DNA from: Hadesarchaea archaeon | Lineage (GTDB): Archaea > Hadarchaeota > Hadarchaeia > Hadarchaeales > Hadarchaeaceae | DNA length: 64,000 nt | Assembly: GCA_030601675.1 (NCBI GenBank) | Contig: JAUWBN010000004.1 | Span: 2,113-66,112 of the forward strand | Reading direction: 5' to 3' | Made by a program: the position numbers and the translations under genes | The notes under the pieces: generated by a model | Databases searched by the model: none | What the model was told of the DNA's origin: nothing | What the model saw: only the letters and a program-made list of their open reading frames with translations | In this document: one piece after another, positions 1 to 64,000 of the stretch | Layout of the letters: the number at the start of each line of letters is the position of its first letter | How positions within the stretch are numbered: the stretch's first letter is position 1

Positions 1-292
1 CCTCGGAACTGCGCTCCGCGGCGACATCCGCGCCAAGTCCGGTGATCACCTTCTCCGCCGTGGCCAGCTTGGCGGTGATGAAGGAGTCCGAGCCCATGGG
101 CACGAGGATATCGGTCCCCGGTTTGAGCCCCTTCACCCCCTTGATCGCCTCGAGGGTCATCGAGAGCTCGGACATCGAGGCGGCGAGCAACGAGAGGTGC
201 TGGCGAAGGGCCTCGGCCGTCGCTTGGTGGTCGCTGAGCTCGCTCAGGATGCGCTGCAGTCTTTTCTGCTCCTCATCAGGTAGTTTTTCCAT
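1..292 (-). CDS. pfdA: Prefoldin alpha subunit (N-terminal part; gene runs off the window start)
   Basis: Minus-strand ATG at 292. My translation MEKLPDEEQKRLQRILSELSDHQATAEALRQH...DILVPMGSDSFITAKL...GLGADVAAE has the prefoldin-alpha coiled-coil/beta-hairpin pattern. Position after LX/eIF6 matches the conserved archaeal cluster. Absent from the ORF track because it is truncated. Confidence 0.8.
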   Translation of the reverse strand, partial: MEKLPDEEQKRLQRILSELSDHQATAEALRQHLSLLAASMSELSMTLEAIKGVKGLKPGTDILVPMGSDSFITAKLATAEKVITGLGADVAAERSSE

Positions 293-296
293 CCGA

Positions 297-518
297 TCAC
301 TCCAACATGGCCAGTACTCGAGGATCCCTTACTTCCTCGGGTTTAACCTCGACCGCCTCCTCTATATGAATTAAGTTGCGCTTGACCCTGTGCTTGCTCC
401 CGAAGTCTGAGTAAACCCGCTCGAGGGCCTGCTCCTTCGAGAGCGCCAGCAGCTCGCGCGTGAAGCGCTGGCGGTAGAAACCCTGCTTGAACCAGCCCTG
501 AATGCGAAATATCTTCAT
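297..518 (-). CDS. rplX: 50S ribosomal protein LX (L18Ae/L20A family)
   Basis: 73-aa ORF MKIFRIQGWFKQGFYRQRFTRELLALSKEQALERVYSDFGSKHRVKR. Size, sequence and position between eIF6 and prefoldin are typical of archaeal LX. Confidence 0.85.
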   Translation of the reverse strand: MKIFRIQGWFKQGFYRQRFTRELLALSKEQALERVYSDFGSKHRVKRNLIHIEEAVEVKPEEVRDPRVLAMLE

Positions 519-527
519 TCGGCCACC

Positions 528-1190
528 TCATATGAACCCTAAGGCGCTCTCCACGCGACCCAGCTCGGGACCTGTCGTCACCTCGCCCGCGATTGCCCCG
601 TTGGAGTTCGCCACCACGCACAGGCCCACGTACTTCACCCCGCCGCATGCGGTGCCGACTTCCGCGGGCACCTGAAGGACGCTTGAGAGGTGCTCGAGTT
701 CCTCGCTCGACACATCAGGGTGTACGAGCGCCCCCTTGTTGGTCGCCACGCCAGCCGCGCCGACGTTTTTGATGCTGGCGATCGTCCCGCGCTCGATGGG
801 AACCCCCAAACTTTTACCCATGAGTTCCAGGAGTTCATCCGGTAGGTCGGGATTCGCCAGCGCGCCTTTGTCATTCGCGAGCACGAGGTTCCCGAACGCG
901 GTGAACCGCCCGGGCACGCGCGCGACCCTTGCGCCCAATTTCGTCAACCCTTTTTCTTCCCTCAGCTCGAGCAAGTCGGAACACACGAGCGCCCTTGAAT
1001 TCCCCGCCGCCAGCACCCCGAGGATTGGACTCCCGCCGAAGCTGGTCTTGAGGACGGGCACGCCGAGCGCGTCCAGCACGAGCTGCTCCCGCACGTGAAG
1101 GCGTTCCGGGAGCAACGCGATTTTGTCGGTGGTCAGGGCGAAGACCCCGAGGTACGGGATTCGATTGAAGTTCACCCTGACAATCGTCAT
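528..1190 (-). CDS. eif6: Translation initiation factor 6 (aIF6)
   Basis: 220-aa ORF with a pentameric repeat-like pattern (NFNRIPYLGVFALTTDKIALLP..., GNLVLANDKGALANPD, ATNKGALVHPD, VANSNGAIAG) characteristic of eIF6. Confidence 0.92.
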   Translation of the reverse strand: MTIVRVNFNRIPYLGVFALTTDKIALLPERLHVREQLVLDALGVPVLKTSFGGSPILGVLAAGNSRALVCSDLLELREEKGLTKLGARVARVPGRFTAFGNLVLANDKGALANPDLPDELLELMGKSLGVPIERGTIASIKNVGAAGVATNKGALVHPDVSSEELEHLSSVLQVPAEVGTACGGVKYVGLCVVANSNGAIAGEVTTGPELGRVESALGFI

Positions 1191-1199
1191 GACGCCACC

Positions 1200-1451
1200 T
1201 TACTCTGCCAAAAAAGCCTCGACCGAGCCATCGTCCTGCTTGACGGCCCGCACTCGGATTCGCGGCCGGGGATGCTTCGCCCCCCGCTCCCAGAGCTTGC
1301 GGTTCAGCGCCTGGTCGAGCTTTATCTTCTCCGACTTCATGTGGCGCCTCAGGAACTTGTGCACGATCTTGACGGCTCGCGACGTCCGCTTCTGGCGGGG
1401 CACCTTTTTGGCTTCCCTCAGCGGGATGACGTAGATTCGCTCTTCGGGCAT
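1200..1451 (-). CDS. rpl31e: 50S ribosomal protein L31e
   Basis: The L31e core starts at the internal ATG (MPEERIYVIPLREAKKVPRQKRTSRAVKIVHKFLRRHM...). The longer track ORF (to 1541) would overlap the L39e gene, so the internal start was chosen. Confidence 0.88.
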   Translation of the reverse strand: MPEERIYVIPLREAKKVPRQKRTSRAVKIVHKFLRRHMKSEKIKLDQALNRKLWERGAKHPRPRIRVRAVKQDDGSVEAFLAE

Positions 1452-1459
1452 GGACTCAT

Positions 1460-1615
1460 CTATGGTTTTATGCGTTGCCTTCGCCAGTTGCGCCGCTTCG
1501 CGTGGGTGCGCACCCTTCCCCCGGTCTTTGCCATCACCCATATGGGGGCGCGCCGTGTGCGCTTGGCGGCTTTTCCCAGCCTCCGCTTGAGCGGCGCCGG
1601 TTTGTTTCGAGCCAT
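1460..1615 (-). CDS. rpl39e: 50S ribosomal protein L39e
   Basis: 51-codon ORF below the track size cutoff. My translation is MARNKPAPLKRRLGKAAKRTRRAPIWVMAKTGGRVRTHAKRRNWRRQRIKP, TAG stop at 1460-1462. Canonical L39e sequence, adjacent to L31e. Confidence 0.85.
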   Translation of the reverse strand: MARNKPAPLKRRLGKAAKRTRRAPIWVMAKTGGRVRTHAKRRNWRRQRIKP

Positions 1616-1954
1616 CTAGGCCCTCCTTATCTTGAACTCGCGCTTCCGCGCCTGCAGCTTGCTCAGAATCTCGCGCAGCTGGGCGTCGGTTATCTTTGAT
1701 CCCAACCTCCCCGTTTGGGCCAACTGAATCAGCTGGAGCTCCAACTGCTCGGCGAACTCGGGCTTTGCGGTTCGGATGTTGGCCAACCTACTCCGTGCCT
1801 CTGGGGTCATGATTTGCTGGATCGCTAACTTTTTTTGGATCTCGTATTGCCTCCGTTGTTCGGCTTGGCTCTGCTGCTCCTCCAGCTTCGCCCTCAGCTC
1901 GAGCATTTTCCGCCTGCGCAGTTCCTCAATTTCCTCCTCTTCGGCCATCCTCAA
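1616..1954 (-). CDS. dsDNA-binding protein, PDCD5/TFAR19-like (MTH1615 family)
   Basis: 112-aa charged helical protein (…QQIMTPEARSRLANIRTAKPEFAEQLELQLIQLAQTGRL…). Conserved position between S19e and L39e in archaea. Confidence 0.75.
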   Translation of the reverse strand: MRMAEEEEIEELRRRKMLELRAKLEEQQSQAEQRRQYEIQKKLAIQQIMTPEARSRLANIRTAKPEFAEQLELQLIQLAQTGRLGSKITDAQLREILSKLQARKREFKIRRA

Positions 1955-2379
1955 GCCCCCTTCTCTCCTGCTTTTATCTGCTTGATCAAGTTCTCAAGCA
2001 TCGCCGCGCCCTTTGGGGTGACCTTCCGCCCGCCTCGCTCGACCTTTCGCACGAGGCCAGTTTGCTCGAGCTGTTGGAGGATGGTGCGGATGATCTTGCC
2101 CCCCGCCCTGCGAAAGTGCTCGGGTGCCTGCCCGCGGTTCTGTCGTCCGCCGTAGTAGGAGCGAAGCCTCGAGATGCCGACCGGGCCGTCAAGGTAAACC
2201 CGCCTGAACAGCGATGCCGCACGCGCGTACCACCAGTCGGGTTGCTCGGGCAAGCGCTCCTTGTGGACCCCGGTCTTGGTGAAGTGGCTCCACTGGGGTG
2301 GCTGGAGCTCGCTTAACTTTTTTAGCTCCTCCTTCAGCCTTGCGAGTAGCACCTTTGGGCTGACTTCTCGAACTGTCAT
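1951..2379 (-). CDS. rps19e: 30S ribosomal protein S19e
   Basis: 142 aa with WWYARAASLFRRVYLDGPVGISRLRSYYGG and GGKIIRTILQQLEQTGLV motifs typical of S19e. 4-nt overlap with the downstream gene. Confidence 0.92.
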   Translation of the reverse strand: MTVREVSPKVLLARLKEELKKLSELQPPQWSHFTKTGVHKERLPEQPDWWYARAASLFRRVYLDGPVGISRLRSYYGGRQNRGQAPEHFRRAGGKIIRTILQQLEQTGLVRKVERGGRKVTPKGAAMLENLIKQIKAGEKGA

Positions 2380-2443
2380 CTTTACACCTTAGCTCACTTT
2401 CGCTATCCTTTGAACTCATTTTAACGTTGTCCCTGCGCCTAAT

Positions 2444-2782
2444 CTATTTTGCGCGCTTCCGCTCGTAAGGCAAACGGGTGATCCTGCCGCAGCGCAAACA
2501 GGTGATGATCACGCGAGGTGGGTCGGGGCGAGTTCGGACGCGGCATGTGGTGCCCGGCACCCAGAAGCTTTTGCATCGCCTGCAGAATTTTCGCTTAAGG
2601 TGGGGCTGGAACCTGATGTTGTAGCGGGCCGCGAGCCTCCACGCGATCTGCACGTAGCGGTCCGCGAGCTCTGGACGTTTCCTGAAGACACCTTCGGCCA
2701 GCTCGAAGAGATGCTCGATTCGTTCCGCTGCCAACTGCTTGTACCCGTCGGTTGGTGGACGGCGGATGCGGCGGCGGGGCAT
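2444..2782 (-). CDS. rnp4: RNase P protein component 4 (Rpp21 homologue)
   Basis: 112 aa. N-terminal helical part (AAERIEHLFELAE…ADRYVQIAWRLAARYNI) plus a zinc ribbon CRRCKSFWVPG…CLRCG, as in archaeal Rpp21. Confidence 0.85.
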   Translation of the reverse strand: MPRRRIRRPPTDGYKQLAAERIEHLFELAEGVFRKRPELADRYVQIAWRLAARYNIRFQPHLKRKFCRRCKSFWVPGTTCRVRTRPDPPRVIITCLRCGRITRLPYERKRAK

Positions 2783-2785
2783 AGA

Positions 2786-3478
2786 CTACCTCCTAAGACG
2801 AAGCTCTTGGATGCCCAAGGCCTCCTCATATACATAGATCGCCCGCGCGATAACGGTTGGGGCGCGGAGCGATTCGGGGTCTATGCTCACCAGCTCGTCG
2901 GAAAGCTCGGCAACGTTCGATAAAAACTCGCCGCGCGGAAATCCGCCAACCACCGCACAAACCTCGTCCTCCTTCGAGATGCCGTCGAAGAGCTCCCCGC
3001 AGAGCTTTCGCTGCCCCCGCTCGCTAAAAATTATGACTTTCTTCGGCTTGATTCGTTCGATTAGCTCGGCAAGCGAGGCGTTTTCTAGGCGGAGCAAAGG
3101 CTTCTCGGGCGGTGCTTCGCCTGCGAGGAAGAGGTGCTCGATCAGCCCGGCGAAGCGATTGAACATCCGGGGGAGGCGCGTTGCGGGGTCAAGCGTGATG
3201 AGTTTGTTGTGGCGGGTGTGTACATAGACTCTTAACAGACCCTCCATGTTGAGCGGCGTGTCGAGCGCGAGGAGCAGGCAGCGGTGGACGATGTCGGGCC
3301 TCCCACGCCTGTCCCCGTCCGGAAGCCTTCGCATCGCTGGATAATGGAGGCTCGAGTTAAGCAATATCTCCGTCGGCCTCCTCCCCCGGCGGCGCGCGCT
3401 CCACTGGATGACGCGGTGCGAGGCTATCTCGCGGGGCACGGGTTCGAGCTCGGAATCCGCTAATACGAGGTGGAGCAA
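2786..3478 (-). CDS. nep1: Ribosomal RNA small subunit methyltransferase Nep1 (EMG1 family)
   Basis: 230 aa, TTG start. Motifs LVLADSELEPVP, RGRPDIVHRCLL, TRLPRMFNRFAGL and VVGGFPRGEF match the SPOUT-fold Nep1 family. Confidence 0.85.
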   Translation of the reverse strand: MLHLVLADSELEPVPREIASHRVIQWSARRRGRRPTEILLNSSLHYPAMRRLPDGDRRGRPDIVHRCLLLALDTPLNMEGLLRVYVHTRHNKLITLDPATRLPRMFNRFAGLIEHLFLAGEAPPEKPLLRLENASLAELIERIKPKKVIIFSERGQRKLCGELFDGISKEDEVCAVVGGFPRGEFLSNVAELSDELVSIDPESLRAPTVIARAIYVYEEALGIQELRLRR

Positions 3479-3583
3479 GCGAGCACCAAACCCACTTCGG
3501 CAAAGGGCTATTTTAATCTAAGATAAACAGAACAAGGCGCCCAACGCTCGATGAAAGATTGAAACACGCTCGTGTGGGATTGA

Positions 3584-4279
3584 ATGTTCCCCCTCAAGGA
3601 CGAGAACCCGACCCGGAGAAGGCCTATCCTCACTTATGCTTTGATTATCGTGAACGTCGCGATTTTCGTGGGAACGCTGGCCACGGGGACCTTTGGTCAA
3701 TCGATTGAGGAGTTCGGGATGAAGCCGAAAGAAGTGCTTGCAGGGCAGAACCTCCACACCCTCTTCACCTCGATGTTCCTGCACGGGGGGTTCCTGCACA
3801 TCCTGTTCAACATGTGGTACCTCTGGATCTTCGGCGACAACATCGAGGACATTCTCGGCAGGGGTAAATTCATCCTGTTCTACCTCGGCACGGGTCTGGT
3901 GGCCAGCCTCGTGCATACTTTTTCTGACCCAGGCTCGATGATTCCGACAATTGGGGCCTCGGGGGCCATCGCGGGGGTGCTCGGGGCCTACATGATTCTG
4001 TACCCGTGGGCCCGGGTGCACACGGCCGTCATTTTCTTTATTATCGTTCATCTGGTCATGGTGCCGGCGGTCGTGATAATAGGTCTCTGGTTCGTGCTGC
4101 AGGTGCTGTCGGCGTCGGTGCTTTGGGCGGCGGGGACGACCGCAGGGGTGGCGTACTGGGCGCACATCGGCGGATTCCTAGCGGGCATGCTTTTGATCCT
4201 GCCGGTGTGGATGAAACTCAGGAAGCGGAGGAGGGCTAGATACGTTTACACTTTGCGGTATGGCCGTGAGCTTCGCTGA
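3584..4279 (+). CDS. Rhomboid family intramembrane serine protease
   Basis: 231 aa, polytopic. MFLHGGFLHILFNMWYLWIFG, the catalytic-Ser motif GASGAIAGVLGAY and a downstream AHIGGFLAG His motif. Confidence 0.85.
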   Translation: MFPLKDENPTRRRPILTYALIIVNVAIFVGTLATGTFGQSIEEFGMKPKEVLAGQNLHTLFTSMFLHGGFLHILFNMWYLWIFGDNIEDILGRGKFILFYLGTGLVASLVHTFSDPGSMIPTIGASGAIAGVLGAYMILYPWARVHTAVIFFIIVHLVMVPAVVIIGLWFVLQVLSASVLWAAGTTAGVAYWAHIGGFLAGMLLILPVWMKLRKRRRARYVYTLRYGRELR

Positions 4280-4296
4280 GTGATCGAATTTATGAA

Positions 4297-4373
4297 TGGT
4301 GCGGCAGGCGGGATTCGAACCCGCGTCGCGAGCTTGGCAAGCTCGTGTCATAACCAAGCTAGACTACTGCCGC
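4297..4373 (-). tRNA. tRNA-Gly (anticodon GCC), 3' CCA encoded
   Basis: Minus-strand read GCGGCAG-TA-GTCT-AGCTTGGTTA-TGAC-A-CGAGC-TTGCCAA-GCTCG-CGAC-GCGGG-TTCGAAT-CCCGC-CTGCCGC-A-CCA. This gives a 7-bp acceptor stem, 5-bp anticodon and T stems, a canonical T-loop and anticodon GCC. Confidence 0.85.
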
Positions 4374-4604
4374 CCAAAGAGAAAGTTGTCCAGCCACAAT
4401 TAAACGTTTTCTTAACACTCAACCGATGATCGCTGCAAGCATCTGCCCTCCGACGACCGCGCCGAGGGTGAAGACCCCCAGCGCCACCGGCAGGGAGCGG
4501 GCGAGCACCACGCGCTTCGCGAGCGGGTCATCGCCGAGCTCATCTCCCGAGGGGACACCTCCAAGAGACGGTCGACCGCTGTCAAGACCGCCTCGAACGT
4601 CAGC

Positions 4605-4913
4605 TCATCCCCCATCCTCACCCAACTCCTCCAGCCTCCCCTCGACCTCAGACAGCTTCCGCTCGCTCTCGGGCTCACGCCTGAGGCGAAGGCGCCGCCT
4701 GAGTTCGCCGCGGAGGGTCCTGAGCAGGTCCACCTCGGCCGATAGCAGAAGCTTCGCCAGCGGGGGACGGGCTTGCTTTGGGTAGCGAGAGCGCTCGAGC
4801 AAAGTCAAGCCGATGTGCCAGGCAACAGCTAACACGGCCACCGCTGGCAAGGTGTCCAATTCACCCGCCGAGGCTTTGGGTGGCGGTTGTTTAAAAAGAG
4901 GAAACTTCGGCAA
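4605..4913 (-). CDS. Hypothetical protein (one hydrophobic segment plus Arg/Glu-rich helix)
   Basis: 102-aa ORF only, with no recognisable motif. GC-rich context makes chance ORFs common. The frame stays open past its TGA (see findings). Confidence 0.3.
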   Translation of the reverse strand: MPKFPLFKQPPPKASAGELDTLPAVAVLAVAWHIGLTLLERSRYPKQARPPLAKLLLSAEVDLLRTLRGELRRRLRLRREPESERKLSEVEGRLEELGEDGG

Positions 4914-4936
4914 AAGCTAATGAACTATTGTAGACA

Positions 4937-5596
4937 TTGAAGCTTGGTGAACCCGTGGTGAAAGGACCCTCCTCATTCGTCTTTCTGCTCGTGCGCCCGG
5001 GCTCCGGGAAGTCAGCCGTCTACCGCATGTTGGGGCAGAGGTTGCGCGAGGAAGGCTTGGTGAGCGATATCACGCGCATCGACGACTTCCCCGTGCTCAG
5101 GGAGCTGCTCGACCGCGACGTTGGATTCAAACGTCACTACCGAAAAGAGGGCGGCTTCGTCGTTACTGATTTCACGATTCTCGACGACGTGCTCAAAGAA
5201 ATCAACCGCAAGCTCAAGGAGCTCGAGCAGCCGGGCAGGGTGACCTTCATCGAGTTCGCCCGCGACCGATACGCCGATGCGCTCAAGAATTTCGACCGCG
5301 AAGTACTGGGGCGCTCGCTAATCCTCTACATTTACTGCCCGTTCGACATCTGCGTGGAGCGAAACGTTCGGAGGTTCAGGGAAGCTCGGGGCAAGGATAT
5401 CGACGACCACATCGCCCCCACCGACATCATGGAGCGCTACTACAAATACGACGACTACGAGGAGCTGTACCTAATAGAGGAGGCCGAACTGAAGCAGCAA
5501 GCCCCGGCGCCGCTTTTGGTGGTGCGCAACGATGTGGAAGGATTAGAGAGATTAAAGCGAGAGTTAGAAAAAGTCGTTGAAATATTCAAAATTTAG
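4937..5596 (+). CDS. P-loop kinase-like protein (hypothetical)
   Basis: 219 aa, TTG start. Walker-A-like LLVRPGSGKS near the N-terminus. The rest is unassigned. Confidence 0.5.
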   Translation: MKLGEPVVKGPSSFVFLLVRPGSGKSAVYRMLGQRLREEGLVSDITRIDDFPVLRELLDRDVGFKRHYRKEGGFVVTDFTILDDVLKEINRKLKELEQPGRVTFIEFARDRYADALKNFDREVLGRSLILYIYCPFDICVERNVRRFREARGKDIDDHIAPTDIMERYYKYDDYEELYLIEEAELKQQAPAPLLVVRNDVEGLERLKRELEKVVEIFKI

Positions 5597-5613
5597 GCTT
5601 ACCCAATATATTT

Positions 5614-5636
5614 AAATTTAGGCATACCTAAAATTT
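5614..5636. promoter_or_regulatory. Putative DtxR/IdeR-family operator overlapping the dtxR-feoB promoter
   Basis: Inverted repeat AAATTTAGG-CATA-CCTAAAATTT. It lies 6 nt upstream of ATG 5642, just downstream of an ATATATTTAAAT TATA-like element (5606-5617). A related half-site TTTAGGCTTACCC lies at 5592-5604. It resembles the TTAGG…CCTAA iron-box architecture. Confidence 0.5.
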
Positions 5637-5641
5637 AAGCG

Positions 5642-6259
5642 ATGATTACCGAAAGTACTGAAGAGTATTTGGAAGCAATCTACCGCTTACGCGAGCGGGG
5701 AGAGGCTGCCACTACTACGGGCGTAGCTAAGGAGCTCAAGGTGGCGCCCGCAAGTGTAACCGAGATGCTGAAAAAATTGGCTAATCAAGGGTACCTGAAA
5801 TACGCTCCCTACCGAGGGGTCACTTTAACACCAAAAGGAGAAAAAATCGGGGAAAAAATTCTGAGGAAACATCGGATAATGGAAAAGTTTCTGAGCACAT
5901 TGGGCTTACCAAAATCCAGGGTCCACAAAGACGCATGCGAGCTGGAGCACCACATCCCCGACGACCTCGAGAGGGCCATCCACCAAAAGGTTGAAGGCGA
6001 AAAACCGCTGCCTTCTGGAGCCCCCAGCAACGTCATGCCGCTCACTAGCCTGTTGGACGGGCAGAAGGGAGTCATCTCGTTCATCGGGGGCGGGCGGGGT
6101 GCTTCCCAGAGACTTGCGGACCTTGGGTTAACTCCTCACACGGAGATAACGGTCGTCAAGTCGGCCCTGTTTCACGGTCCGCTGATGATTTCCGTGCGGG
6201 GAACCACGTTGGCGATCGGCCGTGGCGTGGCGGCCAGAGTTTTTGTGAGAGCGAAATAG
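5642..6259 (+). CDS. DtxR/MntR-family metal-dependent transcriptional regulator fused to a FeoA-like domain
   Basis: N-terminus TEEYLEAIYRLRERGE…ASVTEMLKKLANQGYL…HRIMEKFL (DtxR wHTH plus dimerisation domain). C-terminal SH3-like FeoA segment (LTSLLDGQKGVISFI…LADLGLTPHTEITVV…). Stop abuts the feoB ATG. Confidence 0.85.
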   Translation: MITESTEEYLEAIYRLRERGEAATTTGVAKELKVAPASVTEMLKKLANQGYLKYAPYRGVTLTPKGEKIGEKILRKHRIMEKFLSTLGLPKSRVHKDACELEHHIPDDLERAIHQKVEGEKPLPSGAPSNVMPLTSLLDGQKGVISFIGGGRGASQRLADLGLTPHTEITVVKSALFHGPLMISVRGTTLAIGRGVAARVFVRAK

Positions 6260-8182
6260 ATGCCAACCGCCGAGAAGGATCCCATAACCATAGCTCTAGC
6301 AGGCAATGCAAACGTCGGAAAGAGCGTTATCTTCAATTATTTTACCGGGCTGCACCAGCACATCGGAAACTGGCCTGGCAAGACGGTCGAAAAGGCGGAG
6401 GGGACGCTGCACTTTAAGGAGTACACGATAGATGTCCTCGACCTGCCTGGCATCTATTCGCTGTCCGTGTTCTCGATTGAGGAGCGGATCTCCCGGGAGT
6501 ACATCGCAATCGAAAAACCGGATGTCGTCATAAATATCATCGACGCCTCAGCACTTGAGAGAAACCTCTTCTTCACCCTCCAGCTACTCGAGCTGGAAAC
6601 GCCGATGATCGTGGCGCTAAATCAGGTGGATGCGGCTGAGGCGAAGGGGATAACCATTGATGTCCCCGAGCTGCAAAAATCCCTCGGCATACCCGTGATT
6701 CCGACCATCGCCACAAGGGGAACCGGCTTGGATAAGCTGCTGAATAAGGCCGTGAAGGTTGCAAAGAGCAAGAAGTTAGCGAAGCCAACCAGATACGGTA
6801 GGGAAATAGAAGAAAAAATCCGTAGGGTCACAAAGCTCGTGGAAAAGATACCCATTAAATATCCACCGAGATGGATTGCGATCAAACTCCTCGAAGGTGA
6901 TGAAGAGATCAGGAAAATTGTCGGCAGGGTTGGCCCAGAAATAGTCTCCAGCGCTGAAAGGCACGCTAGGGACTTGGAACGAATTCACGGTGAGCCATGT
7001 TCAATCATAATAACGTCGGAGCGCTACAACACCGCGAACAAAATCGCTAGAAAAAGCCAGCGAATCACCCCCCCTCGCGGGCCATCTCTTACGGAGAGAT
7101 TGGATGCGGTGACAACCCATCCCATCATGGGCTACCCAATCTTGATCGGCGTCATGCTCCTGGTCCTCTTCACAGTTTTTACCGTCGGGGGGTACTTGAG
7201 TGGGTTTTTTGAAGACGCGATGGAGCCAATTCAAGGTGCGTTTGGAGGTGGGGCGGGAGAGTTGATTGGAGGGGGACTACTCGGCGGGTTGATAGCCGGG
7301 GTAGCCATAGTGCTGCCATTCATCCTACCCTTTTACCTGATCTTGACCTTCTTGGAGGATTCCGGGTACATGCCTCGCGCCGCGTTCATGACCGATAGTC
7401 TCATGCACCGCATGGGAATCCACGGCAAAGCGTTCATCCCGTTCATACTCGGCTACGGCTGCAACGTTCCCGCGTGCCTTGGGTGCAGGGTAATGGAGAC
7501 CGAGCGGGAACGAACGATCTCCGCGTTCGTCGTGACGTTGGTGCCGTGCGCTGCCGTGACGGTCGTGGTCCTGGGTTTGGTCGGAGCCTTTGTGGGGATT
7601 CATTGGGCGCTGGCGTTATACCTGCTCAACCTGGTGATAATTTTCATCCTGGGGAGGGTCGCGTTCAAGGTCCTGCCGGGCGAACCCATGGGGCTGATCA
7701 TGGAGATGCCCCCCTACCGAAAGCCGCACGCGCGCTCGGTGCTCAAGGAAACCTGGATGAGGGTAAAGGACTTCGTTTACATCGCTTTCCCGCTGATAAT
7801 CGTTGGCAGCGTTGTGCTCACCGGACTAAAAGTTGGGGGCTTGCTGGAACCGATTGGAGATGCATTGAGCCCCGTCACGGTGGGGTGGCTGGGGCTACCC
7901 GCGATCACCGGCGTCCTGCTCATCTTTGGGATCCTCAGGAAGGAGCTCACGTTGGTCATGCTCGCGACCCTCATGGGCACGGCGAATTTTGCAACGGTTT
8001 TAACCCCAACTCAAATGATAGTGTTTGCCATAGTCGTGATGTACTACATCCCCTGCATCGCAACCATCGCCGCGTTGGTGAAGGAGCTGCGGTGGAAGAA
8101 GGCGGCTTACATCACGGTATTCGAGATAGCGTTCGCCCTCCTCCTGGGTGGCGTCGCGTTCAGGCTGCTGACGTTGGTGTAG
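6260..8182 (+). CDS. feoB: Ferrous iron transporter FeoB
   Basis: 640 aa. N-terminal G-domain ([28 protein letters not shown]) followed by a large polytopic permease with FeoB gate motifs ([20 protein letters not shown]). Confidence 0.93.
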
Positions 8183-8190
8183 GAAACAAC

Positions 8191-8207
8191 TAATAATGTG
8201 CAATACC
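8191..8207 (+). promoter_or_regulatory. Copy 1 of recurrent ATGTGCAAT box (upstream of or overlapping the DUF134-like gene start)
   Basis: TAATAATGTGCAATACC. Shares ATGTGCAATA with the box at 9460-9480 (see findings). Confidence 0.45.
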
Positions 8208-8578
8208 ACTTTAATTTGGGTGATAGCTTGTACCAGTGGCGTCGCGGTCGGCGAAGGGGACCCGGGAGGCCGATGAAACCTAGGTTCTTGGGCTTCAGGC
8301 CCGGAGCGATAACGTTTATGCCATCCGCTCCAATAGGGCCTCCAATCGCCGCGGGTGAGCCAATCTACATGACCTATGACGAGTACGAGGCCTTCCGCCT
8401 GATTTATCACGAAGGGCTGAACCAGGAGGAGGCCGCCAAGCGGATGAAAATTTCGCGTGGGACGGTGTGGCGCTGCTTAGAGAGCGCAAGGGATAAGGTT
8501 GCCTGCATGCTCGTCGAACGCCGCCCGCTTGTGGTTACGCCTGCGCCTCCTCGGCCTTCTGAGGAGACAGGCACTTGA
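8198..8578 (+). CDS. DUF134/UPF0251-like DNA-binding protein (putative regulator)
   Basis: 126 aa. GRRRGPGRPMKPRF…F.P, then MTYDEYEAFRLIYHEGLNQEEAAKRMKISRGTVWRCLESARDKVA, a sigma-70 region-4-like HTH typical of DUF134. The true start may be downstream (TTG about 8228). Confidence 0.75.
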   Translation: MQYHFNLGDSLYQWRRGRRRGPGRPMKPRFLGFRPGAITFMPSAPIGPPIAAGEPIYMTYDEYEAFRLIYHEGLNQEEAAKRMKISRGTVWRCLESARDKVACMLVERRPLVVTPAPPRPSEETGT

Positions 8579-9438
8579 GCCAAGTCGATGGGATGCGGCT
8601 CACGGTCTTAGTCGACGATTCCAAGAACCCAATCAGACCTGAACTCACCGCCAAGCATGGGCTCTCCTTTTTCATCGAGCTGAAAGCTGGTAGACACACA
8701 ACTAATTTGCTGATGGATACCGGACCGTCCGCAGATGTCGTCTTACAAAATGCTCAGAAGCTCGATGTCGATTTGAGAAAGGTTGATTCGATTGTGCTGA
8801 GCCACGGACACTACGACCATACCGGTGGGCTCTTGGGCATCCTAAAGCACATCGGCAAAAAAGTGCCTGTGATAGCCCATCCGGGGGCCCTTGAGGCAAA
8901 ATTCGCGGCGAAGAAGAAGCGTCTCAAAAAAGCTGGCATTCCTTTTCGGGTTTCAGAGTTGGAGAAATCAAGCGGTATCTTAACTCTAAAACGGGGGCCG
9001 ACTTCTAAAGCACCTGGGATTTGGGTGAGCGGGGAAATCAAAAGAGCCAGTCCATTTGAAAAGGTTAAGGGATTCAAAACCATGAGGAGGGGCAAGCTCG
9101 TCGATGATTACATGCCGGATGATCAGGCGCTTTTCGTGAAGGTCAAGGGAAAAGGGCTTGTGGTCGTCACGGGTTGCGCTCACGCGGGGTTGATAAACAC
9201 GATTGAGCAGGCAAAAAAGGTAACGGGTTCGAGCGGCGTGTATGCGGTCGTTGGTGGGTTTCACCTAGCTGGAGCAAGTGCGGGAAGGATAAGTGCAACC
9301 ATCGAGGAGCTCCAGAAAGCTGGCGTGAAAGTAGTCATGCCATGTCACTGCACGGGAAAGAAGGCAATCACAAAGTTCTCGAAGGTCTTTGGAAAAAAGT
9401 GCAACCAGCTTAGAACAGGTAATGTAGTTACATTCTAA
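8575..9438 (+). CDS. MBL-fold metallo-hydrolase (COG1237 / MJ0301-like)
   Basis: 287 aa. LTVLVDD…GLSFFIE…LMDTGPS, metal motif LSHGHYDHTGGL, later GCAHAG and GGFHL. 4-nt overlap with the upstream gene. Confidence 0.8.
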   Translation: MSQVDGMRLTVLVDDSKNPIRPELTAKHGLSFFIELKAGRHTTNLLMDTGPSADVVLQNAQKLDVDLRKVDSIVLSHGHYDHTGGLLGILKHIGKKVPVIAHPGALEAKFAAKKKRLKKAGIPFRVSELEKSSGILTLKRGPTSKAPGIWVSGEIKRASPFEKVKGFKTMRRGKLVDDYMPDDQALFVKVKGKGLVVVTGCAHAGLINTIEQAKKVTGSSGVYAVVGGFHLAGASAGRISATIEELQKAGVKVVMPCHCTGKKAITKFSKVFGKKCNQLRTGNVVTF

Positions 9439-9459
9439 TCACCAAAAAGCTTTTATAGA

Positions 9460-9480
9460 ATTATGTGCAATAGCACAAAT
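9460..9480 (+). promoter_or_regulatory. Copy 2 of recurrent ATGTGCAAT box (palindromic TGTGC-AATA-GCACA), directly after TATA-like TTTTATAGA (9451-9459)
   Basis: ATTATGTGCAATAGCACAAAT, 15 nt upstream of ATG 9495. A GAGGTGG Shine-Dalgarno-like element lies between. Confidence 0.5.
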
Positions 9481-9494
9481 AGAGGTGGTAACAA

Positions 9495-9791
9495 ATGTGG
9501 GGGCCAGGTTTCGGCGGGGGTAGAGGCCGAGGCTGGGGCCGAGGTTGGTTTGGGCTTTGGCCGGGCAGAGGGCCTTTCAGCTATTTGCCGCCATGGCAGA
9601 GACCCAGGCGGATGTTTGGCTTCGGAAGAGGATTCGGCTGGGGGGTCAGATGGTTGGGCAATCCTTACGTCTGCGCCCGCTTCCCATGGCTTCCGAGGTG
9701 GTGGTGGGCTTACCCAGACGTCTACGGATCCCCTGGCTACGGATACCCCTACGCGGCGTATCCGCAGTACTCTTACCCGGGATACAGGTAA
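9495..9791 (+). CDS. RG/Trp/Tyr/Pro-rich low-complexity protein with GNPYVCARFPWLPRWWW motif (DUF5320-related N-terminal type)
   Basis: The frame was chosen because the motif is shared with ORF 18107. There are 4 differences over 51 nt, all synonymous third-position changes in this frame. SD-like GAGGTGG lies upstream. Confidence 0.7.
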   Translation: MWGPGFGGGRGRGWGRGWFGLWPGRGPFSYLPPWQRPRRMFGFGRGFGWGVRWLGNPYVCARFPWLPRWWWAYPDVYGSPGYGYPYAAYPQYSYPGYR

Positions 9792-9814
9792 ACAAACAAA
9801 AGGAGGTCAAAAGC

Positions 9815-10138
9815 ATGTGGTGGCCTAGAGGTCGGAGATGTTGGTGGTGGTACATGAATCCATACATGATGTATCCACCGTACCCGCCATACGTGCAAGC
9901 GCCACAGCAACCTTCGCAACCTGCGCAGCAACCCGCACAACAACCCCCAGCGGCACCTTACTACCCGCTCCCGCCGTTCATACCTCCTCCACCGACGCCC
10001 GAGCAAGAGATTGAATCGCTGGAGGCATACAAAGCTGAGATCGAAGAGGAGCTCAAAGGGATCGAGGCGAGGATAAAAGAGCTGAGGGAGTCCTTGGCCA
10101 AAGAATCCGGCGGTCAACCACCCGAAACCGGAAAGTGA
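9815..10138 (+). CDS. DUF5320-like protein (Trp/Pro/Gln-rich N-terminus, C-terminal coiled coil)
   Basis: ATG 9815 preceded by AGGAGG (9801-9806). MWWPRGRRCWWWYMNPYMMYPPYPPY…PEQEIESLEAYKAEIEEELKGIEARIKELRESL resembles the DUF5320 C-terminal coiled coil. Confidence 0.65.
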   Translation: MWWPRGRRCWWWYMNPYMMYPPYPPYVQAPQQPSQPAQQPAQQPPAAPYYPLPPFIPPPPTPEQEIESLEAYKAEIEEELKGIEARIKELRESLAKESGGQPPETGK

Positions 10139-10142
10139 TGAT

Positions 10143-10472
10143 TTGAAGCTCAAAGTGGCCGTTGCTACGAAGGGGCCCAAAGGTCTGAGGGACGAGGTAT
10201 CCTATGAATTCGGCAGGGCTCGAACTTTTACAGTTATCGACCTCGAAGGCGATCAGGTCAAAAACGTGAAAGTTGTGGATAATCCAGCAGCCTCGTATGA
10301 ATACGGGGCAGGCCCGATAGTCGTAAAGATGCTCGCTGACATGAAAATCGAAGTCGTGGTTGCGGGTGAATTCGGTCCAGGAGCTTCGGTGCTCCTCCGG
10401 GATAAAAATATTCGCGCGGCCAAGGTTAAAGCGGGGACAAACGTCAGTCGAGCTGTAAGTATAATTAGGTAG
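10143..10472 (+). CDS. NifX/NifB-C-terminal-like (dinitrogenase FeMo-cofactor biosynthesis domain, COG1433) protein
   Basis: 109 aa, TTG start. KVAVATKG…EFGRARTFTVIDLEGD…VKVVDNP…GAGPIVVKMLADMKIEVVVAGEFGPGA is the typical pattern of this small alpha/beta domain. Confidence 0.8.
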   Translation: MKLKVAVATKGPKGLRDEVSYEFGRARTFTVIDLEGDQVKNVKVVDNPAASYEYGAGPIVVKMLADMKIEVVVAGEFGPGASVLLRDKNIRAAKVKAGTNVSRAVSIIR

Positions 10473-10497
10473 GGTTGAGAGTAATTCGAGGTAACCC

Positions 10498-11385
10498 ATG
10501 AAAGTAGCAATACCTTCCAACACGCCAGGCGGACCAGATGCCGGAATATCTCCCCATTTTGGCAGATGTGATGTATTCACGGTAGTTGAAATTAAAAACG
10601 GCAAAATAGTGGGTGGGAGCACCATAGATAACCAAGGGGCGCATTTCGGTTTTGGGGCGACACCAGCAGAAATCTTGGCATCGAGCGGCATAGACGTGGT
10701 AGTGGCACAGGGCATGGGCCCCAAGGCTCTAGAGCTCTTGGGACAGAGTGGCATCAAAACATACTTTACCTCAGTCCAAACGGTCGGGGAGGCCGTGCGT
10801 GAGCTGATTGAGAGCAAGGCCAAGCTGGCCACCCCCGAGGAAGCCTGCAAAGAATCCAAGACAGCAACTGGACCACCCCAGACCCCTGTTATGCCTCCCT
10901 TTGGCCCCGGGATGGGCCGTGGAATGGGAAGAGGGATGGGCAGGGGGATGGAGCCCTATCCCTACGGACCCGCTTACCCACCGACGGCCCCTCCAATGCC
11001 GCATCCTCCACAACAAATGCCGAAGCCTTCTCCCCCACCGACAGGCCGCTTCAAGGTAGGTGTCGCAAGCCAAGGGCAAGGGGGACTCGACGACATGGTA
11101 TCGCCGATCTTTGGCAGGTCCCCAAGCTTTACCATCGTAGAAATAGAAGGGAAAGACATCAAAAACGTGAAAGTGGTGCCGAACCAATTCGTTTCTGCGC
11201 CTCGCGGTGTGGGAATCGCTGTGGTCCAGATGCTGGCAAGCGAAGGGGTGAAATTTATTTTGGCCGGACGATTTGGCCCTTGGGCATCCTCAACCTCTAG
11301 CCAATTTGATATACAAATGGTCATGGTTCCGCCTGGCGTGAAGATAAGGGACGCTATTAACCAGTACCTCATCGGTTCACGCTAG
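10498..11385 (+). CDS. Tandem NifX-like domain protein with Pro/Gly/RGM-repeat linker
   Basis: Two COG1433-like domains (MKVAIPSN…HFGRCDVFTVVEI…VVAQGMGPKA and FKVGVASQG…IFGRSPSFTIVEIEG…LAGRFGPWA). They are joined by the linker GPGMGRGMGRGMGRGMEPYPYGPAYPPTAPPMPHPPQQMP (about nt 10858-11046). Confidence 0.8.
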   Translation: MKVAIPSNTPGGPDAGISPHFGRCDVFTVVEIKNGKIVGGSTIDNQGAHFGFGATPAEILASSGIDVVVAQGMGPKALELLGQSGIKTYFTSVQTVGEAVRELIESKAKLATPEEACKESKTATGPPQTPVMPPFGPGMGRGMGRGMGRGMEPYPYGPAYPPTAPPMPHPPQQMPKPSPPPTGRFKVGVASQGQGGLDDMVSPIFGRSPSFTIVEIEGKDIKNVKVVPNQFVSAPRGVGIAVVQMLASEGVKFILAGRFGPWASSTSSQFDIQMVMVPPGVKIRDAINQYLIGSR

Positions 11386-11386
11386 G

Positions 11387-12292
11387 GTGCAGCGATTGAA
11401 GGAAATTGTGGTCGCTAGCGGGAAAGGTGGAGTCGGTAAAACCACGGTCGCTGCATCGCTCGCAGTTTTTTTGACCAAAGCTGGGACAAAAATCGTTGCG
11501 GCTGACGCAGATGTTGACGCACCAGATCTCTTGTTGGCACTGGGTGGCGGAAAGACAATTTCCTCAACCGAGATCGAAGCTTCAGAAAAAGCGGTGATCG
11601 ACGAGTCGAAATGCACAGGGTGTGGCAATTGCGTCAGTGCATGCCTGTTTGGCGCAATCGTGATGCAAAATCATCTACCAACCGTTATGCGACTCATGTG
11701 TGATGGCTGCGGTGTGTGCAAGGTTGTCTGTCCCGTCAATGCAGTTGAGGTGAAAAAAGCAGTGACGGGCACACTGAAAATCGAGGATACTAAGTACGGA
11801 TTCCCGTCGGTGACTGGGTACCTGAGGCTTGGCGAACATAATTCGGGACACCTTGTAGCGAGCGTAAAAAAATCCGGGCGGGAGACGGCTGAGGGCTTGG
11901 GGGCAAAGGCGCTCGTGGTCGACGCAGCACCGGGCATAGGTTGTCCAGTGATCGCTTCGATTTCGGGGGCCAGCTATGTCATTGCCGTTACCGAGCCGAC
12001 TCCTGCCGCCAAGCGGGATCTGGAACGCTTGGTCAAAGTAATAAAGCACTTCGGGGTCCCGGTGGGAGTGGTGATAAACAAGGCGAACCTTTCGGACGAC
12101 TTCAGGGTCACGCTTGAGGACTGGATAAAACATGAGCTAGGCTATCAGATTTTAGGCGAGATCCCCATCGACTACGAAGTTGTTAAAGCTTTGGTGAACA
12201 TGGCGCCGGTCACCGAGTTTAATCCAAATGCTGAAGCATCGAAGATCTTGACCGCGATAGCCAAACGCGTGAAGGATGAGGTCTCACCATGA
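11387..12292 (+). CDS. MinD/ParA-family P-loop ATPase with inserted 2x[4Fe-4S] ferredoxin domain (COG1149 type)
   Basis: GTG start. Deviant Walker A SGKGGVGKTTVAASLA. CTGCGNCVSACLFGAI and CDGCGVCKVVCPVNAV cluster motifs. DAAPGIGCPV Walker-B region. Confidence 0.85.
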   Translation: MQRLKEIVVASGKGGVGKTTVAASLAVFLTKAGTKIVAADADVDAPDLLLALGGGKTISSTEIEASEKAVIDESKCTGCGNCVSACLFGAIVMQNHLPTVMRLMCDGCGVCKVVCPVNAVEVKKAVTGTLKIEDTKYGFPSVTGYLRLGEHNSGHLVASVKKSGRETAEGLGAKALVVDAAPGIGCPVIASISGASYVIAVTEPTPAAKRDLERLVKVIKHFGVPVGVVINKANLSDDFRVTLEDWIKHELGYQILGEIPIDYEVVKALVNMAPVTEFNPNAEASKILTAIAKRVKDEVSP

Positions 12293-13242
12293 AATCTGGT
12301 GGGGAGGCATCAGCGAAATTACTCAGGAGAAAGCGCGTGGGCGTGCCCGTGATAGCAGTAACTGGTGGGAAGGGCGGCACGGGCAAAACCACGGTTGCGG
12401 TGAATTTAGCCGTGGGTCTGAGCATGAAAGGTTCCAAGGTCATGTTGGTTGACGCAGATGTTGATTGCCCTTGTTGCGCGATGTTGTTTGGAGCAGAACT
12501 GAGTAATGGCGAGGAGGTTAAAACATTCAAGCCTGTGATCGATGCTGCAAAATGCACTGGATGCGGAAAGTGTGTGGCGGTTTGTCATGACCACGCATTG
12601 GTGGGTCTTGAGGGGCAAGTCCCGTCACTTTTCGAAGAACTCTGCTCTGGGTGCAAAGCATGCCAGCTCGTCTGTGAAGTTGACGCCATAAAGAGTGGTC
12701 AGAAAGTTCTCGGTACCATCTACATCACAGATTCAAATGGGATTAAACTGGTGGTGGGCGAACTCAAACCGACCGAGCCGAGATCACCAATCGTGGCGCG
12801 CGCGACCATGCTCAGAGCCGCTGAGGAGCTTCGGAAGGACAAATACGACATCGTGATCGTGGACACTGCTCCGGGAATTCATAACGTGGTGGCTCAAGCC
12901 CTTTGGGAAGCCGACCTAGCGCTGGCTGTGACCGAGCCGACCCCGCTCGGAGCTCACGATCTGGGTTTCATGTTAGAGCTCACCGAGGAACTGGGGCTGC
13001 CGGCCGAGGTCATCCTGAACAAGGCGGATATCCCAGGCGGTTTGAAGGATGAAGTGGTGAAGACGAGTCGTGATCGGGGAGTTAAAATCGTTGCGGAGAT
13101 ACCGATGGACGAAGAGCTGTTGCGCTCCTACGTTTCGGGTGAGCCGCTTGTGAGAAAATCCCCTAAGAGTCCCTCTGCAGTTGCACTATTAGCTCTGGTC
13201 CCGCACATTCGTGAAATGTTTGTAAAAGGAGGTGAAACCTGA
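12289..13242 (+). CDS. MinD/ParA-family P-loop ATPase with inserted ferredoxin domain (second paralogue)
   Basis: TGGKGGTGKTTVAVNLA. CTGCGKCVAVCHDHAL and CSGCKACQLVCEVDAI. VDTAPGIHNVV. 4-nt overlap with the upstream paralogue. Confidence 0.85.
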   Translation: MKSGGEASAKLLRRKRVGVPVIAVTGGKGGTGKTTVAVNLAVGLSMKGSKVMLVDADVDCPCCAMLFGAELSNGEEVKTFKPVIDAAKCTGCGKCVAVCHDHALVGLEGQVPSLFEELCSGCKACQLVCEVDAIKSGQKVLGTIYITDSNGIKLVVGELKPTEPRSPIVARATMLRAAEELRKDKYDIVIVDTAPGIHNVVAQALWEADLALAVTEPTPLGAHDLGFMLELTEELGLPAEVILNKADIPGGLKDEVVKTSRDRGVKIVAEIPMDEELLRSYVSGEPLVRKSPKSPSAVALLALVPHIREMFVKGGET

Positions 13243-13481
13243 TGGCGCAACCACCCACCCCACCACCGCTGCCAACCAAAAAATTTCAATGTTTTGCATG
13301 TGGGAACATCATAGAGGTGCCTCGGGGCATGCCTAAGCCAGCGGCATGTCCTAGATGCGGTGCTCCGCTCGTGGCGATTCATCGTGTGGACAAGGGGCCG
13401 CCAGGTGGAAGAGGCGCGGGAAGGCGCGGTGCTGGTGGCCCTGGCGGAGGGCGCGGCAGGGGGCCACGTTGGTCTCAGTAG
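13242..13481 (+). CDS. Small C4 zinc-ribbon protein with Gly/Arg-rich tail
   Basis: 79 aa. ATG overlaps the upstream TGA by 1 nt and is preceded by GGAGGTGA. CFACG…x…CPRCG ribbon, then GGRGAGRRGAGGPGGGRGRGPRW. Confidence 0.55.
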   Translation: MAQPPTPPPLPTKKFQCFACGNIIEVPRGMPKPAACPRCGAPLVAIHRVDKGPPGGRGAGRRGAGGPGGGRGRGPRWSQ

Positions 13482-13582
13482 GCTTAGCCTCATTGAGATT
13501 TGAGATGCTGAGTTGATCTGGGTTAATCTAGAGGAAAAAATCAGGTGAAAATTAAAAACAGAACTTAGAGGAGGAAAGCTGA

Positions 13583-14308
13583 ATGAACGATCTTTTGTTA
13601 ATACTGTTCTTGATTTTTGTCGGGCAGACCCTAGGATCATTGATAGGTCTCATCAAAAAACCAGGCAAAGTTGCCTTATACGGTTCTTTATCTTTTGCTG
13701 CAAGCATGATGATTGTCATATCCTTTGTTCAGCTGATACCCGAAGGCTTAAAATATACGTCTTTATTTTTGATAGCAATCTCGTTTTTCGTTGGGATAGT
13801 AATAATGCGGATAGTGGATCGTTTATTACCCCACATCAATCCTGAATTAATTAAAAAAGAAAAGCCCTCTGTTAAGAGAAGCGTCACCATGTTGGTCATC
13901 GGCATAGCTTTGCACAATATTCCAGAAGGTTTGGCAATCGGGGCCGGTTTTGCAATAACTGCGGAATTGGGAATCGTTATTGCGTTAGCTATTGCAATCC
14001 AGGATCTTCCGGAAAACATTGCAACAATTGTTCCATTATACGGTTTGATCAAGAAAAAAGCAAAGTCATTTATCATCCTTATTGCCACGGTACTGTTCGA
14101 GGTGGCTGGATTTATCATAGGATATTTAGTCTTGGGAGGAGCATCGTTGAGCTGGCTGGGGGCTTCACTGGCGCTTGCAGCGGGGTTCATGGTTTACATC
14201 TCTGTCGAGGAATTGATACCTTCAGCACAGGTAAAGAAGTATCCCAAAATGGCGGCAGCGGCCATGGTTTTAGGTGTGATGTGTGTTCTATTAACAAGTT
14301 TGATATGA
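13583..14308 (+). CDS. ZIP-family (ZupT-like) divalent metal transporter
   Basis: 241 aa, polytopic. HNIPEGLAIG and QDLPENIA signature helices. GGAGGA SD upstream. Visibly AT-richer than the flanks. Confidence 0.85.
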   Translation: MNDLLLILFLIFVGQTLGSLIGLIKKPGKVALYGSLSFAASMMIVISFVQLIPEGLKYTSLFLIAISFFVGIVIMRIVDRLLPHINPELIKKEKPSVKRSVTMLVIGIALHNIPEGLAIGAGFAITAELGIVIALAIAIQDLPENIATIVPLYGLIKKKAKSFIILIATVLFEVAGFIIGYLVLGGASLSWLGASLALAAGFMVYISVEELIPSAQVKKYPKMAAAAMVLGVMCVLLTSLI

Positions 14309-14363
14309 TTAAATCGGTAAAAGAGAGATTAGATAGAAGTCTAGGATAATTCGGTGAATAAAA

Positions 14364-15203
14364 ATGAAGACCTATTTAGATTGCATCCCGTGCTTCGTGA
14401 GGCAGGCTTTGGAAGCGAGCAAGATGGCTACGGGGAACAAAATTAAACAGGAAAAAGCATTAAAGGCGGTTTTATCGGAGCTGGAGAAGACTTCATTAAA
14501 AAATAAGATACCGCCGCAGATCGCTCGCAAGGTTCATAGCATAGTCAGGGAGGTGACAAAAAACAATGACCCTTACAAGAAAGTGAAAGATAGATACAAC
14601 AGAAAAGCTCTAAAAATGTATCCAAGTCTTAAACGAAAGGTCGCCAAGTCTAAAGATAGATTGTTAACGGCAACGAAGCTCGCCATAGCTGGAAATATCA
14701 TCGACTTCGGCCCCGGTTCGAAATTCGATCTCGAGAAAACTGTAGAAGATGTTTTAATTCAGGATTTCGCGATAAATCATTTTAACCAGTTTAGAAAAGC
14801 GTTGAACAGTTCTAAAAAAATTTTATATCTGGGAGACAATGCCGGTGAAGTTGGTTTTGACCGCATTCTCCTAGAAGAATTGAAGGATAAAGAGATCACA
14901 TTTGTCGTCAAGGGAGGGCCCATCATTAATGATGCAACGGTTGAGGATGCGAGGTTTGTAGGGATAGACAAAATTGCGAAGATTGAAGTGGTTAGCAACG
15001 GTGATCCCGGCACGGGACCAGCTAGATGGTCGAAGGAGTTTATCAACAAACTGAAAGACGCGGATCTCGTGATCAGCAAGGGGCAAGGCAACTACGAGGC
15101 CTTAAGTGAAGTGGATGCAGATATCTTCTTCTTACTCAAGGTGAAGTGCCCATTGATTGCTAGGGACATAGGTGCCAAGGTCGGCGGTACCGTAATAAAA
15201 TGA
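14364..15203 (+). CDS. DUF89 (ARMT1-like damage-control phosphatase) family protein
   Basis: 279 aa. N-terminal CIPCFVRQALEA, later IAGNIIDFG, LGDNAGEVGFD and KGQGNYEAL motifs typical of DUF89. Confidence 0.8.
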   Translation: MKTYLDCIPCFVRQALEASKMATGNKIKQEKALKAVLSELEKTSLKNKIPPQIARKVHSIVREVTKNNDPYKKVKDRYNRKALKMYPSLKRKVAKSKDRLLTATKLAIAGNIIDFGPGSKFDLEKTVEDVLIQDFAINHFNQFRKALNSSKKILYLGDNAGEVGFDRILLEELKDKEITFVVKGGPIINDATVEDARFVGIDKIAKIEVVSNGDPGTGPARWSKEFINKLKDADLVISKGQGNYEALSEVDADIFFLLKVKCPLIARDIGAKVGGTVIK

Positions 15204-15228
15204 TGCTTTAGCTCACTAGGCGATCGGG

Positions 15229-16404
15229 ATGTTAGGAGTCAAGGCCGAAGCCATCACCGCGGAAGAAATGGCCAAGGTAGATCAAAAAGCAGCGGAATTC
15301 GGGATTCCCAGCATCCTGCTTATGGAAAACGCCGGGGGGGTCGTCGCAAGGATCATAACAGAAAAATTCGGTACCAAATTGAAGGTGGCAGTTTTTGTTG
15401 GCACGGGCAACAATGGCGGGGATGGGCTCGTCGCTATCAGACACTTGATGAGTAAAAGGGCCAAAGTAGATGTCTTCTTGATCGGAGATCCGGGGGATAT
15501 CCGTACTGAAGAAGCGCGCCTGAACTGGAATGTGATACAAAAAATGAGGCAAAATGTCAAGATCCATGTGGTTAAAAGCATCTCCGACCTTAAGGGGGCA
15601 GCGCGCTACCTAAAGCGTGCAGATGTGATTATCGATGCTATGCTTGGGACTGGCCTAAAGGGTCCGCTCAGGGAGCCTTTCGCTTCCGCGGCGCGCTTGG
15701 TGAACGTGTCGAAGCCCCCCGTAGTTTCAATAGACTCGCCCACCGGGTTGGATCCATCGACTGGCGAGGTACACGGGGTCGCGGTCAAGGCAACTTATAC
15801 TGTGACTTTTCACAGGATGAAAATGGGATTTCTCAAGGCGAAGGGGTACGTGGGCGAGGTCATAGTAGCTGATATCGGGATCCCTCAGGAAGTCGAGGCT
15901 GCAGCCATCGGCAAGCGCCGGCGTTTACAGTGGAGAGTTGGGAAGGCACCGAAAGAAACCCCGAAGTTAGTGAGCGCGTGTCTTTTGGGAATTAACTGTA
16001 GGTATGACGGTCAAAACAACCTTAACGAGAAAGTGATGCGGCTGGTCGAAAAAGAGGTGCTGATCCCCGTCTGTCCAGAGCAGCTTGGCGGGCTCGGAAC
16101 GCCAAGGGAGCCCATGGGGGTAATCGGAGGAGGGGGTTCGGAGGTTTTAGACGGGAAGGCGAGGGTTATAAACAGGAGCAATAAGGACGTGACGGAGAAC
16201 TTGGCGAGAGGCGCGGAGGAAACTTTGAAGATCGCGAGGTCGTCAGGCGCGAGGGAAGCGATCTTTAAGGCGAGAAGTCCCTCCTGCGGGTGCGGAAAAA
16301 TTCACGATGGGACGACTCCCAACAAACTCATCGAGGGGGACGGGGTCACGGCTGCATTGTTGAAGAGGAACGGCATCCACGTAATCACGGAGGATGGCCT
16401 TTGA
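15229..16404 (+). CDS. NAD(P)H-hydrate epimerase (YjeF N-terminal domain) fused to a DUF523 (TudS-like) domain
   Basis: N-terminal half LMENAG…FVGTGNNGGDGLVAIRHL…IIDAMLGTGL (YjeF_N). C-terminal half from about aa 247 VSACLLGINCRYDGQNN…PVCPEQLGGLGTPREP…RSPSCG (DUF523 pattern). Confidence 0.8.
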   Translation: MLGVKAEAITAEEMAKVDQKAAEFGIPSILLMENAGGVVARIITEKFGTKLKVAVFVGTGNNGGDGLVAIRHLMSKRAKVDVFLIGDPGDIRTEEARLNWNVIQKMRQNVKIHVVKSISDLKGAARYLKRADVIIDAMLGTGLKGPLREPFASAARLVNVSKPPVVSIDSPTGLDPSTGEVHGVAVKATYTVTFHRMKMGFLKAKGYVGEVIVADIGIPQEVEAAAIGKRRRLQWRVGKAPKETPKLVSACLLGINCRYDGQNNLNEKVMRLVEKEVLIPVCPEQLGGLGTPREPMGVIGGGGSEVLDGKARVINRSNKDVTENLARGAEETLKIARSSGAREAIFKARSPSCGCGKIHDGTTPNKLIEGDGVTAALLKRNGIHVITEDGL

Positions 16405-16872
16405 TTACACCTTGCCCTCAAGCCAGCCAATTTTAACGTTATTTTTCTGGTCAAACTTTGGAACATATGGTTTGATGTCCAAGAGAGGGGTGCCGTCGAG
16501 CATGTCGATACCCCTCACCTTCAAGATATTTCCTTCGCGTTCCAACAGCTCCACGATAGTGAGCCCTATTTGATTCGGCCTGTTCGGGGATCTCGTGGCG
16601 AAAAGTCCGCGCGGGGCATCGTCTAAATAAGGTTTTACCAGAAGCCCAAACGAATTCAGGTAATGTTCTTTTTTTATCGAGCGCTTGACAGACTTGTGAA
16701 ACATGTACAAAATTATGAGGTGGGAGAAACCCTCGACATCCTTCAGCCCCTCCTCGTACTCCTTAAAAACTTCGATTTCACCGATTTCCTTCGATTTGTA
16801 TGCTTGGTGGGGCGCTTCTCCGTCCTTTTTGTATGGCGTGTGGATTATCCCTATGGGTTTTAATTCCCTCAT
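16405..16872 (-). CDS. TsaA/TrmO-like (YaeB, UPF0066) tRNA methyltransferase family protein
   Basis: Core MRELKPIGIIHTPY…FSHLIILYMFH…FATRSPNRPNQIGLTIVELLEREGNILKVRGIDMLDGTPLLDIKPY. The internal ATG 16872 was chosen, giving an ATGA overlap with the upstream MBL gene. The track ORF extends to 16956. Confidence 0.8.
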   Translation of the reverse strand: MRELKPIGIIHTPYKKDGEAPHQAYKSKEIGEIEVFKEYEEGLKDVEGFSHLIILYMFHKSVKRSIKKEHYLNSFGLLVKPYLDDAPRGLFATRSPNRPNQIGLTIVELLEREGNILKVRGIDMLDGTPLLDIKPYVPKFDQKNNVKIGWLEGKV

Positions 16873-17516
16873 TCTATCACCAGCCCCACCCCACACCTCA
16901 CGTATTGTTTCGGGAACGCGCGCGCTAACTCCCTTTTGTATGAGGTACAGTGGCATGGAGAAATCAATTTAACTCTTTTTAGAATGTCGAAATCACTGAA
17001 TCCATGGAAACCACCGATGACGCCGTATATCTCGCCAAACTTTGATGCCGCAATTACGATTCTATGCATCCCAGAATGAGCGCAGCCCGTAATCACAAAT
17101 ACGCCTCTTTTGTTCAAACAGATTAATGATTGTTCTTTAATGCAAGTGCCTAGCTCGCCTGTCGTAAATACATCCTTACGTATCTGCATTGGTTTTCGAG
17201 CCTCAACCAGTTTTGTTTTTGCCGGAATTTGATTTTTTAACCACTTGGAAAACGATGTCAAGGCGTACACAGAAAGGTCTTGGTTTTCTTCAATCAGATC
17301 CGATAAACCACCAGTATGATCCCCATGCCCGTGCGACAATACAACGGATCTTATATCGCTCGGATCGATGCCCAATTTTTCCATGTTGTCTAATAAGGCA
17401 ACGCCATCGCCGCCAGTGTCGAATAAAATGTCATTATCGATTAAACAGGAAAAACCCCAGCCCGCCGTCAATCCTCTCTTTAACACTTCGTTGTCGTAAA
17501 CTACTGTTATTTTCAT
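16869..17516 (-). CDS. MBL-fold metallo-hydrolase (COG1237-type), second paralogue
   Basis: MKITVVYDN…GWGFSCLIDNDILFDTGG…VLSHGHGDHTGGL…GCAHSG…GGFHG. The internal ATG at 17516 was preferred over the track start 17564. Confidence 0.8.
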   Translation of the reverse strand: MKITVVYDNEVLKRGLTAGWGFSCLIDNDILFDTGGDGVALLDNMEKLGIDPSDIRSVVLSHGHGDHTGGLSDLIEENQDLSVYALTSFSKWLKNQIPAKTKLVEARKPMQIRKDVFTTGELGTCIKEQSLICLNKRGVFVITGCAHSGMHRIVIAASKFGEIYGVIGGFHGFSDFDILKRVKLISPCHCTSYKRELARAFPKQYVRCGVGLVIE

Positions 17517-17563
17517 GCCCGCAAGTCTCCTTTCGTAATTTTGTACAGTAAAGTTTATATACA

Positions 17564-17585
17564 ATTATGTGCATATGCCCATAAT
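17564..17585 (+). promoter_or_regulatory. Copy 3 of recurrent ATGTGCA(A/T)AT box, after TATA-like TTTATATA (17554-17561), in a divergent promoter region
   Basis: ATTATGTGCATATGCCCATAAT (imperfect palindrome). Located between the MBL gene (minus) and the DUF5320-like pair (plus). Confidence 0.45.
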
Positions 17586-17590
17586 AGGAG

Positions 17591-18106
17591 ATGGGGAAAA
17601 TGGCTTACGGTCAGGGAGGTTGGAGAAGGAGAAGAAGGAACATGTATTACCTCACCGGCCTGCCGGGATGGATGAGGTTCGGATATTCACCAGGATGGGT
17701 AGGCAGAAGCCCCACAGGACTGCCACCAACCGCTCAATATTTGATGCAGACGGGACAGGTGCCTCAACCCACACCTTACACGGCACAGCCACCAGCGCAA
17801 ATGGTGGTTCCTACACATGAGAACTGCGCTAATTTTGGGAATGGGTTCTGCCAATTATACGGTGCTGCCGTGGATCCTAGCGGCAGCGCCTGCCCAAGCT
17901 TCACACCGAAAAGTTCCGCTTCAGCGCCACAGACACCACCAACGCAACCCATGTTTCAAGCACCTGCCAGTTTTCCTCCAGCACAAATGTCCCAGATACC
18001 CAAAGAACAGGAAATTCAGGTGTTGGAGGGTCAGGCAAGAATGTTTGATCAACAACTAGAACAAATCAAAAGAAGGATTGAAGAACTCAAAAGGGAGGTG
18101 AAATGA
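17591..18106 (+). CDS. DUF5320-like protein (Arg-rich N-terminus, Cys motif, Pro/Gln-rich spacer, C-terminal coiled coil)
   Basis: 171 aa. GGWRRRRRNMYYLTGLPGWMRFGYSPGW…CANFGNGFCQLYG…CPSF…IPKEQEIQVLEGQARMFDQQLEQIKRRIEELKRE. The start may be ATG 17600. Confidence 0.65.
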   Translation: MGKMAYGQGGWRRRRRNMYYLTGLPGWMRFGYSPGWVGRSPTGLPPTAQYLMQTGQVPQPTPYTAQPPAQMVVPTHENCANFGNGFCQLYGAAVDPSGSACPSFTPKSSASAPQTPPTQPMFQAPASFPPAQMSQIPKEQEIQVLEGQARMFDQQLEQIKRRIEELKREVK

Positions 18107-18616
18107 ATGCCGTTCGGCTGGGGAAGAGGATTTGGTAGAGGATTTGGTAGAGGATTCGGATGGGGGGGCAACCCCTACGTCTGCGCGCGGTTCCCATGGC
18201 TTCCGAGGTGGTGGTGGACTGGAATGTACGGCCCCACGACACCTTTTACGGGAGCACCGGGGATGCCCTACACGTCGTATGGCCAATATGGCACGCCAGG
18301 GATGCCTTATTCGCCAGACTACACATCGCCTTATGGCCAATATGGCACGTACGCAACGTCAGCCCCAACAGCTGCACCATGGACAACCTATACACCGTAC
18401 TACGCGCCACCCTACAGCACGTATGCACCACCGGCCACAGCAATGCCGAGCATGACCTACCCATCGCCATATACACCATCACCTTACCCAACAGGCGCGG
18501 AGATCCCTCAAATTCCGAAGGAACAAGAAAGACAAATGCTTGAAGGTCAGGCGACAGCACTTCAGCAGCAATTAGACCAGATCAAGAAGAGGCTTGAAGA
18601 GCTAAGCAAAATGTAG
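18107..18616 (+). CDS. RGF-repeat / GNPYVCARFPWLPRWWW-motif protein with Tyr/Pro/Thr-rich spacer and DUF5320-like coiled coil
   Basis: ATG immediately after the upstream TGA, with a GGGAGGTGA SD. MPFGWGRGFGRGFGRGFGWGGNPYVCARFPWLPRWWW…IPKEQERQMLEGQATALQQQLDQIKKRLEELSK. Paralogous to 9495-9791 (N-terminus) and to 17591-18106 (C-terminus). Confidence 0.7.
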   Translation: MPFGWGRGFGRGFGRGFGWGGNPYVCARFPWLPRWWWTGMYGPTTPFTGAPGMPYTSYGQYGTPGMPYSPDYTSPYGQYGTYATSAPTAAPWTTYTPYYAPPYSTYAPPATAMPSMTYPSPYTPSPYPTGAEIPQIPKEQERQMLEGQATALQQQLDQIKKRLEELSKM

Positions 18617-18705
18617 GGCTCCAACAGCCTTATCAGCGAGTTCGACAACTGGGGCGAAGAGTACTACGATACGTGTGTAGCCTCATTAAATCAGATAGAC
18701 AAATA

Positions 18706-18722
18706 CTTATTGTGCAATCGCC
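18706..18722 (+). promoter_or_regulatory. Copy 4 of recurrent box (TTGTGCAAT variant) upstream of the Mrp/NBP35 gene
   Basis: CTTATTGTGCAATCGCC, 16 nt upstream of ATG 18738. Confidence 0.4.
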
Positions 18723-18737
18723 GAAAAGGAATTTTAA

Positions 18738-19598
18738 ATGGGAGTGAAGCAAGTGGAAGGAAGGATGAAGGAAATACAGGAGCAGGAGAAGCGTATCAAA
18801 ATACGGATGGCCAAAATCAAACATAAACTGGTGATACTAAGCGGAAAGGGCGGAGTCGGCAAGAGTACCATCACCGCTAATTTAGCCATCGCATTGGCAC
18901 GCAAGGGTCACAAGGTGGGTGTTTTAGATATTGACATTCACGGCCCAAGCATCCCCAAAATACTCGGCATCAGGGGACAGGGGTTGACCACAGGGCGGCT
19001 CGAAGGCCTAGGTATATTCCCGGCCAAAGGACCGCTCGACACCAAGGTCATCTCCATGGATTTCCTCCTTCCGAGCGATGAAACTCCAGTCATCTGGCGC
19101 GGCCCCATGAAGACGGGCGCGATCAGGCAGTTTCTTGCGGACGTAGCATGGGGCAACCTAGATTTTCTGCTTGTAGATGTACCTCCAGGCACTGGCGATG
19201 AACCCCTTAGTTTGATGCAGTTGTTGCCCGGCATCGACGGCGTTATTATTGTGACTGCTCCTTCTGAGGTTTCCCAAATCGTCGTCAAGAGGGCCGTCGG
19301 ATTTACAAGAGAGTTGCACGTGCCTGTACTAGGTATCGTTGAAAACATGAGCGGATTTATCTGTCCAAAGTGCGGGGCAGAAGTTGATATTTTTGGAAGC
19401 GGAGGAGGTCAAAAAATAGCGGGAGAACTGGGAGTGCCATTCCTCGAAAGGATTCCAATCGATTCAAAGATATGCGAGGATTCGGACAGAGGGACACCCT
19501 TCATCATCGAGCATGCCGAAACTCCAGCAGCCAAGGCATTCATGCGAGTGGTGGACAAAGTGGAGGAATTTTTAAAACAGCAGGGGGCACGAGCTTGA
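18738..19598 (+). CDS. Mrp/NBP35/ApbC-family Fe-S cluster carrier ATPase
   Basis: LSGKGGVGKSTITANLA (deviant Walker A), DIDIHGPSIP, VDVPPGTGDE, and the ICPKCG CxxC motif characteristic of the family. Confidence 0.88.
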   Translation: MGVKQVEGRMKEIQEQEKRIKIRMAKIKHKLVILSGKGGVGKSTITANLAIALARKGHKVGVLDIDIHGPSIPKILGIRGQGLTTGRLEGLGIFPAKGPLDTKVISMDFLLPSDETPVIWRGPMKTGAIRQFLADVAWGNLDFLLVDVPPGTGDEPLSLMQLLPGIDGVIIVTAPSEVSQIVVKRAVGFTRELHVPVLGIVENMSGFICPKCGAEVDIFGSGGGQKIAGELGVPFLERIPIDSKICEDSDRGTPFIIEHAETPAAKAFMRVVDKVEEFLKQQGARA

Positions 19599-20353
19599 TC
19601 GTCGACGAGTTATTGGGTCTGATCGAGGAGCGGAGAAGCCAGCTAGAAGACCTGACGCTCTCGAGGGTATGCGTGAGTCTCTGCTATACTGCGGTGATGC
19701 TAGATAACGGCTACGTTGGGCTCTGTCACACGCCTACTGAGGACATTGCACACACTCATTGGGGCCGCAGGCGGGACTTCCACGGCTTCAAGGCCTTGGA
19801 AATCACCCGCCTGGCGAATTCGCTTGACATGATTGAGAAGACAGTTGGCATCGCGACGTTGAATGCCCTCTCACAGTACCTGATGGACTCCGAAGGTTAC
19901 GAGCGGCAGTTTGGAATAGACGCCTTTGATGCGATAGATGTGAGGAGGGAAGACAGCGTCGCAGTGGTTGGGTACATAAGGCCCCTAGTCGGGAAGCTGA
20001 GGGCAAAGGCCCGCGAAGTCCACGTTTTCGAGCGCAACCCCCAGTTGAGGGGGGATGCCCTACCTGATACTTTTGTCGACTCGATATTGCCGAAAGCGGA
20101 TGTCGTGGTTATAAGCGGGTCGAGCTTGGTCAACGGAACGATTGATAGGTTGCTCGAGCTATCCAAAAGAGCTAGATTCGTGGTTTTTGCGGGGCCAACA
20201 GCCAGCACTTTGCCAGGGCCTCTTTTCAAGCGGGGTGTAAACATCGTGGCGGGTGTTCGCGCGAAAGGTCCTAAGGTGATGGATGCAGTAGCCGAGGCCA
20301 AACCATTTGTGGCATTCAAAGAGCTTGTGGAGAAGTATACTTTAAAAAGATGA
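19595..20353 (+). CDS. DUF4213/DUF364 ('putative heavy-metal chelation' Rossmann-like) protein
   Basis: VAVVGYIRPLV…VHVFERNP…LPKADVVVISGSSLVNGTIDRLLEL…VVFAGPTASTLPGPLFKRGVNIVAGV matches the DUF364 pattern. The TTG start proposed at 19595 overlaps the Mrp TGA (TTGA). The track ORF begins at 19472 inside Mrp. Confidence 0.75.
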   Translation: MIVDELLGLIEERRSQLEDLTLSRVCVSLCYTAVMLDNGYVGLCHTPTEDIAHTHWGRRRDFHGFKALEITRLANSLDMIEKTVGIATLNALSQYLMDSEGYERQFGIDAFDAIDVRREDSVAVVGYIRPLVGKLRAKAREVHVFERNPQLRGDALPDTFVDSILPKADVVVISGSSLVNGTIDRLLELSKRARFVVFAGPTASTLPGPLFKRGVNIVAGVRAKGPKVMDAVAEAKPFVAFKELVEKYTLKR

Positions 20354-20442
20354 AAACAGCCTGAGGGGTAAAACTGAATCGGCTTAAGCACATCGCTGCG
20401 GAGCTCAAAGAGCATGCACCTTTCACCGCTTTTGGGGCGGGC

Positions 20443-20982
20443 GTGGGGGTGATCGTGATGGTCGCTGTGTGTCTGGCCAAGCTCGACCCAGAGGTCTCTC
20501 ACCACGCCTTCCACATCCTGCACCCCGCCCACATGCTACTTAGCGCGACCGTGACCGCCGCGATGTTTAGGTTGCACAGGGGGGGTTTCGGGGCCTCGAT
20601 AGCCGTCGGACTCGTGGGGGCGGCTGGGATATGCGCGATAAGCGACATAGTGTTCCCCTACGTGGGAGGCACGCTACTTGGAGCCACCATGACCTTACAC
20701 GTATGCATTTTAGAACACCCGTGGCTTGTGCTCCTACCTGGGCTCGTCGGCGCGACAATCGGCGCTTTGACGGGGCGCTGGACCAAGTGTCCGCACGCGG
20801 CGCACGTGTTGATAAGCACCTTGGCCTCTCTCTTTTACCTCATCGGATTCGGGGCGGTGGACTGGCTCCCGATGTTCCCGCTCGTGTTCGTGGTGCTGTT
20901 CATAGCAGTATGGATCCCATGTTGTACGAGTGATATCGTGTTCCCTCTCCTGTTCGTGAGGAAAGGGAGGCGTCGGAGGTAA
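20443..20982 (+). CDS. Polytopic membrane protein with His/Cys-rich motifs (unassigned family)
   Basis: About 5-6 hydrophobic segments. HHAFHILHPAHMLLS, HVCILEHPW, CPHAAHVLIS and WIPCCTSD. The frame is open back to 20365 with no canonical start there, so the start is uncertain. Confidence 0.55.
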   Translation: MGVIVMVAVCLAKLDPEVSHHAFHILHPAHMLLSATVTAAMFRLHRGGFGASIAVGLVGAAGICAISDIVFPYVGGTLLGATMTLHVCILEHPWLVLLPGLVGATIGALTGRWTKCPHAAHVLISTLASLFYLIGFGAVDWLPMFPLVFVVLFIAVWIPCCTSDIVFPLLFVRKGRRRR

Positions 20983-20986
20983 TCGT

Positions 20987-21391
20987 GTGGACGAACTAGA
21001 TGAAATACGCAAAAGGAAGATGAAAGAGCTGGAAAAGAGATTTTTGAGAAAGAGAGAAGAAACGGCGATCGACGCGCCGGTTCAAGTCACCGCTGCTACA
21101 TTTGACCGTTTTATCAAGGAGCACCGAGTGGCGGTAATCGATTTTTGGAATGAATGGTGTACCCCCTGCATTATGATCGCACCCATTATCGAAGAGCTAG
21201 CGAAAGATTATGCCGGAAAGGTGGTTTTTGGAAAGCTGAACACCGATGAAAGCCCAGCGATTGCAGTGAAGTATAACGTGATGGCCATTCCGACCCTGCT
21301 GTTCTTTAAGAACGAAAAACCCGTGGATCGAATAATCGGTGCCGTGCCAAAGGACCATATCGAATGGAAGCTCAAGAAAATAATCGGATAG
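20987..21391 (+). CDS. trxA: Thioredoxin
   Basis: 134 aa, GTG start. FWNEWCTPCIMIAPI active site (WCxPC) and a thioredoxin-fold tail (…MAIPTLLFFKNEKPVDRIIGAVP). Confidence 0.85.
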   Translation: MDELDEIRKRKMKELEKRFLRKREETAIDAPVQVTAATFDRFIKEHRVAVIDFWNEWCTPCIMIAPIIEELAKDYAGKVVFGKLNTDESPAIAVKYNVMAIPTLLFFKNEKPVDRIIGAVPKDHIEWKLKKIIG

Positions 21392-21394
21392 TGG

Positions 21395-21754
21395 TCATGC
21401 GCCGAATTCTTTTATAGCATCCATTGCCATCTTGGTGTACGCAAGCGCAGGGCCACCACCCATCACCATCGCCACGAAGCAGGTCTCGATTATCTCGTCC
21501 TTCGTCGCTCCCGCCTCCATCGCCTTTTTAACATGGGTAGCTATGCACCAGTCGCATCCCCTGACGATCCCCGCCGCCAGCGCTATCAGTCGCTTCACCT
21601 TGGGGGAAAGGGCTCCCTCTTCAAAGGCGTGCCGCAGGAATACGTTGAACTGTCCCCCGACTTTCGGGGATATCTTTCCTAGCTCTTCAGCTGTTTCTGC
21701 CAGTTCCTTTGCCAATCTAACAGCTTCTCCTTCTTCCATCGCGATCACCCCCAT
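21395..21754 (-). CDS. Carboxymuconolactone decarboxylase/AhpD-like family protein
   Basis: 119 aa. LSPKVKRLIALAAGIVRGCDWCIATHVKKAMEAGATKDEIIE is the typical CMD-domain CxxC region. Confidence 0.8.
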   Translation of the reverse strand: MGVIAMEEGEAVRLAKELAETAEELGKISPKVGGQFNVFLRHAFEEGALSPKVKRLIALAAGIVRGCDWCIATHVKKAMEAGATKDEIIETCFVAMVMGGGPALAYTKMAMDAIKEFGA

Positions 21755-21833
21755 TTAACACTTATAGGCTATCGTTAAATCATCAAATGAGTTCTTATTA
21801 ACCCTTGAGAACGTCAGCGAAAAGGGAAAAAAC

Positions 21834-22427
21834 ATGGTAAATTGTGCGTCGTGTGTGGGAAAAGTGTGCTCGAGAGGGATCCCATGTCCAGTTGGCGAAC
21901 CTTTGAAAAAATTTACATTCAGGGAATACCGAAAAGCGAGTAACTTGAAACTCTATCAAAAATCCAGCTCGCTTGAAGTCGAAGGGTACATGAAATACCC
22001 CCGGGTGAAAGAACTCATTCGGCTGGCAGAGGAGATGGGCTGGAATAAACTGGGCATGGCCTTTTGCATAGGCCTTTCGGAGGAGGCGAAAAAACTGCAG
22101 GAGGTACTGGAGTCGCACGGGTTTGAAGTTCATTCGGTTGTTTGTAAAGTTGGTGGCGTTGAGAAGGAAAAATTCTCTCTTCCAAAAGGAAAAGATCATG
22201 CATGTAATCCAATTCTTCAAGCGATGGTCCTCAACGAGGTTGGCACAGACCTCAATATCATCGTGGGGCTTTGCATGGGACACGATGTGATGTTTCAGGT
22301 TTACTCGAAGGCGCCAACCACCACGCTTATCGTCAAAGACCGGGTATTGGCTCACAACCCAGCCGGGGCCCTTTACTCACGTTATCATTTCAAAAAATTG
22401 ATGAGGCGGCCGACAAAAGAGCGCTGA
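21834..22427 (+). CDS. DUF1847-like metal-binding protein
   Basis: 197 aa. N-terminal Cys cluster CASCVGKVCSRGIPC, later GMAFCIGL, VVCKVGG, ACNPILQA, GLCMGHD and KDRVLAHNP, as recalled for DUF1847. Confidence 0.65.
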   Translation: MVNCASCVGKVCSRGIPCPVGEPLKKFTFREYRKASNLKLYQKSSSLEVEGYMKYPRVKELIRLAEEMGWNKLGMAFCIGLSEEAKKLQEVLESHGFEVHSVVCKVGGVEKEKFSLPKGKDHACNPILQAMVLNEVGTDLNIIVGLCMGHDVMFQVYSKAPTTTLIVKDRVLAHNPAGALYSRYHFKKLMRRPTKER

Positions 22428-22437
22428 TGGTGAACCC

Positions 22438-23214
22438 GTGGAAATAGTTTATGGTCCTGTCTCGTCTTGGCGGTTAGGAAGGTCGTTGGGGGTGGATCTG
22501 ATATGCCAAGAGAAAGGAAAGGTGTGCTCGTTTGACTGCGTATATTGTTCGCTTGGGAAAACCACGGAGCTGACGGCTAAGCGCAGGGTCTTTGTCCCCA
22601 CCGAGCTGGTAGCGCGAGAGCTCAAAAAAGTCAAGGGAAAAGTCGAGGCAGATGTCGTGACTTTTTCTGGGACGGGCGAGCCGACCCTCGCCCAGAATTT
22701 AGGTGAGGCGATAAAGGTTGCGAAGGAGGTTTTGGGCCTCCCTATCGCCGTCCTGACAAATTCCTCTCTGATGACGAGGGAAGACGTGAGGAGGGACCTC
22801 GCCCGGGCGGATATCGTCGTCGGGCAGCTAGACGCCCCGAACGAGGAGCTCTTCAAGCGGATAAGTCGACCGCATGAGAAAATCGTTTTTGAAGGTGTCA
22901 TCGAGGGAATGAAGCGGTTTCGGGAGGAGTTTAAAGGCAAATTTTCGCTGGAGGTGATGTTCGTCCCGGAAAACACAGCTTTCTCTAGAGAGATTGCGAG
23001 CATTGCGAGGACGATCAGGCCGGACGAAGTTCAAATCAACACTCCCCTCAGGCCCAACCCTGTTAGGCCCTTAACCCCGGAGGAGCTGAAAGAGGTCCAG
23101 AAGGACTTCACGGGGATGAACGCCCGGTTCGTCTACGAGGCAAAAAAGCCAAAGGTAAAAGCGGTGGTCGGGCGGGAGAAGCTGAGGCAGCTCAAGCGGT
23201 CCCTTAACCCCTGA
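22438..23214 (+). CDS. Radical SAM protein (COG0731-like small type)
   Basis: GTG start. YGPVSSWRLGRSLGVDL…CSFDCVYCSLG (CxxxCxxC), and FSGTGEPTL, a SAM-binding GGE-like motif. Confidence 0.8.
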   Translation: MEIVYGPVSSWRLGRSLGVDLICQEKGKVCSFDCVYCSLGKTTELTAKRRVFVPTELVARELKKVKGKVEADVVTFSGTGEPTLAQNLGEAIKVAKEVLGLPIAVLTNSSLMTREDVRRDLARADIVVGQLDAPNEELFKRISRPHEKIVFEGVIEGMKRFREEFKGKFSLEVMFVPENTAFSREIASIARTIRPDEVQINTPLRPNPVRPLTPEELKEVQKDFTGMNARFVYEAKKPKVKAVVGREKLRQLKRSLNP

Positions 23215-24433
23215 GTCGCTTCCACGCTCGTCCCTTGCTTGCAATTACTGCCCCTACCCTCGCCGCTTGGGCGTTCGACGGCATCACCACCACTCCCGCG
23301 CGCTTCAATTTTTCACGTTGGGCGTCGAGGCCTTGGGGGTCCTTTGAGGTCCCCACCACCGATGCGACCACGCTGAGGTAACCCCCGCCTCGCTCCGCGG
23401 TCTTTTTGGCCCCAGTAATTGCCTTCGCCAGCTCCCCCGCGGGGTCGGGGTGTGCGCCCTGCCCCAGCACCACGTCCAACACAACTACTGCAGTTTCCCA
23501 GTCTCGAGCCTCCTTCAACATCCGCTCGCATCGCGGCCCTTGGTCAGCCACAGGGTGCCGCCCTCGAGCGAGTTCGGCTGCTCCGAAGTCGACGCAGGCA
23601 TGTCCCCTGCTTGAGTGTGGGTCGGGCAGCCGCAGGCGGGGCTTCAAGGGAACGTTCGAACGCACATCACCGATCAGCTCTTGCATGACCACCATCGCCT
23701 CCGCGCAGAGCATCCCGCCCGAATAGAGCCCGCGAATGTACTTCTGCCCGTAGCTGAAGCGCCGGTGCTCCCGCTCAGCAATTTTCCTAACCTCCTCGGA
23801 CGAAAGGGTAAAAGTCACCTCGCGGGTTCCACGCTTCTCGACGAGGGCAACCGCGTGGGCTGCCGCATCCTCGAGCGTTTTAGCAGGAACCACGCCCTTC
23901 GGGAACCTGGGCTCGCGCCCCGCCCCCAGAAAGCAGGCCACCGCGGGCTTGCCCACGGATTTGACGGCCCCGAGCACCCGCCGCGCGACGCTGGTGGCAG
24001 GGACCAGAGCGGCCACCACGATTACCTTTGTGGACTCCTCCTCCGCTAGGAACTTCAGTGCCCCCATCGTCCCCAGACCATCGACCCTTTGCGAAAGGTC
24101 CAGGGGGCCAACGCCCAAGGCATGGGATATCCCAACCTCGTCCACCAGACACGAAACTTCTTGAATCCCCGTCCCGAGGGTCCCGACGATGCCCACGGGC
24201 CCCCGGCGCACGGCGTTGGCGAACCCATAACCCATGCCCTCGATGATAGCCGTGCCGCACCCCGGGCCCAAGAGCAAAAGCTCACGTTCAGCGGCCGCTT
24301 GCTTGAGTTCGACCTCTTCTTCCAGCGAGACGCCGCCGCCGAGGAGCACCACGTGCTTGTCAGCTCGCAGCGCCCCCATCGCCTCATGAGCGGCGGGCGG
24401 GCCTGACCTAGAAACCACGACGAACTCAGCCAT
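23204..24433 (-). CDS. FdrA-like protein (succinyl-CoA synthetase-alpha-like CoA-ligase fold), short form
   Basis: LLLLGPGCGTAIIEGMGYGFANAV…VGIVGTLGTGIQEV…ALGVGPLDLS…KPAVACFLG parallels E. coli FdrA from about its residue 150 onward. ATG 24433 was chosen (track start TTG 24466). Confidence 0.75.
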   Translation of the reverse strand: MAEFVVVSRSGPPAAHEAMGALRADKHVVLLGGGVSLEEEVELKQAAAERELLLLGPGCGTAIIEGMGYGFANAVRRGPVGIVGTLGTGIQEVSCLVDEVGISHALGVGPLDLSQRVDGLGTMGALKFLAEEESTKVIVVAALVPATSVARRVLGAVKSVGKPAVACFLGAGREPRFPKGVVPAKTLEDAAAHAVALVEKRGTREVTFTLSSEEVRKIAEREHRRFSYGQKYIRGLYSGGMLCAEAMVVMQELIGDVRSNVPLKPRLRLPDPHSSRGHACVDFGAAELARGRHPVADQGPRCERMLKEARDWETAVVVLDVVLGQGAHPDPAGELAKAITGAKKTAERGGGYLSVVASVVGTSKDPQGLDAQREKLKRAGVVVMPSNAQAARVGAVIASKGRAWKRLRG

Positions 24434-24598
24434 TTGACCCCTCAAGATATTATCCACATTACCCAAAGAAATTTTGGTACCTAGTGCATAACTTCACGTT
24501 ACGCTTTTATTTTTGTTATTCTTTCTAGTTTACATGTGCCCCCATTCGAACCGCGTAAATAACTTAAGCGGGGGGGGCAGAAGTGGGAAGGGTGAAAT

Positions 24599-25030
24599 AT
24601 GCAATCAGTAAGCTACAAGCTCGGCAGATTTTTCTTGTGCGGGCTCAAGTATAATTCGGAGCTCGTGCGGTCGGTTGTAAATTTTGCAAGGGGGAAGAGG
24701 GTCAAGATGGCGGTCTTCACCGTAGTCGGTGCGGTCAAGCAGGCGCGGCTTGCCTACTACGATCAGGCGGAGCACGAGTACCAGAAGATCAAACTCGATC
24801 GACCCCTGGAGATCGCGAGTTGCTTCGGCAACCTCTCGCTCAAGGACTGCAAACCATTTGCGCATGTCCATGCCGTGCTGGCCGACGCGGCAGGCAAGAC
24901 CTACGCGGGGCACCTGCTCAGGGCAACGGTTTTCGCGGCCGAGCTTCACCTTCAAGAGCTGCTGGGTAAAAAACTCGAGCGGGAGTACGAGCAAACAACT
25001 GGCCTAGCGCTGTGGGAGTTTAGGAGGTGA
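24599..25030 (+). CDS. PPC (DUF296) domain protein
   Basis: 143 aa. …VFTVVGAVKQARLAYYD…LEIASCFGNLS…PFAHVHAVLADAAGKTYAGHLL…ELHLQEL is the typical PPC-domain pattern. Confidence 0.7.
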   Translation: MQSVSYKLGRFFLCGLKYNSELVRSVVNFARGKRVKMAVFTVVGAVKQARLAYYDQAEHEYQKIKLDRPLEIASCFGNLSLKDCKPFAHVHAVLADAAGKTYAGHLLRATVFAAELHLQELLGKKLEREYEQTTGLALWEFRR

Positions 25031-25034
25031 TGAG

Positions 25035-26294
25035 GTGGACCTGCTGATAAAGAACGCTCGAATCGTCGGGCGGAAGGCTCTGAAGGACATCGGCATCGAA
25101 GGTGGGAGAGTTGTCAAAGTTGGAAAAATTCGGGGCCGCGCGCGAAGGGTGATCAACGCCAAGGGAATGCTGACATCTCCGGCCTTCATCGACCCGCACA
25201 TCCACCTCGACAAGTGCATGATAGGCGACGAGGTGCGGCCGAACGTCTCGGGCACCTTGCAGGAGGCAATCAAGATCGTCTGGGAGCGAAAGCGTCGTTA
25301 CACCGTGGCCGATATCGTGCGCCGTGCGGGTGAAGTTATTCAAATGGCTGCCATGAACGGCACCACCCGTATGCGAACTCATGTCGATGTCGACACAATC
25401 GGGGGGCTCAAACCTCTCAAGGGCCTGCTTGAAGCGCGTAGAAAATTCAGACATCTGATGGACATCCAGATCGTCGCCTTCCCCCAGGAGGGGATCCTAC
25501 GCGACCCCGGGACGGAGGAGTTGCTCTACAAGGCGATGGAGCTTGGGGCCGATTTGGTTGGCGGTATGCCCCACCACGAGCGTCCGTACTCGAAGGCGAA
25601 GCCCCACATCGATATATGTTTCGAGGTGGCGAAGCGGTTCGACGCCGACATCGACATGCACGTGGACGAAACCGACGACCCCCGCTCGCGCTCGCTCGAG
25701 TACCTAGCAAAAAAAACGATCGCCGAGGGCTACCAGAGCCGGGTCACGGCGGGCCACACGTGTGCGCTCGCGGCCTACCCGGACGACTACGCGCGGAAGG
25801 TCATTCAAAAGGTGAGGCGAGCGAACATCAACATGATCACCAACCCCGTCACCAACCTAGTGATTCAGGGTCGCGGGGACAAGCAACCGGTCCGCCGGGG
25901 GATAACGCGAGTTAAAGAATTACTTGCGGCGGGGGTCAACGTCACTTTTGGTCAGGACTGCGTGAACGACGCCTTCTACCCGTTCGGCCGCGCGGACATG
26001 CTCGAGGTCGCGAACATAACTGCACACGCTGCGCACCTGAGCGCGCCGGATGAGATCAAAACGGTCTTTCGAATGATGACATACAATGCCGCCCGCACAC
26101 TAAGGGTGCTCGACGACTACGGCGCAGTTGGAAAACACGCAGACCTCGTGGTGATCAACGCGGCCTCGGTGAAGGACGCGATTCGAATGCAGCCCGACCG
26201 GCGATGGGTAATCAAGGGCGGCAAGATCATCGCAGAAGGTAGGTCGGTCCGGAAGTTGACCCGATCTCGCGTGGTCACATACGCAACACGGTAG
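25035..26294 (+). CDS. Amidohydrolase (cytosine deaminase/AtzC-like subfamily)
   Basis: GTG start. DLLIKNARIV…GIEGGRVVKVG…AFIDPHIHLDK (HxH metal motif), MHVDETDD and GHTCAL. Confidence 0.8.
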   Translation: MDLLIKNARIVGRKALKDIGIEGGRVVKVGKIRGRARRVINAKGMLTSPAFIDPHIHLDKCMIGDEVRPNVSGTLQEAIKIVWERKRRYTVADIVRRAGEVIQMAAMNGTTRMRTHVDVDTIGGLKPLKGLLEARRKFRHLMDIQIVAFPQEGILRDPGTEELLYKAMELGADLVGGMPHHERPYSKAKPHIDICFEVAKRFDADIDMHVDETDDPRSRSLEYLAKKTIAEGYQSRVTAGHTCALAAYPDDYARKVIQKVRRANINMITNPVTNLVIQGRGDKQPVRRGITRVKELLAAGVNVTFGQDCVNDAFYPFGRADMLEVANITAHAAHLSAPDEIKTVFRMMTYNAARTLRVLDDYGAVGKHADLVVINAASVKDAIRMQPDRRWVIKGGKIIAEGRSVRKLTRSRVVTYATR

Positions 26295-26396
26295 CTCCCA
26301 CTAGAGAAGTTAATCATGTTGTGCCACTCCATCTAACTCATCGAAGGATAAGATGTGATGTTTTAAACTCACACGAAGAAGGCTGATGGTTGGAAC

Positions 26397-27215
26397 ATGG
26401 CCAAGAAATTTGCCGATTTGCACATTCATACCCGCGCCTCCGATGGGCGGCTGCTTGCGGAGGAGGTCGTCCGGCAGGCGCGAGAAGTCGGGCTCGCCGC
26501 GATCGGAATAGCCGACCACGACTCCGTCGACGGTATCGAGGCAGCGCTCGGGGCGGGGAAAAAGTACGAGGTCGAGGTCATCCCGAGCGTCGAACTCAGC
26601 GCATACCTCGATGGTTTCGAGTTACATATTTTGGGTTATCTCATCGACTGGCGGGACGAGAAATTCAGGGCCATGCTCAGGAAGTTCCAAGAGGTGCGCC
26701 TGAACCGAGCCAAGCAGATGGTCGAAAGGCTCCGCGGGCTAGGATTGGATATTTCGTATGAAGACGTGCTGGCCGAGGCCGGGAATGGGGCGGTAGGCAG
26801 GCCTCACGTCGCACTGGCGCTGCTCAAGCGGGGCCACGTCGAATCCATCAACGGTGCGTTTGAGCGATACATACGTCCGGGAGGCCCAGCTTACGTGGAC
26901 AAATATCATCTGCCCTCCGCTGAAGCGATCGAGATAATCCGACGAATCGGCGGGGTCTCGGTGCTCGCCCACCCGCTCTACGGCTTCCGCGAGGAGATGT
27001 TGCCTGAACTCCTCAAGCAGGGACTCGGGGGGATCGAGGTATATCACAGTAAGCACGATATCTTCTCGACACGACGCTTCGAAGGCCTAGCGCGCCGGCA
27101 CAACCTGCTGGTGACGGGTGGCAGCGACAGCCACGGCTCCGAGGTGCCCATCGGGATGGTTCGGGTGCCCTACAAGCTCGTGGAGAAATTGAAAGCTGAG
27201 CGCAAGCTTTTATGA
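26397..27215 (+). CDS. PHP-domain metal-dependent phosphoesterase
   Basis: DLHIHTRASDG, GIADHDSVDG, VLAHP, EVYHSKH and GGSDSHG PHP motifs. Confidence 0.8.
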   Translation: MAKKFADLHIHTRASDGRLLAEEVVRQAREVGLAAIGIADHDSVDGIEAALGAGKKYEVEVIPSVELSAYLDGFELHILGYLIDWRDEKFRAMLRKFQEVRLNRAKQMVERLRGLGLDISYEDVLAEAGNGAVGRPHVALALLKRGHVESINGAFERYIRPGGPAYVDKYHLPSAEAIEIIRRIGGVSVLAHPLYGFREEMLPELLKQGLGGIEVYHSKHDIFSTRRFEGLARRHNLLVTGGSDSHGSEVPIGMVRVPYKLVEKLKAERKLL

Positions 27216-27248
27216 GCAACTGCTGATTCTAACCGAAGGGTTGTAATT

Positions 27249-27938
27249 ATGATCACCGCAAAAGCTGCAATCTTCGACCTCGACTGCACGCTTGTCGACA
27301 CGCTCAATCGATTTTACGATGTCTTCAACCAACTGCTCGAGGGGCATGGAAGCAAGCCACTCGTGTGGGATGAGTTCCTCGAGCGCTACATTGCGGACAC
27401 GCTCGACGATGTGGTCGTTGTACCCCCCGATCCACAACGAGAGCGAAAGTTGCACGAGTTCTGGATCGAGTTCCTCCGAAGGTACCGAACGGATGACCCG
27501 GGCGGCAAGCTGATCCCGGGCGTGAGGGAAGTTTTCCAAAGGCTCCACGGCGCAGGTGTCCCAATCGCGGTCATCACGAGCTGCATCGCCCCCGCGGCCA
27601 AGGTAAAGGAGGAGCTGGCGAGCTTCGGGCTCGATAGATTTGTGAGCGCGATCGCCACCGGGGACGACGTCATTAGAGACTTGGAGGAAGGGCACCACTT
27701 TTCCAAGCTCGAGATCCTCAGGCTCGCGGCCGAGAGGCTTGGAGTCGATCCCCGGGAGTGCGTGACGGTGGGGGACTACTGGAACGATGTAAAAGGTGGA
27801 AAGGATTTGGGAGCAAAGACGGTAGCGGTGCTGACGGGCCTGATGCGACGGGGGCTCCTGGAGAAGTTCGAACCTGACGCGATCGTCGAGAGCGTTCGCG
27901 ACCTGCCGAAAGTCGTAAAGTTTGAAAGCCAGAGTTAG
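27249..27938 (+). CDS. HAD-superfamily hydrolase (phosphoglycolate phosphatase-like)
   Basis: Motif I IFDLDCTLVDT, motif II VITSC, and motif IV GDYWNDVKGGKDLG. Confidence 0.8.
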   Translation: MITAKAAIFDLDCTLVDTLNRFYDVFNQLLEGHGSKPLVWDEFLERYIADTLDDVVVVPPDPQRERKLHEFWIEFLRRYRTDDPGGKLIPGVREVFQRLHGAGVPIAVITSCIAPAAKVKEELASFGLDRFVSAIATGDDVIRDLEEGHHFSKLEILRLAAERLGVDPRECVTVGDYWNDVKGGKDLGAKTVAVLTGLMRRGLLEKFEPDAIVESVRDLPKVVKFESQS

Positions 27939-27944
27939 TTTCTG

Positions 27945-28295
27945 GTGAAGAACGTGGTTCGAATCGACGGCACCAGCTTCGGAAGCATAACCGTGGATGG
28001 TAAACGCTACTCCCACGATGTTTGGATCTTCGCCGATGGCTCGATCAGGCGACGGGATCGGGACCACGAGTTCACGCTGGATGAGCTCGACCTCCTGCTC
28101 GACGGAAGGCCAGAGGTCGTGATTGTCGGCACGGGACAATCTGGCTGTGTTCGAGTTGATGAAGACGCCGCAAGGGAAGCTGGCAGACGAGGGATAAAAA
28201 TAATTAACGATGTCACCCCCGAGGCCCTTAAACGGTACAACGAGGCAGTCAAGACCAAGCGCAAGGTAGCCGGCGCTTTTCACACCACGTGCTAG
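27945..28295 (+). CDS. Mth938-like (DUF498) domain protein
   Basis: 116 aa, GTG start. …ITVDGKRYSHDVWIF…PEVVIVGTGQSG…GIKIINDVTPEALKRYNE pattern. Assignment from memory only. Confidence 0.6.
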   Translation: MKNVVRIDGTSFGSITVDGKRYSHDVWIFADGSIRRRDRDHEFTLDELDLLLDGRPEVVIVGTGQSGCVRVDEDAAREAGRRGIKIINDVTPEALKRYNEAVKTKRKVAGAFHTTC

Positions 28296-28303
28296 GTGTT
28301 TGT

Positions 28304-28864
28304 ATGGTTCGAGCATTTGTCGGGATAGACATCGATGAAGCTGTGAGGCAGAAACTCGTTGCCGCGCAGGAGCAACTCCAGGCAACCGGGGCGCAGCTCA
28401 AGCTAGTCGAACCACCCAACATCCACGTGACGATGAAATTCCTCGGGGAGGTTTCCGAAGACAGGGTTGGTGCAATCGCTGATGCGTTGAAAAGGGCCGC
28501 TGCGGGAAGGGGGCAATTCGACATCAGGGTTAAGGGCATAGGTGTCTTCCCGAACCTGCGCTACATCCGGGTCGTGTGGGCTGGCGTGGCCGAGGGGCGC
28601 GACGAGGTCATCGGCCTCCAGCAAGGGATCGACCGCGAGCTGGGGCCGCTGGGGTTCCGCGCGGAGCGAGATTTCGTGCCCCACCTAACAATTGCCCGGG
28701 TTAAAACAGCTAAACAAAAGGAGCGGCTAGCGGCATTCATCAAAGAAATGACCGACGCGGAGTTTGGGGTGACACGTGCCCAAGCAGTCGAACTGAAGCA
28801 GAGCACGCTAACTTCGAAAGGACCGATTTACAGCAACCTAGCGCAGGTCAAGCTAGGCTTATAA
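28304..28864 (+). CDS. thpR: RNA 2',3'-cyclic phosphodiesterase (ThpR/LigT, 2H family)
   Basis: Two HxT motifs (IHVTMKFLG and PHLTIARV) at the correct spacing. RAFVGIDI at the N-terminus. Confidence 0.8.
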   Translation: MVRAFVGIDIDEAVRQKLVAAQEQLQATGAQLKLVEPPNIHVTMKFLGEVSEDRVGAIADALKRAAAGRGQFDIRVKGIGVFPNLRYIRVVWAGVAEGRDEVIGLQQGIDRELGPLGFRAERDFVPHLTIARVKTAKQKERLAAFIKEMTDAEFGVTRAQAVELKQSTLTSKGPIYSNLAQVKLGL

Positions 28865-28868
28865 CTAT

Positions 28869-29078
28869 TTATTTACAGAAAAGTGCAAGTATGACGGTAA
28901 TCCCGCTTAGGATTTCGGCGGTACCAACAGAAATTAAACCACTTTTTATCCAAAGGAACTCCAATTCAACACGCTCGTAGGATCCTCCAAGAAGGTCGAT
29001 AAGGAAAGCCAAACCATCTATCAACGCTAGTACTCCGCCAAACACCACTAATCCCCCCAACGCTGCTTCTGGGAGCAC
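28869..29078 (-). CDS. Small two-helix membrane protein (possibly the C-terminal part of a disrupted zinc-ribbon membrane protein)
   Basis: 69-aa GTG-start ORF, hydrophobic (GGLVVFGGVLALIDGLAFLIDLL…ILSGITVILALF). No motif. Confidence 0.35.
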   Translation of the reverse strand: MLPEAALGGLVVFGGVLALIDGLAFLIDLLGGSYERVELEFLWIKSGLISVGTAEILSGITVILALFCK

Positions 29079-29187
29079 CTATCTCCGCAAGAGGTGGGGG
29101 AACATGTGCAGGAAGCTTGTAGCCGCAGTACCCACAAAACGAAGCTCAAGCCTCAACTTCTTTCCCGCACTTTGGACAAAGCGGCAT
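29079..29187 (-). pseudogene. Zinc-ribbon ORF interrupted by an in-frame TGA (pseudogene or recoding candidate)
   Basis: My translation from ATG 29187 is MPLCPKCGKEVEA-TGA-ASFCGYCGYKLPAHVPPPLAEIG. The C-x2-C-x10-C-x2-C spacing and the CGYK tail are identical to the intact neighbour at 29206-29391. Confidence 0.35.
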
Positions 29188-29205
29188 TCTTCTTCACTTT
29201 TTCGT

Positions 29206-29391
29206 CTACTGAGCTTTACCGAACTTATACCCGCAATACGGACAAACTGCGTGCTCTACAGGAGTTTTCCGGCCACACTTCGTGCAGACCCGTTCCTCTA
29301 TCTCGGGCCTAGTGTAGTAGTAAACAATGGCCGCCGGCCAGCAGAACAATATCAGCAATACTAGGAGTCCTAAACTATATTTTTTTGCCAT
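29206..29391 (-). CDS. Small membrane-anchored zinc-ribbon protein
   Basis: 61 aa. N-terminal TM (LGLLVLLILFCWPAAIVYYY), then CTKCG-x-CPYCGYKF. Confidence 0.6.
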   Translation of the reverse strand: MAKKYSLGLLVLLILFCWPAAIVYYYTRPEIEERVCTKCGRKTPVEHAVCPYCGYKFGKAQ

Positions 29392-29521
29392 CCTCCACCC
29401 TCTTCCACTGCAATATCGCTATTTAAATAGATTATCTTCATTCCTAACTTGCCTTTGCTACGTTAATTAGGGGGCATAGCCTGATGCCTGGCTTCTGATC
29501 TACTAGCAGCTGAGACACTTG

Positions 29522-29971
29522 TTATCGTCCGTGAAAGTAGTTTCGAAGCATCCCAGTTTTCCGAGCGATAGTATAAATTGCTCCATAGTAAATAGCGAAC
29601 ACCATTAGACCATAAAGAAAAATTTTCAAATTACCCCCGATAAGAAACGAAAGGAAAAATCCCCACGCTACCCCTAGGAGGTAACCGGTCCCTACTCTAA
29701 TCCAGTTTTTGCCCTCCCTAAGCCCCAGAGTCTGAGTTACCCAATCAGCAGCGGTTGGAAGTGGAAAAAGAGCCATCAGCACGAAAGCGGTCGCTGAGGA
29801 AAGCGCGCCGAATAGGAAGAACGATGTGACGAACCCCAAGAATATTCCCGTGCATCTGGCACACAGGTAGACATCTTTTCCAGCAACGCGAAGATGGAGC
29901 GTCCGATGGAGTCTGGACGGACCGTGATGGGATAACAATAAAAACCATAAACTTTTTTCTCTTTTCTTCAT
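29522..29971 (-). CDS. DUF2085-family membrane protein
   Basis: 149 aa. HRTLHL…LCARCTGIFLG motif followed by three further TM helices. Confidence 0.7.
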   Translation of the reverse strand: MKKREKSLWFLLLSHHGPSRLHRTLHLRVAGKDVYLCARCTGIFLGFVTSFFLFGALSSATAFVLMALFPLPTAADWVTQTLGLREGKNWIRVGTGYLLGVAWGFFLSFLIGGNLKIFLYGLMVFAIYYGAIYTIARKTGMLRNYFHGR

Positions 29972-30240
29972 TAACTCAGAACCCCAAGACCTCGCTATTC
30001 CACTATTTCAGTTAAATTCGATGCATAAAAATATGGAGAGTATTTGTGGAGGCGGCTGGGAGGGTGGCACTTGGACGGCCTTAACCACGATGTCAGAGGA
30101 AAAGCGCCGGCTCATGGCCAAGGTGTACGAGATCGAGGAGCCACGGGTTTGTTATCTGCGACAGCTCCTTCATTCCCTTTACCATCCCCTCAGTACCCGG
30201 CCTCGTCCTTTTCTTCGTCGCCTTCTCTTACTGCACTACC

Positions 30241-30398
30241 GTAGGAGAAGAAGAACTTGACGTGTTGAAGTGGGGCGACGAATACAGACGATATCAGAAG
30301 GAAGTCCCAAGATTCAATCTCATCTTGGGAACATGGAGATGGTCTAGGAGAAAAACAACGAAAAAAAATGCAAGTCAGCCCAAGCGATTTGTGCGTTA
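30241..30398 (+). pseudogene. Possible C-terminal remnant of an ICMT/PEMT-type membrane methyltransferase
   Basis: Start-less open frame ending …VGEEELDVLKWGDEYRRYQKEVPRFNLI…*. This resembles the conserved E-E-x-L-x3-FG-x-x-Y-x-x-Y-x-x-x-V-P-R tail of that family. The frame is open back to about 30090 without a start codon. Confidence 0.3.
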
Positions 30399-30400
30399 GG

Positions 30401-31786
30401 TCAGCGATACCAAGGCAGGCAGTGCGTTAAATATTCGGAGATGAACTCGCGGACCTTTTCATCCTTGCAGAGCTGGACGATATCCTTCCCTTTGTAAATC
30501 TCATATCCCCTCGCGATGGCTTCACCAACGTGCTTGCCGAGGGTCCTGCGCTCCTCCAACGCCTGCTCGAGTACTTCCCTCGCACTCGTCTGCTCGCGCT
30601 CGATTTCAAAGACCAACCTTCCCGCGGGGTCGGCGAATGGGCCGGTGAATTTTTGCTTCGATTTTAGGTGAGTTTGGATGAAATCCCCTACCTCAATCGA
30701 AACCGGGGGCCCAACGCGGGTGCGTACCCGGGGTAGCCTCGTCACCGCCAATTCAAGCAGGATGAGGGCCTGAGAATTCGACCACACGTCGCTCCGCATC
30801 ACCCCGAACCCAGCCCGCGCCAGCCGCGTCACGAGGGTCCGCTCGGCCTTCCGGAGCTGGGGGTAAAGCACGTCGGGGACGACATCGGGCGGGGAGAAGG
30901 CAACGCAAAAGAGTGTCGTCCCCCTCCGCTCCAACGTCGCCTGAATCTCACGCGCGCTCAGCCTTCGCACGGGTTTGGGGAAGAAAAATTGTTCCTCCGG
31001 TCCCTGCGCGAAATCCTGGCATGCCCGGACGAAAGTGGCGAAGCTCTGCATCGACACCGCGGCACCTACATTTCGGCTGGCGTCGACGGGATCGATCATT
31101 ATCAGCGGTTGCCCCTCAAACATCCTCTCAGCTTCGGATGGGTCCGGGTAACTGCGCTCGAGGTCGATGACCGTGCTTGGTTTCCAACCACTCGCACTTT
31201 CCACTAACTTTTCAAATGAGCCGTAGTGCAGCACGAGGAGCTCGCAGAGATATCCTGAAAAACCCTGTACCTTCAGCTCTGCGCCATAACAACCGATGCC
31301 GAGCATAAATTGTTTCGCCAGCAGCACTTCATCGATAAGTTCGGACTTCAGGTGTTTAGTGATGTAGCGCTGGTGGTGGGGCGAGCGGTCGACCGCGCTG
31401 CGAATTTCACTCGGTTTGGCGATGTCGTAGCAGGGGACGAGATCGACATCGAAGCCCTTGAATCGCATCGTCACGTAGGGGTGCTCGGCGAAGCTCTCCT
31501 TTCCGCGCTTACCGGCCACCTTCCGCGCCACCGCTAGCCCCTGGCGCTCGAGCTCCTCGCGTGAAAGCCCCTCGGGGAGGAGGATGAAGATATCGATGTC
31601 GCGCTCGGAACGGAGCCACGTGTTGCGGGCCGCGGAACCCACGAGCATCGCTTTTGCTTTGATACCCAGCTTGGAGCAGGCTGCATTCGTGCGGTCGATG
31701 AGCTCGGTCGCCACCTGCCTGAGGCGCTCCCGGTCGGCTGGGGTTGGCTTGACCCGCTTGAGGATCAATTTCAAAATTTTATCCAT
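30401..31786 (-). CDS. cca: CCA-adding enzyme (archaeal class I tRNA nucleotidyltransferase)
   Basis: 461 aa. …AMLVGSAARNTWLRSERDIDIFILLP… (GS…DxD nucleotidyltransferase motif), and PHHQRYI. Length and layout are as in the archaeal CCA enzyme. Confidence 0.9.
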   Translation of the reverse strand: MDKILKLILKRVKPTPADRERLRQVATELIDRTNAACSKLGIKAKAMLVGSAARNTWLRSERDIDIFILLPEGLSREELERQGLAVARKVAGKRGKESFAEHPYVTMRFKGFDVDLVPCYDIAKPSEIRSAVDRSPHHQRYITKHLKSELIDEVLLAKQFMLGIGCYGAELKVQGFSGYLCELLVLHYGSFEKLVESASGWKPSTVIDLERSYPDPSEAERMFEGQPLIMIDPVDASRNVGAAVSMQSFATFVRACQDFAQGPEEQFFFPKPVRRLSAREIQATLERRGTTLFCVAFSPPDVVPDVLYPQLRKAERTLVTRLARAGFGVMRSDVWSNSQALILLELAVTRLPRVRTRVGPPVSIEVGDFIQTHLKSKQKFTGPFADPAGRLVFEIEREQTSAREVLEQALEERRTLGKHVGEAIARGYEIYKGKDIVQLCKDEKVREFISEYLTHCLPWYR

Positions 31787-31872
31787 TTACTCCCGAAAAC
31801 CGATTTGTGGCTGGCGTTAAAGGGTTAGCGCCACCGAAGAGTGCACAGCCGTGAAGCACACCTGTGAAGTCA

Positions 31873-32901
31873 TCACAGTTTCCAATAGCTTGCGAGCCCC
31901 CGCTTGAGTTCACCGATAACGCTGGGGCGGCGAGGTTCCACGGGCGTTGGAGGTTTCTCACCGGTCATGGTTTTCACTACATTCACTACTCCCTCAGCCA
32001 AAGCGTCGAGCACGTAGCCACCTTCGAGCACAAAAACCACCCGCCCCTTGCACAGCCTCTCAGCTTGCTCGACGACAAAACGTGTGAGCCATCCATAAGC
32101 GGGTGTTGATAGCCGAAGCTGCGTGAGCGGATCATCGGCATACGCATCGAACCCAGCGGAAACCGCGAAGAGTTCCGGCTTGAACTGTTCGGTAAGTGGC
32201 ACGAAAATTTCCCCCATAGCGCTCGCGTACTCCGCATCGCCGCTTCCGGGGGGCATGGGCACGTTGACGGTATACCCCTCACCTTCCCCTGAGCCCAGCT
32301 CGTGGACGAAGCCAGTTCCAGGGTAAAGCGTGAGCGGGTCCTGATGCAGCGAGAGGTAGAGCACGCTCGGGTCCTCGTAGAAAATGTCTTGGGTGCCGTT
32401 GCCGTGGTGGGCGTCGAAGTCCAGAACGAATATTCGTCTTAGCTTAAACTCCCGCTTCATGCGCTCGATCATCACCGCGAGGTTGTTGAAGTAGCAGAAT
32501 CCACCGCCCCGCGCTCGGGACGCGTGGTGGCCCGGGGGGCGGACCAGGGCAAATGCGTTTGAGGCCTCACCCGAGAGCACCGCGCGCCCAGCATCGATCG
32601 TCCCTCCCGCGGCGAGCAGCGCGAGTTCGAAGGTGTTCTTGCGCACGGGGGTGTCGCCATCGAGGGGGCGCTCGGATTTGCTCAGGCGTTCGACAAGTTC
32701 GACGTGCTCGGCATCATGAACAAGCTCGATATCCTCACGTTTAGCCGGCTTGGGCTCGATCACCTTTACGCTCGGCGTTCCCCAGAGCTTTGCCCGCCTC
32801 AGCGCTTCCACTATCGCCTTCAGGCGCTCGGGCCGCTCGGGGTGCCCCCTGCTCGGTTTGTGCTCGAGGTATTTCTCAGAGTAAACGAGGGCGGTTGACA
32901 T
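31873..32901 (-). CDS. Histone deacetylase-family protein (AcuC/acetylpolyamine amidohydrolase-like)
   Basis: ALVRPPGHHA, VLDFDAHHGNGTQ, SLHQDP and SAGFDAY motifs. Confidence 0.88.
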   Translation of the reverse strand: MSTALVYSEKYLEHKPSRGHPERPERLKAIVEALRRAKLWGTPSVKVIEPKPAKREDIELVHDAEHVELVERLSKSERPLDGDTPVRKNTFELALLAAGGTIDAGRAVLSGEASNAFALVRPPGHHASRARGGGFCYFNNLAVMIERMKREFKLRRIFVLDFDAHHGNGTQDIFYEDPSVLYLSLHQDPLTLYPGTGFVHELGSGEGEGYTVNVPMPPGSGDAEYASAMGEIFVPLTEQFKPELFAVSAGFDAYADDPLTQLRLSTPAYGWLTRFVVEQAERLCKGRVVFVLEGGYVLDALAEGVVNVVKTMTGEKPPTPVEPRRPSVIGELKRGLASYWKL

Positions 32902-32904
32902 GGT

Positions 32905-33582
32905 TCACTTCTCCACGAGCTTTGCTTGTTTGATTACCAAATATCCGTTGGTTCCCCGCCAGACACGCTCCACCTCGACGGGCTCGATGCGCTTCCCGAA
33001 AAATGGCGCATCTAGGACGAGGCTCTCGTACTCGCCGCCCTCTCCGCTCAAATTGACCTTGTACCTACGATTGAGCTCGAGCAAATCGCGTACCGCTGCC
33101 TCGTCGAGCTTCCTCCCCAACCAGTTCTCATCAAAGCCTTCAGCGGAGACACTCGTCACGATTACCTCAAAACCCGCTGCGATGAACTCCCGCAAAAGCT
33201 CGAGGGGCTCCCTCCCCCAGAGGGGTGCTATCGACTTTAAACCGAGCTCCCCGCAGATGCGGTCGATGCGGCTCTTTTGATAGTTCGAGGCTATCGCGCC
33301 GCTTACCACGCCCTCGATGTCAAGCGTTTGAAGCACCCGTTTCAGGTCCTCAAGCTCCGCCTCGCGCTCGCCGCTCGTCTCGGCCTTGATGAGGGGCAGG
33401 CCCACGCATTCGGCGAAGAGGTCGATGAGGTGAATGTCTGGGAAATGAAACATCCAGGAATCCTCCCGGCGCGGGATCATCGCCACTACCTGCGCAACCT
33501 CGTGCCCCTGCTCCATCGCCAGCCAGAGCGCATACGCCGAATCCTTCCCACCCGAGCAAAGGGCCGCGACCCGCATTCCCAT
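32905..33582 (-). CDS. PP-loop ATPase of the MJ0570/diphthine-ammonia ligase (Dph6) family
   Basis: VAALCSGGKDS PP-loop, …VVSGAIASNYQKSRIDRIC…APLWG…, 225 aa. Confidence 0.8.
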   Translation of the reverse strand: MGMRVAALCSGGKDSAYALWLAMEQGHEVAQVVAMIPRREDSWMFHFPDIHLIDLFAECVGLPLIKAETSGEREAELEDLKRVLQTLDIEGVVSGAIASNYQKSRIDRICGELGLKSIAPLWGREPLELLREFIAAGFEVIVTSVSAEGFDENWLGRKLDEAAVRDLLELNRRYKVNLSGEGGEYESLVLDAPFFGKRIEPVEVERVWRGTNGYLVIKQAKLVEK

Positions 33583-33637
33583 CAGGAAAAGCTATGCCCT
33601 TTAATCAGATAAACTCAAATGATTTTTGGAAGAGAAG

Positions 33638-34003
33638 ATGAACGCCAATAGAGCTTACCTTGCATTCATCGCCCTCGTGATCGGAGTGTACCTCTTGCTC
33701 GAAGGGGTTTACCCAGCCCCCGAAAGCTTGGTCGATGCGGCCTTCATGGGGCTGGGGGTCGCGCTCATACTCAGCTATTTCCGGCTGATCGGCGATTATT
33801 TCTGGTGCTGGCTCCGGACGCCTCCCGAGATGACCTTCATGCCGGTCCTGCTCGTGCTGGGGCTCGTCGTGCTTGGCTTCGGTCTGGTTCGAGCGGGGCT
33901 TGTCTCGATCGAGCTCAGGCTTTCACTCGTGATCCCAGGGCTCGTGCTCGCCCTCTATGCCGGGTTCAAGCTGTGGAAAGCGATCAGGGAGCGGGGTTTA
34001 TAG
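33638..34003 (+). CDS. Small membrane protein (hypothetical)
   Basis: About 121 aa from ATG 33638. Four hydrophobic segments and no motif. Confidence 0.45.
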   Translation: MNANRAYLAFIALVIGVYLLLEGVYPAPESLVDAAFMGLGVALILSYFRLIGDYFWCWLRTPPEMTFMPVLLVLGLVVLGFGLVRAGLVSIELRLSLVIPGLVLALYAGFKLWKAIRERGL

Positions 34004-34321
34004 GCCGAGCGCCGCCAGCACACCATCTTTTGCCCCAGCGAAGTACAAGATGCAGGGAACCATGATCACGCCCATGCAGTGGGTACGCTTGACATTGGCC
34101 ACCGCGGGGAGTATCCCAATCGCGGTCGCAGTTGCTAAAATGAGCAGGCCCATCAAACCCGCGTAACAAAACGTCATCACCGCCATGCCCGAGATCACCG
34201 TCAGGCACATCGTCCGGTAAGGCAGCCCCCCGATGTGGCGGGCCGCGAGCCTGCCGAGTTTCAGATGAAGTACCGTTGCGATTCCTCCCGCGACGAGCGC
34301 GACCCTATCAAGAAGATGAGT
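33998..34321 (-). pseudogene. Possible 5'-truncated membrane-protein gene fragment
   Basis: 70-aa ORF from ATG 34210 (hydrophobic). The same frame stays open for 37 further codons upstream, to a stop at 34322-34324, with no ATG/GTG/TTG. It abuts the AT-richer transglutaminase-like gene. Confidence 0.35.
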
Positions 34322-34401
34322 TCATTCAAACCAACTTTATAAAGGGGAAAATTTGCTTGAATGCTTTTATACAAACACAATCAGTTGAGTTCAGGGATAG
34401 C

Positions 34402-35760
34402 TTGCGAAGGTTTTTGGTACTGGGATTGATCTCATTCGCGCTGCTCATCCAGCCTTTGACGAGCGCAGAACAGTCGAGCGAGTCCACCGTGTATAGGATC
34501 ACGCAGAATTATAAAATCATGAATCAAGGGACAAGTAACGCAACAGATGTGACGGTTATCATTCATGTTTTAGAAAATTGGTCTGGATGGGCTAGTCAGG
34601 AAATACTGGCTGAAGACCTGCCTTCCGGACAAGTTTTGGATCCCGAGGACAATCGATTCATTCGAATTTCTATAGACTCCCTCGGGGTAGGTGAAAGCAG
34701 GGAAATCACAGTTACTCAAACTGTTAGGGTAAACTCGAGCGATTTGCAGCTCAACCCAAATGTAGTGGGGGATTCCGTCCCGCCGGAGATCGGAAACACT
34801 TCCCATGTGGATAACTTGTGGGAAAGCAACACAGCGGAGATCACGAACCAAGCGCATGAATTAACGGATAATCAGCCCAACTTCTACTACAAGGCCAAGC
34901 AGATTTTTGAATTTGTAAAAGGGTACGTAACTTATGTTCAGTCGTCAGACTTATTTAGCGCTCTTCAAGTGTACCAATCTCGTACAGGAGATTGTGCTGA
35001 CCAATCTAACTTGTTTATCGCCCTCTGTCGTGCCGCGGGCATACCGGCAAAATTTGTATCATGCTATGCTTACAGCTCAGAGTTTGAGCCAAATCTTGGA
35101 AGTATGGGTCACGCGTTTGCGATAGTGTATCTGCCCAACGTTGGCTGGATTCCAGTTGATCTGACATGGAATAGTCCCAATGGTCTGTTCGGTGAACTTG
35201 GTTCAGATCACATAATCTCGGCGATCAGCGGCGGCGATGACATGTTCGGCTGGCAAGGTAATTTAATTTCACCGGATGCGGCGAGAATAACATACAGGGG
35301 CGGCAGTTGTGCCGTAGAGCTCGAGAGTAGCGGGATAACACGCGAGGTAGCTGTTGAGTCGACGATTTACGCGGGTTCACAAATCCAAGACAGTACCTGG
35401 AGGTTTTCGGTCAACGTCAGAAACGTGGGTACCCAAAGCATTTCCGATGTGAGAGTGGAGCTGCAGGCTGATAACACATACTTTGAGGTGCCGCCAGCCG
35501 AGGAGGTGGGTGACCTCGGAGGTGGGACGCATCAAATGGCGTACTTCGATGTTCGCGTGAAGCAAAATGTGGAGAACAGCCTTGTCACCGCCGTTGTAAC
35601 TTATGATACTTCCTACGGAACTTTCCGAGCCGAGAGTCAAATCTCCGCGTCAGCAACTTTGCCCTCGCCTATATCCGAGTTGCCAATCGATTTGATTCTC
35701 ATCCTCCTCGCGTGCGTTGTAGGGGTAGTGGCCGTGGCAGTCGTGCTCCTCCGGCGATGA
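34402..35760 (+). CDS. Secreted/C-terminally anchored transglutaminase-like cysteine protease-fold protein
   Basis: TGDCADQSNLFIALCRAAGIPA (catalytic Cys), GHAFAIVYL (His) and WIPVDLT (Asp). Signal-like start at TTG 34402 (RRFLVLGLISFALLIQPLTSA). C-terminal TM LILILLACVVGVVAVAVVLLRR. The track start is 34276. Confidence 0.75.
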   Translation: MRRFLVLGLISFALLIQPLTSAEQSSESTVYRITQNYKIMNQGTSNATDVTVIIHVLENWSGWASQEILAEDLPSGQVLDPEDNRFIRISIDSLGVGESREITVTQTVRVNSSDLQLNPNVVGDSVPPEIGNTSHVDNLWESNTAEITNQAHELTDNQPNFYYKAKQIFEFVKGYVTYVQSSDLFSALQVYQSRTGDCADQSNLFIALCRAAGIPAKFVSCYAYSSEFEPNLGSMGHAFAIVYLPNVGWIPVDLTWNSPNGLFGELGSDHIISAISGGDDMFGWQGNLISPDAARITYRGGSCAVELESSGITREVAVESTIYAGSQIQDSTWRFSVNVRNVGTQSISDVRVELQADNTYFEVPPAEEVGDLGGGTHQMAYFDVRVKQNVENSLVTAVVTYDTSYGTFRAESQISASATLPSPISELPIDLILILLACVVGVVAVAVVLLRR

Positions 35761-35796
35761 AGTTTTATATGCGCGTCCCGAACTAGATGTGATATT

Positions 35797-36408
35797 ATGT
35801 ACGGCTTCACCGGAACGATCGTTGGGGTTCGATGCAAGGAGGGAATCGCCCTGGCCTCGGACACCCGGGGCACGGCTTACTATCTGGTGCTCAGCAAGCG
35901 CGTCCGGAAGGTCTTCAAGCTCGAGGAGCGCATCGGGGCCGCTATTTCGGGCAGCTCGGGCGATGTTCAGAGCTTGGTCAGCATGCTCCGAGTTGAGGCT
36001 AACCTCTACCGCCTGAGCCACGGGCGCCCGATCTCGACGAAGGGCCTGGTTCAGGTGGCGTCAAACCTGCTCCACGGGCGGCGGGTGTTTCCCTACATAG
36101 TGGCGGGCGTGATCTCCGGCGTCGATAGCGACGGGCCACACCTTTACTTCCTCGACCCCGTGGGGGGGAAGCTCGAGGAGGAGAAATTTGCGGGCGCCGG
36201 CACCGGATCCACGGTGGCTTACGGCGTGCTCGAGCAGAACTACCGCGATGGGATGAAGCTCGACGAGGGGGCGAAGCTGGTGGCGCAGTCGATCAAGATC
36301 GCGATCGAACGGGACGTCGCGACTGGGGACAAGACGGTCATCGCGCTAATCGACGAGCGAGGCTACCGCGAGCTCTCAGAGGAAGAGGTAGAGAAGCTCG
36401 TCAAGTAA
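35797..36408 (+). CDS. psmB: Proteasome subunit beta
   Basis: Propeptide MYGFTG then TIVGVRCKEGIALASDTR…, GSSGD, GAGTGS. 203 aa. Confidence 0.9.
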   Translation: MYGFTGTIVGVRCKEGIALASDTRGTAYYLVLSKRVRKVFKLEERIGAAISGSSGDVQSLVSMLRVEANLYRLSHGRPISTKGLVQVASNLLHGRRVFPYIVAGVISGVDSDGPHLYFLDPVGGKLEEEKFAGAGTGSTVAYGVLEQNYRDGMKLDEGAKLVAQSIKIAIERDVATGDKTVIALIDERGYRELSEEEVEKLVK

Positions 36409-37075
36409 GGCCGAGTCCCTCCGCTAGTTCAAGCTGGTTCAACACTTTTCTTTTTTCGGGATCGTAAACCCGCATGGTGTCCCCGCTCAGCGCATCGATT
36501 GCCACAAGATTTTCACCGATCCTACCGAACTCCAGCTTCATGTCGACGAGTTTTAACCCTTGGTCGGTAAGCACCCCCGTTACCGCCCTCACGACCCGAC
36601 GAGCTATCACTTCCATGCGCCCGACCTCATCCGGGCTGGCGATTCCGAGTTTGGTGACGACGCGGCGCTCGAGCAGGGGGTCTCCCAGAGCATCGTCTTT
36701 GAGATTAAATTCAACCAAGTCGAGTTCCGCCATCGGCTGCACGTAGCCGCGATACCTCCGAAGAAAACTCCCATACGCCAGCGCCCTGTAGATCACCTCT
36801 AGCTGAATCCTTGTGATTGGGCGAATCTCCAGCTCGGTATCCGAGTGCACCCCCAAGAAGTGGGTATCGATGCCGGCTTCGTTCATGAGTTTAAATAAAT
36901 AAGCAGCGACCTTTGCGGACGCCGCGCCCTTGCCCTCCAGCTGCCCGACGACGAAATCACCGCCCGGGTCGACGTTACCCTTCGCGTCGCCGACCAATGC
37001 GTCTTTGAACTGCAGCAAAGTTCGATCGCCTAGGCGAATCAAACGATTGGTCTTGCCCTCGTAGATGATTTCCAT
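36401..37075 (-). CDS. purC: Phosphoribosylaminoimidazole-succinocarboxamide (SAICAR) synthase
   Basis: MEIIYEGKTNRL…FKDALVGD…LEVIYRALAYGS…LVDMKLEFG. ATG 37075 was chosen (track TTG 37093). Confidence 0.9.
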   Translation of the reverse strand: MEIIYEGKTNRLIRLGDRTLLQFKDALVGDAKGNVDPGGDFVVGQLEGKGAASAKVAAYLFKLMNEAGIDTHFLGVHSDTELEIRPITRIQLEVIYRALAYGSFLRRYRGYVQPMAELDLVEFNLKDDALGDPLLERRVVTKLGIASPDEVGRMEVIARRVVRAVTGVLTDQGLKLVDMKLEFGRIGENLVAIDALSGDTMRVYDPEKRKVLNQLELAEGLGLT

Positions 37076-37195
37076 CGCTGACCCAGCTTCCAATCGTCGT
37101 CCACGTCTTTAAGTTCTAGCTCTCCAAGCTTCAGGCGAAAAACTTAAAGTTGGGTAAATTTAGATGAAATGGCAAAAATCACACGAGGTTGAGTT

Positions 37196-38131
37196 ATGGT
37201 TGCAAAAATCATAGGCTTGGGCGTATCCTCGATAGATGAGTTTGTAATAGTCGACGAGTTCTGCAAACCCGACGACAAGATTTGGATAAAAAATTTCGCG
37301 AGGCAATGCGGGGGGGTCGTCGCGAATTTCTGCGTTGGGGTGGCGCGCAACGGTGTCAAGTCCGGTTTCATGGGTTCAGCTGGCGACGATCCCAACGGTC
37401 GTGAGATAGTACAAAATTTTAAAAATCACGACATGGACATGGACCATTTCTTTCTGAAAAAAGAGACAAAAACTCCGGTCAACATCATAGTCGTGGATTC
37501 TCACGGAAGTCGCCAAATACTTCAAGATATATACATGGAAAAAAATGTCCTCGATGCAGGTGAAATTATATCAGATTATGTTGCCAAAGCCGATATTTTC
37601 CACACGGATGCCGTGAAAATTGATCCAGCCAGAAAATGCATGAAAATCGCAAAGGAAGCTGGCAAGAAAGTTTCGTTCGATCTGGAAAGGCATGTCGCAG
37701 TTTACGGCTTGGATGCGATCAAGGATTTGCTTGGGATGACGGATATACTCCTGCCCAACCGCAGAGGGGCCCTTGAACTTACCAAAGAAACCGATGTTAA
37801 GAAGGCGGCAAAAAAACTGTTGAGCTTTGGCCCGGAGCTCGTCCTCATAACAATGGGTGAAGAGGGATCTATGCTCGTAACGTCCGAGGGGGAGCACCGA
37901 ATACCCATTTATAAAGTCGAAAACGTGGTGGACACGACCGGCGCGGGTGATTGCTTCAACTCGGCTTTCGTCAGCTGCATTTACAAGGGGATGGCCACGA
38001 GGGAGGCCGCAGATTTTGCAGCGGCATCCGCGGCCCTCTCTGTGACGAAGGTGGGTGCTCAATCCATGCCGACATTGAAAGAGGTCGAAAAGTTTTTGGC
38101 AGGCAACCCCGAGAGGGGAACGGTGAAGTGA
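37196..38131 (+). CDS. PfkB-family carbohydrate/nucleoside kinase
   Basis: GGVVANF…, and DTTGAGDCFNSAF (PfkB signature 2). 311 aa. Confidence 0.85.
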   Translation: MVAKIIGLGVSSIDEFVIVDEFCKPDDKIWIKNFARQCGGVVANFCVGVARNGVKSGFMGSAGDDPNGREIVQNFKNHDMDMDHFFLKKETKTPVNIIVVDSHGSRQILQDIYMEKNVLDAGEIISDYVAKADIFHTDAVKIDPARKCMKIAKEAGKKVSFDLERHVAVYGLDAIKDLLGMTDILLPNRRGALELTKETDVKKAAKKLLSFGPELVLITMGEEGSMLVTSEGEHRIPIYKVENVVDTTGAGDCFNSAFVSCIYKGMATREAADFAAASAALSVTKVGAQSMPTLKEVEKFLAGNPERGTVK

Positions 38132-38135
38132 GAAC

Positions 38136-40028
38136 ATGGCTCACGGCTACAATGGCAAAATTTTACGCGTCGATTTGTCGAGCGGAAAAATCTCGGTGGA
38201 TGAGCCGGATGAGGTTTTTTACAGGAGGTACATCGGGGGAAGGAGTCTCGCGCTCTACTACCTCCTGAAGGAGATGGAGCCGGGCGTGGACCCGCTTGGA
38301 CCGGACAACTTGCTTATATTCGCACCGAGTGTCCTCACGGGGGCACCCATACAGGGCGTCTCTCGGTTCTCGGTCGCCTGCAAGTCGCCTCTGACCGGAA
38401 CGTATGGTGAGGGGGAGGCGGGGGGGCATTGGGGACCCGAGTTGAAGTTTGCCGGCTATGACGCGGTGATCGTCAAAGGGAGGGCGGAAAAGCCAGTTTA
38501 TCTGTGGATTCATGACGGTGAGGCAGAGATCCGCGACGCAGGCAAGATATGGGAAAAACCGACGAAAGAGGCCCAAGATGGCATCCGCAAGGAGCTCGGA
38601 GATGAAAAAATAAGGGTCGCCCAAATAGGCCCGGCAGGTGAAAAACTTGTCCGGTTTGCCTGCATCGTCAACGAGTTGAGTGACGTGAATGGTCGCGGAG
38701 GCATGGGCGCGGTCATGGGGTCGAAAAATCTCAAGGCGATAGCGGTAAGGGGGAAGAAAAAAATCAACATAAAAGACCCCGGCAAGGTGACTGCCCTGGT
38801 GAAGTGGTTCAATCAGAACTACATGAAAAACGCTGATGTTTCGGGACTTAACCGCATCGGCACATCTCAGTACATCCTCGCGCTCAACACATCAGGAGCC
38901 CTTCCGACCAAGAACTTCCGCGATGGCGTGATCGAAGGTGCTGAGAAGATAAGTGGGAAAACGATGAAGGAAACCCTGCAGATCGGCCAAAAGGCATGTT
39001 TTGCGTGCTCTGTTGTGTGCAAGAGGGTGGTCAAGGTAGATGGGCCCTTCAAGGTTGACCCGGCTTACGGAGGTCCAGAGTATGAATCAATCGCCGCTTT
39101 GGGTTCTTTCTGCGGCGTCACCGATTTGAAGGCTGTGGCGAAGGCCAACGAAATCTGCAATGCATACGGGATGGACACCATATCCGCGGGGGTATCGGTC
39201 GCCTTTGCGATGGAATGCTTTGAGAACGGCATCCTGACAAAGAAGGATACGGGCGGAGTCGACCTCAGATTTGGCAACGCCGAAGCCATGGTGAAAGTGG
39301 TGGAGATGATAGCCAAACGAGAGGGCTTGGGCGACATCCTCGCTGAGGGCGTCAAGAGCGCCGCCGAAAGGATTGGCAAGGGGGCTGAGAAGTTTGCCAT
39401 GCACGTCAAGGGCAAGGAGATCCCAATGCACGAGGGTCGCTGGAAAACGGGGGTGGGGTTGGGCTACGGCGTTTCGCCTACTGGAGCCGACCACGTTCAG
39501 ATGGAGCACGATCCCTGCTTCGAAGAGAAGGGTTTCTTCATCGACCAGCTCAACTCGATAGGCATCCTGGAACCTGTGCCAAGCCTCGACCTCGGCCCGC
39601 GCAAGGTGAGGCTGTTCACTTACCTGCAGCACTGGTGGAGCTTGGGCAATTGCATCGACATATGCCTGTTCACGACCGCTCCAGCTAGGGTTTGGAAGAT
39701 ACCACAGGTGGTGGAAATGGTAAATGCGGTCACGGGTTGGGACACTACGACGTGGGAGCTCATGAAACTCGGGGAACGCGCCACCACGATGGCCCGAGCA
39801 TTTAATGTCAGGGAGGGTTTCACCAAAGATGACGACTGGTTGCCGGAGCGGCTTTTCCAACCGCTCGAAAGCGGGCCGCTAAAGGGCACGAAACTCTCGA
39901 AGGATGTCTACGGAGAGGCGATTGCCGCGTACTATCAAGTGATGGGTTGGGACGAAACTGGCGTGCCCACCAAGGCGAAGTTAGAGGAACTCGATGTCGG
40001 ATGGGTCGCCGACAGGTTAAAGAAATGA
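38136..40028 (+). CDS. aor: Aldehyde:ferredoxin oxidoreductase family (tungstopterin/[4Fe-4S]) enzyme
   Basis: MAHGYNGKILRVDLSSGKI…YIGGRSLALYYL. CFACSVVCKR cluster Cys region. Length 630 aa. Typical AOR N-terminus and domain order. Confidence 0.92.
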   Translation: MAHGYNGKILRVDLSSGKISVDEPDEVFYRRYIGGRSLALYYLLKEMEPGVDPLGPDNLLIFAPSVLTGAPIQGVSRFSVACKSPLTGTYGEGEAGGHWGPELKFAGYDAVIVKGRAEKPVYLWIHDGEAEIRDAGKIWEKPTKEAQDGIRKELGDEKIRVAQIGPAGEKLVRFACIVNELSDVNGRGGMGAVMGSKNLKAIAVRGKKKINIKDPGKVTALVKWFNQNYMKNADVSGLNRIGTSQYILALNTSGALPTKNFRDGVIEGAEKISGKTMKETLQIGQKACFACSVVCKRVVKVDGPFKVDPAYGGPEYESIAALGSFCGVTDLKAVAKANEICNAYGMDTISAGVSVAFAMECFENGILTKKDTGGVDLRFGNAEAMVKVVEMIAKREGLGDILAEGVKSAAERIGKGAEKFAMHVKGKEIPMHEGRWKTGVGLGYGVSPTGADHVQMEHDPCFEEKGFFIDQLNSIGILEPVPSLDLGPRKVRLFTYLQHWWSLGNCIDICLFTTAPARVWKIPQVVEMVNAVTGWDTTTWELMKLGERATTMARAFNVREGFTKDDDWLPERLFQPLESGPLKGTKLSKDVYGEAIAAYYQVMGWDETGVPTKAKLEELDVGWVADRLKK

Positions 40029-40053
40029 GTTTTCGCCCAAAAAGTAAAATAAC

Positions 40054-40782
40054 TTAAATTTTTGCCAACCATTTTAAAATCTGGGATATGAATTGAACGT
40101 ATTGATCACCTAGTTCCATGTCACCGATTGTTACCCTTTCCGTTCCCCAATCTACCATTCCACCGACCCAATGCGGTGATGCATCGGTCATAAATGCAAG
40201 ACTTCTGCCATTTCCATACTTACGAACTGCGAGCAGGGGATTTTCTTCTTCGGCCAACTTTATTCCTTCAACCCTATCCTTGCCAACAGATTCTATTCTC
40301 CTTGAAGTTAGGAGAATTTCAGCGTCGGGTTTTGCGTTGACTTTATTGTATCCACAGATAGTGGGTGCATCATTCCATGGCAATCCTTCTAGGATCGGAT
40401 GTTCTTTTTTCTTGATTATCTTGAAACCATTTGAATCGTTAATCCTATCGTCCTCTGGCAAACAATTTACCGGCAGTACTTCCTCAACCGCTGTGCCCCT
40501 GTAGTCTCCCTTAGAACCAGTAAATGACCACCATCCACCTATCATTCCTAGGCTTCCGCCTTTCTCCACATATTCTTTCAACAACTTCATTCGGTCCGAT
40601 AGTGACGAACCCGGAGCATCGCTTATTACTACTGCATTGTATCCTGATAATTGGTCCTGCGTCGATGGCATTTCCTGTAATCGATCTGGTGGGATGTGGG
40701 TAAAATCGATACCCGATTTTTTCATTACAGCTATCAAGTATTTTGCATATACTTCCGGTTCACCGGCGAGTAATAATTTCAT
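40054..40782 (-). CDS. GATase1-like (DUF1355-type) protein
   Basis: YNAVVISDAPGSSL…LKEYVEKGGSLGMIGGWWSFTG…VEEVLPV pattern. AT-richer than the flanks. Assignment from memory. Confidence 0.6.
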   Translation of the reverse strand: MKLLLAGEPEVYAKYLIAVMKKSGIDFTHIPPDRLQEMPSTQDQLSGYNAVVISDAPGSSLSDRMKLLKEYVEKGGSLGMIGGWWSFTGSKGDYRGTAVEEVLPVNCLPEDDRINDSNGFKIIKKKEHPILEGLPWNDAPTICGYNKVNAKPDAEILLTSRRIESVGKDRVEGIKLAEEENPLLAVRKYGNGRSLAFMTDASPHWVGGMVDWGTERVTIGDMELGDQYVQFISQILKWLAKI

Positions 40783-40858
40783 GGTTGCAGATAGGTGACT
40801 TAAACATTTAAACCTTTCTTAAGACAAATCGATTTGTTACATAAAGGAGGTACCCCAC

Positions 40859-41911
40859 ATGAAAATCCCAAAATACGTCGGCGCGTTCAAAGGGAAGGAT
40901 TTCCTCAACACCCAAGATTTCACTCAAGAAGAAATCAAACAAATCTTGGACGCAGCAGACGATTTGAAGCGGAAGTTTAGGAGCCGGGAGCCCACACCGT
41001 ACTTGCCTGGAAGAACCCTTTTCATGATCTTCTACAACCGCTCCCTCCGGACGCGGAATTCCTTCGAGGCAGGGATGTACCAACTTGGGGGGCACGCCCA
41101 GTTCCTCAGCTCCCATGACCTTTACACCCCGACCCTTCCAGAAGACATGGTACCCTATGCAACCGAATCGATCTCCGATGTCTCAAGGGTGCTGAGCCGC
41201 TACGGCGACGCTATCGCCATCCGAATCTACGGTGACCCCGCGAAGTGGACCATCGGGCGGGGACATCGGGTCATCGAGGAGTTCGCAAAGTGGGGCGAAA
41301 TCCCCGTGCTCAACATGGAAGACGACCTCTATCACCCATTCCAAGCGTTGGCGGATATCCAAGCTGCGAGAGAAGCTGAACCAAAGCTCCAAGGAAAGAA
41401 ATTCGTTGTATCCTATGCGTACTCGGGCGGACTTAAACCGCTGGCGGTGCCCCAGAGCGAGGTCCTGATAACGACCCAGTTCGGGATGGATGTGGTGCTC
41501 GCTCACCCCAAGGGATTCGAGCTCGAGGATAGCGCGATCAAGGCCGCGAAGGAGAACGCCAAGCGTTACGGGGGAAGTTTCGAGATCGCCAACGACATGA
41601 AGAAGGCATTCGAGGGCGCTGATTTCGTCTACCCGAAGGCTTGGTCGCCGAAGCAGTTCGTCCCGCCCCACAGCAAGACGGTCGACAAGGAGGGGGCCTC
41701 AGCCTATCAAGGTAAGTTCAAGGACTGGGTCACGACCCGAGAACTTCTAGACGTTACCAACAAGGCTTACTACATGCACTGTGGACCGGCGGACAGGGGG
41801 CAGGAGGTGACCGACGAGGTGCTCGACAGCTACGAGCGCTCCCTTTACTTCGAGGAGGCCGAGAACCGGCTGCACGTGCAGAAAGCGGTAATGGCGATGC
41901 TGATGGGTTGA
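40859..41911 (+). CDS. Carbamoyltransferase of the OTCase/ATCase superfamily (N-acyl-ornithine transcarbamylase-like)
   Basis: FYNRSLRTRNSFEAG (S-x-RTR carbamoyl-phosphate motif), HPFQALAD (HPxQ) and MHCGPADRG (HCxP-like). 350 aa. Confidence 0.8.
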   Translation: MKIPKYVGAFKGKDFLNTQDFTQEEIKQILDAADDLKRKFRSREPTPYLPGRTLFMIFYNRSLRTRNSFEAGMYQLGGHAQFLSSHDLYTPTLPEDMVPYATESISDVSRVLSRYGDAIAIRIYGDPAKWTIGRGHRVIEEFAKWGEIPVLNMEDDLYHPFQALADIQAAREAEPKLQGKKFVVSYAYSGGLKPLAVPQSEVLITTQFGMDVVLAHPKGFELEDSAIKAAKENAKRYGGSFEIANDMKKAFEGADFVYPKAWSPKQFVPPHSKTVDKEGASAYQGKFKDWVTTRELLDVTNKAYYMHCGPADRGQEVTDEVLDSYERSLYFEEAENRLHVQKAVMAMLMG

Positions 41912-41926
41912 TTGAAGGCGAAATAA

Positions 41927-42373
41927 TTGCTCGAAAGGTCAAAAGTTGTCCTCGATGCAGAAGAGTCAGTGCTGCGGCGAGGGAGTTGCACCACCAAAAT
42001 CACAGAGGCGTTCCTGCGGGGGGAGGGGTATTGGTACTGGCGTGGCTTGCCCCCGCTGCCTCGTGGCCCTATGGGGCGCTTAGGGGAAAGAAGGAAAGAA
42101 GTGAAGGGGGAATTGGTATTGACGAACAAACGGCTGATTTTCCTGGGTGAAAAGGGCCGAATAAGGAAAAAAGTTGTCCCCTTCTTAGGGCTCGATATTA
42201 ATAAAATTACAGAAGCCAGTGCAAAATCATCGGAAAAAGGAGAAAAGCTCTTGGTCAGTTTGAATCTGGGCGGGATGAAACCATGGGAACTCGAGTTTCA
42301 GTTGATGGGTGCTGCCGAGTGGGTGGATGTTGTTAAAAAGTATGCGGGTGCAGCCACATCGCCCGCTATTTAA
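41927..42373 (+). CDS. Hypothetical protein with bacterial-PH/GRAM-like segment
   Basis: GELVLTNKRLIFLGEKG is the motif typical of bPH/GRAM-like domains. The start is uncertain (TTG 41927 or ATG 42071). Confidence 0.4.
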   Translation: MLERSKVVLDAEESVLRRGSCTTKITEAFLRGEGYWYWRGLPPLPRGPMGRLGERRKEVKGELVLTNKRLIFLGEKGRIRKKVVPFLGLDINKITEASAKSSEKGEKLLVSLNLGGMKPWELEFQLMGAAEWVDVVKKYAGAATSPAI

Positions 42374-43607
42374 TGAGTTTTTTAAATTGGTCTAACTCCG
42401 GCTCGATCACCGGCGGCTCCTCGGCTAGCTTCATCGCCGTCCGCACATCCTTGAGCCCGCCCCCCGTCACCTCGACCACGACGACATCCGAACGATCGAC
42501 GACCCCGGCCTCGAGTAATTTGCGGAGCCCTGCCAGCCCTGCCGCGCCCGAAGGTTCGGCGAAGACCCCCTCACTTCTAGCCAAGAGCTTCTCCGCCTCC
42601 AGGATCTCCGCGTCGCTCACCGCCTGCGCGGCACCCCTCGAACGTTTGATCGCAGGGATCGCGGTATCGGCGTCCCACGGGTAGGGATCCACCAGCCCCG
42701 ACGCCACGGTGTTCGGGTTCGGCCAAGTCGGAATTTCATAGGGCGGCGTGCCCTCCCTGAACGCTTTGACGAGAGGGGCGCAACCCTCGGCCTGAACCGC
42801 TGCGAGGCGAGGCACCCCTTTGACCAAGCCAAGTTGCTCGAACTCGAAGTAGCCCTTGGCGTTCCCCGAAAGCAAGGTCCCCGCCCCGACCGGAACGACG
42901 ACCCAATCCGGCACCCGCCAGCCCAGCTGTTCGCACACCTCGTACGACATCGTCTTGGAGCCCTCGGGCTGGTAGGGGTTGAAGGCGCCGCAGCTGGGGA
43001 TGGGGTGCCACCCGAATTTCCCCCACGCCGCGCGCATGAGCTCGTAGGTCGGGTCACCCACCCCCTTGCGGGCCACCTTGACCACGTGGGCCCCGTACAT
43101 CGAGAGCTGAGCCAGCTTGCCCGCCGCCGCCCCCGCTGGGACGAAAGCGTAACACCCGACCCCCGCCTTCGCCGCGTAGGCCGCGAGCGCGATCGCAGCG
43201 TTCCCGCTCGACGCCGTCACGACCTTTCGCGCCCCGAACTCGACCGCCTTGGATAAACCGACGCTCATCGGTCGATCCTTGAATGATGCCGTCGGGTTCT
43301 TGGTCTCATCCTTGAGGAGGAGCCGCCTGAGCCCCAGCTCGCGGGCCAGGTTTTTCGCCTCCAGGAGCGGCATGCCCCCCTCGCCCAGCGTCACGATGTT
43401 CTTCCTGCTGGCCACGGGCAAGAGCTCGAAATATTTCCAAACGCCCGCGCGCCGCTTAGCGAATTCCCTTTTCCCCACCACGTCGGCGATCGAGTCGTAA
43501 TCGTAAAGGATTTCCAATTTGCCCCCGCACTTCTCACAGGTGTACAAACCCTTCGTCGGCGCGTGCTTTTGGCCGCACCTCAGGCACTTGAGCCCCTCGA
43601 CGAACAC
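42366..43607 (-). CDS. thrC: Threonine synthase (with N-terminal zinc ribbon)
   Basis: CLRCG…CEKCGG ribbon. PLP-lysine motif NPTASFKDRPMS. GNAAIALAAYAA, GAGTLLSG. GTG start at 43607 chosen. The 594-aa track ORF has a low-complexity upstream extension overlapping a plus-strand gene. Confidence 0.9.
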   Translation of the reverse strand: MFVEGLKCLRCGQKHAPTKGLYTCEKCGGKLEILYDYDSIADVVGKREFAKRRAGVWKYFELLPVASRKNIVTLGEGGMPLLEAKNLARELGLRRLLLKDETKNPTASFKDRPMSVGLSKAVEFGARKVVTASSGNAAIALAAYAAKAGVGCYAFVPAGAAAGKLAQLSMYGAHVVKVARKGVGDPTYELMRAAWGKFGWHPIPSCGAFNPYQPEGSKTMSYEVCEQLGWRVPDWVVVPVGAGTLLSGNAKGYFEFEQLGLVKGVPRLAAVQAEGCAPLVKAFREGTPPYEIPTWPNPNTVASGLVDPYPWDADTAIPAIKRSRGAAQAVSDAEILEAEKLLARSEGVFAEPSGAAGLAGLRKLLEAGVVDRSDVVVVEVTGGGLKDVRTAMKLAEEPPVIEPELDQFKKLIK

Positions 43608-43701
43608 GTGAGCACCGCGTAACCTCTGGTGCCCTGAAAATAAGGGTTTAGGCGGAGACGTGCATTGCCGACCCCAGCTGTTTTTAATCCCTAGCGCGTA
43701 A

Positions 43702-44292
43702 ATGGGGGCGGTGGTGGGGGTGTGGGTTGAAGCATTGCTCGTGATAATCATCCTCCTGCTCCTAGGGATAATCCTCTTTTCCGGCGGCGGCATCGTCCGA
43801 AGGCGCAAACTCTCGGGGGAGGTCGATTTCCTGCGCAAGGAAGTGAAGCGATTGCTGGACGCAAACGAGGCGCTCCGCGGCAGTTTGGGTATAGGGGCGG
43901 AAAGGCGGGTGAAGCGTTTTGGAGATTTGCTCGGGTTGGTGAGGGACCTCGAGGGCCTCCGGTGTGCGATAGCCGGGTCGAGTTCCTGCCAGCTGGTGCT
44001 CACCCAGAAGTACGGCGCCGCCCCGGGCCCCGAGCTCCTCAAGCGCATCCTCGCCGCGCGGCCGGAGATGAACTCCGCGACCAAGCAGAGGCTCGCCGAC
44101 GAGTTGCTCGTGGGTGAGGTCGGTAGGGGCATCCTCCGCAACCTTGACACCGGGGTTCCTCTGGAGCGGGCCGCCAGCGATGTGGGTGTGCCCGTGATGG
44201 TTGCGCGAGGGCAGGTCAGGAGGCTACAGACCCTGGGTTATCTGGACGCCCGCATGAGGCTGACTGACCGGGGGCGGGAAGCCCTAGTTTAA
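43702..44292 (+). CDS. Membrane-anchored protein with coiled coil and C-terminal wHTH-like segment (hypothetical)
   Basis: N-terminal TM VEALLVIIILLLLGIILF, a helical region, then …VMVARGQVRRLQTLGYLDARMRLTDRGREAL resembling a MarR-like recognition helix/wing. Confidence 0.5.
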   Translation: MGAVVGVWVEALLVIIILLLLGIILFSGGGIVRRRKLSGEVDFLRKEVKRLLDANEALRGSLGIGAERRVKRFGDLLGLVRDLEGLRCAIAGSSSCQLVLTQKYGAAPGPELLKRILAARPEMNSATKQRLADELLVGEVGRGILRNLDTGVPLERAASDVGVPVMVARGQVRRLQTLGYLDARMRLTDRGREALV

Positions 44293-44349
44293 AATTTTTC
44301 ATCAACCCACTTTACCTAGAAAATTTAGGTAATACATGTCCCCGATATT

Positions 44350-45687
44350 TTAACTCAAAACTTTTTTCGTCGCCAGCCTCACCCGGTCCACGTGCCTGGG
44401 CTCGGTGATGACCCGCAGAAGGTATCGGGGGGCCTGCCGCTTCTCGACGGCGGCCGCTATGGGTGAGAGCTTAGATAATTTCTCAAGCTTCCCCTCCGCG
44501 AGCACGGGAATCTCGACCTTCGCCAGGCGGGGTTCTGAAATTATTATGTCGACGATCGGGATGTCGAGGATGACCTGACCGTGGGGTACGCCCGCCTCAT
44601 CCGCGATTTCATCCTGCAGCTCGCGGGTGCGGCGCCATCGGCCGTAGCGCCTGAGGTATCCCCGCTTCTCAGCGCTCGTTAGCTCGCGACGCTCCTCGAC
44701 GTATGCGGGCTTGAAGAGCTGGCGGTATCGGAGGCGAAGCGCGATATCTTTGGGGTATCCATCCATCGAGTAAAGTTTCTCCATCAGCTCGGCGTCCGTC
44801 ATCAGGTAAAAATTGTCCTTGGTGACCACCTCGCCCCGCTCGATTGCAAACTCAACCGCGTTCATCAGCATCATCTCGGCCGCGCGCGTGGTGTGGTGGA
44901 AGTAGACCGAGGTGTACATCAGGGCGCGCGCGGTCAGCAGCCCCTCGACCGCCTCGATTCCCTTGCTCAGGATCGCCAGGCGCCCGCGATGCACGCAGAG
45001 GGTGTCCATCAGGCGGTCGATGTCAACCATCCCGAGGGCCACGCCCGTGAAGTGGGCGTCGCGGAGCAGGAAATCCATCTGGTCGACATCGATATCACCG
45101 TAGATGAGCTGCCCGAGGTACGGCTTGCGGTGCTTCCCCAGCAACAACCGCGCGACCTCCCCCGGGTTTATGCCGTGGCGCTCGAGCACCTCGACCACGC
45201 TCGGCACCCGCAGCCCCCGAAGGTGTTTGACTTCACCCGGCGAACAAATGCTGAGCTTCCCCCGCAGGATATCCCCGGTCACCTGCATGTGGTCCTTCCC
45301 CACGTACTCCTTCGTCAGGTACTCGAGGGTGTGGGAGTAGGGGGCGTGGCCGACATCGTGGAGGGTTGCGGCGGCGAGGAGGAGGTTCAGCTCATGCCCG
45401 CGCAGCTTGAGTCCCTCGTTCATCCGCTTCAGGAGGTATGCGACGCCGAGGGCATGCTCGAAGCGGGAATGATTTGCACCCGGGAACGCGAGGTTGGCGA
45501 GGCCGAGCTGCCGGATGCTTCGAAGGCGCTGGACCTCTGGGGTGTCGACGAGCTCGAGGACGAGGCCGCTCAGGCGCATGCTGCCGTGCACCGGGTCGTG
45601 AATCGTCTTCTCCTCGAGCGCCATGCTCTCAACCAAGCTTGGGTGTGCGTCGGTGGTTAAAAAACCGCCACCAATTTCCGTTTTCAT
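44350..45687 (-). CDS. HD-domain phosphohydrolase (COG1078/SAMHD1-like)
   Basis: SRFEHALGVAYL…AATLHDVGHAPYSH…DVDQMDFLLRDAHFTGV motifs. Confidence 0.85.
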   Translation of the reverse strand: MKTEIGGGFLTTDAHPSLVESMALEEKTIHDPVHGSMRLSGLVLELVDTPEVQRLRSIRQLGLANLAFPGANHSRFEHALGVAYLLKRMNEGLKLRGHELNLLLAAATLHDVGHAPYSHTLEYLTKEYVGKDHMQVTGDILRGKLSICSPGEVKHLRGLRVPSVVEVLERHGINPGEVARLLLGKHRKPYLGQLIYGDIDVDQMDFLLRDAHFTGVALGMVDIDRLMDTLCVHRGRLAILSKGIEAVEGLLTARALMYTSVYFHHTTRAAEMMLMNAVEFAIERGEVVTKDNFYLMTDAELMEKLYSMDGYPKDIALRLRYRQLFKPAYVEERRELTSAEKRGYLRRYGRWRRTRELQDEIADEAGVPHGQVILDIPIVDIIISEPRLAKVEIPVLAEGKLEKLSKLSPIAAAVEKRQAPRYLLRVITEPRHVDRVRLATKKVLS

Positions 45688-46454
45688 TTCCTGAAAAAGT
45701 GGGTGTAGAACAGGAGCATCGCCGGCAGGAAGCCGAGGAGGAACCCAAGCTCGTGGGCCAGCACGTCGACCCCCGGTCCAGAGCTGAAGAAGGTCCCCGG
45801 GTCCAGAACCAGCTGGGACAGGAAAACAACCACGACTCCTATGGAGACCATGGACACGATGAATGTTTTTTCGAATTTTAGGACGAGCTTCAGTCTTCGC
45901 CGGATTTTCCGGGGTTTACGCCTCCGCTTGGCAACCGCCCTACGAAGGGCAGTCAGGTTGGAGGGGAGGTTGCACAGGGCGCACGCCAGCAGTACCCCCA
46001 TAGCGGCATAGACCACCCCCGATGCGCCACACGAATTATACGACACGCCGGCCATCCCCCACGCCCCGAACTCGATGGCGTTCGCCGCGATGCCCGCGAG
46101 AAAGACCGCCCCGAGGAAAAACCTGCTCCACCGTCTCCTCGCTTCCGCGCCGCTGAGCAGGTTCACGGTCACGAAGAGAGCGCTCCAGATCGTGAAGAAG
46201 AGCAGGTTGCCGGCGAGGTGATCGAGCTCCTGGTGGACGAACATCGAGGTCAGGATGCCCCAGGGGCGGTCGGCGGAGAGCCACAGGTTCTCGAGCAGCG
46301 GGGGGTGCAGGGTGATCAGGAGGTAGAGGGCAAGGTTCAGGAGGAAAAATATGATGAAGGCTAGTCCGACGCTACGGAAGCCAATCAACCGTTTTCTTAT
46401 CGATTTTGTTCCAGTTGCTATGTTGCTCATCACGATCATGCTCCTGTTACACAA
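45684..46454 (-). CDS. Rhomboid-like membrane protein
   Basis: MFVHQELDHLAGNLLFF, CGASGVVYAAMG (GxSG) and a late AHELGFLLG His motif. 4-nt overlap with the HD gene. Confidence 0.65.
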   Translation of the reverse strand: MCNRSMIVMSNIATGTKSIRKRLIGFRSVGLAFIIFFLLNLALYLLITLHPPLLENLWLSADRPWGILTSMFVHQELDHLAGNLLFFTIWSALFVTVNLLSGAEARRRWSRFFLGAVFLAGIAANAIEFGAWGMAGVSYNSCGASGVVYAAMGVLLACALCNLPSNLTALRRAVAKRRRKPRKIRRRLKLVLKFEKTFIVSMVSIGVVVVFLSQLVLDPGTFFSSGPGVDVLAHELGFLLGFLPAMLLFYTHFFRK

Positions 46455-46601
46455 ACAAAAAAGTAGAACCGACTAATAAATCTAAAAAAGTTTGGAAAAT
46501 TTAGGAAAATTTTGTCCATTCCTCCAACTTTTCAGGATTTTTTCCTATTATAAAGAACCCCCAATCACCTGATATTTAATGGCGCAAAATAATCTAGGTT
46601 G

Positions 46602-48197
46602 ATGTCAATGTTGGCCCAGTTTAAGATCGAGAGATTGAAACACAACGGAGTGCTCGTCCCGATCTACGAATTCCAAGGCTTCACCATCTCCCACAAGGAC
46701 AAGCGAATCAAATTGACCCCGGAGCAGGAGGAGATGGCGGTCTCGTGGGTCAAGAAGCTGGGGACTGACTACGTGGAGGACCCGGTCTTCGTCAGAAACT
46801 TCGCCGGTGACTTCTCGAAGGCCCTGGGCCTCGAAACCCCAGCCAAGATGGAGGACTTCGATTTCCCGGAGATCATCCGATGGGTGGAGGCCGAAAAAGC
46901 GAAAAGGGAGGCGATGTCGCGCGAGGAGAGGAAAAATCTCGCCGAGGTCAGGAAAAAAGCCAGGGAGGAGAACAAGCAGAGATATGGGTATGCCGAGGTG
47001 AACGGCGAGGTCATCGAGATCGGCAGCTACACCGTAGAACCTCCCTCGATATTTATGGGGCGTGGGAAGCACCCGCTCCGAGGCCGGTGGAAACCGAGGG
47101 TCAATTATGAAGACATTATCCTGAACCTGTCACCCGATGCCCCAACCCCGGAACCTTCAAGCGGTGGACACTGGAAGGAAAAGGTCTTCGATCCGCATGC
47201 CCTCTGGATAGCCAAGTGGCAGGACAAGCTCAGCGGGGAGCTCAAGTATCTATGGATAGCCGACACCGCGCGCTTCAAGCAGGAGCGCGAGATCGAAAAG
47301 TTCAACAGGGCGCGCGAGCTGGAGGGGCTCGTCGGGAGGGTTCGGCAGCACATCGAGGGGAACCTGGCCTCGGAGGAAATCGCCCGGCGCAAAATAGCGA
47401 CAGTGTCTTACCTGATCGACAACCTGAAGCTCAGGGTCGGTGACGAGAAGGACAAGGACGAGGCCGATACCATTGGGGCCACGACCCTGAGGGGCTCGCA
47501 CATCAAGATAGACGGCTCCGAGCTTGTGAAATTTGACTTTCTGGGCAAGGACTCGGTGCGATGGCGCATGACCATCAAGCCGCCGACCCAAGTCGTGAAT
47601 AACCTGAGGTCCTTCATCGAGAAGCCCAGGGCGCCCATTTTCTCGGGGGTCCGCTCGGAGCACGTGAACGCTTTTTTGGGCCAAGTCATGCCCGGGCTCA
47701 CGGCCAAGGTCTTCAGGACCTATCACGCCTCGAAGGTCGTCAGGGAGTACCTGGCGGGTTCCAAAGTTCGGCCGGAAGCCCAGGATTTCGAGAAGAATTA
47801 TGTGGCCAAGCTCGCGAACCTCGAGGCGGCGATCACCTGCCACCACAAGCGGAAGCTCCCGGAGAACTGGAAGGAATCCCTCGGGAAAAAGGTGGACCGC
47901 CTGAAGGCCTTGGAGGCGAAGCTGAAGGAGGTCAGGGGAAGGCCCCGCTCCCGCGCGCGCGCAAGGCGGATAAAGAGCCTCCGAAGGCGGGTAAGGGCTG
48001 CTAGGCTTAAGGTGAAGCTGGCAAGGGCCACGCGCAACTACAACCTCGGGACATCGCTCAAATCTTACATCGACCCGCGCCTCTACGTCGGGTGGGCGGA
48101 GGAGGTTTCATACGACTGGAAAAAGATCTACCCCAAGGCCCTCCAGCGGAAGTTCGCTTGGGCTGAGGATGTCCGGGAGACGGTATTCAAACGGTAA
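46602..48197 (+). CDS. Eukaryote-type DNA topoisomerase IB
   Basis: All catalytic-pentad contexts of human Top1 are recognisable: IGATTLRGSHI (Arg), FDFLGKDSVRW (Lys), TAKVFRTYHAS (Arg), CHHKR (His) and LGTSLKSYIDPRLYVGW (active-site Tyr). Confidence 0.92.
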   Translation: MSMLAQFKIERLKHNGVLVPIYEFQGFTISHKDKRIKLTPEQEEMAVSWVKKLGTDYVEDPVFVRNFAGDFSKALGLETPAKMEDFDFPEIIRWVEAEKAKREAMSREERKNLAEVRKKAREENKQRYGYAEVNGEVIEIGSYTVEPPSIFMGRGKHPLRGRWKPRVNYEDIILNLSPDAPTPEPSSGGHWKEKVFDPHALWIAKWQDKLSGELKYLWIADTARFKQEREIEKFNRARELEGLVGRVRQHIEGNLASEEIARRKIATVSYLIDNLKLRVGDEKDKDEADTIGATTLRGSHIKIDGSELVKFDFLGKDSVRWRMTIKPPTQVVNNLRSFIEKPRAPIFSGVRSEHVNAFLGQVMPGLTAKVFRTYHASKVVREYLAGSKVRPEAQDFEKNYVAKLANLEAAITCHHKRKLPENWKESLGKKVDRLKALEAKLKEVRGRPRSRARARRIKSLRRRVRAARLKVKLARATRNYNLGTSLKSYIDPRLYVGWAEEVSYDWKKIYPKALQRKFAWAEDVRETVFKR

Positions 48198-48289
48198 ACC
48201 GATTTTGGGGGGCGTCATTTTTGTTGGTTTTTAGAATTTTTCAATATTATCAAAAGTATGTTTAACGATTTACTTTAGCCCCTGGGTGG

Positions 48290-49249
48290 CTATCCGCGGT
48301 GTTTAACGGCCCTTGCGTGCTTCTCGCGTCCGACCTCCTCGAGGTAGCGGCGCAGGGTCTCCCTTCGAATGTACCAGCGACCCCCTCGCTTGACCGCGTC
48401 GATCCTACCCTTCCGCGCGAGCAGCCCCCAATATTCGACGCTGAATGGCGTTTCCCTCGCCGCCTCGGCTAGGGGGATGAATGTCGTTTCCGGCGTTGCA
48501 GCTTCGATTGCGGCGAGGTATAAATCGAGGGATTGCTCGACGCAGCGCCCGATGAAGTTGACGAAGGGGCGGGGGGCGCCGAAGTGGGCCCGCTCCAATG
48601 AATCGTAGTAGCGCCCCCGCTCCTCTCGACGGACGTAAGCGATGGGGTAGCCATGGTGCAGGAGAAAGAGGTTCATCAGGAGCCTGGCGACGCGGCCGTT
48701 GCCGTCGACGAATGGATGAACGTGGACGAGCTTGAAGTGCGCCAGCCCGGCCAGCTCAACCGGCCGCAGCTCCTCCGGGTTGCCGTTCAGCCAGCCGATG
48801 TATTCAGTCATGAGGAAGGGAACCTCGTAGGGTGGCGGGGGCCTGTAACGGCTGCCCGTGATCGCGACCTGCCCGCGACGATAGGCTCCCGGCTCGGCCT
48901 CCCCGATTCCCTTCATCGCGACGCCATGGAGGTATAGGATGTCCTTTTCGCTGGTCGGCTTCTTGCCTTGAGCGAGGCGCTCGATGAACTCGATGGCCTT
49001 GGGGTGGTTGATTGCCTCGAGGTGGTAGCGGAGGGGCTTCCCCTTGACGGTGATTCCCTCCTGGATCACCAGCTGGGTCTCCCGAAGGGTCAGGGTGTTT
49101 CCCTCGATGACGTTCGTGTGGTAGGTGTACTCGATCACGAACTGCTCGCGGAGCTTCTCCAGCATCTCGGTGGAGAGGGGGCGGTGCACATCCAGCCTGC
49201 GCTTCTTCTCCAGCAGCCTTTGGTGCAGGCGCTCGCTTAACTGAACCAT
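48290..49249 (-). CDS. Fic/Fido-domain protein (class II, intramolecular inhibitory motif) with C-terminal DNA-binding-like tail
   Basis: Fic motif HPFVDGNGRVARLLMN. N-terminal TNVIEGN matches the [ST]xxxE[GN] inhibitory helix. C-terminus …GGRWYIRRETLRRYLEEV resembles excisionase/MerR-type HTH proteins. Confidence 0.88.
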   Translation of the reverse strand: MVQLSERLHQRLLEKKRRLDVHRPLSTEMLEKLREQFVIEYTYHTNVIEGNTLTLRETQLVIQEGITVKGKPLRYHLEAINHPKAIEFIERLAQGKKPTSEKDILYLHGVAMKGIGEAEPGAYRRGQVAITGSRYRPPPPYEVPFLMTEYIGWLNGNPEELRPVELAGLAHFKLVHVHPFVDGNGRVARLLMNLFLLHHGYPIAYVRREERGRYYDSLERAHFGAPRPFVNFIGRCVEQSLDLYLAAIEAATPETTFIPLAEAARETPFSVEYWGLLARKGRIDAVKRGGRWYIRRETLRRYLEEVGREKHARAVKHRG

Positions 49250-49483
49250 ATCGATTCCATATTTTTATAGATAAACCGATACTTAAAAATATCGTTTTTA
49301 AGGGGTAGGAGCTCACGTTGGGGGGCTGGTAGACCTGACCTGGGGCCGGGCACCATCAGTGTGCGGGCTGCCACGGGCCGCTGAGCGCGCAGGAGCGCTC
49401 GGAGGGGGCGGAGCCCTGCTCGAACTGCGAGCTCGAGGAGACGGGGACGAAAAGGTCAAATTTCTAATTACCAGTTAAAGCTT

Positions 49484-49732
49484 TCATCGCCGCAATATCG
49501 CAGCAAACAAAATACATACCGCTCCTAATAAAATGGCGATTTTTACAAATTCAAGTGCAAACCTCACATTTTGAATTACTTGATGCGCCAGCGGATTTGA
49601 TGCTACTTGGTCCTGAAGGGTTTCTACGGTACTCTCTGCTACATCTGTCTCGCTGGGAATGTTCAGCACTATCCCCATAACCAGAACGATTAGCACGGAT
49701 ATCGCGCTGATTTCAGCTTTCATGGTTATCAT
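49484..49732 (-). CDS. Small two-TM membrane protein (hypothetical)
   Basis: 82-aa ORF in AT-rich DNA. Hydrophobic N- and C-termini. Confidence 0.4.
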   Translation of the reverse strand: MITMKAEISAISVLIVLVMGIVLNIPSETDVAESTVETLQDQVASNPLAHQVIQNVRFALEFVKIAILLGAVCILFAAILRR

Positions 49733-49782
49733 CAGTCATAATTTTTACAAAACCAGCTATTTAAGCATTTAAAGCATTTAGA

Positions 49783-49886
49783 ACTTCTTCAAAAACTCCT
49801 CGATTACCCCCGATTCTTGGCATCCAACCCGTAGAGCTCGTACACCAGCTCGTCGATTTCCCGCTCCAGCCCCCCGGCCCTAATTC
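49783..49886 (-). pseudogene. Remnant of the C-terminus of a GC-rich type IIG/N6-MTase homologue
   Basis: My translation is …GGLEREIDELVYELYGLDAKNRG*. After a 1-nt shift in a G-run it continues VIEEFLKKF*. Compare the C-terminus of the intact 884-aa enzyme, AEIDKLVYKLYVTEPEEKIIEESLR. Confidence 0.5.
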
Positions 49887-49949
49887 AACGCCAAACACCC
49901 TTATGAGTGCTCATGGAATTTTATTTTTCTTCTTTTAGACAGTTTAAAT

Positions 49950-52604
49950 TTATCTCAAGCTTTCCTCAATAATTTTCTCTTCAGGTTCAGTTACATACAA
50001 CTTATAGACCAATTTGTCGATCTCCGCATCTGTTTTCTTGATTTCTTCTTCTATTCTCATCCTTTCATCAGTCTTCTTGTCGCCGATTTCGTTGAGGCGC
50101 TTGTTCAAAGAAAAAATTTTGCGAGCATGAGCAATTACTTTTTTGTACTCTGGTTTTCCTTTATAATCACATAGGGGCATTTTTGAGATGTGATACTTGT
50201 CTAATCTCATTGTTCTAATAGCTTTGGCGTATATGAATCTATAAGCATACCAAGACATTAATTTAGAATTTAATAATGCCACTAAGAATAATTTGTCAAT
50301 CTTATCGCCTTTTACGAATATACAACCAACATTATCTAATGCAAGCAGTCTCTTTTCGTCAATAGTAGCCATGATTATAATATGATCCCTTGGTTTAGTT
50401 ATATGAGCAACGATATTCTGTATTACTATTTTTGGTTGTAATAAGTAGTTCGCTTTTGTTTCAATTTTTTTAAAATCACCTTTTGTCACATACTCCTTAA
50501 TTTCTTTAATTAAATATCTCCCTATACTTTTTCCACGCAATACTGGAATTTCACCTCCTTCTTTTTTCAAGAAATGTTGAATTATTAAGCCTCTTTTTAT
50601 GGTAGCTACATCTGAGATATAGTTACCTGTGTTAATTTTAATTGCTAAAGCTAATTCCTCATCGGAAACATCATTAATCAGGTTACCAAACTTGTCAATA
50701 AGTGATTTTTCTACTTCTATGGGTTTTTGTTTTGAATCAATAAAATCGATCAAATACTTTTTTTGATTAGAATTCTTTTTTATAATTATTATAATTTGTT
50801 CTAGAAGAACATCTTTAAACGCCTTGCTAACATCAACTACGGATACCAAATCATTTCTTATAAATTCTCTGCAAGCAGCCCATTTTTGGCTGTAAATCAA
50901 CGGTTTTGGTACAATTAATCCCAAGTAGCCATTTTTCTTCAATAAGTTATAAGCCCTGTTTATGAATGCAATGGCAGTATCTGTATTATTTTTTGTAGCT
51001 GGATAATTATTTAACAAAAATTTTCTTTCTTTATCATTTAATTTGGCACCATAGGGCGGATTCCCAATCACAACATCAAAACCGCCTTCGTCCATTATTT
51101 GCTTGAATTCTTGTTCCCATTTGAAAGCCTTGTTCCCTGCGACTTTTTTATCATCAATCAAAGAATTACCGCATTTTACATTCTGCCGTAGCAAAGGCAA
51201 TCTCCGTCTTTTCTCTGTAATTCTTAATAAAAGACTGAGCTGAGCAATTTCTACCGCTTTCGTGTCCAAATCAACGCCAAAAATGTTGTTCTGCAAAATC
51301 TTCACTTTTTTTGTGAAGGGTAATCCCATTTCCAAATCGAGCTGTGTTTGGCCATAGTCTTTATCCGTCTTGCTATGGAATTCGTTCAGAATATCAAGGG
51401 CCTTTATCAAGAATGAACCAGAACCACAAGCAGGATCTAAGACCCTAATTTTTTCAACATCTACCTTTTTGTCTTTAAGCAATTCGCCTAAAGTGTTTCT
51501 TACGATGTAATCAACAATGTAAGTGGGTGTGTAGTAAATCCCCTGTTCTTTGCGTCGGGCATACTTTTCTTTCAGAACGGCCCGCTTCGCTGTCTTCTTT
51601 AGAATGTAGCCCAAGTACTGCTCATACACATTACCGAGAACATCAGCATCTAGCGCGGAAAAATCATACTTTATTGTCTTATCTTTTGTGTGGTCAAGGC
51701 CGTTTATTATTTCTTCAAGAACTTGGTTACTTACATCCAAATCATCGCATAAATGACGTCGAAACAGCTTGCCATTGTACTCCACATCAAAATGGTTGAA
51801 AACATCAATTATTCGTTCGGCGAGTGTGCCTTTGCGTTTGCTTTTCCATTCCCGCATCGCAGATAACAATTTTGGTGGCTCTAGTTCTCTATCTTCACAG
51901 TTTCTAATGAAAATTAGTCTGTCTATAATTCTCTGAACAGCCTCGTCCAATTCCTCCTCGGTGAGACGCTTGTCTTTGTTTCGCTCTAGAATATCCTTGG
52001 AGAGCTTGGCCCGCCATGTAGTCAAATCGTTGAGCAACTGTTCGCTTACAGGGGTTTTCTTAGTTTTTTTACCCCACTTTACAGCTTCTTTGTCTAATAA
52101 GCCCTGTTCAAAACCTTCTTTAGACAAAAGCCATAACTCCTCAAATCTGTCTAAAAATTCTTGACGAGAGATAGTTATCGGACGACTTTGAGACGGGTCG
52201 GTGGTTTTCCACTCTGCATTAAATATTTTTACGCCTTGATCAAAATCAGTAAGAACAGCCCAAGTGCAGCCCTTGTGCCAAGCATAATTTATTGCTTGTT
52301 CTGCAAACTCGGGATCATCCAAGTCCGCTTTTAGTGCCTTTGCTTCAAGAAAGAATTTTGGGATTCCGTTAATTCTAAAACCGTAATCAACCCTCCCTTT
52401 TGATATTGTTTCTTCTCTGGTAACTTCATCGCGATTACGTACATCCCAACCCAAAGCTTCAAACAAAGGTTCTATAAATTCAGCTTTGGTATCCGCCTCG
52501 GTATACTTGCTGAATTTTTTCTCTTCGACAACTTTATCGTATTTCTCAAGAAGTCCCTTTATCTTCTGTTTGGCGTCTTCCTTGTTCACCATAGTTTGCC
52601 CCAT
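49950..52604 (-). CDS. Type IIG restriction-modification enzyme (PD-(D/E)xK nuclease plus N6-adenine DNA methyltransferase plus specificity region)
   Basis: N-terminal HSDR_N-like nuclease (GRVDYGF…FFLEAKAL). MTase motif I VLDPACGSGSFL and motif IV VIGNPPYG. TaqI-C-like target-recognition region. The gene is strongly AT-rich relative to the window. Confidence 0.88.
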   Translation of the reverse strand: MGQTMVNKEDAKQKIKGLLEKYDKVVEEKKFSKYTEADTKAEFIEPLFEALGWDVRNRDEVTREETISKGRVDYGFRINGIPKFFLEAKALKADLDDPEFAEQAINYAWHKGCTWAVLTDFDQGVKIFNAEWKTTDPSQSRPITISRQEFLDRFEELWLLSKEGFEQGLLDKEAVKWGKKTKKTPVSEQLLNDLTTWRAKLSKDILERNKDKRLTEEELDEAVQRIIDRLIFIRNCEDRELEPPKLLSAMREWKSKRKGTLAERIIDVFNHFDVEYNGKLFRRHLCDDLDVSNQVLEEIINGLDHTKDKTIKYDFSALDADVLGNVYEQYLGYILKKTAKRAVLKEKYARRKEQGIYYTPTYIVDYIVRNTLGELLKDKKVDVEKIRVLDPACGSGSFLIKALDILNEFHSKTDKDYGQTQLDLEMGLPFTKKVKILQNNIFGVDLDTKAVEIAQLSLLLRITEKRRRLPLLRQNVKCGNSLIDDKKVAGNKAFKWEQEFKQIMDEGGFDVVIGNPPYGAKLNDKERKFLLNNYPATKNNTDTAIAFINRAYNLLKKNGYLGLIVPKPLIYSQKWAACREFIRNDLVSVVDVSKAFKDVLLEQIIIIIKKNSNQKKYLIDFIDSKQKPIEVEKSLIDKFGNLINDVSDEELALAIKINTGNYISDVATIKRGLIIQHFLKKEGGEIPVLRGKSIGRYLIKEIKEYVTKGDFKKIETKANYLLQPKIVIQNIVAHITKPRDHIIIMATIDEKRLLALDNVGCIFVKGDKIDKLFLVALLNSKLMSWYAYRFIYAKAIRTMRLDKYHISKMPLCDYKGKPEYKKVIAHARKIFSLNKRLNEIGDKKTDERMRIEEEIKKTDAEIDKLVYKLYVTEPEEKIIEESLR

Positions 52605-52617
52605 TTATGAGATTTGG
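52539..52617. repeat. Direct repeat copy A (5' end plus leader of the type IIG gene)
   Basis: GTATTTCTCAAGAAGTCCCTTTATCTTCTGTTTGGCGTCTTCCTTGTTCACCATAGTTTGCCCCATTTATGAGATTTGG aligns with 53695-53773. Most positions are identical by eye, with one 1-nt indel. Confidence 0.7.
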
Positions 52618-52717
52618 AATTTTTAGGTATTAAACTGCTCTATTTCGTAAAGTCTAATCCTCGAACGATTTTTTGCGTAGGAAACTAATTATATTGCAAA
52701 ACCTATTAGACTAAACT

Positions 52718-53581
52718 ATGAACGAGAAAAAGGAAAACGATCGTCTAGACGCTTTTTTGGATAGTTATGATTATTCCTTTTGGCATCATAAAATCGTTTC
52801 AATAGACGAGATGAACAAAGACGCAAGTTTCATCAATAAAGTGTCGGCCAAAATGATAGGCGGCGATGTCGAAAAAATAAAAAGAAGTCTTGCGTTCGAG
52901 ATGTTCATGACAAGTCAACACCTCATCGAAACTCTATTCATGCTAATCGGAGCATTCACCTATAATCCTAAAGATCCGTGGGCTTGGATAAATGATAGGG
53001 AAAACTATGCTTTCAAAATATCAAATCCTATCAAAGATGGGAACTACCAAGAATTTTTAGATGTGCTTAATCTAAAAACTACCAGCGAGTATGTTCGTTA
53101 TTTGTTCTACAATATCCCAACTCTACCAGAATCTAAAGAAAAATTAGATAGTCAAATAGAGCCAACTAAAGAGTGTTTAAAGCGTTTAGCAATAGAACGT
53201 TCACTTAACGATGATTTGTATAATGCATACAAACATGGCTTTATTGCCCTTCGCGGTACTGCAAAAATCAGTTACCAGAAGCCTTCACGAAAGATAGATG
53301 TCCATTTCCCAGAGATCCCGATGGTTTTTGCCCTACCGAAAAAACGTGACAAAAAAATAATAGTGGAATTTGAAGGTGAACCTAAATTTTTTGATACCGG
53401 AATAGATTTTGCAAAATTAGATTATGAAAGGCAATATAAAATTTCAAAGCTTGCCTTATTTTTAATAAGAGACATCATAGAGTCTAGAAGAATTAAAATT
53501 CACAGGGTAGATAGTATCAAAATCGAACCATTACCCGTCGTAGAAGAAATAGTAAAGATTTTTGGATTTGGTGAGAAATAA
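52718..53581 (+). CDS. Hypothetical protein (orphan, island-borne)
   Basis: 287-aa ORF in AT-rich DNA, divergent from the type IIG gene. Predicted mostly helical N-terminal half. LYNAYKHGFIALRG is the only motif-like segment. No family recognised. Confidence 0.6.
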   Translation: MNEKKENDRLDAFLDSYDYSFWHHKIVSIDEMNKDASFINKVSAKMIGGDVEKIKRSLAFEMFMTSQHLIETLFMLIGAFTYNPKDPWAWINDRENYAFKISNPIKDGNYQEFLDVLNLKTTSEYVRYLFYNIPTLPESKEKLDSQIEPTKECLKRLAIERSLNDDLYNAYKHGFIALRGTAKISYQKPSRKIDVHFPEIPMVFALPKKRDKKIIVEFEGEPKFFDTGIDFAKLDYERQYKISKLALFLIRDIIESRRIKIHRVDSIKIEPLPVVEEIVKIFGFGEK

Positions 53582-53640
53582 GAATATCGAGCACTCGACG
53601 GACAAAAAACGCCCCACTATCAAGTTAGCTGAAGTACTAA

Positions 53641-53761
53641 TTAATTTTTGTGCGGAAAATCTATTTTTGGGTAAAGCTCCTCGATGACCATCCTGTATTT
53701 CTCAAGGAGTCCTTTTATTTGCTGTTTGGCATTTTCCTTGTTCATCACGATGTTGCCCCAT
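53641..53761 (-). pseudogene. Remnant of the N-terminus (and leader) of a type IIG RM homologue
   Basis: Reads ATGGGGCAACATCGTG-ATGAACAAGGAAAATGCCAAACAGCAAATAAAAGGACTCCTTGAGAAATAC…, giving MNKENAKQQIKGLLEKYRMVIEE…, then a stop after 34 codons. Compare the intact gene MGQTMVNKEDAKQKIKGLLEKYDKVVEE. Confidence 0.55.
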
Positions 53762-53773
53762 TTGTGAGATTTG
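53695..53773. repeat. Direct repeat copy B (matches 52539-52617)
   Basis: GTATTTCTCAAGGAGTCCTTTTATTTGCTGTTTGGCATTTTCCTTGTTCATCACGATGTTGCCCCATTTGTGAGATTTG. Confidence 0.7.
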
Positions 53774-53858
53774 TTTTTTTGGGTAAATTATTCTGCCGAA
53801 ACAACGCTCGGGCGAAACTCCGTGCTCAAACCTATTATAGAAGAAGCCAAAAAATGGG

Positions 53859-55970
53859 TTGGGGGTTTACCTGGGCAAGACCCTTATCGTGTGCGAGAAG
53901 CCGAGCGCGGCCGTCAAGATAGCCTCCGCCCTCGCGGCGAAGCGACCTAAAAAGGGGGACTTCAACGGCGTCCCCTACTACGAGTTCGAGCGCGACGGCG
54001 AGCGGATGGTCGTCGTCCCGGCCCTTGGGCACCTCTTCACCCTCAAGAACCTGAAGCCCATGCGCACGTACCCCGTCTACGATATCGACTGGATGCCCTC
54101 GCACGAGGTGGACCGTAAAGCGAAGCGCACCCAGGTTTTCGTCGAGGCAATCCGCGAGCTGGCGAGGGACGCGAGCGACTACATCAGCGCCTGCGATTAC
54201 GACCTCGAGGGGAGTTTGATCGGCTACAATGTGCTCAAGTACCTCTGCGGCGAGGAGGCGGTCAAACGCGCGAGACGGATGAAGTTCTCAACCCTCACCG
54301 CGCAGGACCTTCGGCAGGCCTACGAGGAGCTGATGCCCCGCCTCGATTTCGAGCTCATCGATGCCGGGATAGCTCGTCATGTGCTCGATTGGTACTATGG
54401 CATGAATATTTCGAAAGCGATGAGCGCGGCTGTCGAAGAGGCACAACAACGTTTCGCCAAGCTCTCCGCTGGTCGCGTGCAGACCCCGACGCTTAAAATC
54501 CTGGTCGAACGCGAACGCGAGATCAAGGCGTTCAAGCCCGAGCCCTTCTGGGTCCTGGGTTTGCTGCTTGAGCTGGAGGGAAAGGAGGTCATCGCTGAAC
54601 ATGCGACGCCCCGCTTTTTTGACAAAGCGGAGGCCGAACGCGCGCTAGCCGCCTGCAAGGACAAACCCGCAAAAGTCTCCACGATTCAAACCCGCCAGTA
54701 CCGCCGCCCACCACCGATCCCGTTCGACCTCGGACTCCTGCAAGCGGAGGCGTACCGCTGCTTCGGCTACACCCCGATGCGGACGCAGCAGCTCGCGCAG
54801 ATCCTCTACCAAGCCGCGCTCATAAGCTACCCTAGGACAAGCAGCCAGAAGCTCCCCCCGACGATCAACTACGCCAAGATCATCAGGCAACTGGGTGGAA
54901 TTTCAAAACAATACAAGAAGATCGCCGATGAGCTGCTCGCCGCGCCGGAGCTGAAACCCAACGAAGGCAAAAAAATTGATCCCGCGCACCCAGCATGCTT
55001 CCCGACGGGCGAGAGACCCGAGCGACTCGTGGGCCCCCAGAAGCGCCTGTACGACCTCATCGCCCGGCGCTTCTTCTCGGTCTTCGGAAAGCCGGCCCTC
55101 GCGGAGAGCATCCGGGTCGAGCTAGACGTCGGGGGGCAACCCTTCTTCCTGCGGGGGCGGCGGGTGCTCGAGGAGGGGTGGCTCGCCTACTACGGCCGCT
55201 ACGGGGCCACCGAGGAGATAATCCTGCCGCAGCTGGTCCAGGGGCAACGGCTCGCGGTGAAGGAAGTGAAGTTCGAGGATAAGAAGACTCAGCCCCCGCC
55301 CCGCTACAATCCCTCCTCGATCGTCAAGGAGATGGAGGCGAGAAATTTGGGGACCAAGGCCACGCGTGCCACCCTCCTGCAGAACATCTACATACGTGGG
55401 TACATCTTCGGCAACCAGATCGTCGTCACCGACCTGGGAATCGAGGTAATCGACGCCCTCCTCAAGCACTGCCCCGAGATCGTGAGCGAGGAGCTGACCG
55501 CGCAGTTCGAGCGCGAGATGGAGGCTATCCGAGAGGGAAAGCGCGACAAGGAGGAGGTCATCGAGAAGGCGAGGAGGGAGCTCGACCGGCTCCTGAAGAA
55601 GTTCAAAACGCACCAGCTCGAGATCGGGAAGCAGCTTGGCGAGGCCTACCGCATCACCCGCCAGAAACAGCGAATCATGGGCACCTGCGCGAAGTGCGGC
55701 GGGGATTTGAAAGTGGTCGTCTCGCGGGCCACCCACAAGCGCTTCGCGGGGTGCTCGAACTACCCGAAGTGCACGAACTCATTCCCCCTGCCCCAGTTCG
55801 GGATGATCATCTCGCTCGGTAAGACCTGCGAACAGTGCGGGGTCCCGATGATTCAGGTGAACCGCATCGGGATGAGGCCCTACCGGATGTGCTTGGACCC
55901 GAAGTGCCCGAGCAAAGCAAATTGGGGCAAGAAAAAACGGGCAAGATCAAAGCGCCCGGAAAGCGGTTAG
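53859..55970 (+). CDS. topA: DNA topoisomerase I (type IA, archaeal TopA)
   Basis: Toprim LIVCEKPSAA…ACDYDLEGSLIG. Active-site region LISYPRTSSQ (Tyr). C-terminal zinc ribbons CAKCGG…CSNYPKC and CEQCG…CPSK. TTG start. Confidence 0.9.
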   Translation: MGVYLGKTLIVCEKPSAAVKIASALAAKRPKKGDFNGVPYYEFERDGERMVVVPALGHLFTLKNLKPMRTYPVYDIDWMPSHEVDRKAKRTQVFVEAIRELARDASDYISACDYDLEGSLIGYNVLKYLCGEEAVKRARRMKFSTLTAQDLRQAYEELMPRLDFELIDAGIARHVLDWYYGMNISKAMSAAVEEAQQRFAKLSAGRVQTPTLKILVEREREIKAFKPEPFWVLGLLLELEGKEVIAEHATPRFFDKAEAERALAACKDKPAKVSTIQTRQYRRPPPIPFDLGLLQAEAYRCFGYTPMRTQQLAQILYQAALISYPRTSSQKLPPTINYAKIIRQLGGISKQYKKIADELLAAPELKPNEGKKIDPAHPACFPTGERPERLVGPQKRLYDLIARRFFSVFGKPALAESIRVELDVGGQPFFLRGRRVLEEGWLAYYGRYGATEEIILPQLVQGQRLAVKEVKFEDKKTQPPPRYNPSSIVKEMEARNLGTKATRATLLQNIYIRGYIFGNQIVVTDLGIEVIDALLKHCPEIVSEELTAQFEREMEAIREGKRDKEEVIEKARRELDRLLKKFKTHQLEIGKQLGEAYRITRQKQRIMGTCAKCGGDLKVVVSRATHKRFAGCSNYPKCTNSFPLPQFGMIISLGKTCEQCGVPMIQVNRIGMRPYRMCLDPKCPSKANWGKKKRARSKRPESG

Positions 55971-56935
55971 GATCCTGATTTCTCGACCAAGCCGAAGTGC
56001 GCGAGCATCGCCTCTAGCTGGATCCGCTCGTTCGCCCCCTCCCGGAGCCTGAAATCGAACTCGCCCACCCGGTCGATGAGCTCCATCTTCGCGCGCTCGG
56101 GCACGTCGAGGTTGAAAATTTCCCGATGGACTTGCTTCAGGATGTCCTCGCCCCCCAGCCCTTGGCTGATGAGCAGGTAGTAGAGCTTACCCCTCGCCTC
56201 CTCGAATTCTCCCGCGAGCGCAAGTTGGAGCATCTGCCGGACCTCCTTCGGGCGCGCCGCAGCACTCACCTCGTAGATCACCTTCTCGTCCACCTTCCGC
56301 TTCAGCACGGCTGCGGCCTGGAGCACGTTGATCGCCCGCCGCATGTCGCCCTCGCTGACGTAGATTATCGCCTTGATCGCGTCGGGGGTCAGGGTTAGCT
56401 TTTCGCCGCGGGCTATGCGCTTGAGCATTTGAGTAACCTCTTTCTCCGGGAGACGCTTGAAGCGAAAGATCGCGCAGCGCGACTGGATCGGCTCGATGAT
56501 GCGACTGGAATAGTTGCAGGCGAGGATGAACCGGCAGGTGTGGGTGTACATCTCCATCGTTCGGCGCAAAGCATGTTGAGCGTCGGAGGTCAAGGCATCG
56601 GACTCGTCCAAGTAAATGATTTTGTAGGGGAAGTCGCCTATCGGGCGCGTGCGGGCGTAATCTTTGACCTTCGTTCGAATTGTGTCGATGCCCCGTTCAT
56701 CCGACGCGTTGAGTTCTAAGAAATTCGGACGCCAGCCATCCCCGAAAAGCTCATGCGCTATACAGAGTGCCGCGCATGTCTTGCCGACTCCAGGGGGGCC
56801 TGTAAACAAAAGGTGGGGCAAAGATTTTTTCTCGATGAACATTTGAAGCCTGCTCACGATCTCCTGCTGCCCAACGATTTCATCGAACTTCTGGGGGCGA
56901 TACTTCTCGACCCAGATTTCCTCCGCCTCAACCAT
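55967..56935 (-). CDS. rfcS: Replication factor C small subunit
   Basis: WVEKYRPQKFDEIVGQ, GPPGVGKT, LDESDALT, SRC motif QSRCAIFRF. 322 aa, no intein. Confidence 0.93.
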   Translation of the reverse strand: MVEAEEIWVEKYRPQKFDEIVGQQEIVSRLQMFIEKKSLPHLLFTGPPGVGKTCAALCIAHELFGDGWRPNFLELNASDERGIDTIRTKVKDYARTRPIGDFPYKIIYLDESDALTSDAQHALRRTMEMYTHTCRFILACNYSSRIIEPIQSRCAIFRFKRLPEKEVTQMLKRIARGEKLTLTPDAIKAIIYVSEGDMRRAINVLQAAAVLKRKVDEKVIYEVSAAARPKEVRQMLQLALAGEFEEARGKLYYLLISQGLGGEDILKQVHREIFNLDVPERAKMELIDRVGEFDFRLREGANERIQLEAMLAHFGLVEKSGS

Positions 56936-57325
56936 CTACTTCCGCCTCAGCCTCTCCCGCATCAGTCGCTTCGAGGTCTTCCCGAACGACTCGAACAGGC
57001 TATCGAGCACACTGCCGACCACCTCCCGCTCGAATCGCCTGCGGGAAATTTTGACTTTATAAATGTACTTCAGGCCCCCCCGCCCCTTGCTCACGCTAGA
57101 GGTCAGCAGGCCGCGCTTGCGGAGCGAACCCATGATCACGTTGACCGTCGAGCGGTTGACCGAGTGCTTGCTCTTCAACCGGGTGTAAACGGTGCGGGCG
57201 GGGGCGCGTTTTTCCCGCCACATGATCTCCATGACCTCGGATTCAAGCGGGCTCAAGACGGTCCGCACCCCTTGATTACGTGGTTTGTACCCGGTCCAGC
57301 TGAACAAACTCACCACCAAAAACAA
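56936..57325 (-). CDS. BlaI/MecI/CopY-family winged-helix transcriptional regulator
   Basis: LSPLESEVMEIMWREKRAPARTVYTRL…STVNVIMGSLRKRGLLTS…LKYIYKV pattern. The real start is probably GTG about 57265. Stop abuts the rfcS ATG. Confidence 0.65.
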   Translation of the reverse strand: MFLVVSLFSWTGYKPRNQGVRTVLSPLESEVMEIMWREKRAPARTVYTRLKSKHSVNRSTVNVIMGSLRKRGLLTSSVSKGRGGLKYIYKVKISRRRFEREVVGSVLDSLFESFGKTSKRLMRERLRRK

Positions 57326-57405
57326 ACGTGGATTGACTTGCTTGGATAAAAATGTTAGCCCGCGATATTTTTAGGTGAAAGCTCGAATTAGGTTCGGGTT
57401 CACAG

Positions 57406-60400
57406 ATGATCCAACCCGCCGCAAGGGCATACGATGCGCGCAAATCCGAGCCGGAGATCCAGGCGTGGTGGCAAACGAGCGACACCTACGAGAAGGTGAA
57501 GCAACTCCGCTCGGGTGCCCGACCCTGGTACTTCCTCGACGGCCCACCCTACGCGAGCGGGGCCATCCACCTGGGGACCGCTTGGAACAAAATAATCAAG
57601 GATGCCCTCCTGCGCTACGCGAGCATGCGCGGCCTCAACGTGCTCCGGCAGCCTGGCTGGGACTGCCACGGGTTGCCCATCGAGGTCAAGGTCGAGGAGA
57701 AGCTCGGCATCAAGACCAAAAAAGAAATCGAGCAGCGAGTGGGGGTCGAAAAGTTCATCAAGCGGTGCAAGCAGTGGGCCCTCGACCACGTGGCGCTGAT
57801 GACCGAACAGTTCAAGCGCCTGGGCGTCTGGATGGACTGGGACAACCCCTACGTCACCTTCACCAATGACTTCATCGAATCGGCCTGGTGGACACTGAAG
57901 CGCGCCCACGAGCGGGGCCTCATGCGGAAGGACCTGCGGGTGATCCACTGGTGTCCCCGATGCGAGACCGCGCTGGCCGAGCACGAAGTCCGGGGGGAGT
58001 ACTACGATGTTAAAGACCCGTCGCTATTCGCCCGCTTCAAGCTCCGCGACCGACCGAACGAGTACCTGCTCGTATGGACCACGACCCCCTGGACCCTGCC
58101 CGCTGACATGGCGGTCTGCGTGCACCCCGAACACGCTTACGCGAGGGTCGCTGTGGGGAACGAAGTTTACATCCTCGCTGAGGCCCTGGTCGAGAAGGTC
58201 ATGAAGGAGCTCGGAATCGAAGAGTACCGGGTGCTCGACTCAAAGGAAGGAAGGGGACTCAGGGGCCTGCGTTACAAACACCCGCTGCTCGGGGAGGTGC
58301 CGAAGCAGAGCGGGTACGTGCAGCACCACCGAGTGATATGCGGCGAGCACGTGACGCTCGAGGAGGGCACGGGCTGCGTCCACACCGCCCCCGGACACGG
58401 AGAGGAGGACTTCGCGATCGGGGCGCGCCACGGCCTGCCGGTGTTCAGCCCGGTTGGCCCAGATGGAAAGTTCACCCAAGACGCTGGAAAGTACAGGGGA
58501 ATGTTCGTGAAGGACGCCGACCGAGTGATCCTCGATGACCTCCGCCGGAAGGGTGTCCTAATGAAGCACGGGGTCATCACCCACACCTACCCCCACTGCT
58601 GGCGCTGCCGGACCCCCCTCCTCTTCCGCGCGACCGACCAGTGGTTCCTGAGCGTTTCCGAACTCAAGCCGAAAATCCTCGAGAAGAATGCCGAGCGCGT
58701 GCGGTGGGTTCCGGACTGGGCGGCGACGCGCTATGTGAACGGAGTGGAATCGGTTGGGGACTGGTGCATCTCCCGCCAGCGCTACTGGGGCATCCCCCTG
58801 CCCATCTGGGTGTGCCAGCGATGTCGTGAAACAATTGTAATCGGCAGCTTGGAGGAGCTGAAGGGCGCGGCCAAAGAGTCCATCGGCGAGATCGACCTGC
58901 ACCGCCCCGACGTCGACCGGGTGACGCTGCGCTGCGGGCGATGCGGAGCCGAGGCCAAGCGGGTACCCGACGTGCTCGACGTGTGGTTCGACTCCGGGAT
59001 TGCCTCCTGGGCGAGCCTCGGCTACCCCAAGCGGAGCGAGCGCTTCGAGCAACTCTGGCCAAGCGAGTTTATAACCGAGGGTGAGGACCAGGTGACGAAG
59101 TGGTTCTACAGCCAGCAAGTGGTATCGGTCGTCGCCTTCGATGAGATGCCCTATAAAATCGTGTTGATGCATGGGTTCGCCCTCGACGAGCACGGGCGGA
59201 AGATGTCGAAGTCGCGGGGTAACGTGATTGACCCCCAAGAGGTCATCGATAAGTACGGGGCCGACGTGCTGCGCTTCTACATGCTGTCGGCGGGGCCCCC
59301 TTGGGAGGACCTCCGATTCGGCTGGAAGGGAGTGGACATCGTTGCGCGGATGCTGAACGTGCTCTGGAACGTCCACGTGTTCGCCACAACCTACATGGCG
59401 CTCGACGAATTCGACCCGAAAAAGATCGATCTGGAGCGGGTGCGTGAAAACTTCATGCCCGAGGACTCCTGGATGATCTCCCGCATAAACAGCGTGACGC
59501 GCGATGCTACAGAGGCTTTCCAAAAGTTCGACCTGCATCACGCCGCCCGAACCCTCGCGTCGTTCGTGCTCGAGGACCTCAGCCGATGGTACGTCCGCCT
59601 CGTGCGCGAGCGGGTCTGGATCGAGCGGGATGACCCGAGAAAGCTCGCGGCCTACGTCGTGCTCTACCAAGCCATCCACACCTTGGTCAGGCTGCTCGCG
59701 CCGATCATGCCCTACGTGGCCGAGGTGATGTACCGCGACATGGTCAAGGCCGCCGATGCTGGGGCGCCGGAGAGCGTGCACATGCTTCCCTGGCCATCGA
59801 TTGACGAGCGGGCGATCGATGCGAAGCTGGAACGGGGGATGAGCATCGTACGTGCATTCGTAGAGGGGGGCGCGGCAGTCAGACAGCAGGCGCAGCTGAA
59901 ATTGCGGTGGCCCGTGAGCAAGGTCCTGATTCGAACGTCATCATCAGAAGCAAAATCTGCTCTTCGGGGACTTCAGGGCGTGCTACAGGGTCAATTGAAC
60001 TGCAAGGAACTCGTCCTGCTTGGGCCGGGAGAGCAGAGCGCCGAGTTCCGCCTCGTTACCAAACCTAATACACAGCGCCTGCAGGAGAGGCTGGGAAGGC
60101 TCTCGCAGCCCGTCATCGATACACTTCAAAAAATGGATGTCTTCCGCCTGGGCGCGGAGGTGCAACGCTACGGATTTGCAGGGCTGCAGATCGAGGGACA
60201 AAAAGTCAGCATCTCGTCCGAGGAGCTGAGCTTCGAGGAGGAGCTACAGGAGGGTTTTGCCGCGGTCTCCACGGAGTTCGGCAGGATAGCGATCGACTCC
60301 AGGATGACGCCCGAGCTGCAAGCCGAGTGCCTGGCGCGGGAGCTCGTACGACGCCTGCAGACCATGCGCAAGGAGCTGGATCTCGCGATGGAGGAGCAGA

Positions 60401-60597
60401 TCGATGTGGTGGTGGGCACGGAGGTGGACGAGTACATCAAGCTCTTGGCAACCCAACAGGATTACCTCTCGCGGGAGGTGCGGGCGCGAAACCTCCGCAT
60501 CTGCCGCGCGAGCGAGGTCGAAGAGCCGGGCTACATGAAGGAGTGGAACGTGGATGGTGACCGCTTCAAGCTACTCGTGAAGCGCCTGCCTGCCTAG
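57406..60597 (+). CDS. ileS: Isoleucine--tRNA ligase
   Basis: 1063 aa. PPYASGAIHLGTAWN (HIGH-type), KMSKSRGN (KMSKS), an editing-domain insertion, and zinc-binding CPRC / CWRC motifs. Confidence 0.95.
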   Translation: MIQPAARAYDARKSEPEIQAWWQTSDTYEKVKQLRSGARPWYFLDGPPYASGAIHLGTAWNKIIKDALLRYASMRGLNVLRQPGWDCHGLPIEVKVEEKLGIKTKKEIEQRVGVEKFIKRCKQWALDHVALMTEQFKRLGVWMDWDNPYVTFTNDFIESAWWTLKRAHERGLMRKDLRVIHWCPRCETALAEHEVRGEYYDVKDPSLFARFKLRDRPNEYLLVWTTTPWTLPADMAVCVHPEHAYARVAVGNEVYILAEALVEKVMKELGIEEYRVLDSKEGRGLRGLRYKHPLLGEVPKQSGYVQHHRVICGEHVTLEEGTGCVHTAPGHGEEDFAIGARHGLPVFSPVGPDGKFTQDAGKYRGMFVKDADRVILDDLRRKGVLMKHGVITHTYPHCWRCRTPLLFRATDQWFLSVSELKPKILEKNAERVRWVPDWAATRYVNGVESVGDWCISRQRYWGIPLPIWVCQRCRETIVIGSLEELKGAAKESIGEIDLHRPDVDRVTLRCGRCGAEAKRVPDVLDVWFDSGIASWASLGYPKRSERFEQLWPSEFITEGEDQVTKWFYSQQVVSVVAFDEMPYKIVLMHGFALDEHGRKMSKSRGNVIDPQEVIDKYGADVLRFYMLSAGPPWEDLRFGWKGVDIVARMLNVLWNVHVFATTYMALDEFDPKKIDLERVRENFMPEDSWMISRINSVTRDATEAFQKFDLHHAARTLASFVLEDLSRWYVRLVRERVWIERDDPRKLAAYVVLYQAIHTLVRLLAPIMPYVAEVMYRDMVKAADAGAPESVHMLPWPSIDERAIDAKLERGMSIVRAFVEGGAAVRQQAQLKLRWPVSKVLIRTSSSEAKSALRGLQGVLQGQLNCKELVLLGPGEQSAEFRLVTKPNTQRLQERLGRLSQPVIDTLQKMDVFRLGAEVQRYGFAGLQIEGQKVSISSEELSFEEELQEGFAAVSTEFGRIAIDSRMTPELQAECLARELVRRLQTMRKELDLAMEEQIDVVVGTEVDEYIKLLATQQDYLSREVRARNLRICRASEVEEPGYMKEWNVDGDRFKLLVKRLPA

Positions 60598-60640
60598 CAG
60601 GGTTTTCTCTTTTTCTTCTTCCTGCATCCGGGCACTTTTT

Positions 60641-61027
60641 TCACCTTTTCGTCACGATTTCTTCCACATGTCTGAGGACCGCTCTCTCGTACTCCCCCAG
60701 CAAGCCGCGTCGGATGCGCTCGAGGCGCTTTATCTTGACGACGAACTTGCGGACGAGCATGGCCGTTATCATCACGGGTGCCGCGAGGGCTACCACGAGC
60801 AAGGAGGTCCAAATGGGCTGAGCCGCCCCGAAAAGTTCGGTGTTCATCAACAGGATCGCGGAGAAGAAAGCCGAAAGGCCGAAGACCCATGCCACGAACC
60901 CAAACTTCAGCATGCCCTTCGAATACGACCATTGAGCCTCGTTCAGGTGGCGAAGCTCGCGCTCGGCGATCCTGAGCTGCCGCTTTATATCCGCGGATTT
61001 TCTGGTCACCCTCCGCTTCGCGGGCAT
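60641..61027 (-). CDS. Small membrane protein (hypothetical)
   Basis: 128 aa. Charged N- and C-terminal helices flank two TM segments. No motif. Confidence 0.45.
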   Translation of the reverse strand: MPAKRRVTRKSADIKRQLRIAERELRHLNEAQWSYSKGMLKFGFVAWVFGLSAFFSAILLMNTELFGAAQPIWTSLLVVALAAPVMITAMLVRKFVVKIKRLERIRRGLLGEYERAVLRHVEEIVTKR

Positions 61028-61095
61028 GATATCCTCTTTTTACACTACCCCTAGCGAATTTATAACCACATTGCCAAACTTAAAGGGGACAGCGA

Positions 61096-62370
61096 ATGAG
61101 CAAGACTTCCGAGCTTTCCGGCTTTTACAAACTGAGTCCGGAGGAGAGGCTGAAGATCGTGCGGGAGTTCGCCGGGCTGAGCGAGGAGGAGGCCGAGCTC
61201 CTCCTCAAGACCGGCGCGCTCGAGCTCGAGCAGGCGAACCGCATGATTGAAAATGTGATTGGCACTACCGAGCTACCCCTTGGCATAGCGACCAACTTCC
61301 TCATCAACGACAGGGATTACCTCATCCCCATGGCGCTCGAGGAGCCCTCGGTCGTGGCTGCTGCTTCGAACGCCGCGAAGATGGCCCGCGAGCGTGGAGG
61401 TTTCCACACCGAGAGCACGCCGCCGATCATGATAGGGCAGATCCAGCTCGTCGACGTCAAAAACCCCCCCGAGGCGAGGGAGAAAATCCTCGAGGCCAAG
61501 GGGCAAATCTTGGCGAGGGCCAACGAGCAGGACCCGGTCCTCGTGAAGCTGGGGGGCGGCGCGAGGGACGTCGAGGTACGGGTGCTCACCACCAACCTCG
61601 GTCCGATGACGATCATTCACCTGCTCGTCGACGTGCGCGACGCGATGGGGGCAAATGTTATCAACACCATGTGCGAGGCGGTTGCGCCCATGATTGAGGA
61701 GCTGACGGGGGGAAGGGTTTTTCTCAGGATAGTCTCGAACCTCGCCACCTACAGGCTTGCCAAGGCAAAAGCTGTTTTCGCGAAGGAGGAGCTGGGAGGC
61801 GAGGAGGTGGTCGATGGGGTTCTCCAAGCCTACGCCTTCGCCGCCGCCGACCCCTACCGCTGCGCCACGCACAACAAGGGAGTGATGAACGGAGTCATCG
61901 CGGTCGCTTTAGCAACGGCAAACGATACCCGCGCGCTGGAGTCGGGGGCCCACGCTTACGCTGCCATGGGTGGCGCCTACAAGCCGCTTACCCACTGGGA
62001 GCGAACAGCCGATGGGGACCTCCTCGGCAGGGTCGAGCTGCCCGTGGCCGTTGGGACGATCGGGGGAGCTACGGCCGTGCACCCGGTGGCCAAAATCTGC
62101 AGGAAGATCTTGGGTGTGCAGACGGCGCGCGAGCTGGGGGAGGTCATGGCGGCGGTCGGACTGGCACAAAATCTAGCGGCGATGCGAGCGCTCGCGACGG
62201 AGGGTATTCAGCGAGGCCACATGAAGCTACACGCTCGAAACATAGCCGCGACGGCTGGAGCTAAGGGTGAACTCATAGACATCGTGGCTAGAAAGATGGT
62301 CATGGAAAAGAAGATAAGGTTAGATAGAGCAGTCGAGATCCTGAGAGAACTAAAAGGGCACCGAAAGTAA
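61096..62370 (+). CDS. hmgA: Hydroxymethylglutaryl-CoA reductase, class II (bacterial/degradative type)
   Basis: Collinear with Pseudomonas mevalonii-type HMGR: [52 protein letters not shown] and [16 protein letters not shown]. 424 aa. Confidence 0.92.
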
Positions 62371-62371
62371 T

Positions 62372-62671
62372 TTATTTGAACCACGCCGCGTCCACGAGAA
62401 CGAGCTTCTCGCCCTTGTCTACTCTGTATCCAAAGCGATGGCGACCGATTCGAAGGCGGTAGTCGAACTCAGCCCCCTTCCAAGGAGCGACATCCACTCC
62501 CGACCTCGACGTGAACGGATTCATTGCGAGTTCCCGAAGGGCGGCGGCACAGCGCTCCGCATCCTTGGGCGCGTCCCGCTTGAGCTTCACGAGATACCTC
62601 GATGCTTCGTGGTGGAGCCGAACTTCATAGCCCAAGCTTCTCAAGAATCTCTTCGAGGGGGACGTACTCAT
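62372..62671 (-). CDS. RelE/ParE-superfamily toxin
   Basis: …YEVRLHHEASRYLVKL…FDYRLRIGRHRFGYRVDKGEKLVLVDAAW pattern. The likely true start is TTG 62635 (MGYEVRL…), overlapping the antitoxin end by 11 nt. Confidence 0.7.
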   Translation of the reverse strand: MSTSPSKRFLRSLGYEVRLHHEASRYLVKLKRDAPKDAERCAAALRELAMNPFTSRSGVDVAPWKGAEFDYRLRIGRHRFGYRVDKGEKLVLVDAAWFK

Positions 62672-62834
62672 CCTCTCTCATCTCCTTAAGCTCGGAGAGA
62701 GTTGGGGGCTTGCGGGGCAGTGTCTCTTCGAGCAGGCGGTTGACGAGCCTGTCGTAACTCTCCCGTTCGAGACGATACCGTTCGAGGCGTCGCTTGGTTT
62801 CGGGTTTCAGGGCGATGGTTGTGTATGTCTCCAT
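62625..62834 (-). CDS. Putative antitoxin (ribbon-helix-helix-like)
   Basis: 69 aa directly upstream of and overlapping the toxin. N-terminal TTIALKPETKRRLERYRL is a beta-strand/helix pattern. Acidic C-terminal tail. Confidence 0.6.
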   Translation of the reverse strand: METYTTIALKPETKRRLERYRLERESYDRLVNRLLEETLPRKPPTLSELKEMREDEYVPLEEILEKLGL

Positions 62835-63220
62835 TGCAGCTCACCGTTTATAACTGTCTTATAGAATACTTATAACTCTTTCGGGGGGCGGTTCTATTGC
62901 ATTGTCTCAAAATATGGGGGTGGATGGATCGTTTCTCAACAAGTCGAAGTTGGTGCGCCTGTCTTCACGGTAAAGGTTCTCCCGGACGCCCCGCCTCTGC
63001 GCTCTACTTTTGCTGAATGGGCCCGAAGGGATTCGCCCCCGCACCACAGGCTTGGGATATAGACAGCGTTTCAAAATCGGACACTTTTTATAAAAAAACT
63101 AGAGTGATCTTGATAATTTGAAAAATCGGCAAAAAATAAATGGTCATGAGATTAATTGGTTGGACTCTAGCAAGTCTTTTATTTTCTAACATTGATATTA
63201 ACAAGGTGAAAATCTATGTT

Positions 63221-63607
63221 CAGAAAGAAGAAAAAGCTGAAAAAGAAAAAGATCCGAAAGAGGTAAGCATATTGGGATACATGAAAGGTGGTATGCATGG
63301 AAGAGGTGCTAGGAAGCATCCCAAAGAGGCTAAGGACAGACCGCTCTCTAAGAAAGAAAAAGAAGAGAGAAAAAGAAAAAAGTGGAAATATCTGTAGACG
63401 TAGAAATTTGAGGAAAAGAAAAAAGGATTGATTGAGCTAATGGTCGAAATGCCATAGATAGAGAGAAAAGAAAAGGAAAAAGAGAAACAAAAATAAATTG
63501 CTGAAAATGACAATTTAAATTGATTAAAAAGTCCTGAAAAAGTCGAAGAAAAATCAGAAAAAGTGAGAAAAAGTCCGAATAAAGTTGATGAAAAGTGCCT
63601 AAAGTGG
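63221..63607 (+). repeat. About 390-bp polypurine (A/G-rich) low-complexity tract ending in helically phased A-tracts
   Basis: Plus strand almost entirely A/G in long runs (AGAAAGAAGAAAAAGCTGAAAAAGAAAAAG…). Within 63526-63607 there are eight (A)3-5GT units with 3' ends spaced 9-11 nt apart. Confidence 0.7.
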
Positions 63608-63737
63608 TAGGTCTGGCTCCTGAAGAAGCGACTTTAGAGGAGAGGTCATCGAAAGTAATTTTGTTTTTTTGTTCATGACCCTTTAGATCGGGCTAGTATT
63701 CGATAACAGTGTTACGGGGGTAATTAGCATAAAGGAG

Positions 63738-64000
63738 ATGACCGAGATGGGCAAGCTCAAGGAGGGGCGTTTTGTAATTATCGACGGCGAGCCCTGCCGC
63801 ATCGTGGGTTTCTCCATCTCAGTGCCCGATAAGCATGGGCGCGCGGAGGCGAAGGTCGACGGGTTAGGAATTTTCGACTCTCAAAAACGAAGTATCGTTC
63901 GCCCTACCAGCGCCAATGTGGAGGTGCCGATAATCGAGCGGGGCAGCGCCCAAGTGCTCGCGGTCATAGCGAACAATGCCCAGCTCATGAATCTGACGAC
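63738..64000 (+). CDS. eif5a: Translation initiation factor 5A (aIF5A), N-terminal part; runs off the window end
   Basis: GGAG then ATG 63738. MTEMGKLKEGRFVIIDGEPCRIVGFSISVPDKHGRAEAKVDGLGIFD… is the eIF5A SH3-like domain, with the hypusine-loop context (x-K-H-G-x-A-x-A-K-V). Confidence 0.85.
   Translation, partial: MTEMGKLKEGRFVIIDGEPCRIVGFSISVPDKHGRAEAKVDGLGIFDSQKRSIVRPTSANVEVPIIERGSAQVLAVIANNAQLMNLT

Follow-up and report, generated by a model that had tools for sequence, protein, structure and literature searches.

Genes and features of the locus

The window (the whole 64,000-nucleotide stretch of the Hadesarchaea archaeon contig JAUWBN010000004.1 that was analysed) contained four small open reading frames of low complexity, here called ORFs A to D, which lay in two tandem pairs among genes for metal transport, NifX-like proteins and MinD- or Mrp-type ATPases (Table 1). 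Each of the four was preceded by a GGAGG-type ribosome-binding site, and the stop codon of ORF C directly abutted the start codon of ORF D.

Table 1. Positions of the genes, protein blocks and promoter elements in the window
Feature	Position	Strand	Remarks
FeoB, DUF134 regulator, MBL-fold protein	6260..9438	+	Upstream part of the cluster; probable true start of the DUF134 regulator 8273
Palindrome TGTGCAATAGCACA, candidate operator	9464..9477	+	Between TATA-like box and ORF A start
ORF A	9495..9791	+	98 aa; translation, dN/dS
M1 block of ORF A, WPGRGPFSYLPPWQRP	9558..9605	+	Alignment of ORF A-type proteins
M2 block of ORF A, GNPYVCARFPWLPRWWW	9657..9707	+	Translation, frame comparison
ORF B	9815..10138	+	107 aa
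Coiled coil of ORF B	9998-10102	+	Approximately residues 62-96
NifX-like protein (Nitro_FeMo-Co)	10143..10472	+	Tail-less, Cys-free; immediately follows ORFs A and B
Double NifX-like protein	10498..11385	+	(GMGR)n and Pro-rich linker between the domains
Two MinD/ParA-type ATPases (Orp3/Orp4-like)	11387..13242	+	Inserted 2x[4Fe-4S] ferredoxin domain; profile match; PMC6345978
Zn-ribbon protein	13242..13481	+	RG-rich C-terminal tail
Palindrome TGTGCATATGCCCA	17568..17581	+	1 mismatch; upstream of ORF C
ORF C	17591..18106	+	171 aa, canonical DUF5320 type
M3 block of ORF C	17639-17767	+	
Cys insert of ORF C	17825-17896	+	
Coiled coil of ORF C	18002-18100	+	
ORF D	18107..18616	+	169 aa
M2 block of ORF D, GNPYVCARFPWLPRWWW	18167-18217	+	
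Coiled coil of ORF D	18518-18610	+	
Mrp/NUBPL-type Fe-S carrier ATPase	18738..19598	+	Directly downstream of ORFs C and D
DUF4213/DUF364	19472-20353		Next after the Mrp gene

Coding status and reading frame

ORFs A to D are real genes under purifying selection. Against orthologues from other Hadarchaeota genomes, dN/dS lay in the ranges 0.13-0.16 (ORF A), 0.09-0.18 (ORF B), 0.13-0.33 (ORF C) and 0.13-0.39 (ORF D). The M2 peptide was encoded in both ORF A and ORF D, and the two 51-nt copies differed at four positions (T/C twice and C/G twice), all of them synonymous third positions; since 30 of the 153 possible single changes in the block are synonymous, four out of four has a probability of about 0.0015. 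Read in the other frames, the copies differed by five amino acids in four cases out of five; in frame -1 they differed by two, but that frame contained a stop codon. The preliminary description had held that the four synonymous differences in this shared block fix the frame, and coordinates, translation, the above probability and dN/dS all confirmed it. The alternative that ORFs A to D are merely G-rich repeat DNA yielding overlapping open frames by accident, as the three overlapping ORFs at each locus and the occurrence of 12-nt tandem repeats might suggest, deserves virtually no credence, being refuted by dN/dS values of 0.09-0.39 in the frames given here and by the poorer result of the alternative frames in the shared block, with a ribosome-binding site before every ORF and homologues numbering in the hundreds also speaking against it.

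Modular structure and relation to DUF5320

The proteins were built from RG(F/W) repeats, an LPPWQRP block, a GLPGWMRFGYSPGW block, a C-x2-FPWLPRWWW block, a three-Cys insert, P/Y-rich linkers and a C-terminal coiled coil. ORF A ran from RG(W) repeats through the M1 block, RGF and the M2 Cys/Trp block to a Y/P/G-rich tail, and the coiled coil was absent from it as well as from its orthologues P0031 and P0087. ORF B started with MWWPRGRRCWWWYMNPY, followed by a P/Q-rich linker and the coiled coil, while ORF D consisted of (GRGF)3 repeats, the M2 block, a P/Y/T-rich spacer of about 100 aa and the coiled coil. These RG(W/F) repeats, P/Y/T/Q-rich spacers and coiled coils were all found as previously described; the Cys insert of ORF C, with the spacing C79-x7-C87-x13-C101-P, required a small correction to the earlier reading. 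Disorder and a single C-terminal helix were predicted by AlphaFold, the helix comprising residues 138-170 in ORF C (pLDDT 84-91).

In pairwise comparisons, ORF A was similar to ORF D through the Cys/Trp block (E 9e-11), and ORF C to ORF D (E 5e-14) and ORF B to ORF C (E 3e-6) through the coiled coil, with no significant similarity for the pairs A-B, A-C and B-D. The designation of the four as simple paralogues thus needs correction: ORFs A to D are modular DUF5320-type proteins linked by a chain of common modules. That the domains are shuffled was borne out by the layouts in the window and in other genomes.

The preliminary description had named DUF5320 as the family with this architecture, an idea that was right in outline but thinly supported by the profile scores. 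ORF D scored 27.8 bits against PF17253 (gathering score 27), ORFs B and C fell below the gathering score (21.2 and 20.2 bits, respectively), and ORF A had no hit to this profile nor a match to any of the Pfam and NCBIfam models. The matches covered only the coiled coil (profile positions 62/63-99), and the M1 and M2 blocks of the window proteins lay outside them. Common to the family and the window proteins are an RG-rich N-terminal part and a C-terminal coiled coil (EQE..LE.QA..LE.QL..IKKRLEEL), both present in ORFs C and D and in a short form in ORF B. Homology searches supported a relationship with DUF5320-named proteins: many of the 774 relatives of ORF C carried PF17253 or the NCBI name 'DUF5320 domain-containing protein', most of the 98 relatives of ORF D carried PF17253, and ORF A had PF17253 proteins among its matches, by virtue of its M1 and M2 blocks. 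The M1 block was near-invariant in an alignment of 33 ORF A-type proteins and was found in 53 of the 98 relatives of ORF D. In the library of papers searched, DUF5320 came up in two incidental hits, and no experiment on a DUF5320 protein was found.

Distribution and conservation of the M2 motif

A DNA pattern specifying FPWLPRWWW alone, the upstream Cys not being part of it, matched no fewer than 120 GTDB species genomes, spread over many phyla of anaerobic archaea and bacteria, relative to about 0.1 matches expected by chance (our estimate, from the information content of the pattern and the size of the collection); one of the matches (L120) looked like chance. Of 121 ORFs, 120 had a Cys at position -3, as did all 116 non-redundant blocks, and 113 of the 121 contained exactly one Cys. 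Both motif and Cys were thus essentially invariant across two domains of life, in agreement with the purifying selection on the peptide that had been proposed.

Such proteins turned out to be common in anaerobic archaea and present in many bacteria too, contrary to the view that they are unusual for archaeal cytoplasmic proteins. Their characterisation as prion- or FG-like was loose, as Gln content was 2-11%, FG repeats were absent and M1, M2 and M3 were sharply conserved; the closest documented composition is that of the Arg/Gly/Trp tail of IssA. Condensates are formed by eukaryotic RGG/RG and Tyr/Gly-rich low-complexity domains (FUS-type), whose resemblance to ORFs A to D is compositional: RG repeats beside aromatic residues, predicted disorder and multivalency are found in both, whereas ORFs A to D are prokaryotic, tied to metal-cluster genes and marked by sharply conserved linear motifs and by one invariant Cys.

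Linkage to NifX-like genes

A NifX-like gene was located within 2 kb at 90 of 120 M2 loci, on the same strand as and downstream of the M2 gene at 86 of 92, and with its start at most 1.5 kb downstream at 62 of the 81 loci for which at least 1.5 kb of downstream sequence was available. Other neighbours were DUF134 (56 loci), MinD-Fer4 (40) and Mrp (21). Eight out of ten neighbouring NifX-like proteins tested were fusions of PF02579 and PF17253 (40-53 bits), in which NifX was followed by (GMGR)n, a Pro-rich stretch and a coiled coil. Among other fusions, that at L065 carried the Cys insert of ORF C, and in L077 and L085 NifX-RG tails were joined to the same Zn ribbon as in the window protein. 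No M2-NifX fusion was seen among 146 relatives or among the genome loci. Cys was absent from 57 of the 62 NifX tails at M2 loci, and their median Trp content was 0%, which suggests complementarity with the M2 protein, where both residues are present (in IssA both are in one chain); however, the downstream NifX domains hold 0-3 Cys, so the pattern of a Cys supplied in trans is not clean.

Comparison with IssA and the ORP cluster

By gene content, the surroundings of ORFs A to D (FeoB, DUF134, MBL, NifX-like, MinD-Fer4 and Mrp) match those of both the ORP cluster in Desulfovibrio and the issA locus in Thermococcales. IssA (SipA, PF2025) of Pyrococcus furiosus is an iron-sulfur storage protein that forms thioferrate nanoparticles in the cytoplasm, and it comprises a NifX-like domain and a Pro-rich, then Arg/Trp/Gly-rich tail holding the sole Cys of the protein (PMC5524996); its role is unsettled, thioferrate-like iron still forming in cells without it (PMC8219758). 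The tails recovered from IssA orthologues ran from a P/Y/A linker through (GWGRG)n to LGYCPW...GWW. In these tails, which come near ORF A in composition, (G-W/F-G-R-G)n repeats came after a stretch rich in Pro and Tyr, the single Cys stood before Pro-Trp, and Trp residues clustered at the terminus; Lys, Asp and Glu were almost absent, and the net charge was +7 to +12. The composition of ORF A (98 aa; G 22%, R 12%, W 11%, Y 11%, P 14%, one Cys, no Lys, net charge +11) was close to that of the IssA tail of L127 (98 aa; G 23.5%, R 12%, W 7%, Y 8%, P 14%, one Cys, net charge +12), and G, R, W, Y, F and P together made up 61-79% of ORFs A, B and D, compared with 25% of neighbouring proteins. By residue class, ORF A is thus much like the IssA tails (single-Cys, cationic, Gly/aromatic-rich and Pro-containing), as is ORF D outside its coiled coil. 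Contigs with issA also encoded another NifX-like protein, an MBL-fold protein (160-170 bits against the window MBL), FeoB, DUF134 and DUF364, as does the window, and the NifX-like domains of the window were 33-37% identical to that of IssA (35-37% for the tail-less protein). Elemental sulfur is an inducer of this set of genes in Thermococcales (PMC6981617).

Unlike IssA, ORFs A to D had no hit to the NifX-like domain (PF02579), which is encoded by separate genes, the 'tail' being a gene of its own upstream of a NifX-like gene, and the coiled coil of ORFs B, C and D is absent from IssA. Nor was homology detectable between the C-x2-FPWLPRWWW block and the IssA tail: the score of an M2 profile on IssA tails was reached by 1134-1818 of 2000 shuffled tails, so the likeness is one of composition and architecture without demonstrable homology. 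Thioferrate binding and particles of 20-300 nm are described for IssA.

The ORP cluster of Desulfovibrio vulgaris and D. alaskensis is specific to anaerobes, and its proteins form a physical complex and bind and exchange Fe-S clusters, with MrpORP polar and a MinD-type amphipathic helix in Orp3/Orp4 (PMC6345978). Two MinD-type ATPases with ferredoxin inserts (Orp3/Orp4) in one neighbourhood, a NifX-like 'Di-Nase' (Orp8), an Mrp/NBP35 carrier (Orp9) and a dedicated regulator are common to this cluster and the window, and paired MinD-type 2x[4Fe-4S] ATPases with NifX-like and Mrp/NBP35 genes were found in related loci too. However, the window Mrp (286 aa, ParA/NUBPL domain only) is without the fused Di-Nase domain, the window NifX-like proteins matched the MrpORP model over the Di-Nase part only and far below its cut-off, regulation in the window appears to be archaeal (a TATA-like box and a candidate palindromic operator) and not sigma-54 dependent as in Desulfovibrio, and descriptions of ORP components do not include DUF5320 proteins. 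The cargo of ORFs A to D need not be Fe-S, since the related orange protein is known to bind a cluster of Mo/Cu-sulfide.

Possible functions

The preliminary description had suggested a multivalent scaffold or metal binder acting with the neighbouring ATPases and NifX-like proteins. Gene linkage and the natural NifX-DUF5320 fusions support this association well, and the function itself we infer: ORFs A to D may bind Fe-S, hetero-oligomerise and serve in storage, detoxification or delivery. The explanation that we favour, with somewhat less than even confidence, is that they are small, largely disordered, trans-acting scaffold subunits, similar to IssA tails, of an anaerobe-specific metal-sulfide system of NifX-like, MinD-ferredoxin and Mrp proteins, the one represented by the ORP cluster and the issA locus. 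DUF5320-type 'tail' modules would be made as separate polypeptides, and their polycationic, aromatic RG(F/W) repeats and P/Y-rich linkers would wrap or coat anionic iron-sulfide material, either (FeS2-)n chains like those of thioferrate or clusters that sit in the adjacent NifX-like domains. The invariant Cys of C-x2-FPWLPRWWW could provide a specific contact, as a thiolate ligand or cap for Fe-S or as part of a docking peptide for the NifX-like protein, and the coiled coils (in ORFs B, C and D, and on NifX domains elsewhere) may join the tails into multivalent assemblies. At least 12 residues invariant across Bacteria and Archaea are unexpected of a purely electrostatic, position-independent wrapper, which argues for a specific partner or ligand. 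A bolder version, of which we are considerably more doubtful, is a 'split IssA', in which DUF5320 and NifX-like proteins build a widespread iron-sulfide nanoparticle or condensate in many uncultured anaerobic archaea and bacteria, the M2 peptide nucleating or capping thioferrate-like chains, the RG repeats coating and the coiled coils crosslinking them; mineral-like Fe-S storage or detoxification would then be a general trait of anaerobes and not a Thermococcales peculiarity.

Alternatively, though this seems rather unlikely, M2 (and M3) could be short linear docking motifs for one globular partner (NifX-like, MinD-Fer4 or Mrp), with the coiled coils assembling or regulating an ATPase/carrier complex, the RG repeats acting only as flexible linkers and the proteins themselves holding no metal. 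The extreme conservation of the motif, typical of protein-protein interfaces, the fixed gene order (M2 then NifX-like in the 62 of 81 complete cases), the position of Mrp after ORF D-type genes in Hadarchaeota and the physical complex of the ORP proteins (PMC6345978) would all be consistent with docking. It leaves unexplained, however, the invariant single Cys and the fact that RG repeats recur in three settings (NifX tails, the Zn-ribbon protein and the inter-domain linker), and M2 was not found fused to a globular partner in the 146 relatives or the genome loci. Docking also overlaps with the favoured scaffold function and does not exclude it.

Arg/Trp-rich peptides such as tritrpticin and indolicidin insert into the membrane interface, and FPWLPRWWW, being enriched in Trp and Arg, might do the same and anchor the MinD-like/Mrp machinery at the membrane or pole, where the polar MrpORP and the amphipathic helix of Orp3/Orp4 (PMC6345978) would fit. 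We regard this as improbable, as inspection of the sequences revealed no transmembrane segment or signal peptide, the closest linkage was to soluble NifX-like genes and not to the ATPases, membrane binding does not explain the invariance of the Cys, and IssA, of the same composition, forms cytoplasmic particles (PMC5524996).

It is very improbable that ORFs A to D are RGG proteins whose repeats recognise nucleic acids, either RNA or DNA (G-quadruplexes, for example), and which act in regulation alongside the helix-turn-helix protein DUF134. DUF5320 and DUF134 proteins of M. mazei have been flagged as possible G4 binders (PMC7565180), but by motif match only. NifX-like metal-cluster domains, for which no role with nucleic acids is known, also occur fused to this RG module. 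The conserved candidate operator upstream of the genes, which could point to regulation of this kind, is more readily accounted for by DUF134 itself; the palindrome was 23-fold enriched upstream of M2 genes in other genomes, and the copy upstream of ORF C sat within a block of about 30 nt in common with the ORF A promoter.

Coding status and modular make-up of ORFs A to D

ORFs A to D are real genes, in the frames listed in the table. Translation and nucleotide comparison of both copies bore out the block reported in the preliminary description as common to ORFs A and D, which differ here at four nucleotides, each a synonymous third position. Of 153 possible single substitutions in the block, just 30 would be synonymous, which gives a probability of approximately 0.0015 for four out of four. 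In four of the five alternative frames the same differences correspond to five amino-acid changes, and in frame -1 to two, but with a stop codon inside the block. Comparison with orthologues from Hadarchaeota genomes (L001, L004, L016, L021, L032, L033, L054, L075 and L117) gave dN/dS values of 0.13-0.16, 0.09-0.18, 0.13-0.33 and 0.13-0.39 for ORFs A, B, C and D, respectively (0.09-0.39 overall), and the earlier claim of purifying selection in these frames therefore stands. Each ORF is preceded by a GGAGG-type ribosome-binding site, and the stop codon of ORF C is directly abutted by the ATG of ORF D. Proteins in two Hadesarchaea MAGs share 98% identity with ORF D, which places the window in a Hadarchaeota genome.

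Features of the window (positions in nucleotides; strand given where assigned)
Feature	Position	Strand	Remarks
DUF134 ORF, as listed	8198-8578		GTG start, RG-rich leader
Palindrome	8197-8210		Weaker copy, before DUF134; overlaps GTG
Palindrome	9464-9477		Exact, upstream of ORF A
Palindrome	17568-17581		One mismatch, upstream of ORF C
Palindrome	18711-18724		Weaker copy, before Mrp
ORF A	9495-9791	+	M0 + M1 + M2 + Y/P tail; no coiled coil
ORF B	9815-10138	+	Short RGRRCWWW head + P/Q linker + coiled coil
ORF C	17591-18106	+	M3 + M4 + coiled coil
ORF D	18107-18616	+	M0 + M2 + long linker + coiled coil
Shared block, ORF A	9657-9707		Encodes GNPYVCARFPWLPRWWW
Shared block, ORF D	18167-18217		Encodes GNPYVCARFPWLPRWWW
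Three-Cys insert	17825-17896		ENCANFGNGFCQLYGAAVDPSGSACPSF; ORF C residues 79-102
12-nt tandem repeat	18125-18156		Encodes GRGF
12-nt tandem repeat	9525-9548		Encodes GRGW
12-nt tandem repeat	10909-10951		Encodes GMGR
NifX-like gene	10143-10472		Cys-free, tail-less
Two-domain NifX-like gene	10498-11385		GMGRGMGRGMGRGM/Pro-rich linker
Zn-ribbon protein	13242-13481		Gly/Arg-rich C-terminal tail GGRGAGRRGAGGPGGGRGRGPRW
YjeF_N-DUF523 ORF	15229-16404		Between the two DUF5320 loci
Low-GC island	49950-53581		35-39% GC (approximately 55% elsewhere)

Modules were defined from approximately 400 relatives: RG(F/W/Y/M) repeats (M0); GPWPGRGPFSYLPPWQRPGW (M1); GNPYPF-C-[RA][WRN]-FPWLPRWWW-[TA]G[MI]YGPITP (M2); RNMYYLTGLPGWMRFGYSPGWVGRSPTGLPPTAQYL.Q.GQ.PQ, the canonical N-terminus of archaeal DUF5320 (M3); and C-x7-C-x13-CP, a Hadarchaeota-type insert (M4); with P/Y/A/T-rich linkers and one or two C-terminal coiled coils. 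The RG(W/F) repeats, P/Y/T/Q-rich spacers and coiled coils described earlier were all present in the ORFs. Significant pairwise similarity was confined to A and D, through the Cys/Trp block (E 9e-11), and to C and D (E 5e-14) and B and C (E 3e-6), through the coiled coil, with none in any other pair of ORFs A to D. The description of the four as paralogues needs correction: they are module mosaics rather than simple paralogues. Shuffling of domains, also proposed earlier, proved correct, since single proteins elsewhere combine the modules: a Woesearchaeota protein (L050) carries M3, M2, M4 and a coiled coil in one chain, and M3 and M2 occur together in 8 proteins among the matches listed.

AlphaFold models were of low confidence outside the C-terminal helix, with ORF D (mean pLDDT 49) consisting of disorder and a single C-terminal helix, and ORF C (mean pLDDT 56) of a helix at residues 138-170 (pLDDT 84-91) and an otherwise disordered chain in which the three-Cys insert formed only a weak beta-hairpin (pLDDT 53-61). 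No relatives of the ORFs were found in the PDB, where a profile search gave generic coiled coils only. The insert also occurs in Hadarchaeota-type DUF5320 proteins, in the M3+M2 protein of L050 and in a NifX-like tail (L065), and is possibly a metal or cluster site. The 12-nt tandem repeats are perfect or near-perfect, and their copy number differs among orthologues; relatives of ORF D span 147-187 amino acids, and one Hadarchaeota orthologue (L054) has one extra GQYGTPGMPYSPDYTSPY unit, which points to slippage-driven length variation.

Membership of the DUF5320 family

The assignment to DUF5320 (PF17253) suggested earlier held in part. The Pfam model aligned to the coiled coil alone in ORFs B, C and D, with ORF D passing the gathering score (27.8 against 27 bits), ORFs B and C falling below it (21.2 and 20.2 bits, respectively) and ORF A giving no match; no NCBIfam model fits any of the four. 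Relatives of ORF C numbered 774, many carrying the DUF5320 name, and PF17253 is present in most relatives of ORF D. Pfam membership is formally thin and, judged from these relatives, biologically sound: ORFs A to D are Hadarchaeota members of a DUF5320 module family that includes a coiled-coil-less subtype (ORF A) captured by no model. Proteins of the M1+M2 type are rare at the cluster level, matching 88 of 1.84 billion 50%-identity representatives (E <= 1e-3), nearly all of 53-176 amino acids. In the literature searched, DUF5320 function is not discussed, and the family is mentioned incidentally in two papers.

Distribution and conservation of the Cys/Trp motif

Protein searches rested on a word index and were biased to motif-bearing relatives; species-representative genomes were therefore scanned with a degenerate DNA pattern encoding FPWLPRWWW alone, without requiring the Cys. 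At least 120 genome stretches matched, where approximately 0.1 would be expected by chance (our own estimate, from the information content of the pattern and the size of the collection). Archaeal matches came from Bathyarchaeia, Hadarchaeota, Hydrothermarchaeota, Methanocellales, Methanophagales/ANME-1, Syntrophoarchaeum, Thermoplasmata, Woesearchaeota, Asgard, Brockarchaeota and Nitrososphaeria/Caldarchaeales, and bacterial matches from Aerophobetes, Calescamantes, Dehalococcoidia, WOR-3, Omnitrophota, Aminicenantes, Stahlbacteria, Latescibacterota, Planctomycetia, Clostridia/Peptococcaceae, Acetothermia and Thermodesulfobacteriota; a Hydrogenophaga match (L120) looks like chance. Conservation of the block beyond its source genome, a check proposed in the preliminary description, was thus found in both domains. 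Among the matches listed, 120 of 121 ORFs and all 116 non-redundant blocks have a Cys three residues ahead of the Phe (Cys60 in ORF A, Cys26 in ORF D), which in 113 of the 121 is the sole Cys of the protein. M2 and its Cys are essentially invariant in Archaea and Bacteria alike. Conservation this strict, in M3 as in M2, speaks for a specific partner or ligand and against generic electrostatics, and the invariant 12-residue Cys/Trp motif is an obvious target for mutagenesis.

Gene neighbourhood and a shared promoter palindrome

The window cluster comprises, in order, FeoB, a DUF134 regulator, an MBL-fold protein, ORF A, ORF B, a NifX-like protein (PF02579), a two-domain NifX-like protein, two MinD-Fer4 proteins, a Zn ribbon with an RG tail, ZIP, DUF89, YjeF_N/DUF523, TrmO and MBL (both on the opposite strand), ORF C, ORF D, Mrp and DUF4213/DUF364. 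The 120 listed M2 loci are 8-kb blocks or contig ends, so that neighbourhood counts are lower bounds. In at least 90 of these loci a NifX-like gene is found no more than 2 kb from the M2 gene. Among the matches listed, it is on the same strand and downstream in 86 of 92 loci (within 300 bp in 53), and follows the M2 gene in 62 of the 81 with at least 1.5 kb of downstream sequence; DUF134, MinD-Fer4 and Mrp were found near M2 genes in 56, 40 and 21 loci, respectively, and an M3-type gene directly adjoins 45 of the 120 M2 genes. Two separately retrieved contigs had the same neighbourhood pattern.

The promoters of ORFs A and C have in common a block of approximately 30 nt containing the palindrome TGTGC-N4-GCACA, which in DUF5320 operons lies between a TATA-like box and the start codon. 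In the genome loci listed, 63 of 127 palindromes with at most one mismatch fell within 150 nt upstream of M2 genes, a density of 3.69 per kb against 0.159 overall (23-fold enrichment). Of 114 upstream regions, 34 had at least one copy, often two or three around the TATA box. The enrichment spans archaeal phyla (palindromes upstream of M2 genes in L006, L013, L015, L021, L022, L032, L037, L039, L048 and L057). The palindrome probably serves a dedicated regulator as its operator, and the linked DUF134 helix-turn-helix protein would be the obvious candidate. The Pfam match of the DUF134 ORF begins at residue 23 and its true start is probably M26 (ATG at nt 8273); its RG-rich N-terminus, probably untranslated, was dropped as evidence.

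Fusions and tails of the NifX-like proteins

Many NifX-like neighbours of M2 genes end in a tail that runs from (GMGR)n through a Pro-rich stretch to a DUF5320 coiled coil. Both PF02579 and PF17253 were matched in 8 of 10 such neighbours tested (L014, L024, L026, L027, L030, L049, L068 and L106; 40-53 bits, near-full profile coverage), and no description of this IssA-like "domain plus tail" arrangement was found in the literature searched. Another tail combines the ORF C-type Cys insert with a coiled coil (L065:2372-3097), and two combine an RG stretch with a Zn ribbon (L077:6250-6801 and L085:5965-6585). Since that Zn ribbon is the one in the separate RG-tailed window protein, the latter is probably part of the same system; its orthologue in L001 is annotated PF27353 (MJ0401). 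Together with the linker of the two-domain window protein, these fusions and tails show that RG-rich segments and DUF5320 coiled coils are common to the whole system.

No M2-NifX fusion was found in 146 relatives, 88 representative clusters or the 120 loci listed. Among the matches listed, 57 of 62 NifX tails at M2 loci have no Cys, and the median Trp content of the tails is 0%; both residues are supplied by the M2 protein. Replacement by the M2 Cys of one absent from the NifX partner was unsupported: the downstream NifX domains have 0-3 Cys (both FGRC and FGRA occur), so there is no simple Cys-in-trans rule. A rule placing the coiled coil either on the M2 protein or else on NifX amounted to a weak trend (13/25 vs 25/25).

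Comparison with IssA and the ORP complex

Iron and sulfide storage, detoxification and traffic in strict anaerobes are poorly understood. To our knowledge IssA of Pyrococcus furiosus is the only iron-sulfide storage protein described, and its distribution had been regarded as uneven. The present M2 loci differ from IssA in that Cys and Trp, there in one chain with the NifX-like domain, are both on the M2 protein. IssA consists of a NifX-like domain and a 70-residue tail, Pro-rich and then Arg/Trp/Gly-rich, which contains the sole Cys of the protein; it forms thioferrate nanoparticles, and according to one proposal the tail wraps around the anionic (FeS2-)n chain (PMC5524996). Its role is debated because cells without IssA still make thioferrate-like iron (PMC8219758).

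A search of metagenomes with a degenerate N-terminal pattern yielded nine IssA orthologues of the Thermococcales type (L124-L132). Their tails consist of a P/Y/A linker, (GWGRG)n and LGYCPWTG.P.RR.W.AR.FGWW, and on their contigs issA is followed by a second NifX-like gene, with MBL (160-170 bits against the window MBL), FeoB, DUF134 and DUF364 nearby. The IssA domain is 33-37% identical to the window NifX-like domains, of which that immediately following ORFs A and B has neither Cys nor tail. In composition ORF A (98 aa; G 22%, R 12%, W 11%, Y 11%, P 14%; one Cys, no Lys, net +11) is almost exactly like the IssA tail of L127 (98 aa; G 23.5%, R 12%, W 7%, Y 8%, P 14%; one Cys, net +12). Homology was rejected, as an M2 profile scored IssA tails no higher than shuffled tails, and the likeness is compositional and architectural rather than demonstrable homology. 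IssA is the closest functional precedent.

The gene set of the window cluster also matches that of the Desulfovibrio orange protein (ORP) complex, in which two MinD-ferredoxin ATPases (Orp3 and Orp4), the NifX-like orange protein (Orp8) and a fusion of Mrp with a Di-Nase domain (Orp9) bind and exchange Fe-S clusters (PMC6345978). The same set is sulfur-induced in Thermococcales (PMC6981617).

DUF5320 is tied to NifX-like proteins by natural fusions, by a near-IssA-tail composition and by a gene order seen in over 100 species, which gives this family a concrete, testable hypothesis. ORFs A to D very probably belong to a NifX-like/MinD-Fer4/Mrp metal-sulfide system, and the best-supported mechanism is that they would act in trans as IssA-tail-like, coiled-coil-linked scaffold or ligand subunits. 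Wrapping or capping of Fe-S as their specific mechanism is proposed only tentatively. If true, IssA-type Fe-S storage would reach Bathyarchaeia, Hadarchaeota, ANME/Methanophagales, Asgard archaea and many candidate bacterial phyla, and the proteins would exemplify RG-rich disordered scaffolds of prokaryotes that have a defined inorganic client.

Other features of the window

The YjeF_N-DUF523 ORF is a single ORF joining an NAD(P)HX epimerase domain to DUF523/2-thiouracil desulfurase, a fusion also kept in L001. In the low-GC island, probably horizontally acquired, lie the gene for a fused restriction-modification enzyme of the Eco57I/MmeI type (884 aa) and a 287-aa ORF without a Pfam match.

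Follow-up and report, generated by a model that had tools for sequence, protein, structure and literature searches.

Defence islands and defence hotspots flanked by core genes occur in bacteria. To our knowledge, cassette turnover that leaves decayed ends of restriction-modification (R-M) genes behind is well known in bacteria and has seldom been documented in archaea. Insertion with long target duplication was reportedly described by Nobusato et al. in 2000. Substitution of R-M alleles at a fixed locus, of which the hsd locus of E. coli is the classical case, has been analysed by Furuta, Abe and Kobayashi (2010, NAR 38:2428; PMC2853133), and bacterial precedent exists for each class of event seen at the locus presented here (PMC2853133).

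This locus lies between the genes for a eukaryote-type TopoIB and topA, in the 64-kb stretch of Hadarchaeota DNA that was analysed (hereafter the window). We consider that in this genus the interval probably serves as a hotspot whose accessory and defence genes turn over by horizontal acquisition. As in bacterial defence hotspots, a SoFic-like Fic gene, a type IIG R-M gene and a HEPN-like gene are grouped between core genes and the cargo differs in relatives; unlike them, it measures 2-6 kb, sits in an archaeal genome of ~1 Mb and has no integrase or tRNA. With R-M allelic substitution (PMC2853133) it shares conserved flanks, unrelated or distant R-M genes or nothing at all in close relatives, and foreign codon usage, whereas the archaeal (Hadarchaeota) setting, the readable ends of two earlier occupants and a relic common to three species set it apart.

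Composition and borders of the island

Flanking DNA has a GC content of ~0.60-0.65, which drops to 0.28-0.43 over positions 49500-53800, and the 884-aa ORF and its domains agree with the first-pass annotation, which had placed an intact type IIG gene in a low-GC island. The other parts of the island are a 287-aa gene, a C-terminal relic of ~105 bp and an N-terminal relic of ~120 bp. From the C-terminal relic to the topA leader (49887-53795, 3.9 kb) the DNA is AT-rich and foreign in this genome, and the current type IIG gene is compositionally foreign, with a GC3 of 0.36 against 0.77-0.83 in host genes. An independently assembled public contig of 4578 bp is 99.93% identical, without gaps, to window positions 49417-53994; since it crosses both island junctions, the island is not a binning or assembly artefact. 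Genes for a recombinase, integrase or transposase were absent from the ORF list and the Pfam results for the island and its surroundings, and no link to tRNA integration was seen, the sole tRNA of the window lying at 4297. Apart from the relic, a search of this genome turned up no further copy of the type IIG gene.

The topA upstream block together with topA (53796..55970, plus strand; Pfam Topoisom_bac, 4.7e-119) forms the fixed right-hand border of the hotspot, where homology restarts at 53796 with one sister species (G003:C37) and at 53838 with another (G013:C49). Towards the left, a Fic/DOC gene with a C-terminal HTH (48290..49249, minus strand; Pfam Fic, 2.5e-23, and HTH_17; PADLOC SoFic, 4.9e-33) is GC-rich yet part of the variable interval: it is present in this genome (G000) and in G010 and missing at the same place in G013, where the TopoIB end runs straight into the block at 49367-49449 (contig C49). 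Its depth in the source run, 16, equals that of the island, while the core flanks reach 43-75. The GC-rich conserved block that follows (49343..49449, plus strand) is what is left of a small zinc-ribbon gene, shortened and lacking an in-frame start codon; it matches G013:C49 at 708-790 (88%), G010:C41 (97.7%) and part of a 138-aa Cys-rich ORF in G003:C37. Rfam gave no match for this block, and an RNA gene or riboswitch in the GC-rich blocks was rejected, with no Rfam match at E <=1. A further variable segment, beyond the C-terminal relic as seen from the type IIG gene, holds an 82-aa hydrophobic ORF (49484..49732, minus strand) seen only in this genome. It is also predicted as a gene on a Logan contig, has no match in Pfam or PADLOC, and lies in a region that cannot be aligned to G013, G003 or G010.

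Variation among species and strains

The relatives used for comparison are all fragmented MAGs, and each of G000, G003:C37, G013:C49 and G010 has a content of its own between TopoIB and topA. Replacement of R-M cargo at this locus, proposed from the window alone, is borne out by this comparison: between the same C-terminal relic and topA, G003:C37 carries a different, 1034-aa Eco57I/MmeI-type (type IIG-like) gene and G013:C49 merely 116 bp, and the current gene is foreign. In the source sample, three different continuations follow the TopoIB end and strains without the island co-occur, the island and its exact-match flanks having a depth of 13-16 and related flank contigs one of 35-50. The borders are thus conserved core genes, and the content between them differs between species and even among strains of one sediment sample. 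R-M turnover of the bacterial type, with substitution, domain exchange and scars, would also be at work in an archaeal lineage of the deep subsurface whose genome measures ~1 Mb.

The type IIG enzyme and its recognition domain

The type IIG R-M enzyme (49950..52604, minus strand; 884 aa) is intact by ORF, Pfam, PADLOC and motifs, although relatives and another gene caller place its start probably at 52592, four codons downstream. An N-terminal PD-(D/E)XK nuclease (Pfam HSDR_N, 3.1e-09, aa 33-123), in which D73 ... E88-A-K90 can be seen, precedes a gamma-class N6-adenine methyltransferase (Pfam Eco57I, 2.2e-37; N6_Mtase, 1.2e-26) with the AdoMet motif DPACGSGSF at 390-398 and NPPY at 515-518. 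The recognition domain is fused to the methyltransferase (TaqI_C, 2.5e-12, aa 687-811), and this segment varies among alleles. The PADLOC model REase_MTase_IIG (PDLC03604, 3.1e-109) covers aa 7-630, and more than 7900 homologues with 50-71% identity are found in archaea and bacteria. The presumed role of the enzyme is to methylate the host's DNA and to cleave invading DNA that lacks this methylation, close to an asymmetric site that the recognition domain specifies.

The segment from aa ~500 to 850 (50057..51107, minus strand; GC 0.30, the island minimum) behaves as an exchangeable specificity module. Compared with the G003:C2 allele, identity is 72-98% over aa 1-500, 22-48% over aa 501-850 and 82% over the last 34 aa, and a metagenomic homologue (P0043) displays the opposite pattern. 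The nucleotide alignment breaks at 50121/51052, around the module, and in contigs of two runs (X3 and X4) positions 50105-51050 are replaced by 1061 other letters. These patterns show exchange of the predicted recognition domain (aa 500-850) between alleles, with the crossovers falling in the methyltransferase core, which is conserved, and in the ~35 codons at the end of the gene. Swapping of specificity, as the first-pass annotation had suggested, does occur, but within the gene (aa 500-850). As in known cases of recognition-domain swapping, the nuclease, the methyltransferase and the extreme C-terminus are kept, the domain between is replaced, and the breakpoints recur in several genomes and samples; the difference is that the alleles compared here belong to different loci and species instead of one locus in a single species. 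Methylomes of the strains should differ by recognition-domain allele.

Relics of type IIG-family genes

The C-terminal relic (~49779..49886, minus strand) corresponds to the last ~33 codons of a frameshifted, host-adapted gene of the type IIG family, recognised by peptide match and shared with two sister species. It reads ...LEREIDELVYELYGLDAKNRG, then, after a frameshift, VIEEFLKKF*, and its first description as a frameshifted C-terminal remnant is supported by significant matches to family C-termini in G013:C52 (54%, E 2.5e-5) and G003:C2 (50%, E 1.2e-4), with 44% to the window's own type IIG gene. Its DNA is 93% identical to G003:C37:3695-3769 and 87% to G013:C49:2710-2802, the latter value being above that for fourfold-degenerate sites of topA (75%), which would suit constraint or a recent exchange better than simple decay. 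The remnant is not an intact gene in the relatives: it is frameshifted in all three species, at differing places and with an identical upstream truncation point, and the G013 copy has the tail ...DREAIEELLKRF* still in frame. The same cut in three species and the host-like codon usage (GC3 25/30, 83%) indicate that the relic is old and probably derives from another gene than the N-terminal relic. It shows that what is predicted to have been a host-adapted type IIG-family gene formerly stood at the locus, of which only the last ~33 codons are left. An intact gene ending in the relic tail was absent from 65 genomes of the order, and from 46 family genomes by DNA search, so the ancestral gene is read from those codons only.

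The N-terminal relic (53677..53796, minus strand) comes from a type IIG gene belonging to the same family, of which it retains the TATA region, the leader and the first 24 codons, and it adjoins the conserved topA upstream block. It forms a direct repeat with the 5' end of the intact gene (52521-52623 versus 53677-53780, 79-86% identity in two blocks), and BLAST confirms this repeat, already described in the first-pass annotation, at 82.6% over 92 nt (E 1e-18). The relic is 71% identical to the intact gene over its whole length and 78% identical within the codons, and the longest exact run measures 12 nt. The two repeats, ~100-120 bp long, lie 1.16 kb apart with the 287-aa ORF between them. 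The coding part is 78-81% identical to each of three alleles of the genus, which share 82-92% with one another, so that the relic is roughly equidistant from all three. Its GC3 (14/23) does not differ significantly from that of the C-terminal relic (25/30; p = 0.11), and synonymous and non-synonymous differences over 23 relic codons are too few to discriminate. The relic was not found in G003:C37 or G013:C49, occurring in this genome only. We infer that both relics are non-functional scars.

Recombination in conserved gene ends, the route of replacement proposed in the first-pass annotation, does not fit these structures. Both relics persist next to ends of the new gene that are themselves complete, and self-alignment and the relatives' alleles revealed no nucleotide similarity between the C-terminal relic and the new gene's 3' end, so the joints would be illegitimate or site-specific rather than homologous crossovers in the ends. 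The related suggestion that the repeat could still mediate rearrangement fares no better: with at most 12 identical bases in a run the 5' repeats are a poor recombination substrate, and no deletion variant appeared among assembler contigs of four runs, which cannot show rare variants.

The 287-aa gene

The gene located between the two 5'-end copies (52718..53581, plus strand), as the first reading had it, encodes a 287-aa protein with a helical core, putatively HEPN-like, and a beta insert. The protein had been taken for an orphan; it has full-length homologues at 79, 65 and 48% identity, one of them in a Hadesarchaea MAG, and belongs to a conserved but unnamed family of about 35 representative clusters in which E71, Y168, K172 and H173 are invariant. 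Searches of Pfam and PADLOC were empty and Foldseek against the PDB gave nothing at E below 0.1. The AlphaFold model (pLDDT 90) aligned with VIA-align at Z 5-6.5 mostly to HEPN proteins, whose fold is a four-helix up-down bundle (Z 5.1-6.5 to many of them, among them 7ae2, 1jog, 8xdj, 5yep, 2hsb, Csm6, LsoA and RnlA), a range in which generic helical bundles score likewise. A conserved Rx4-6H motif was not seen in the family, the consensus being Y-N-x-Y-K-H-G with a tyrosine at the presumed place of the arginine. Family neighbours elsewhere include HEPN_AbiV, a helicase and SduA_C. The protein is a candidate defence effector with a putative HEPN-like fold.

Iteron-like elements around the 287-aa gene

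Two sites only in the 64-kb window carry a 30-nt iteron-like motif, and they bracket the 287-aa gene. Motif-a (52671-52700) is a degenerate iteron-like repeat pair (5 mismatches at 23 specified positions) that, with a 37-nt tail reaching to the type IIG TATA box, spans 52634..52700 on the minus strand; Motif-b, the second copy (53646..53675, minus strand), begins exactly where the N-terminal relic breaks off. When the search was restricted to up to 3 mismatches, one copy was returned in this genome. A high-copy repeat was rejected, there being 1-3 copies per genome. The same element as Motif-a is found ahead of the G003:C2 allele, and the G013:C52 allele has half of it in front; a module of motif, tail, promoter and type IIG gene is found at two further, non-syntenic loci in sister species, of which G003:C2 also has the first 81 codons of the 287-aa gene and G013:C52 does not. 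At other loci this end of the element has flanks of the TCGAG type, and the 5' flank of Motif-b, ...ATCGAGGA, is similar to them. At another locus of this genome (G000:C31), comparison with empty sites reveals a clean 9-10-bp target duplication by the same element family, whereas no convincing duplication surrounds the motif-bracketed 287-aa gene, the 7/9 match TCGAGGA lying inside the conserved tail of the element. That the motif belongs to the mobile unit of the 287-aa gene was rejected, given that a homologous contig (L069) shares the ORF alone (52705-53587) and has no motif. A common recombinase beside the motif copies was likewise rejected, their neighbours being unrelated cargo. Elsewhere, the motif borders mobile AT-rich cassettes.

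We tentatively propose, as a possibility that stays on the doubtful side, that an undescribed small mobile-cassette system of Hadarchaeota made the N-terminal relic and delivered the 287-aa gene. An iteron-like element of 30-67 nt (2-3 direct TTGCACAAAA-type repeats, with or without the 37-nt tail) would insert at TCGAG-type targets with a 9-10-bp duplication and then serve as a landing site for single AT-rich genes, added between two element copies by a recombinase encoded elsewhere or unrecognised; insertion at ATCGAGGAG (codons 22-24) would have truncated the type IIG gene. Integron cassettes and MITE-like elements offer an analogy, in that short conserved sites bracket single genes of varied function, promoter-bearing or promoterless, and that solo and occupied sites exist at orthologous positions; here, in contrast, neither integrase nor transposase was found and the sites are direct iteron-like repeats, not imperfect palindromes. 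The 9-10-bp duplication at a palindromic TCGAG-type target argues for transposition rather than attC x attI recombination. If confirmed, motif-bordered cassettes would give a handle on how streamlined archaea gain accessory genes without recognisable integrases.

Order of events and alternative readings

In the reading that we prefer, the old host-adapted gene would have been lost, after which an AT-rich type IIG cassette would have settled beside topA. Incoming DNA, with the iteron-like motif as its left end, would later have severed this cassette at codon 24 and may have brought both the present type IIG gene, promoter included, and the HEPN-like gene, in a single step or in two, through illegitimate or site-specific, non-homologous joints. 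The order of events cannot be fixed, and the empty state of G013 could be a later loss, given the 116 unrelated bases there.

Alternatively, there may only ever have been a single AT-rich type IIG gene beside topA. The motif element, with or without the 287-aa gene, would have inserted just upstream of its codon 25 and doubled a target of ~120 bp that runs from the TATA box to codon 24; of the two copies, the left one would since have decayed into the N-terminal relic. This is conceivable but doubtful. The left copy stops where the left end of the element starts and the right copy starts where its tail stops, the element family duplicates its target at G000:C31, and the three alleles, which have the element/promoter junction in common, are equally distant from the relic as their outgroup; target duplications of >30 bp are also on record for insertions linked to R-M genes (PMC2853133). 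However, the two copies are just 71-78% identical, the G003:C2 and G013:C52 alleles share the junction at other loci with no left copy, and the left copy begins at the very border of the island (53796), as expected for a separate earlier cassette and otherwise a coincidence. Direct repeats of >30 bp do flank inserted DNA of <20 kb without a mobility gene, as in the published definition (PMC2853133), and the ~100-bp repeats would represent one target segment, but the DNA between them is a non-R-M gene upstream of the R-M gene instead of R and M genes, the repeats are 71-83% alike, and no relative has the single-copy (empty) state at the locus. That the whole 3.9-kb mosaic, N-terminal relic included, was built in another genome and arrived in one transfer would place the island border (53796) just outside the relic's promoter, where it is found, and the module of motif, type IIG gene and start of the 287-aa gene at another G003 locus speaks for it; we nevertheless regard this as unlikely. 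The relic/motif junction was seen on no other contig, which is weak counter-evidence, the search having covered species representatives.

The first-pass annotation had favoured one ancestral gene spanning the locus, with both relics as its ends; in the form weighed here, a single replacement would have removed the middle. Strand (minus for both), order and family of the relics fit this proposal, as does the lack of a significant difference in GC3, but it is disfavoured and, in our judgement, quite improbable: G003 and G013 have the same upstream cut of the C-terminal relic with other DNA there and no N-terminal relic, the C-terminal relic is host-like in GC3, and the N-terminal relic is 78-81% identical to AT-rich alleles to whose 3' ends the C-terminal relic has no nucleotide similarity. 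An active programmed switch, in which the duplicated 5' ends or the motif pair drive frequent reversible rearrangement (phase variation), seems extremely improbable. Although the direct repeats are in register, so that recombination would yield an in-frame gene, and the 287-aa gene lies between the two motifs, no identical run exceeds 12 nt, inverted repeats and a recombinase gene are lacking, no joined form appeared in the source run, and joints that appear to go back are other organisms' alleles at low depth.

Under the preferred succession of cassettes, the readable relics would provide a rare relative chronology of successive occupants. In 9 of the 12 genomes of the genus a contig stops within or at topA. 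Owing to the hotspot, metagenomic assembly in this genus tends to be interrupted at that gene.

An AT-rich mosaic island between two core genes

The window comes from contig 11 of a 0.94 Mb archaeal MAG that is 86% complete. The core genes flanking the island, which include a eukaryote-type TopoIB (46599-48197), topA (53859-55970) and RFC, lie in DNA with a GC of about 0.6 and a GC3 of 0.77-0.83, and across approximately 49500-53800 the GC drops to 0.28-0.43. Everything described in the first-pass annotation, namely this drop, an intact 884-aa type IIG gene and the decayed gene ends beside it, was found to be present; the observation is confirmed and its interpretation partly supported. The likely source run has also been assembled independently, and a public contig from that assembly spans the two island junctions with 99.93% identity over 49417-53994; the arrangement is therefore not an assembly artefact. 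The locus shows known processes of restriction-modification (R-M) turnover in well-resolved form in an archaeon.

What lies between TopoIB and topA differs from species to species and also among co-occurring strains of the source run, which makes this interval a variable hotspot. In the related genome G013 (contig C49), the interval has no R-M gene. Beyond the TopoIB end it consists of the conserved 49367-49449 block, then 1.9 kb of small, unrelated AT-rich ORFs, then the C-terminal relic in a copy of 87% identity, and finally 116 unrelated bases before topA. In G003 (contig C37), a different gene, of 1034 aa and Eco57I/MmeI type, comes after the topA leader, and beyond a spacer of 270 nt lie the same relic (93%) and then other cargo. 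In the likely source run (X1), contigs carrying the island and exactly matching flanks have a depth of 13-16, against 35-50 for related flank contigs, and three different sequences continue from the TopoIB end. Contigs end inside or at topA in 9 of the 12 genus genomes having this gene.

Across 48138-53994, X1 holds a strain with Fic and the island at an assembler depth of about 15 and two or more related strains at 35-50, which have the TopoIB and topA flanks in common and diverge after 48165-48207. The four small ORFs of G013:C49 (L025 869-2671; 144, 78, 136 and 241 aa), on the far side of the relic, gave a weak HTH_Crp_2 match in the first only. The GC-rich block at 49343-49449, kept in G013, G010 and G003, can be read as a zinc-ribbon protein of the Cys-x2-Cys kind that has been shortened and lacks a start codon in frame; G003:C37 has a 138-aa version of it.

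Relics at the island borders and an iteron-like motif

The C-terminal relic (49779-49886) is real, and its three copies, in the genome under study (G000), G003 and G013, share the start position and carry different frameshifts, the original tail being in frame in the G013 copy. Because all copies start alike and their frameshifts differ, the loss of the first occupant, of which the relic remains, is old or was shared by exchange. The relic has a host-like GC3 (25/30), whereas the present type IIG gene has 14/35 in its tail. As a separate observation, this non-coding stretch keeps 87% identity from G000 to G013 (L025 2710-2802), against 75% at fourfold-degenerate sites of the adjacent topA; it is better conserved than a neutral scar should be, which suggests recent regional exchange or some constraint.

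The N-terminal relic (53677-53796) is likewise real, comprising a TATA region, a leader and 24 codons, and adjoins the conserved topA leader at 53796. Its coding part is 78-81% identical to each of three type IIG alleles of the genus (G000, G003:C2 and G013:C52), whereas these are 82-92% identical to one another. Being less like the alleles than they are like each other, it is an outgroup to them: it stems from an earlier allele that had diverged further, or it is a decayed old duplicate. No exact match between it and the resident 5' end is longer than 12 nt.

The relic stops exactly where a 30-nt iteron-like motif begins (53646-53675). This motif, TTTGCACAA-N7-TTTTCTGCACAAAA, to which a third repeat or a tail of 37 nt is often added, has only one other site in the window, a degenerate copy with tail at 52634-52700 (motif 52671-52700), in the gap that separates the 287-aa gene from the type IIG promoter. 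It occurs in 1-3 copies per genome in the genus, with 16 matches in 46 family genomes, across which the reversed motif gave none. The copies lie at borders of GC-rich and AT-rich DNA, beside AT-rich single-gene cassettes. One orthologous intergenic site is empty in G002, G005 and G012, contains a solo 67-nt element (L086 2927-2993) in G013 and G010, and in G000 holds a 371-nt AT-rich cassette with an ORF of about 54 codons between motif repeats (G000:C31:13897-14267; L095 2708-3078), flanked by an exact duplication of AGCTCGAGC(G), a target duplication of 9-10 bp. In G005:C10, a 0.9 kb acetyltransferase-like cassette lies between two motif copies (L058 2979-3916); at its place G002 has an apparent solo motif, judged from 12 nt of flank. 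At five loci the sequence 5' of the GCTTTGCAC end of the element is similar (TCGAG-type), and one of these sequences is the ATCGAGGA of codons 22-24 of the relic. A recombinase was sought beside all motif copies and none was found. Truncation of the N-terminal relic by insertion of a motif element is a good lead rather than an established mechanism. As a side lead, cassettes bordered by the motif may be something new.

The way the N-terminal relic is laid out agrees with two readings. In one, serial replacement, DNA with the motif at its start and the present type IIG gene as cargo would have arrived and interrupted an earlier AT-rich allele beside topA at codon 24. In the other, an insertion would have generated a long target duplication running from the TATA to codon 24; the exact abutment of both repeat copies to the two ends of the element agrees with this. 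The duplication must then be older than the split between the three alleles, and the other alleles must have lost the left copy. We slightly favour serial replacement, because the start of the left repeat copy coincides exactly with the island border. The truncation that the C-terminal relic shares with relatives, together with its host-like composition, speaks against the proposal that both relics derive from one ancestral gene, although the GC3 difference between the two relics, with p = 0.11, leaves that proposal some room.

Recognition-domain exchange in the type IIG gene

The 884-aa ORF (49950-52604, minus strand) matches the Pfam families HSDR_N, Eco57I/N6_Mtase and TaqI_C and PADLOC REase_MTase_IIG (3e-109), and contains the D...ExK, DPACGSGSF and NPPY motifs of a full type IIG architecture; its family is very large, spanning archaea and bacteria at 50-71% identity. 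The module of motif, 37-nt tail, TATA and type IIG gene also occurs at two non-syntenic loci in sister species, G003:C2 and G013:C52. The G003:C2 allele (66% amino-acid identity) is preceded upstream by a part of the 287-aa gene, its first 81 codons. Binned identity to that allele is 72-98% over residues 1-500, 22-48% over 501-850 and 82% in the last 34 residues, and the pattern is reversed against a metagenomic homologue (P0043); these profiles show a recombinant gene. The same breakpoints recur in contigs of two other sediment runs (X3 and X4), with 944 nt replaced by 1061 other letters. Specificity swapping through conserved ends, as proposed in the first-pass annotation, thus holds for the domain inside the gene and not for the relics. 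In bacteria, type IIG enzymes have been described whose recognition domain differs between alleles (PMC2853133), and the gene studied here shows the same diversity.

Translation of the gene probably does not start at the annotated ATG (52604). The M-V-N-K codons (52592) open the reading frame both in relatives and in a second gene call, and in the N-terminal relic the ATG upstream of them is not in frame. In G013:C52 (L031 3532-6169) about 95 nt are missing from the methyltransferase domain through a deletion, which splits the gene into ORFs of 446 and 436 aa, and the G055:C22 allele (L060, about 3390-5682) has interrupted frames; from their reading frames, both look inactivated.

The 287-aa gene

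Previously described as an orphan, the 287-aa protein has full-length homologues, with identities of 79, 65 and 48%, and a Hadesarchaea MAG encodes one of these, which refutes that description; its family comprises 35 representative clusters, with large unnamed bacterial clusters in the ESM Atlas. E71, Y168, K172 and H173 are invariant. The predicted structure is confident (pLDDT 90) and gave no Foldseek match in the PDB; in an exhaustive structural scan HEPN domains predominated (Z 5-6.5), and Y-N-x-x-K-H stands in place of the canonical Rx4-6H motif. Since its homologues neighbour HEPN_AbiV, helicase, ParA and Shedu-type genes, and type IIG genes are not among these neighbours, the gene is best regarded as a defence-island gene in its own right rather than as a partner of the R-M enzyme.

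Other gene-end relics

Inside the variable interval of G003:C37, L055 5128-5322 is a 195-bp copy of the TopoIB 3' end (94% to window 48014-48208), another gene-end relic at the hotspot; the TopoIB gene proper of G003 sits on other contigs. In two sister species, second, truncated topA 5' ends lie 2-3 kb upstream of intact topA: in G010:C25 (L026 2614-2766) and G001:C1:343000-349000 (L033 3582-3654). Each has about 25 codons cut at the same codon, the G010 copy with its promoter, and they are closer to the G000 topA (93%) than to the topA 5' end of their own genome (84-86%), showing the same promoter-plus-25-codon relic pattern as the type IIG gene.
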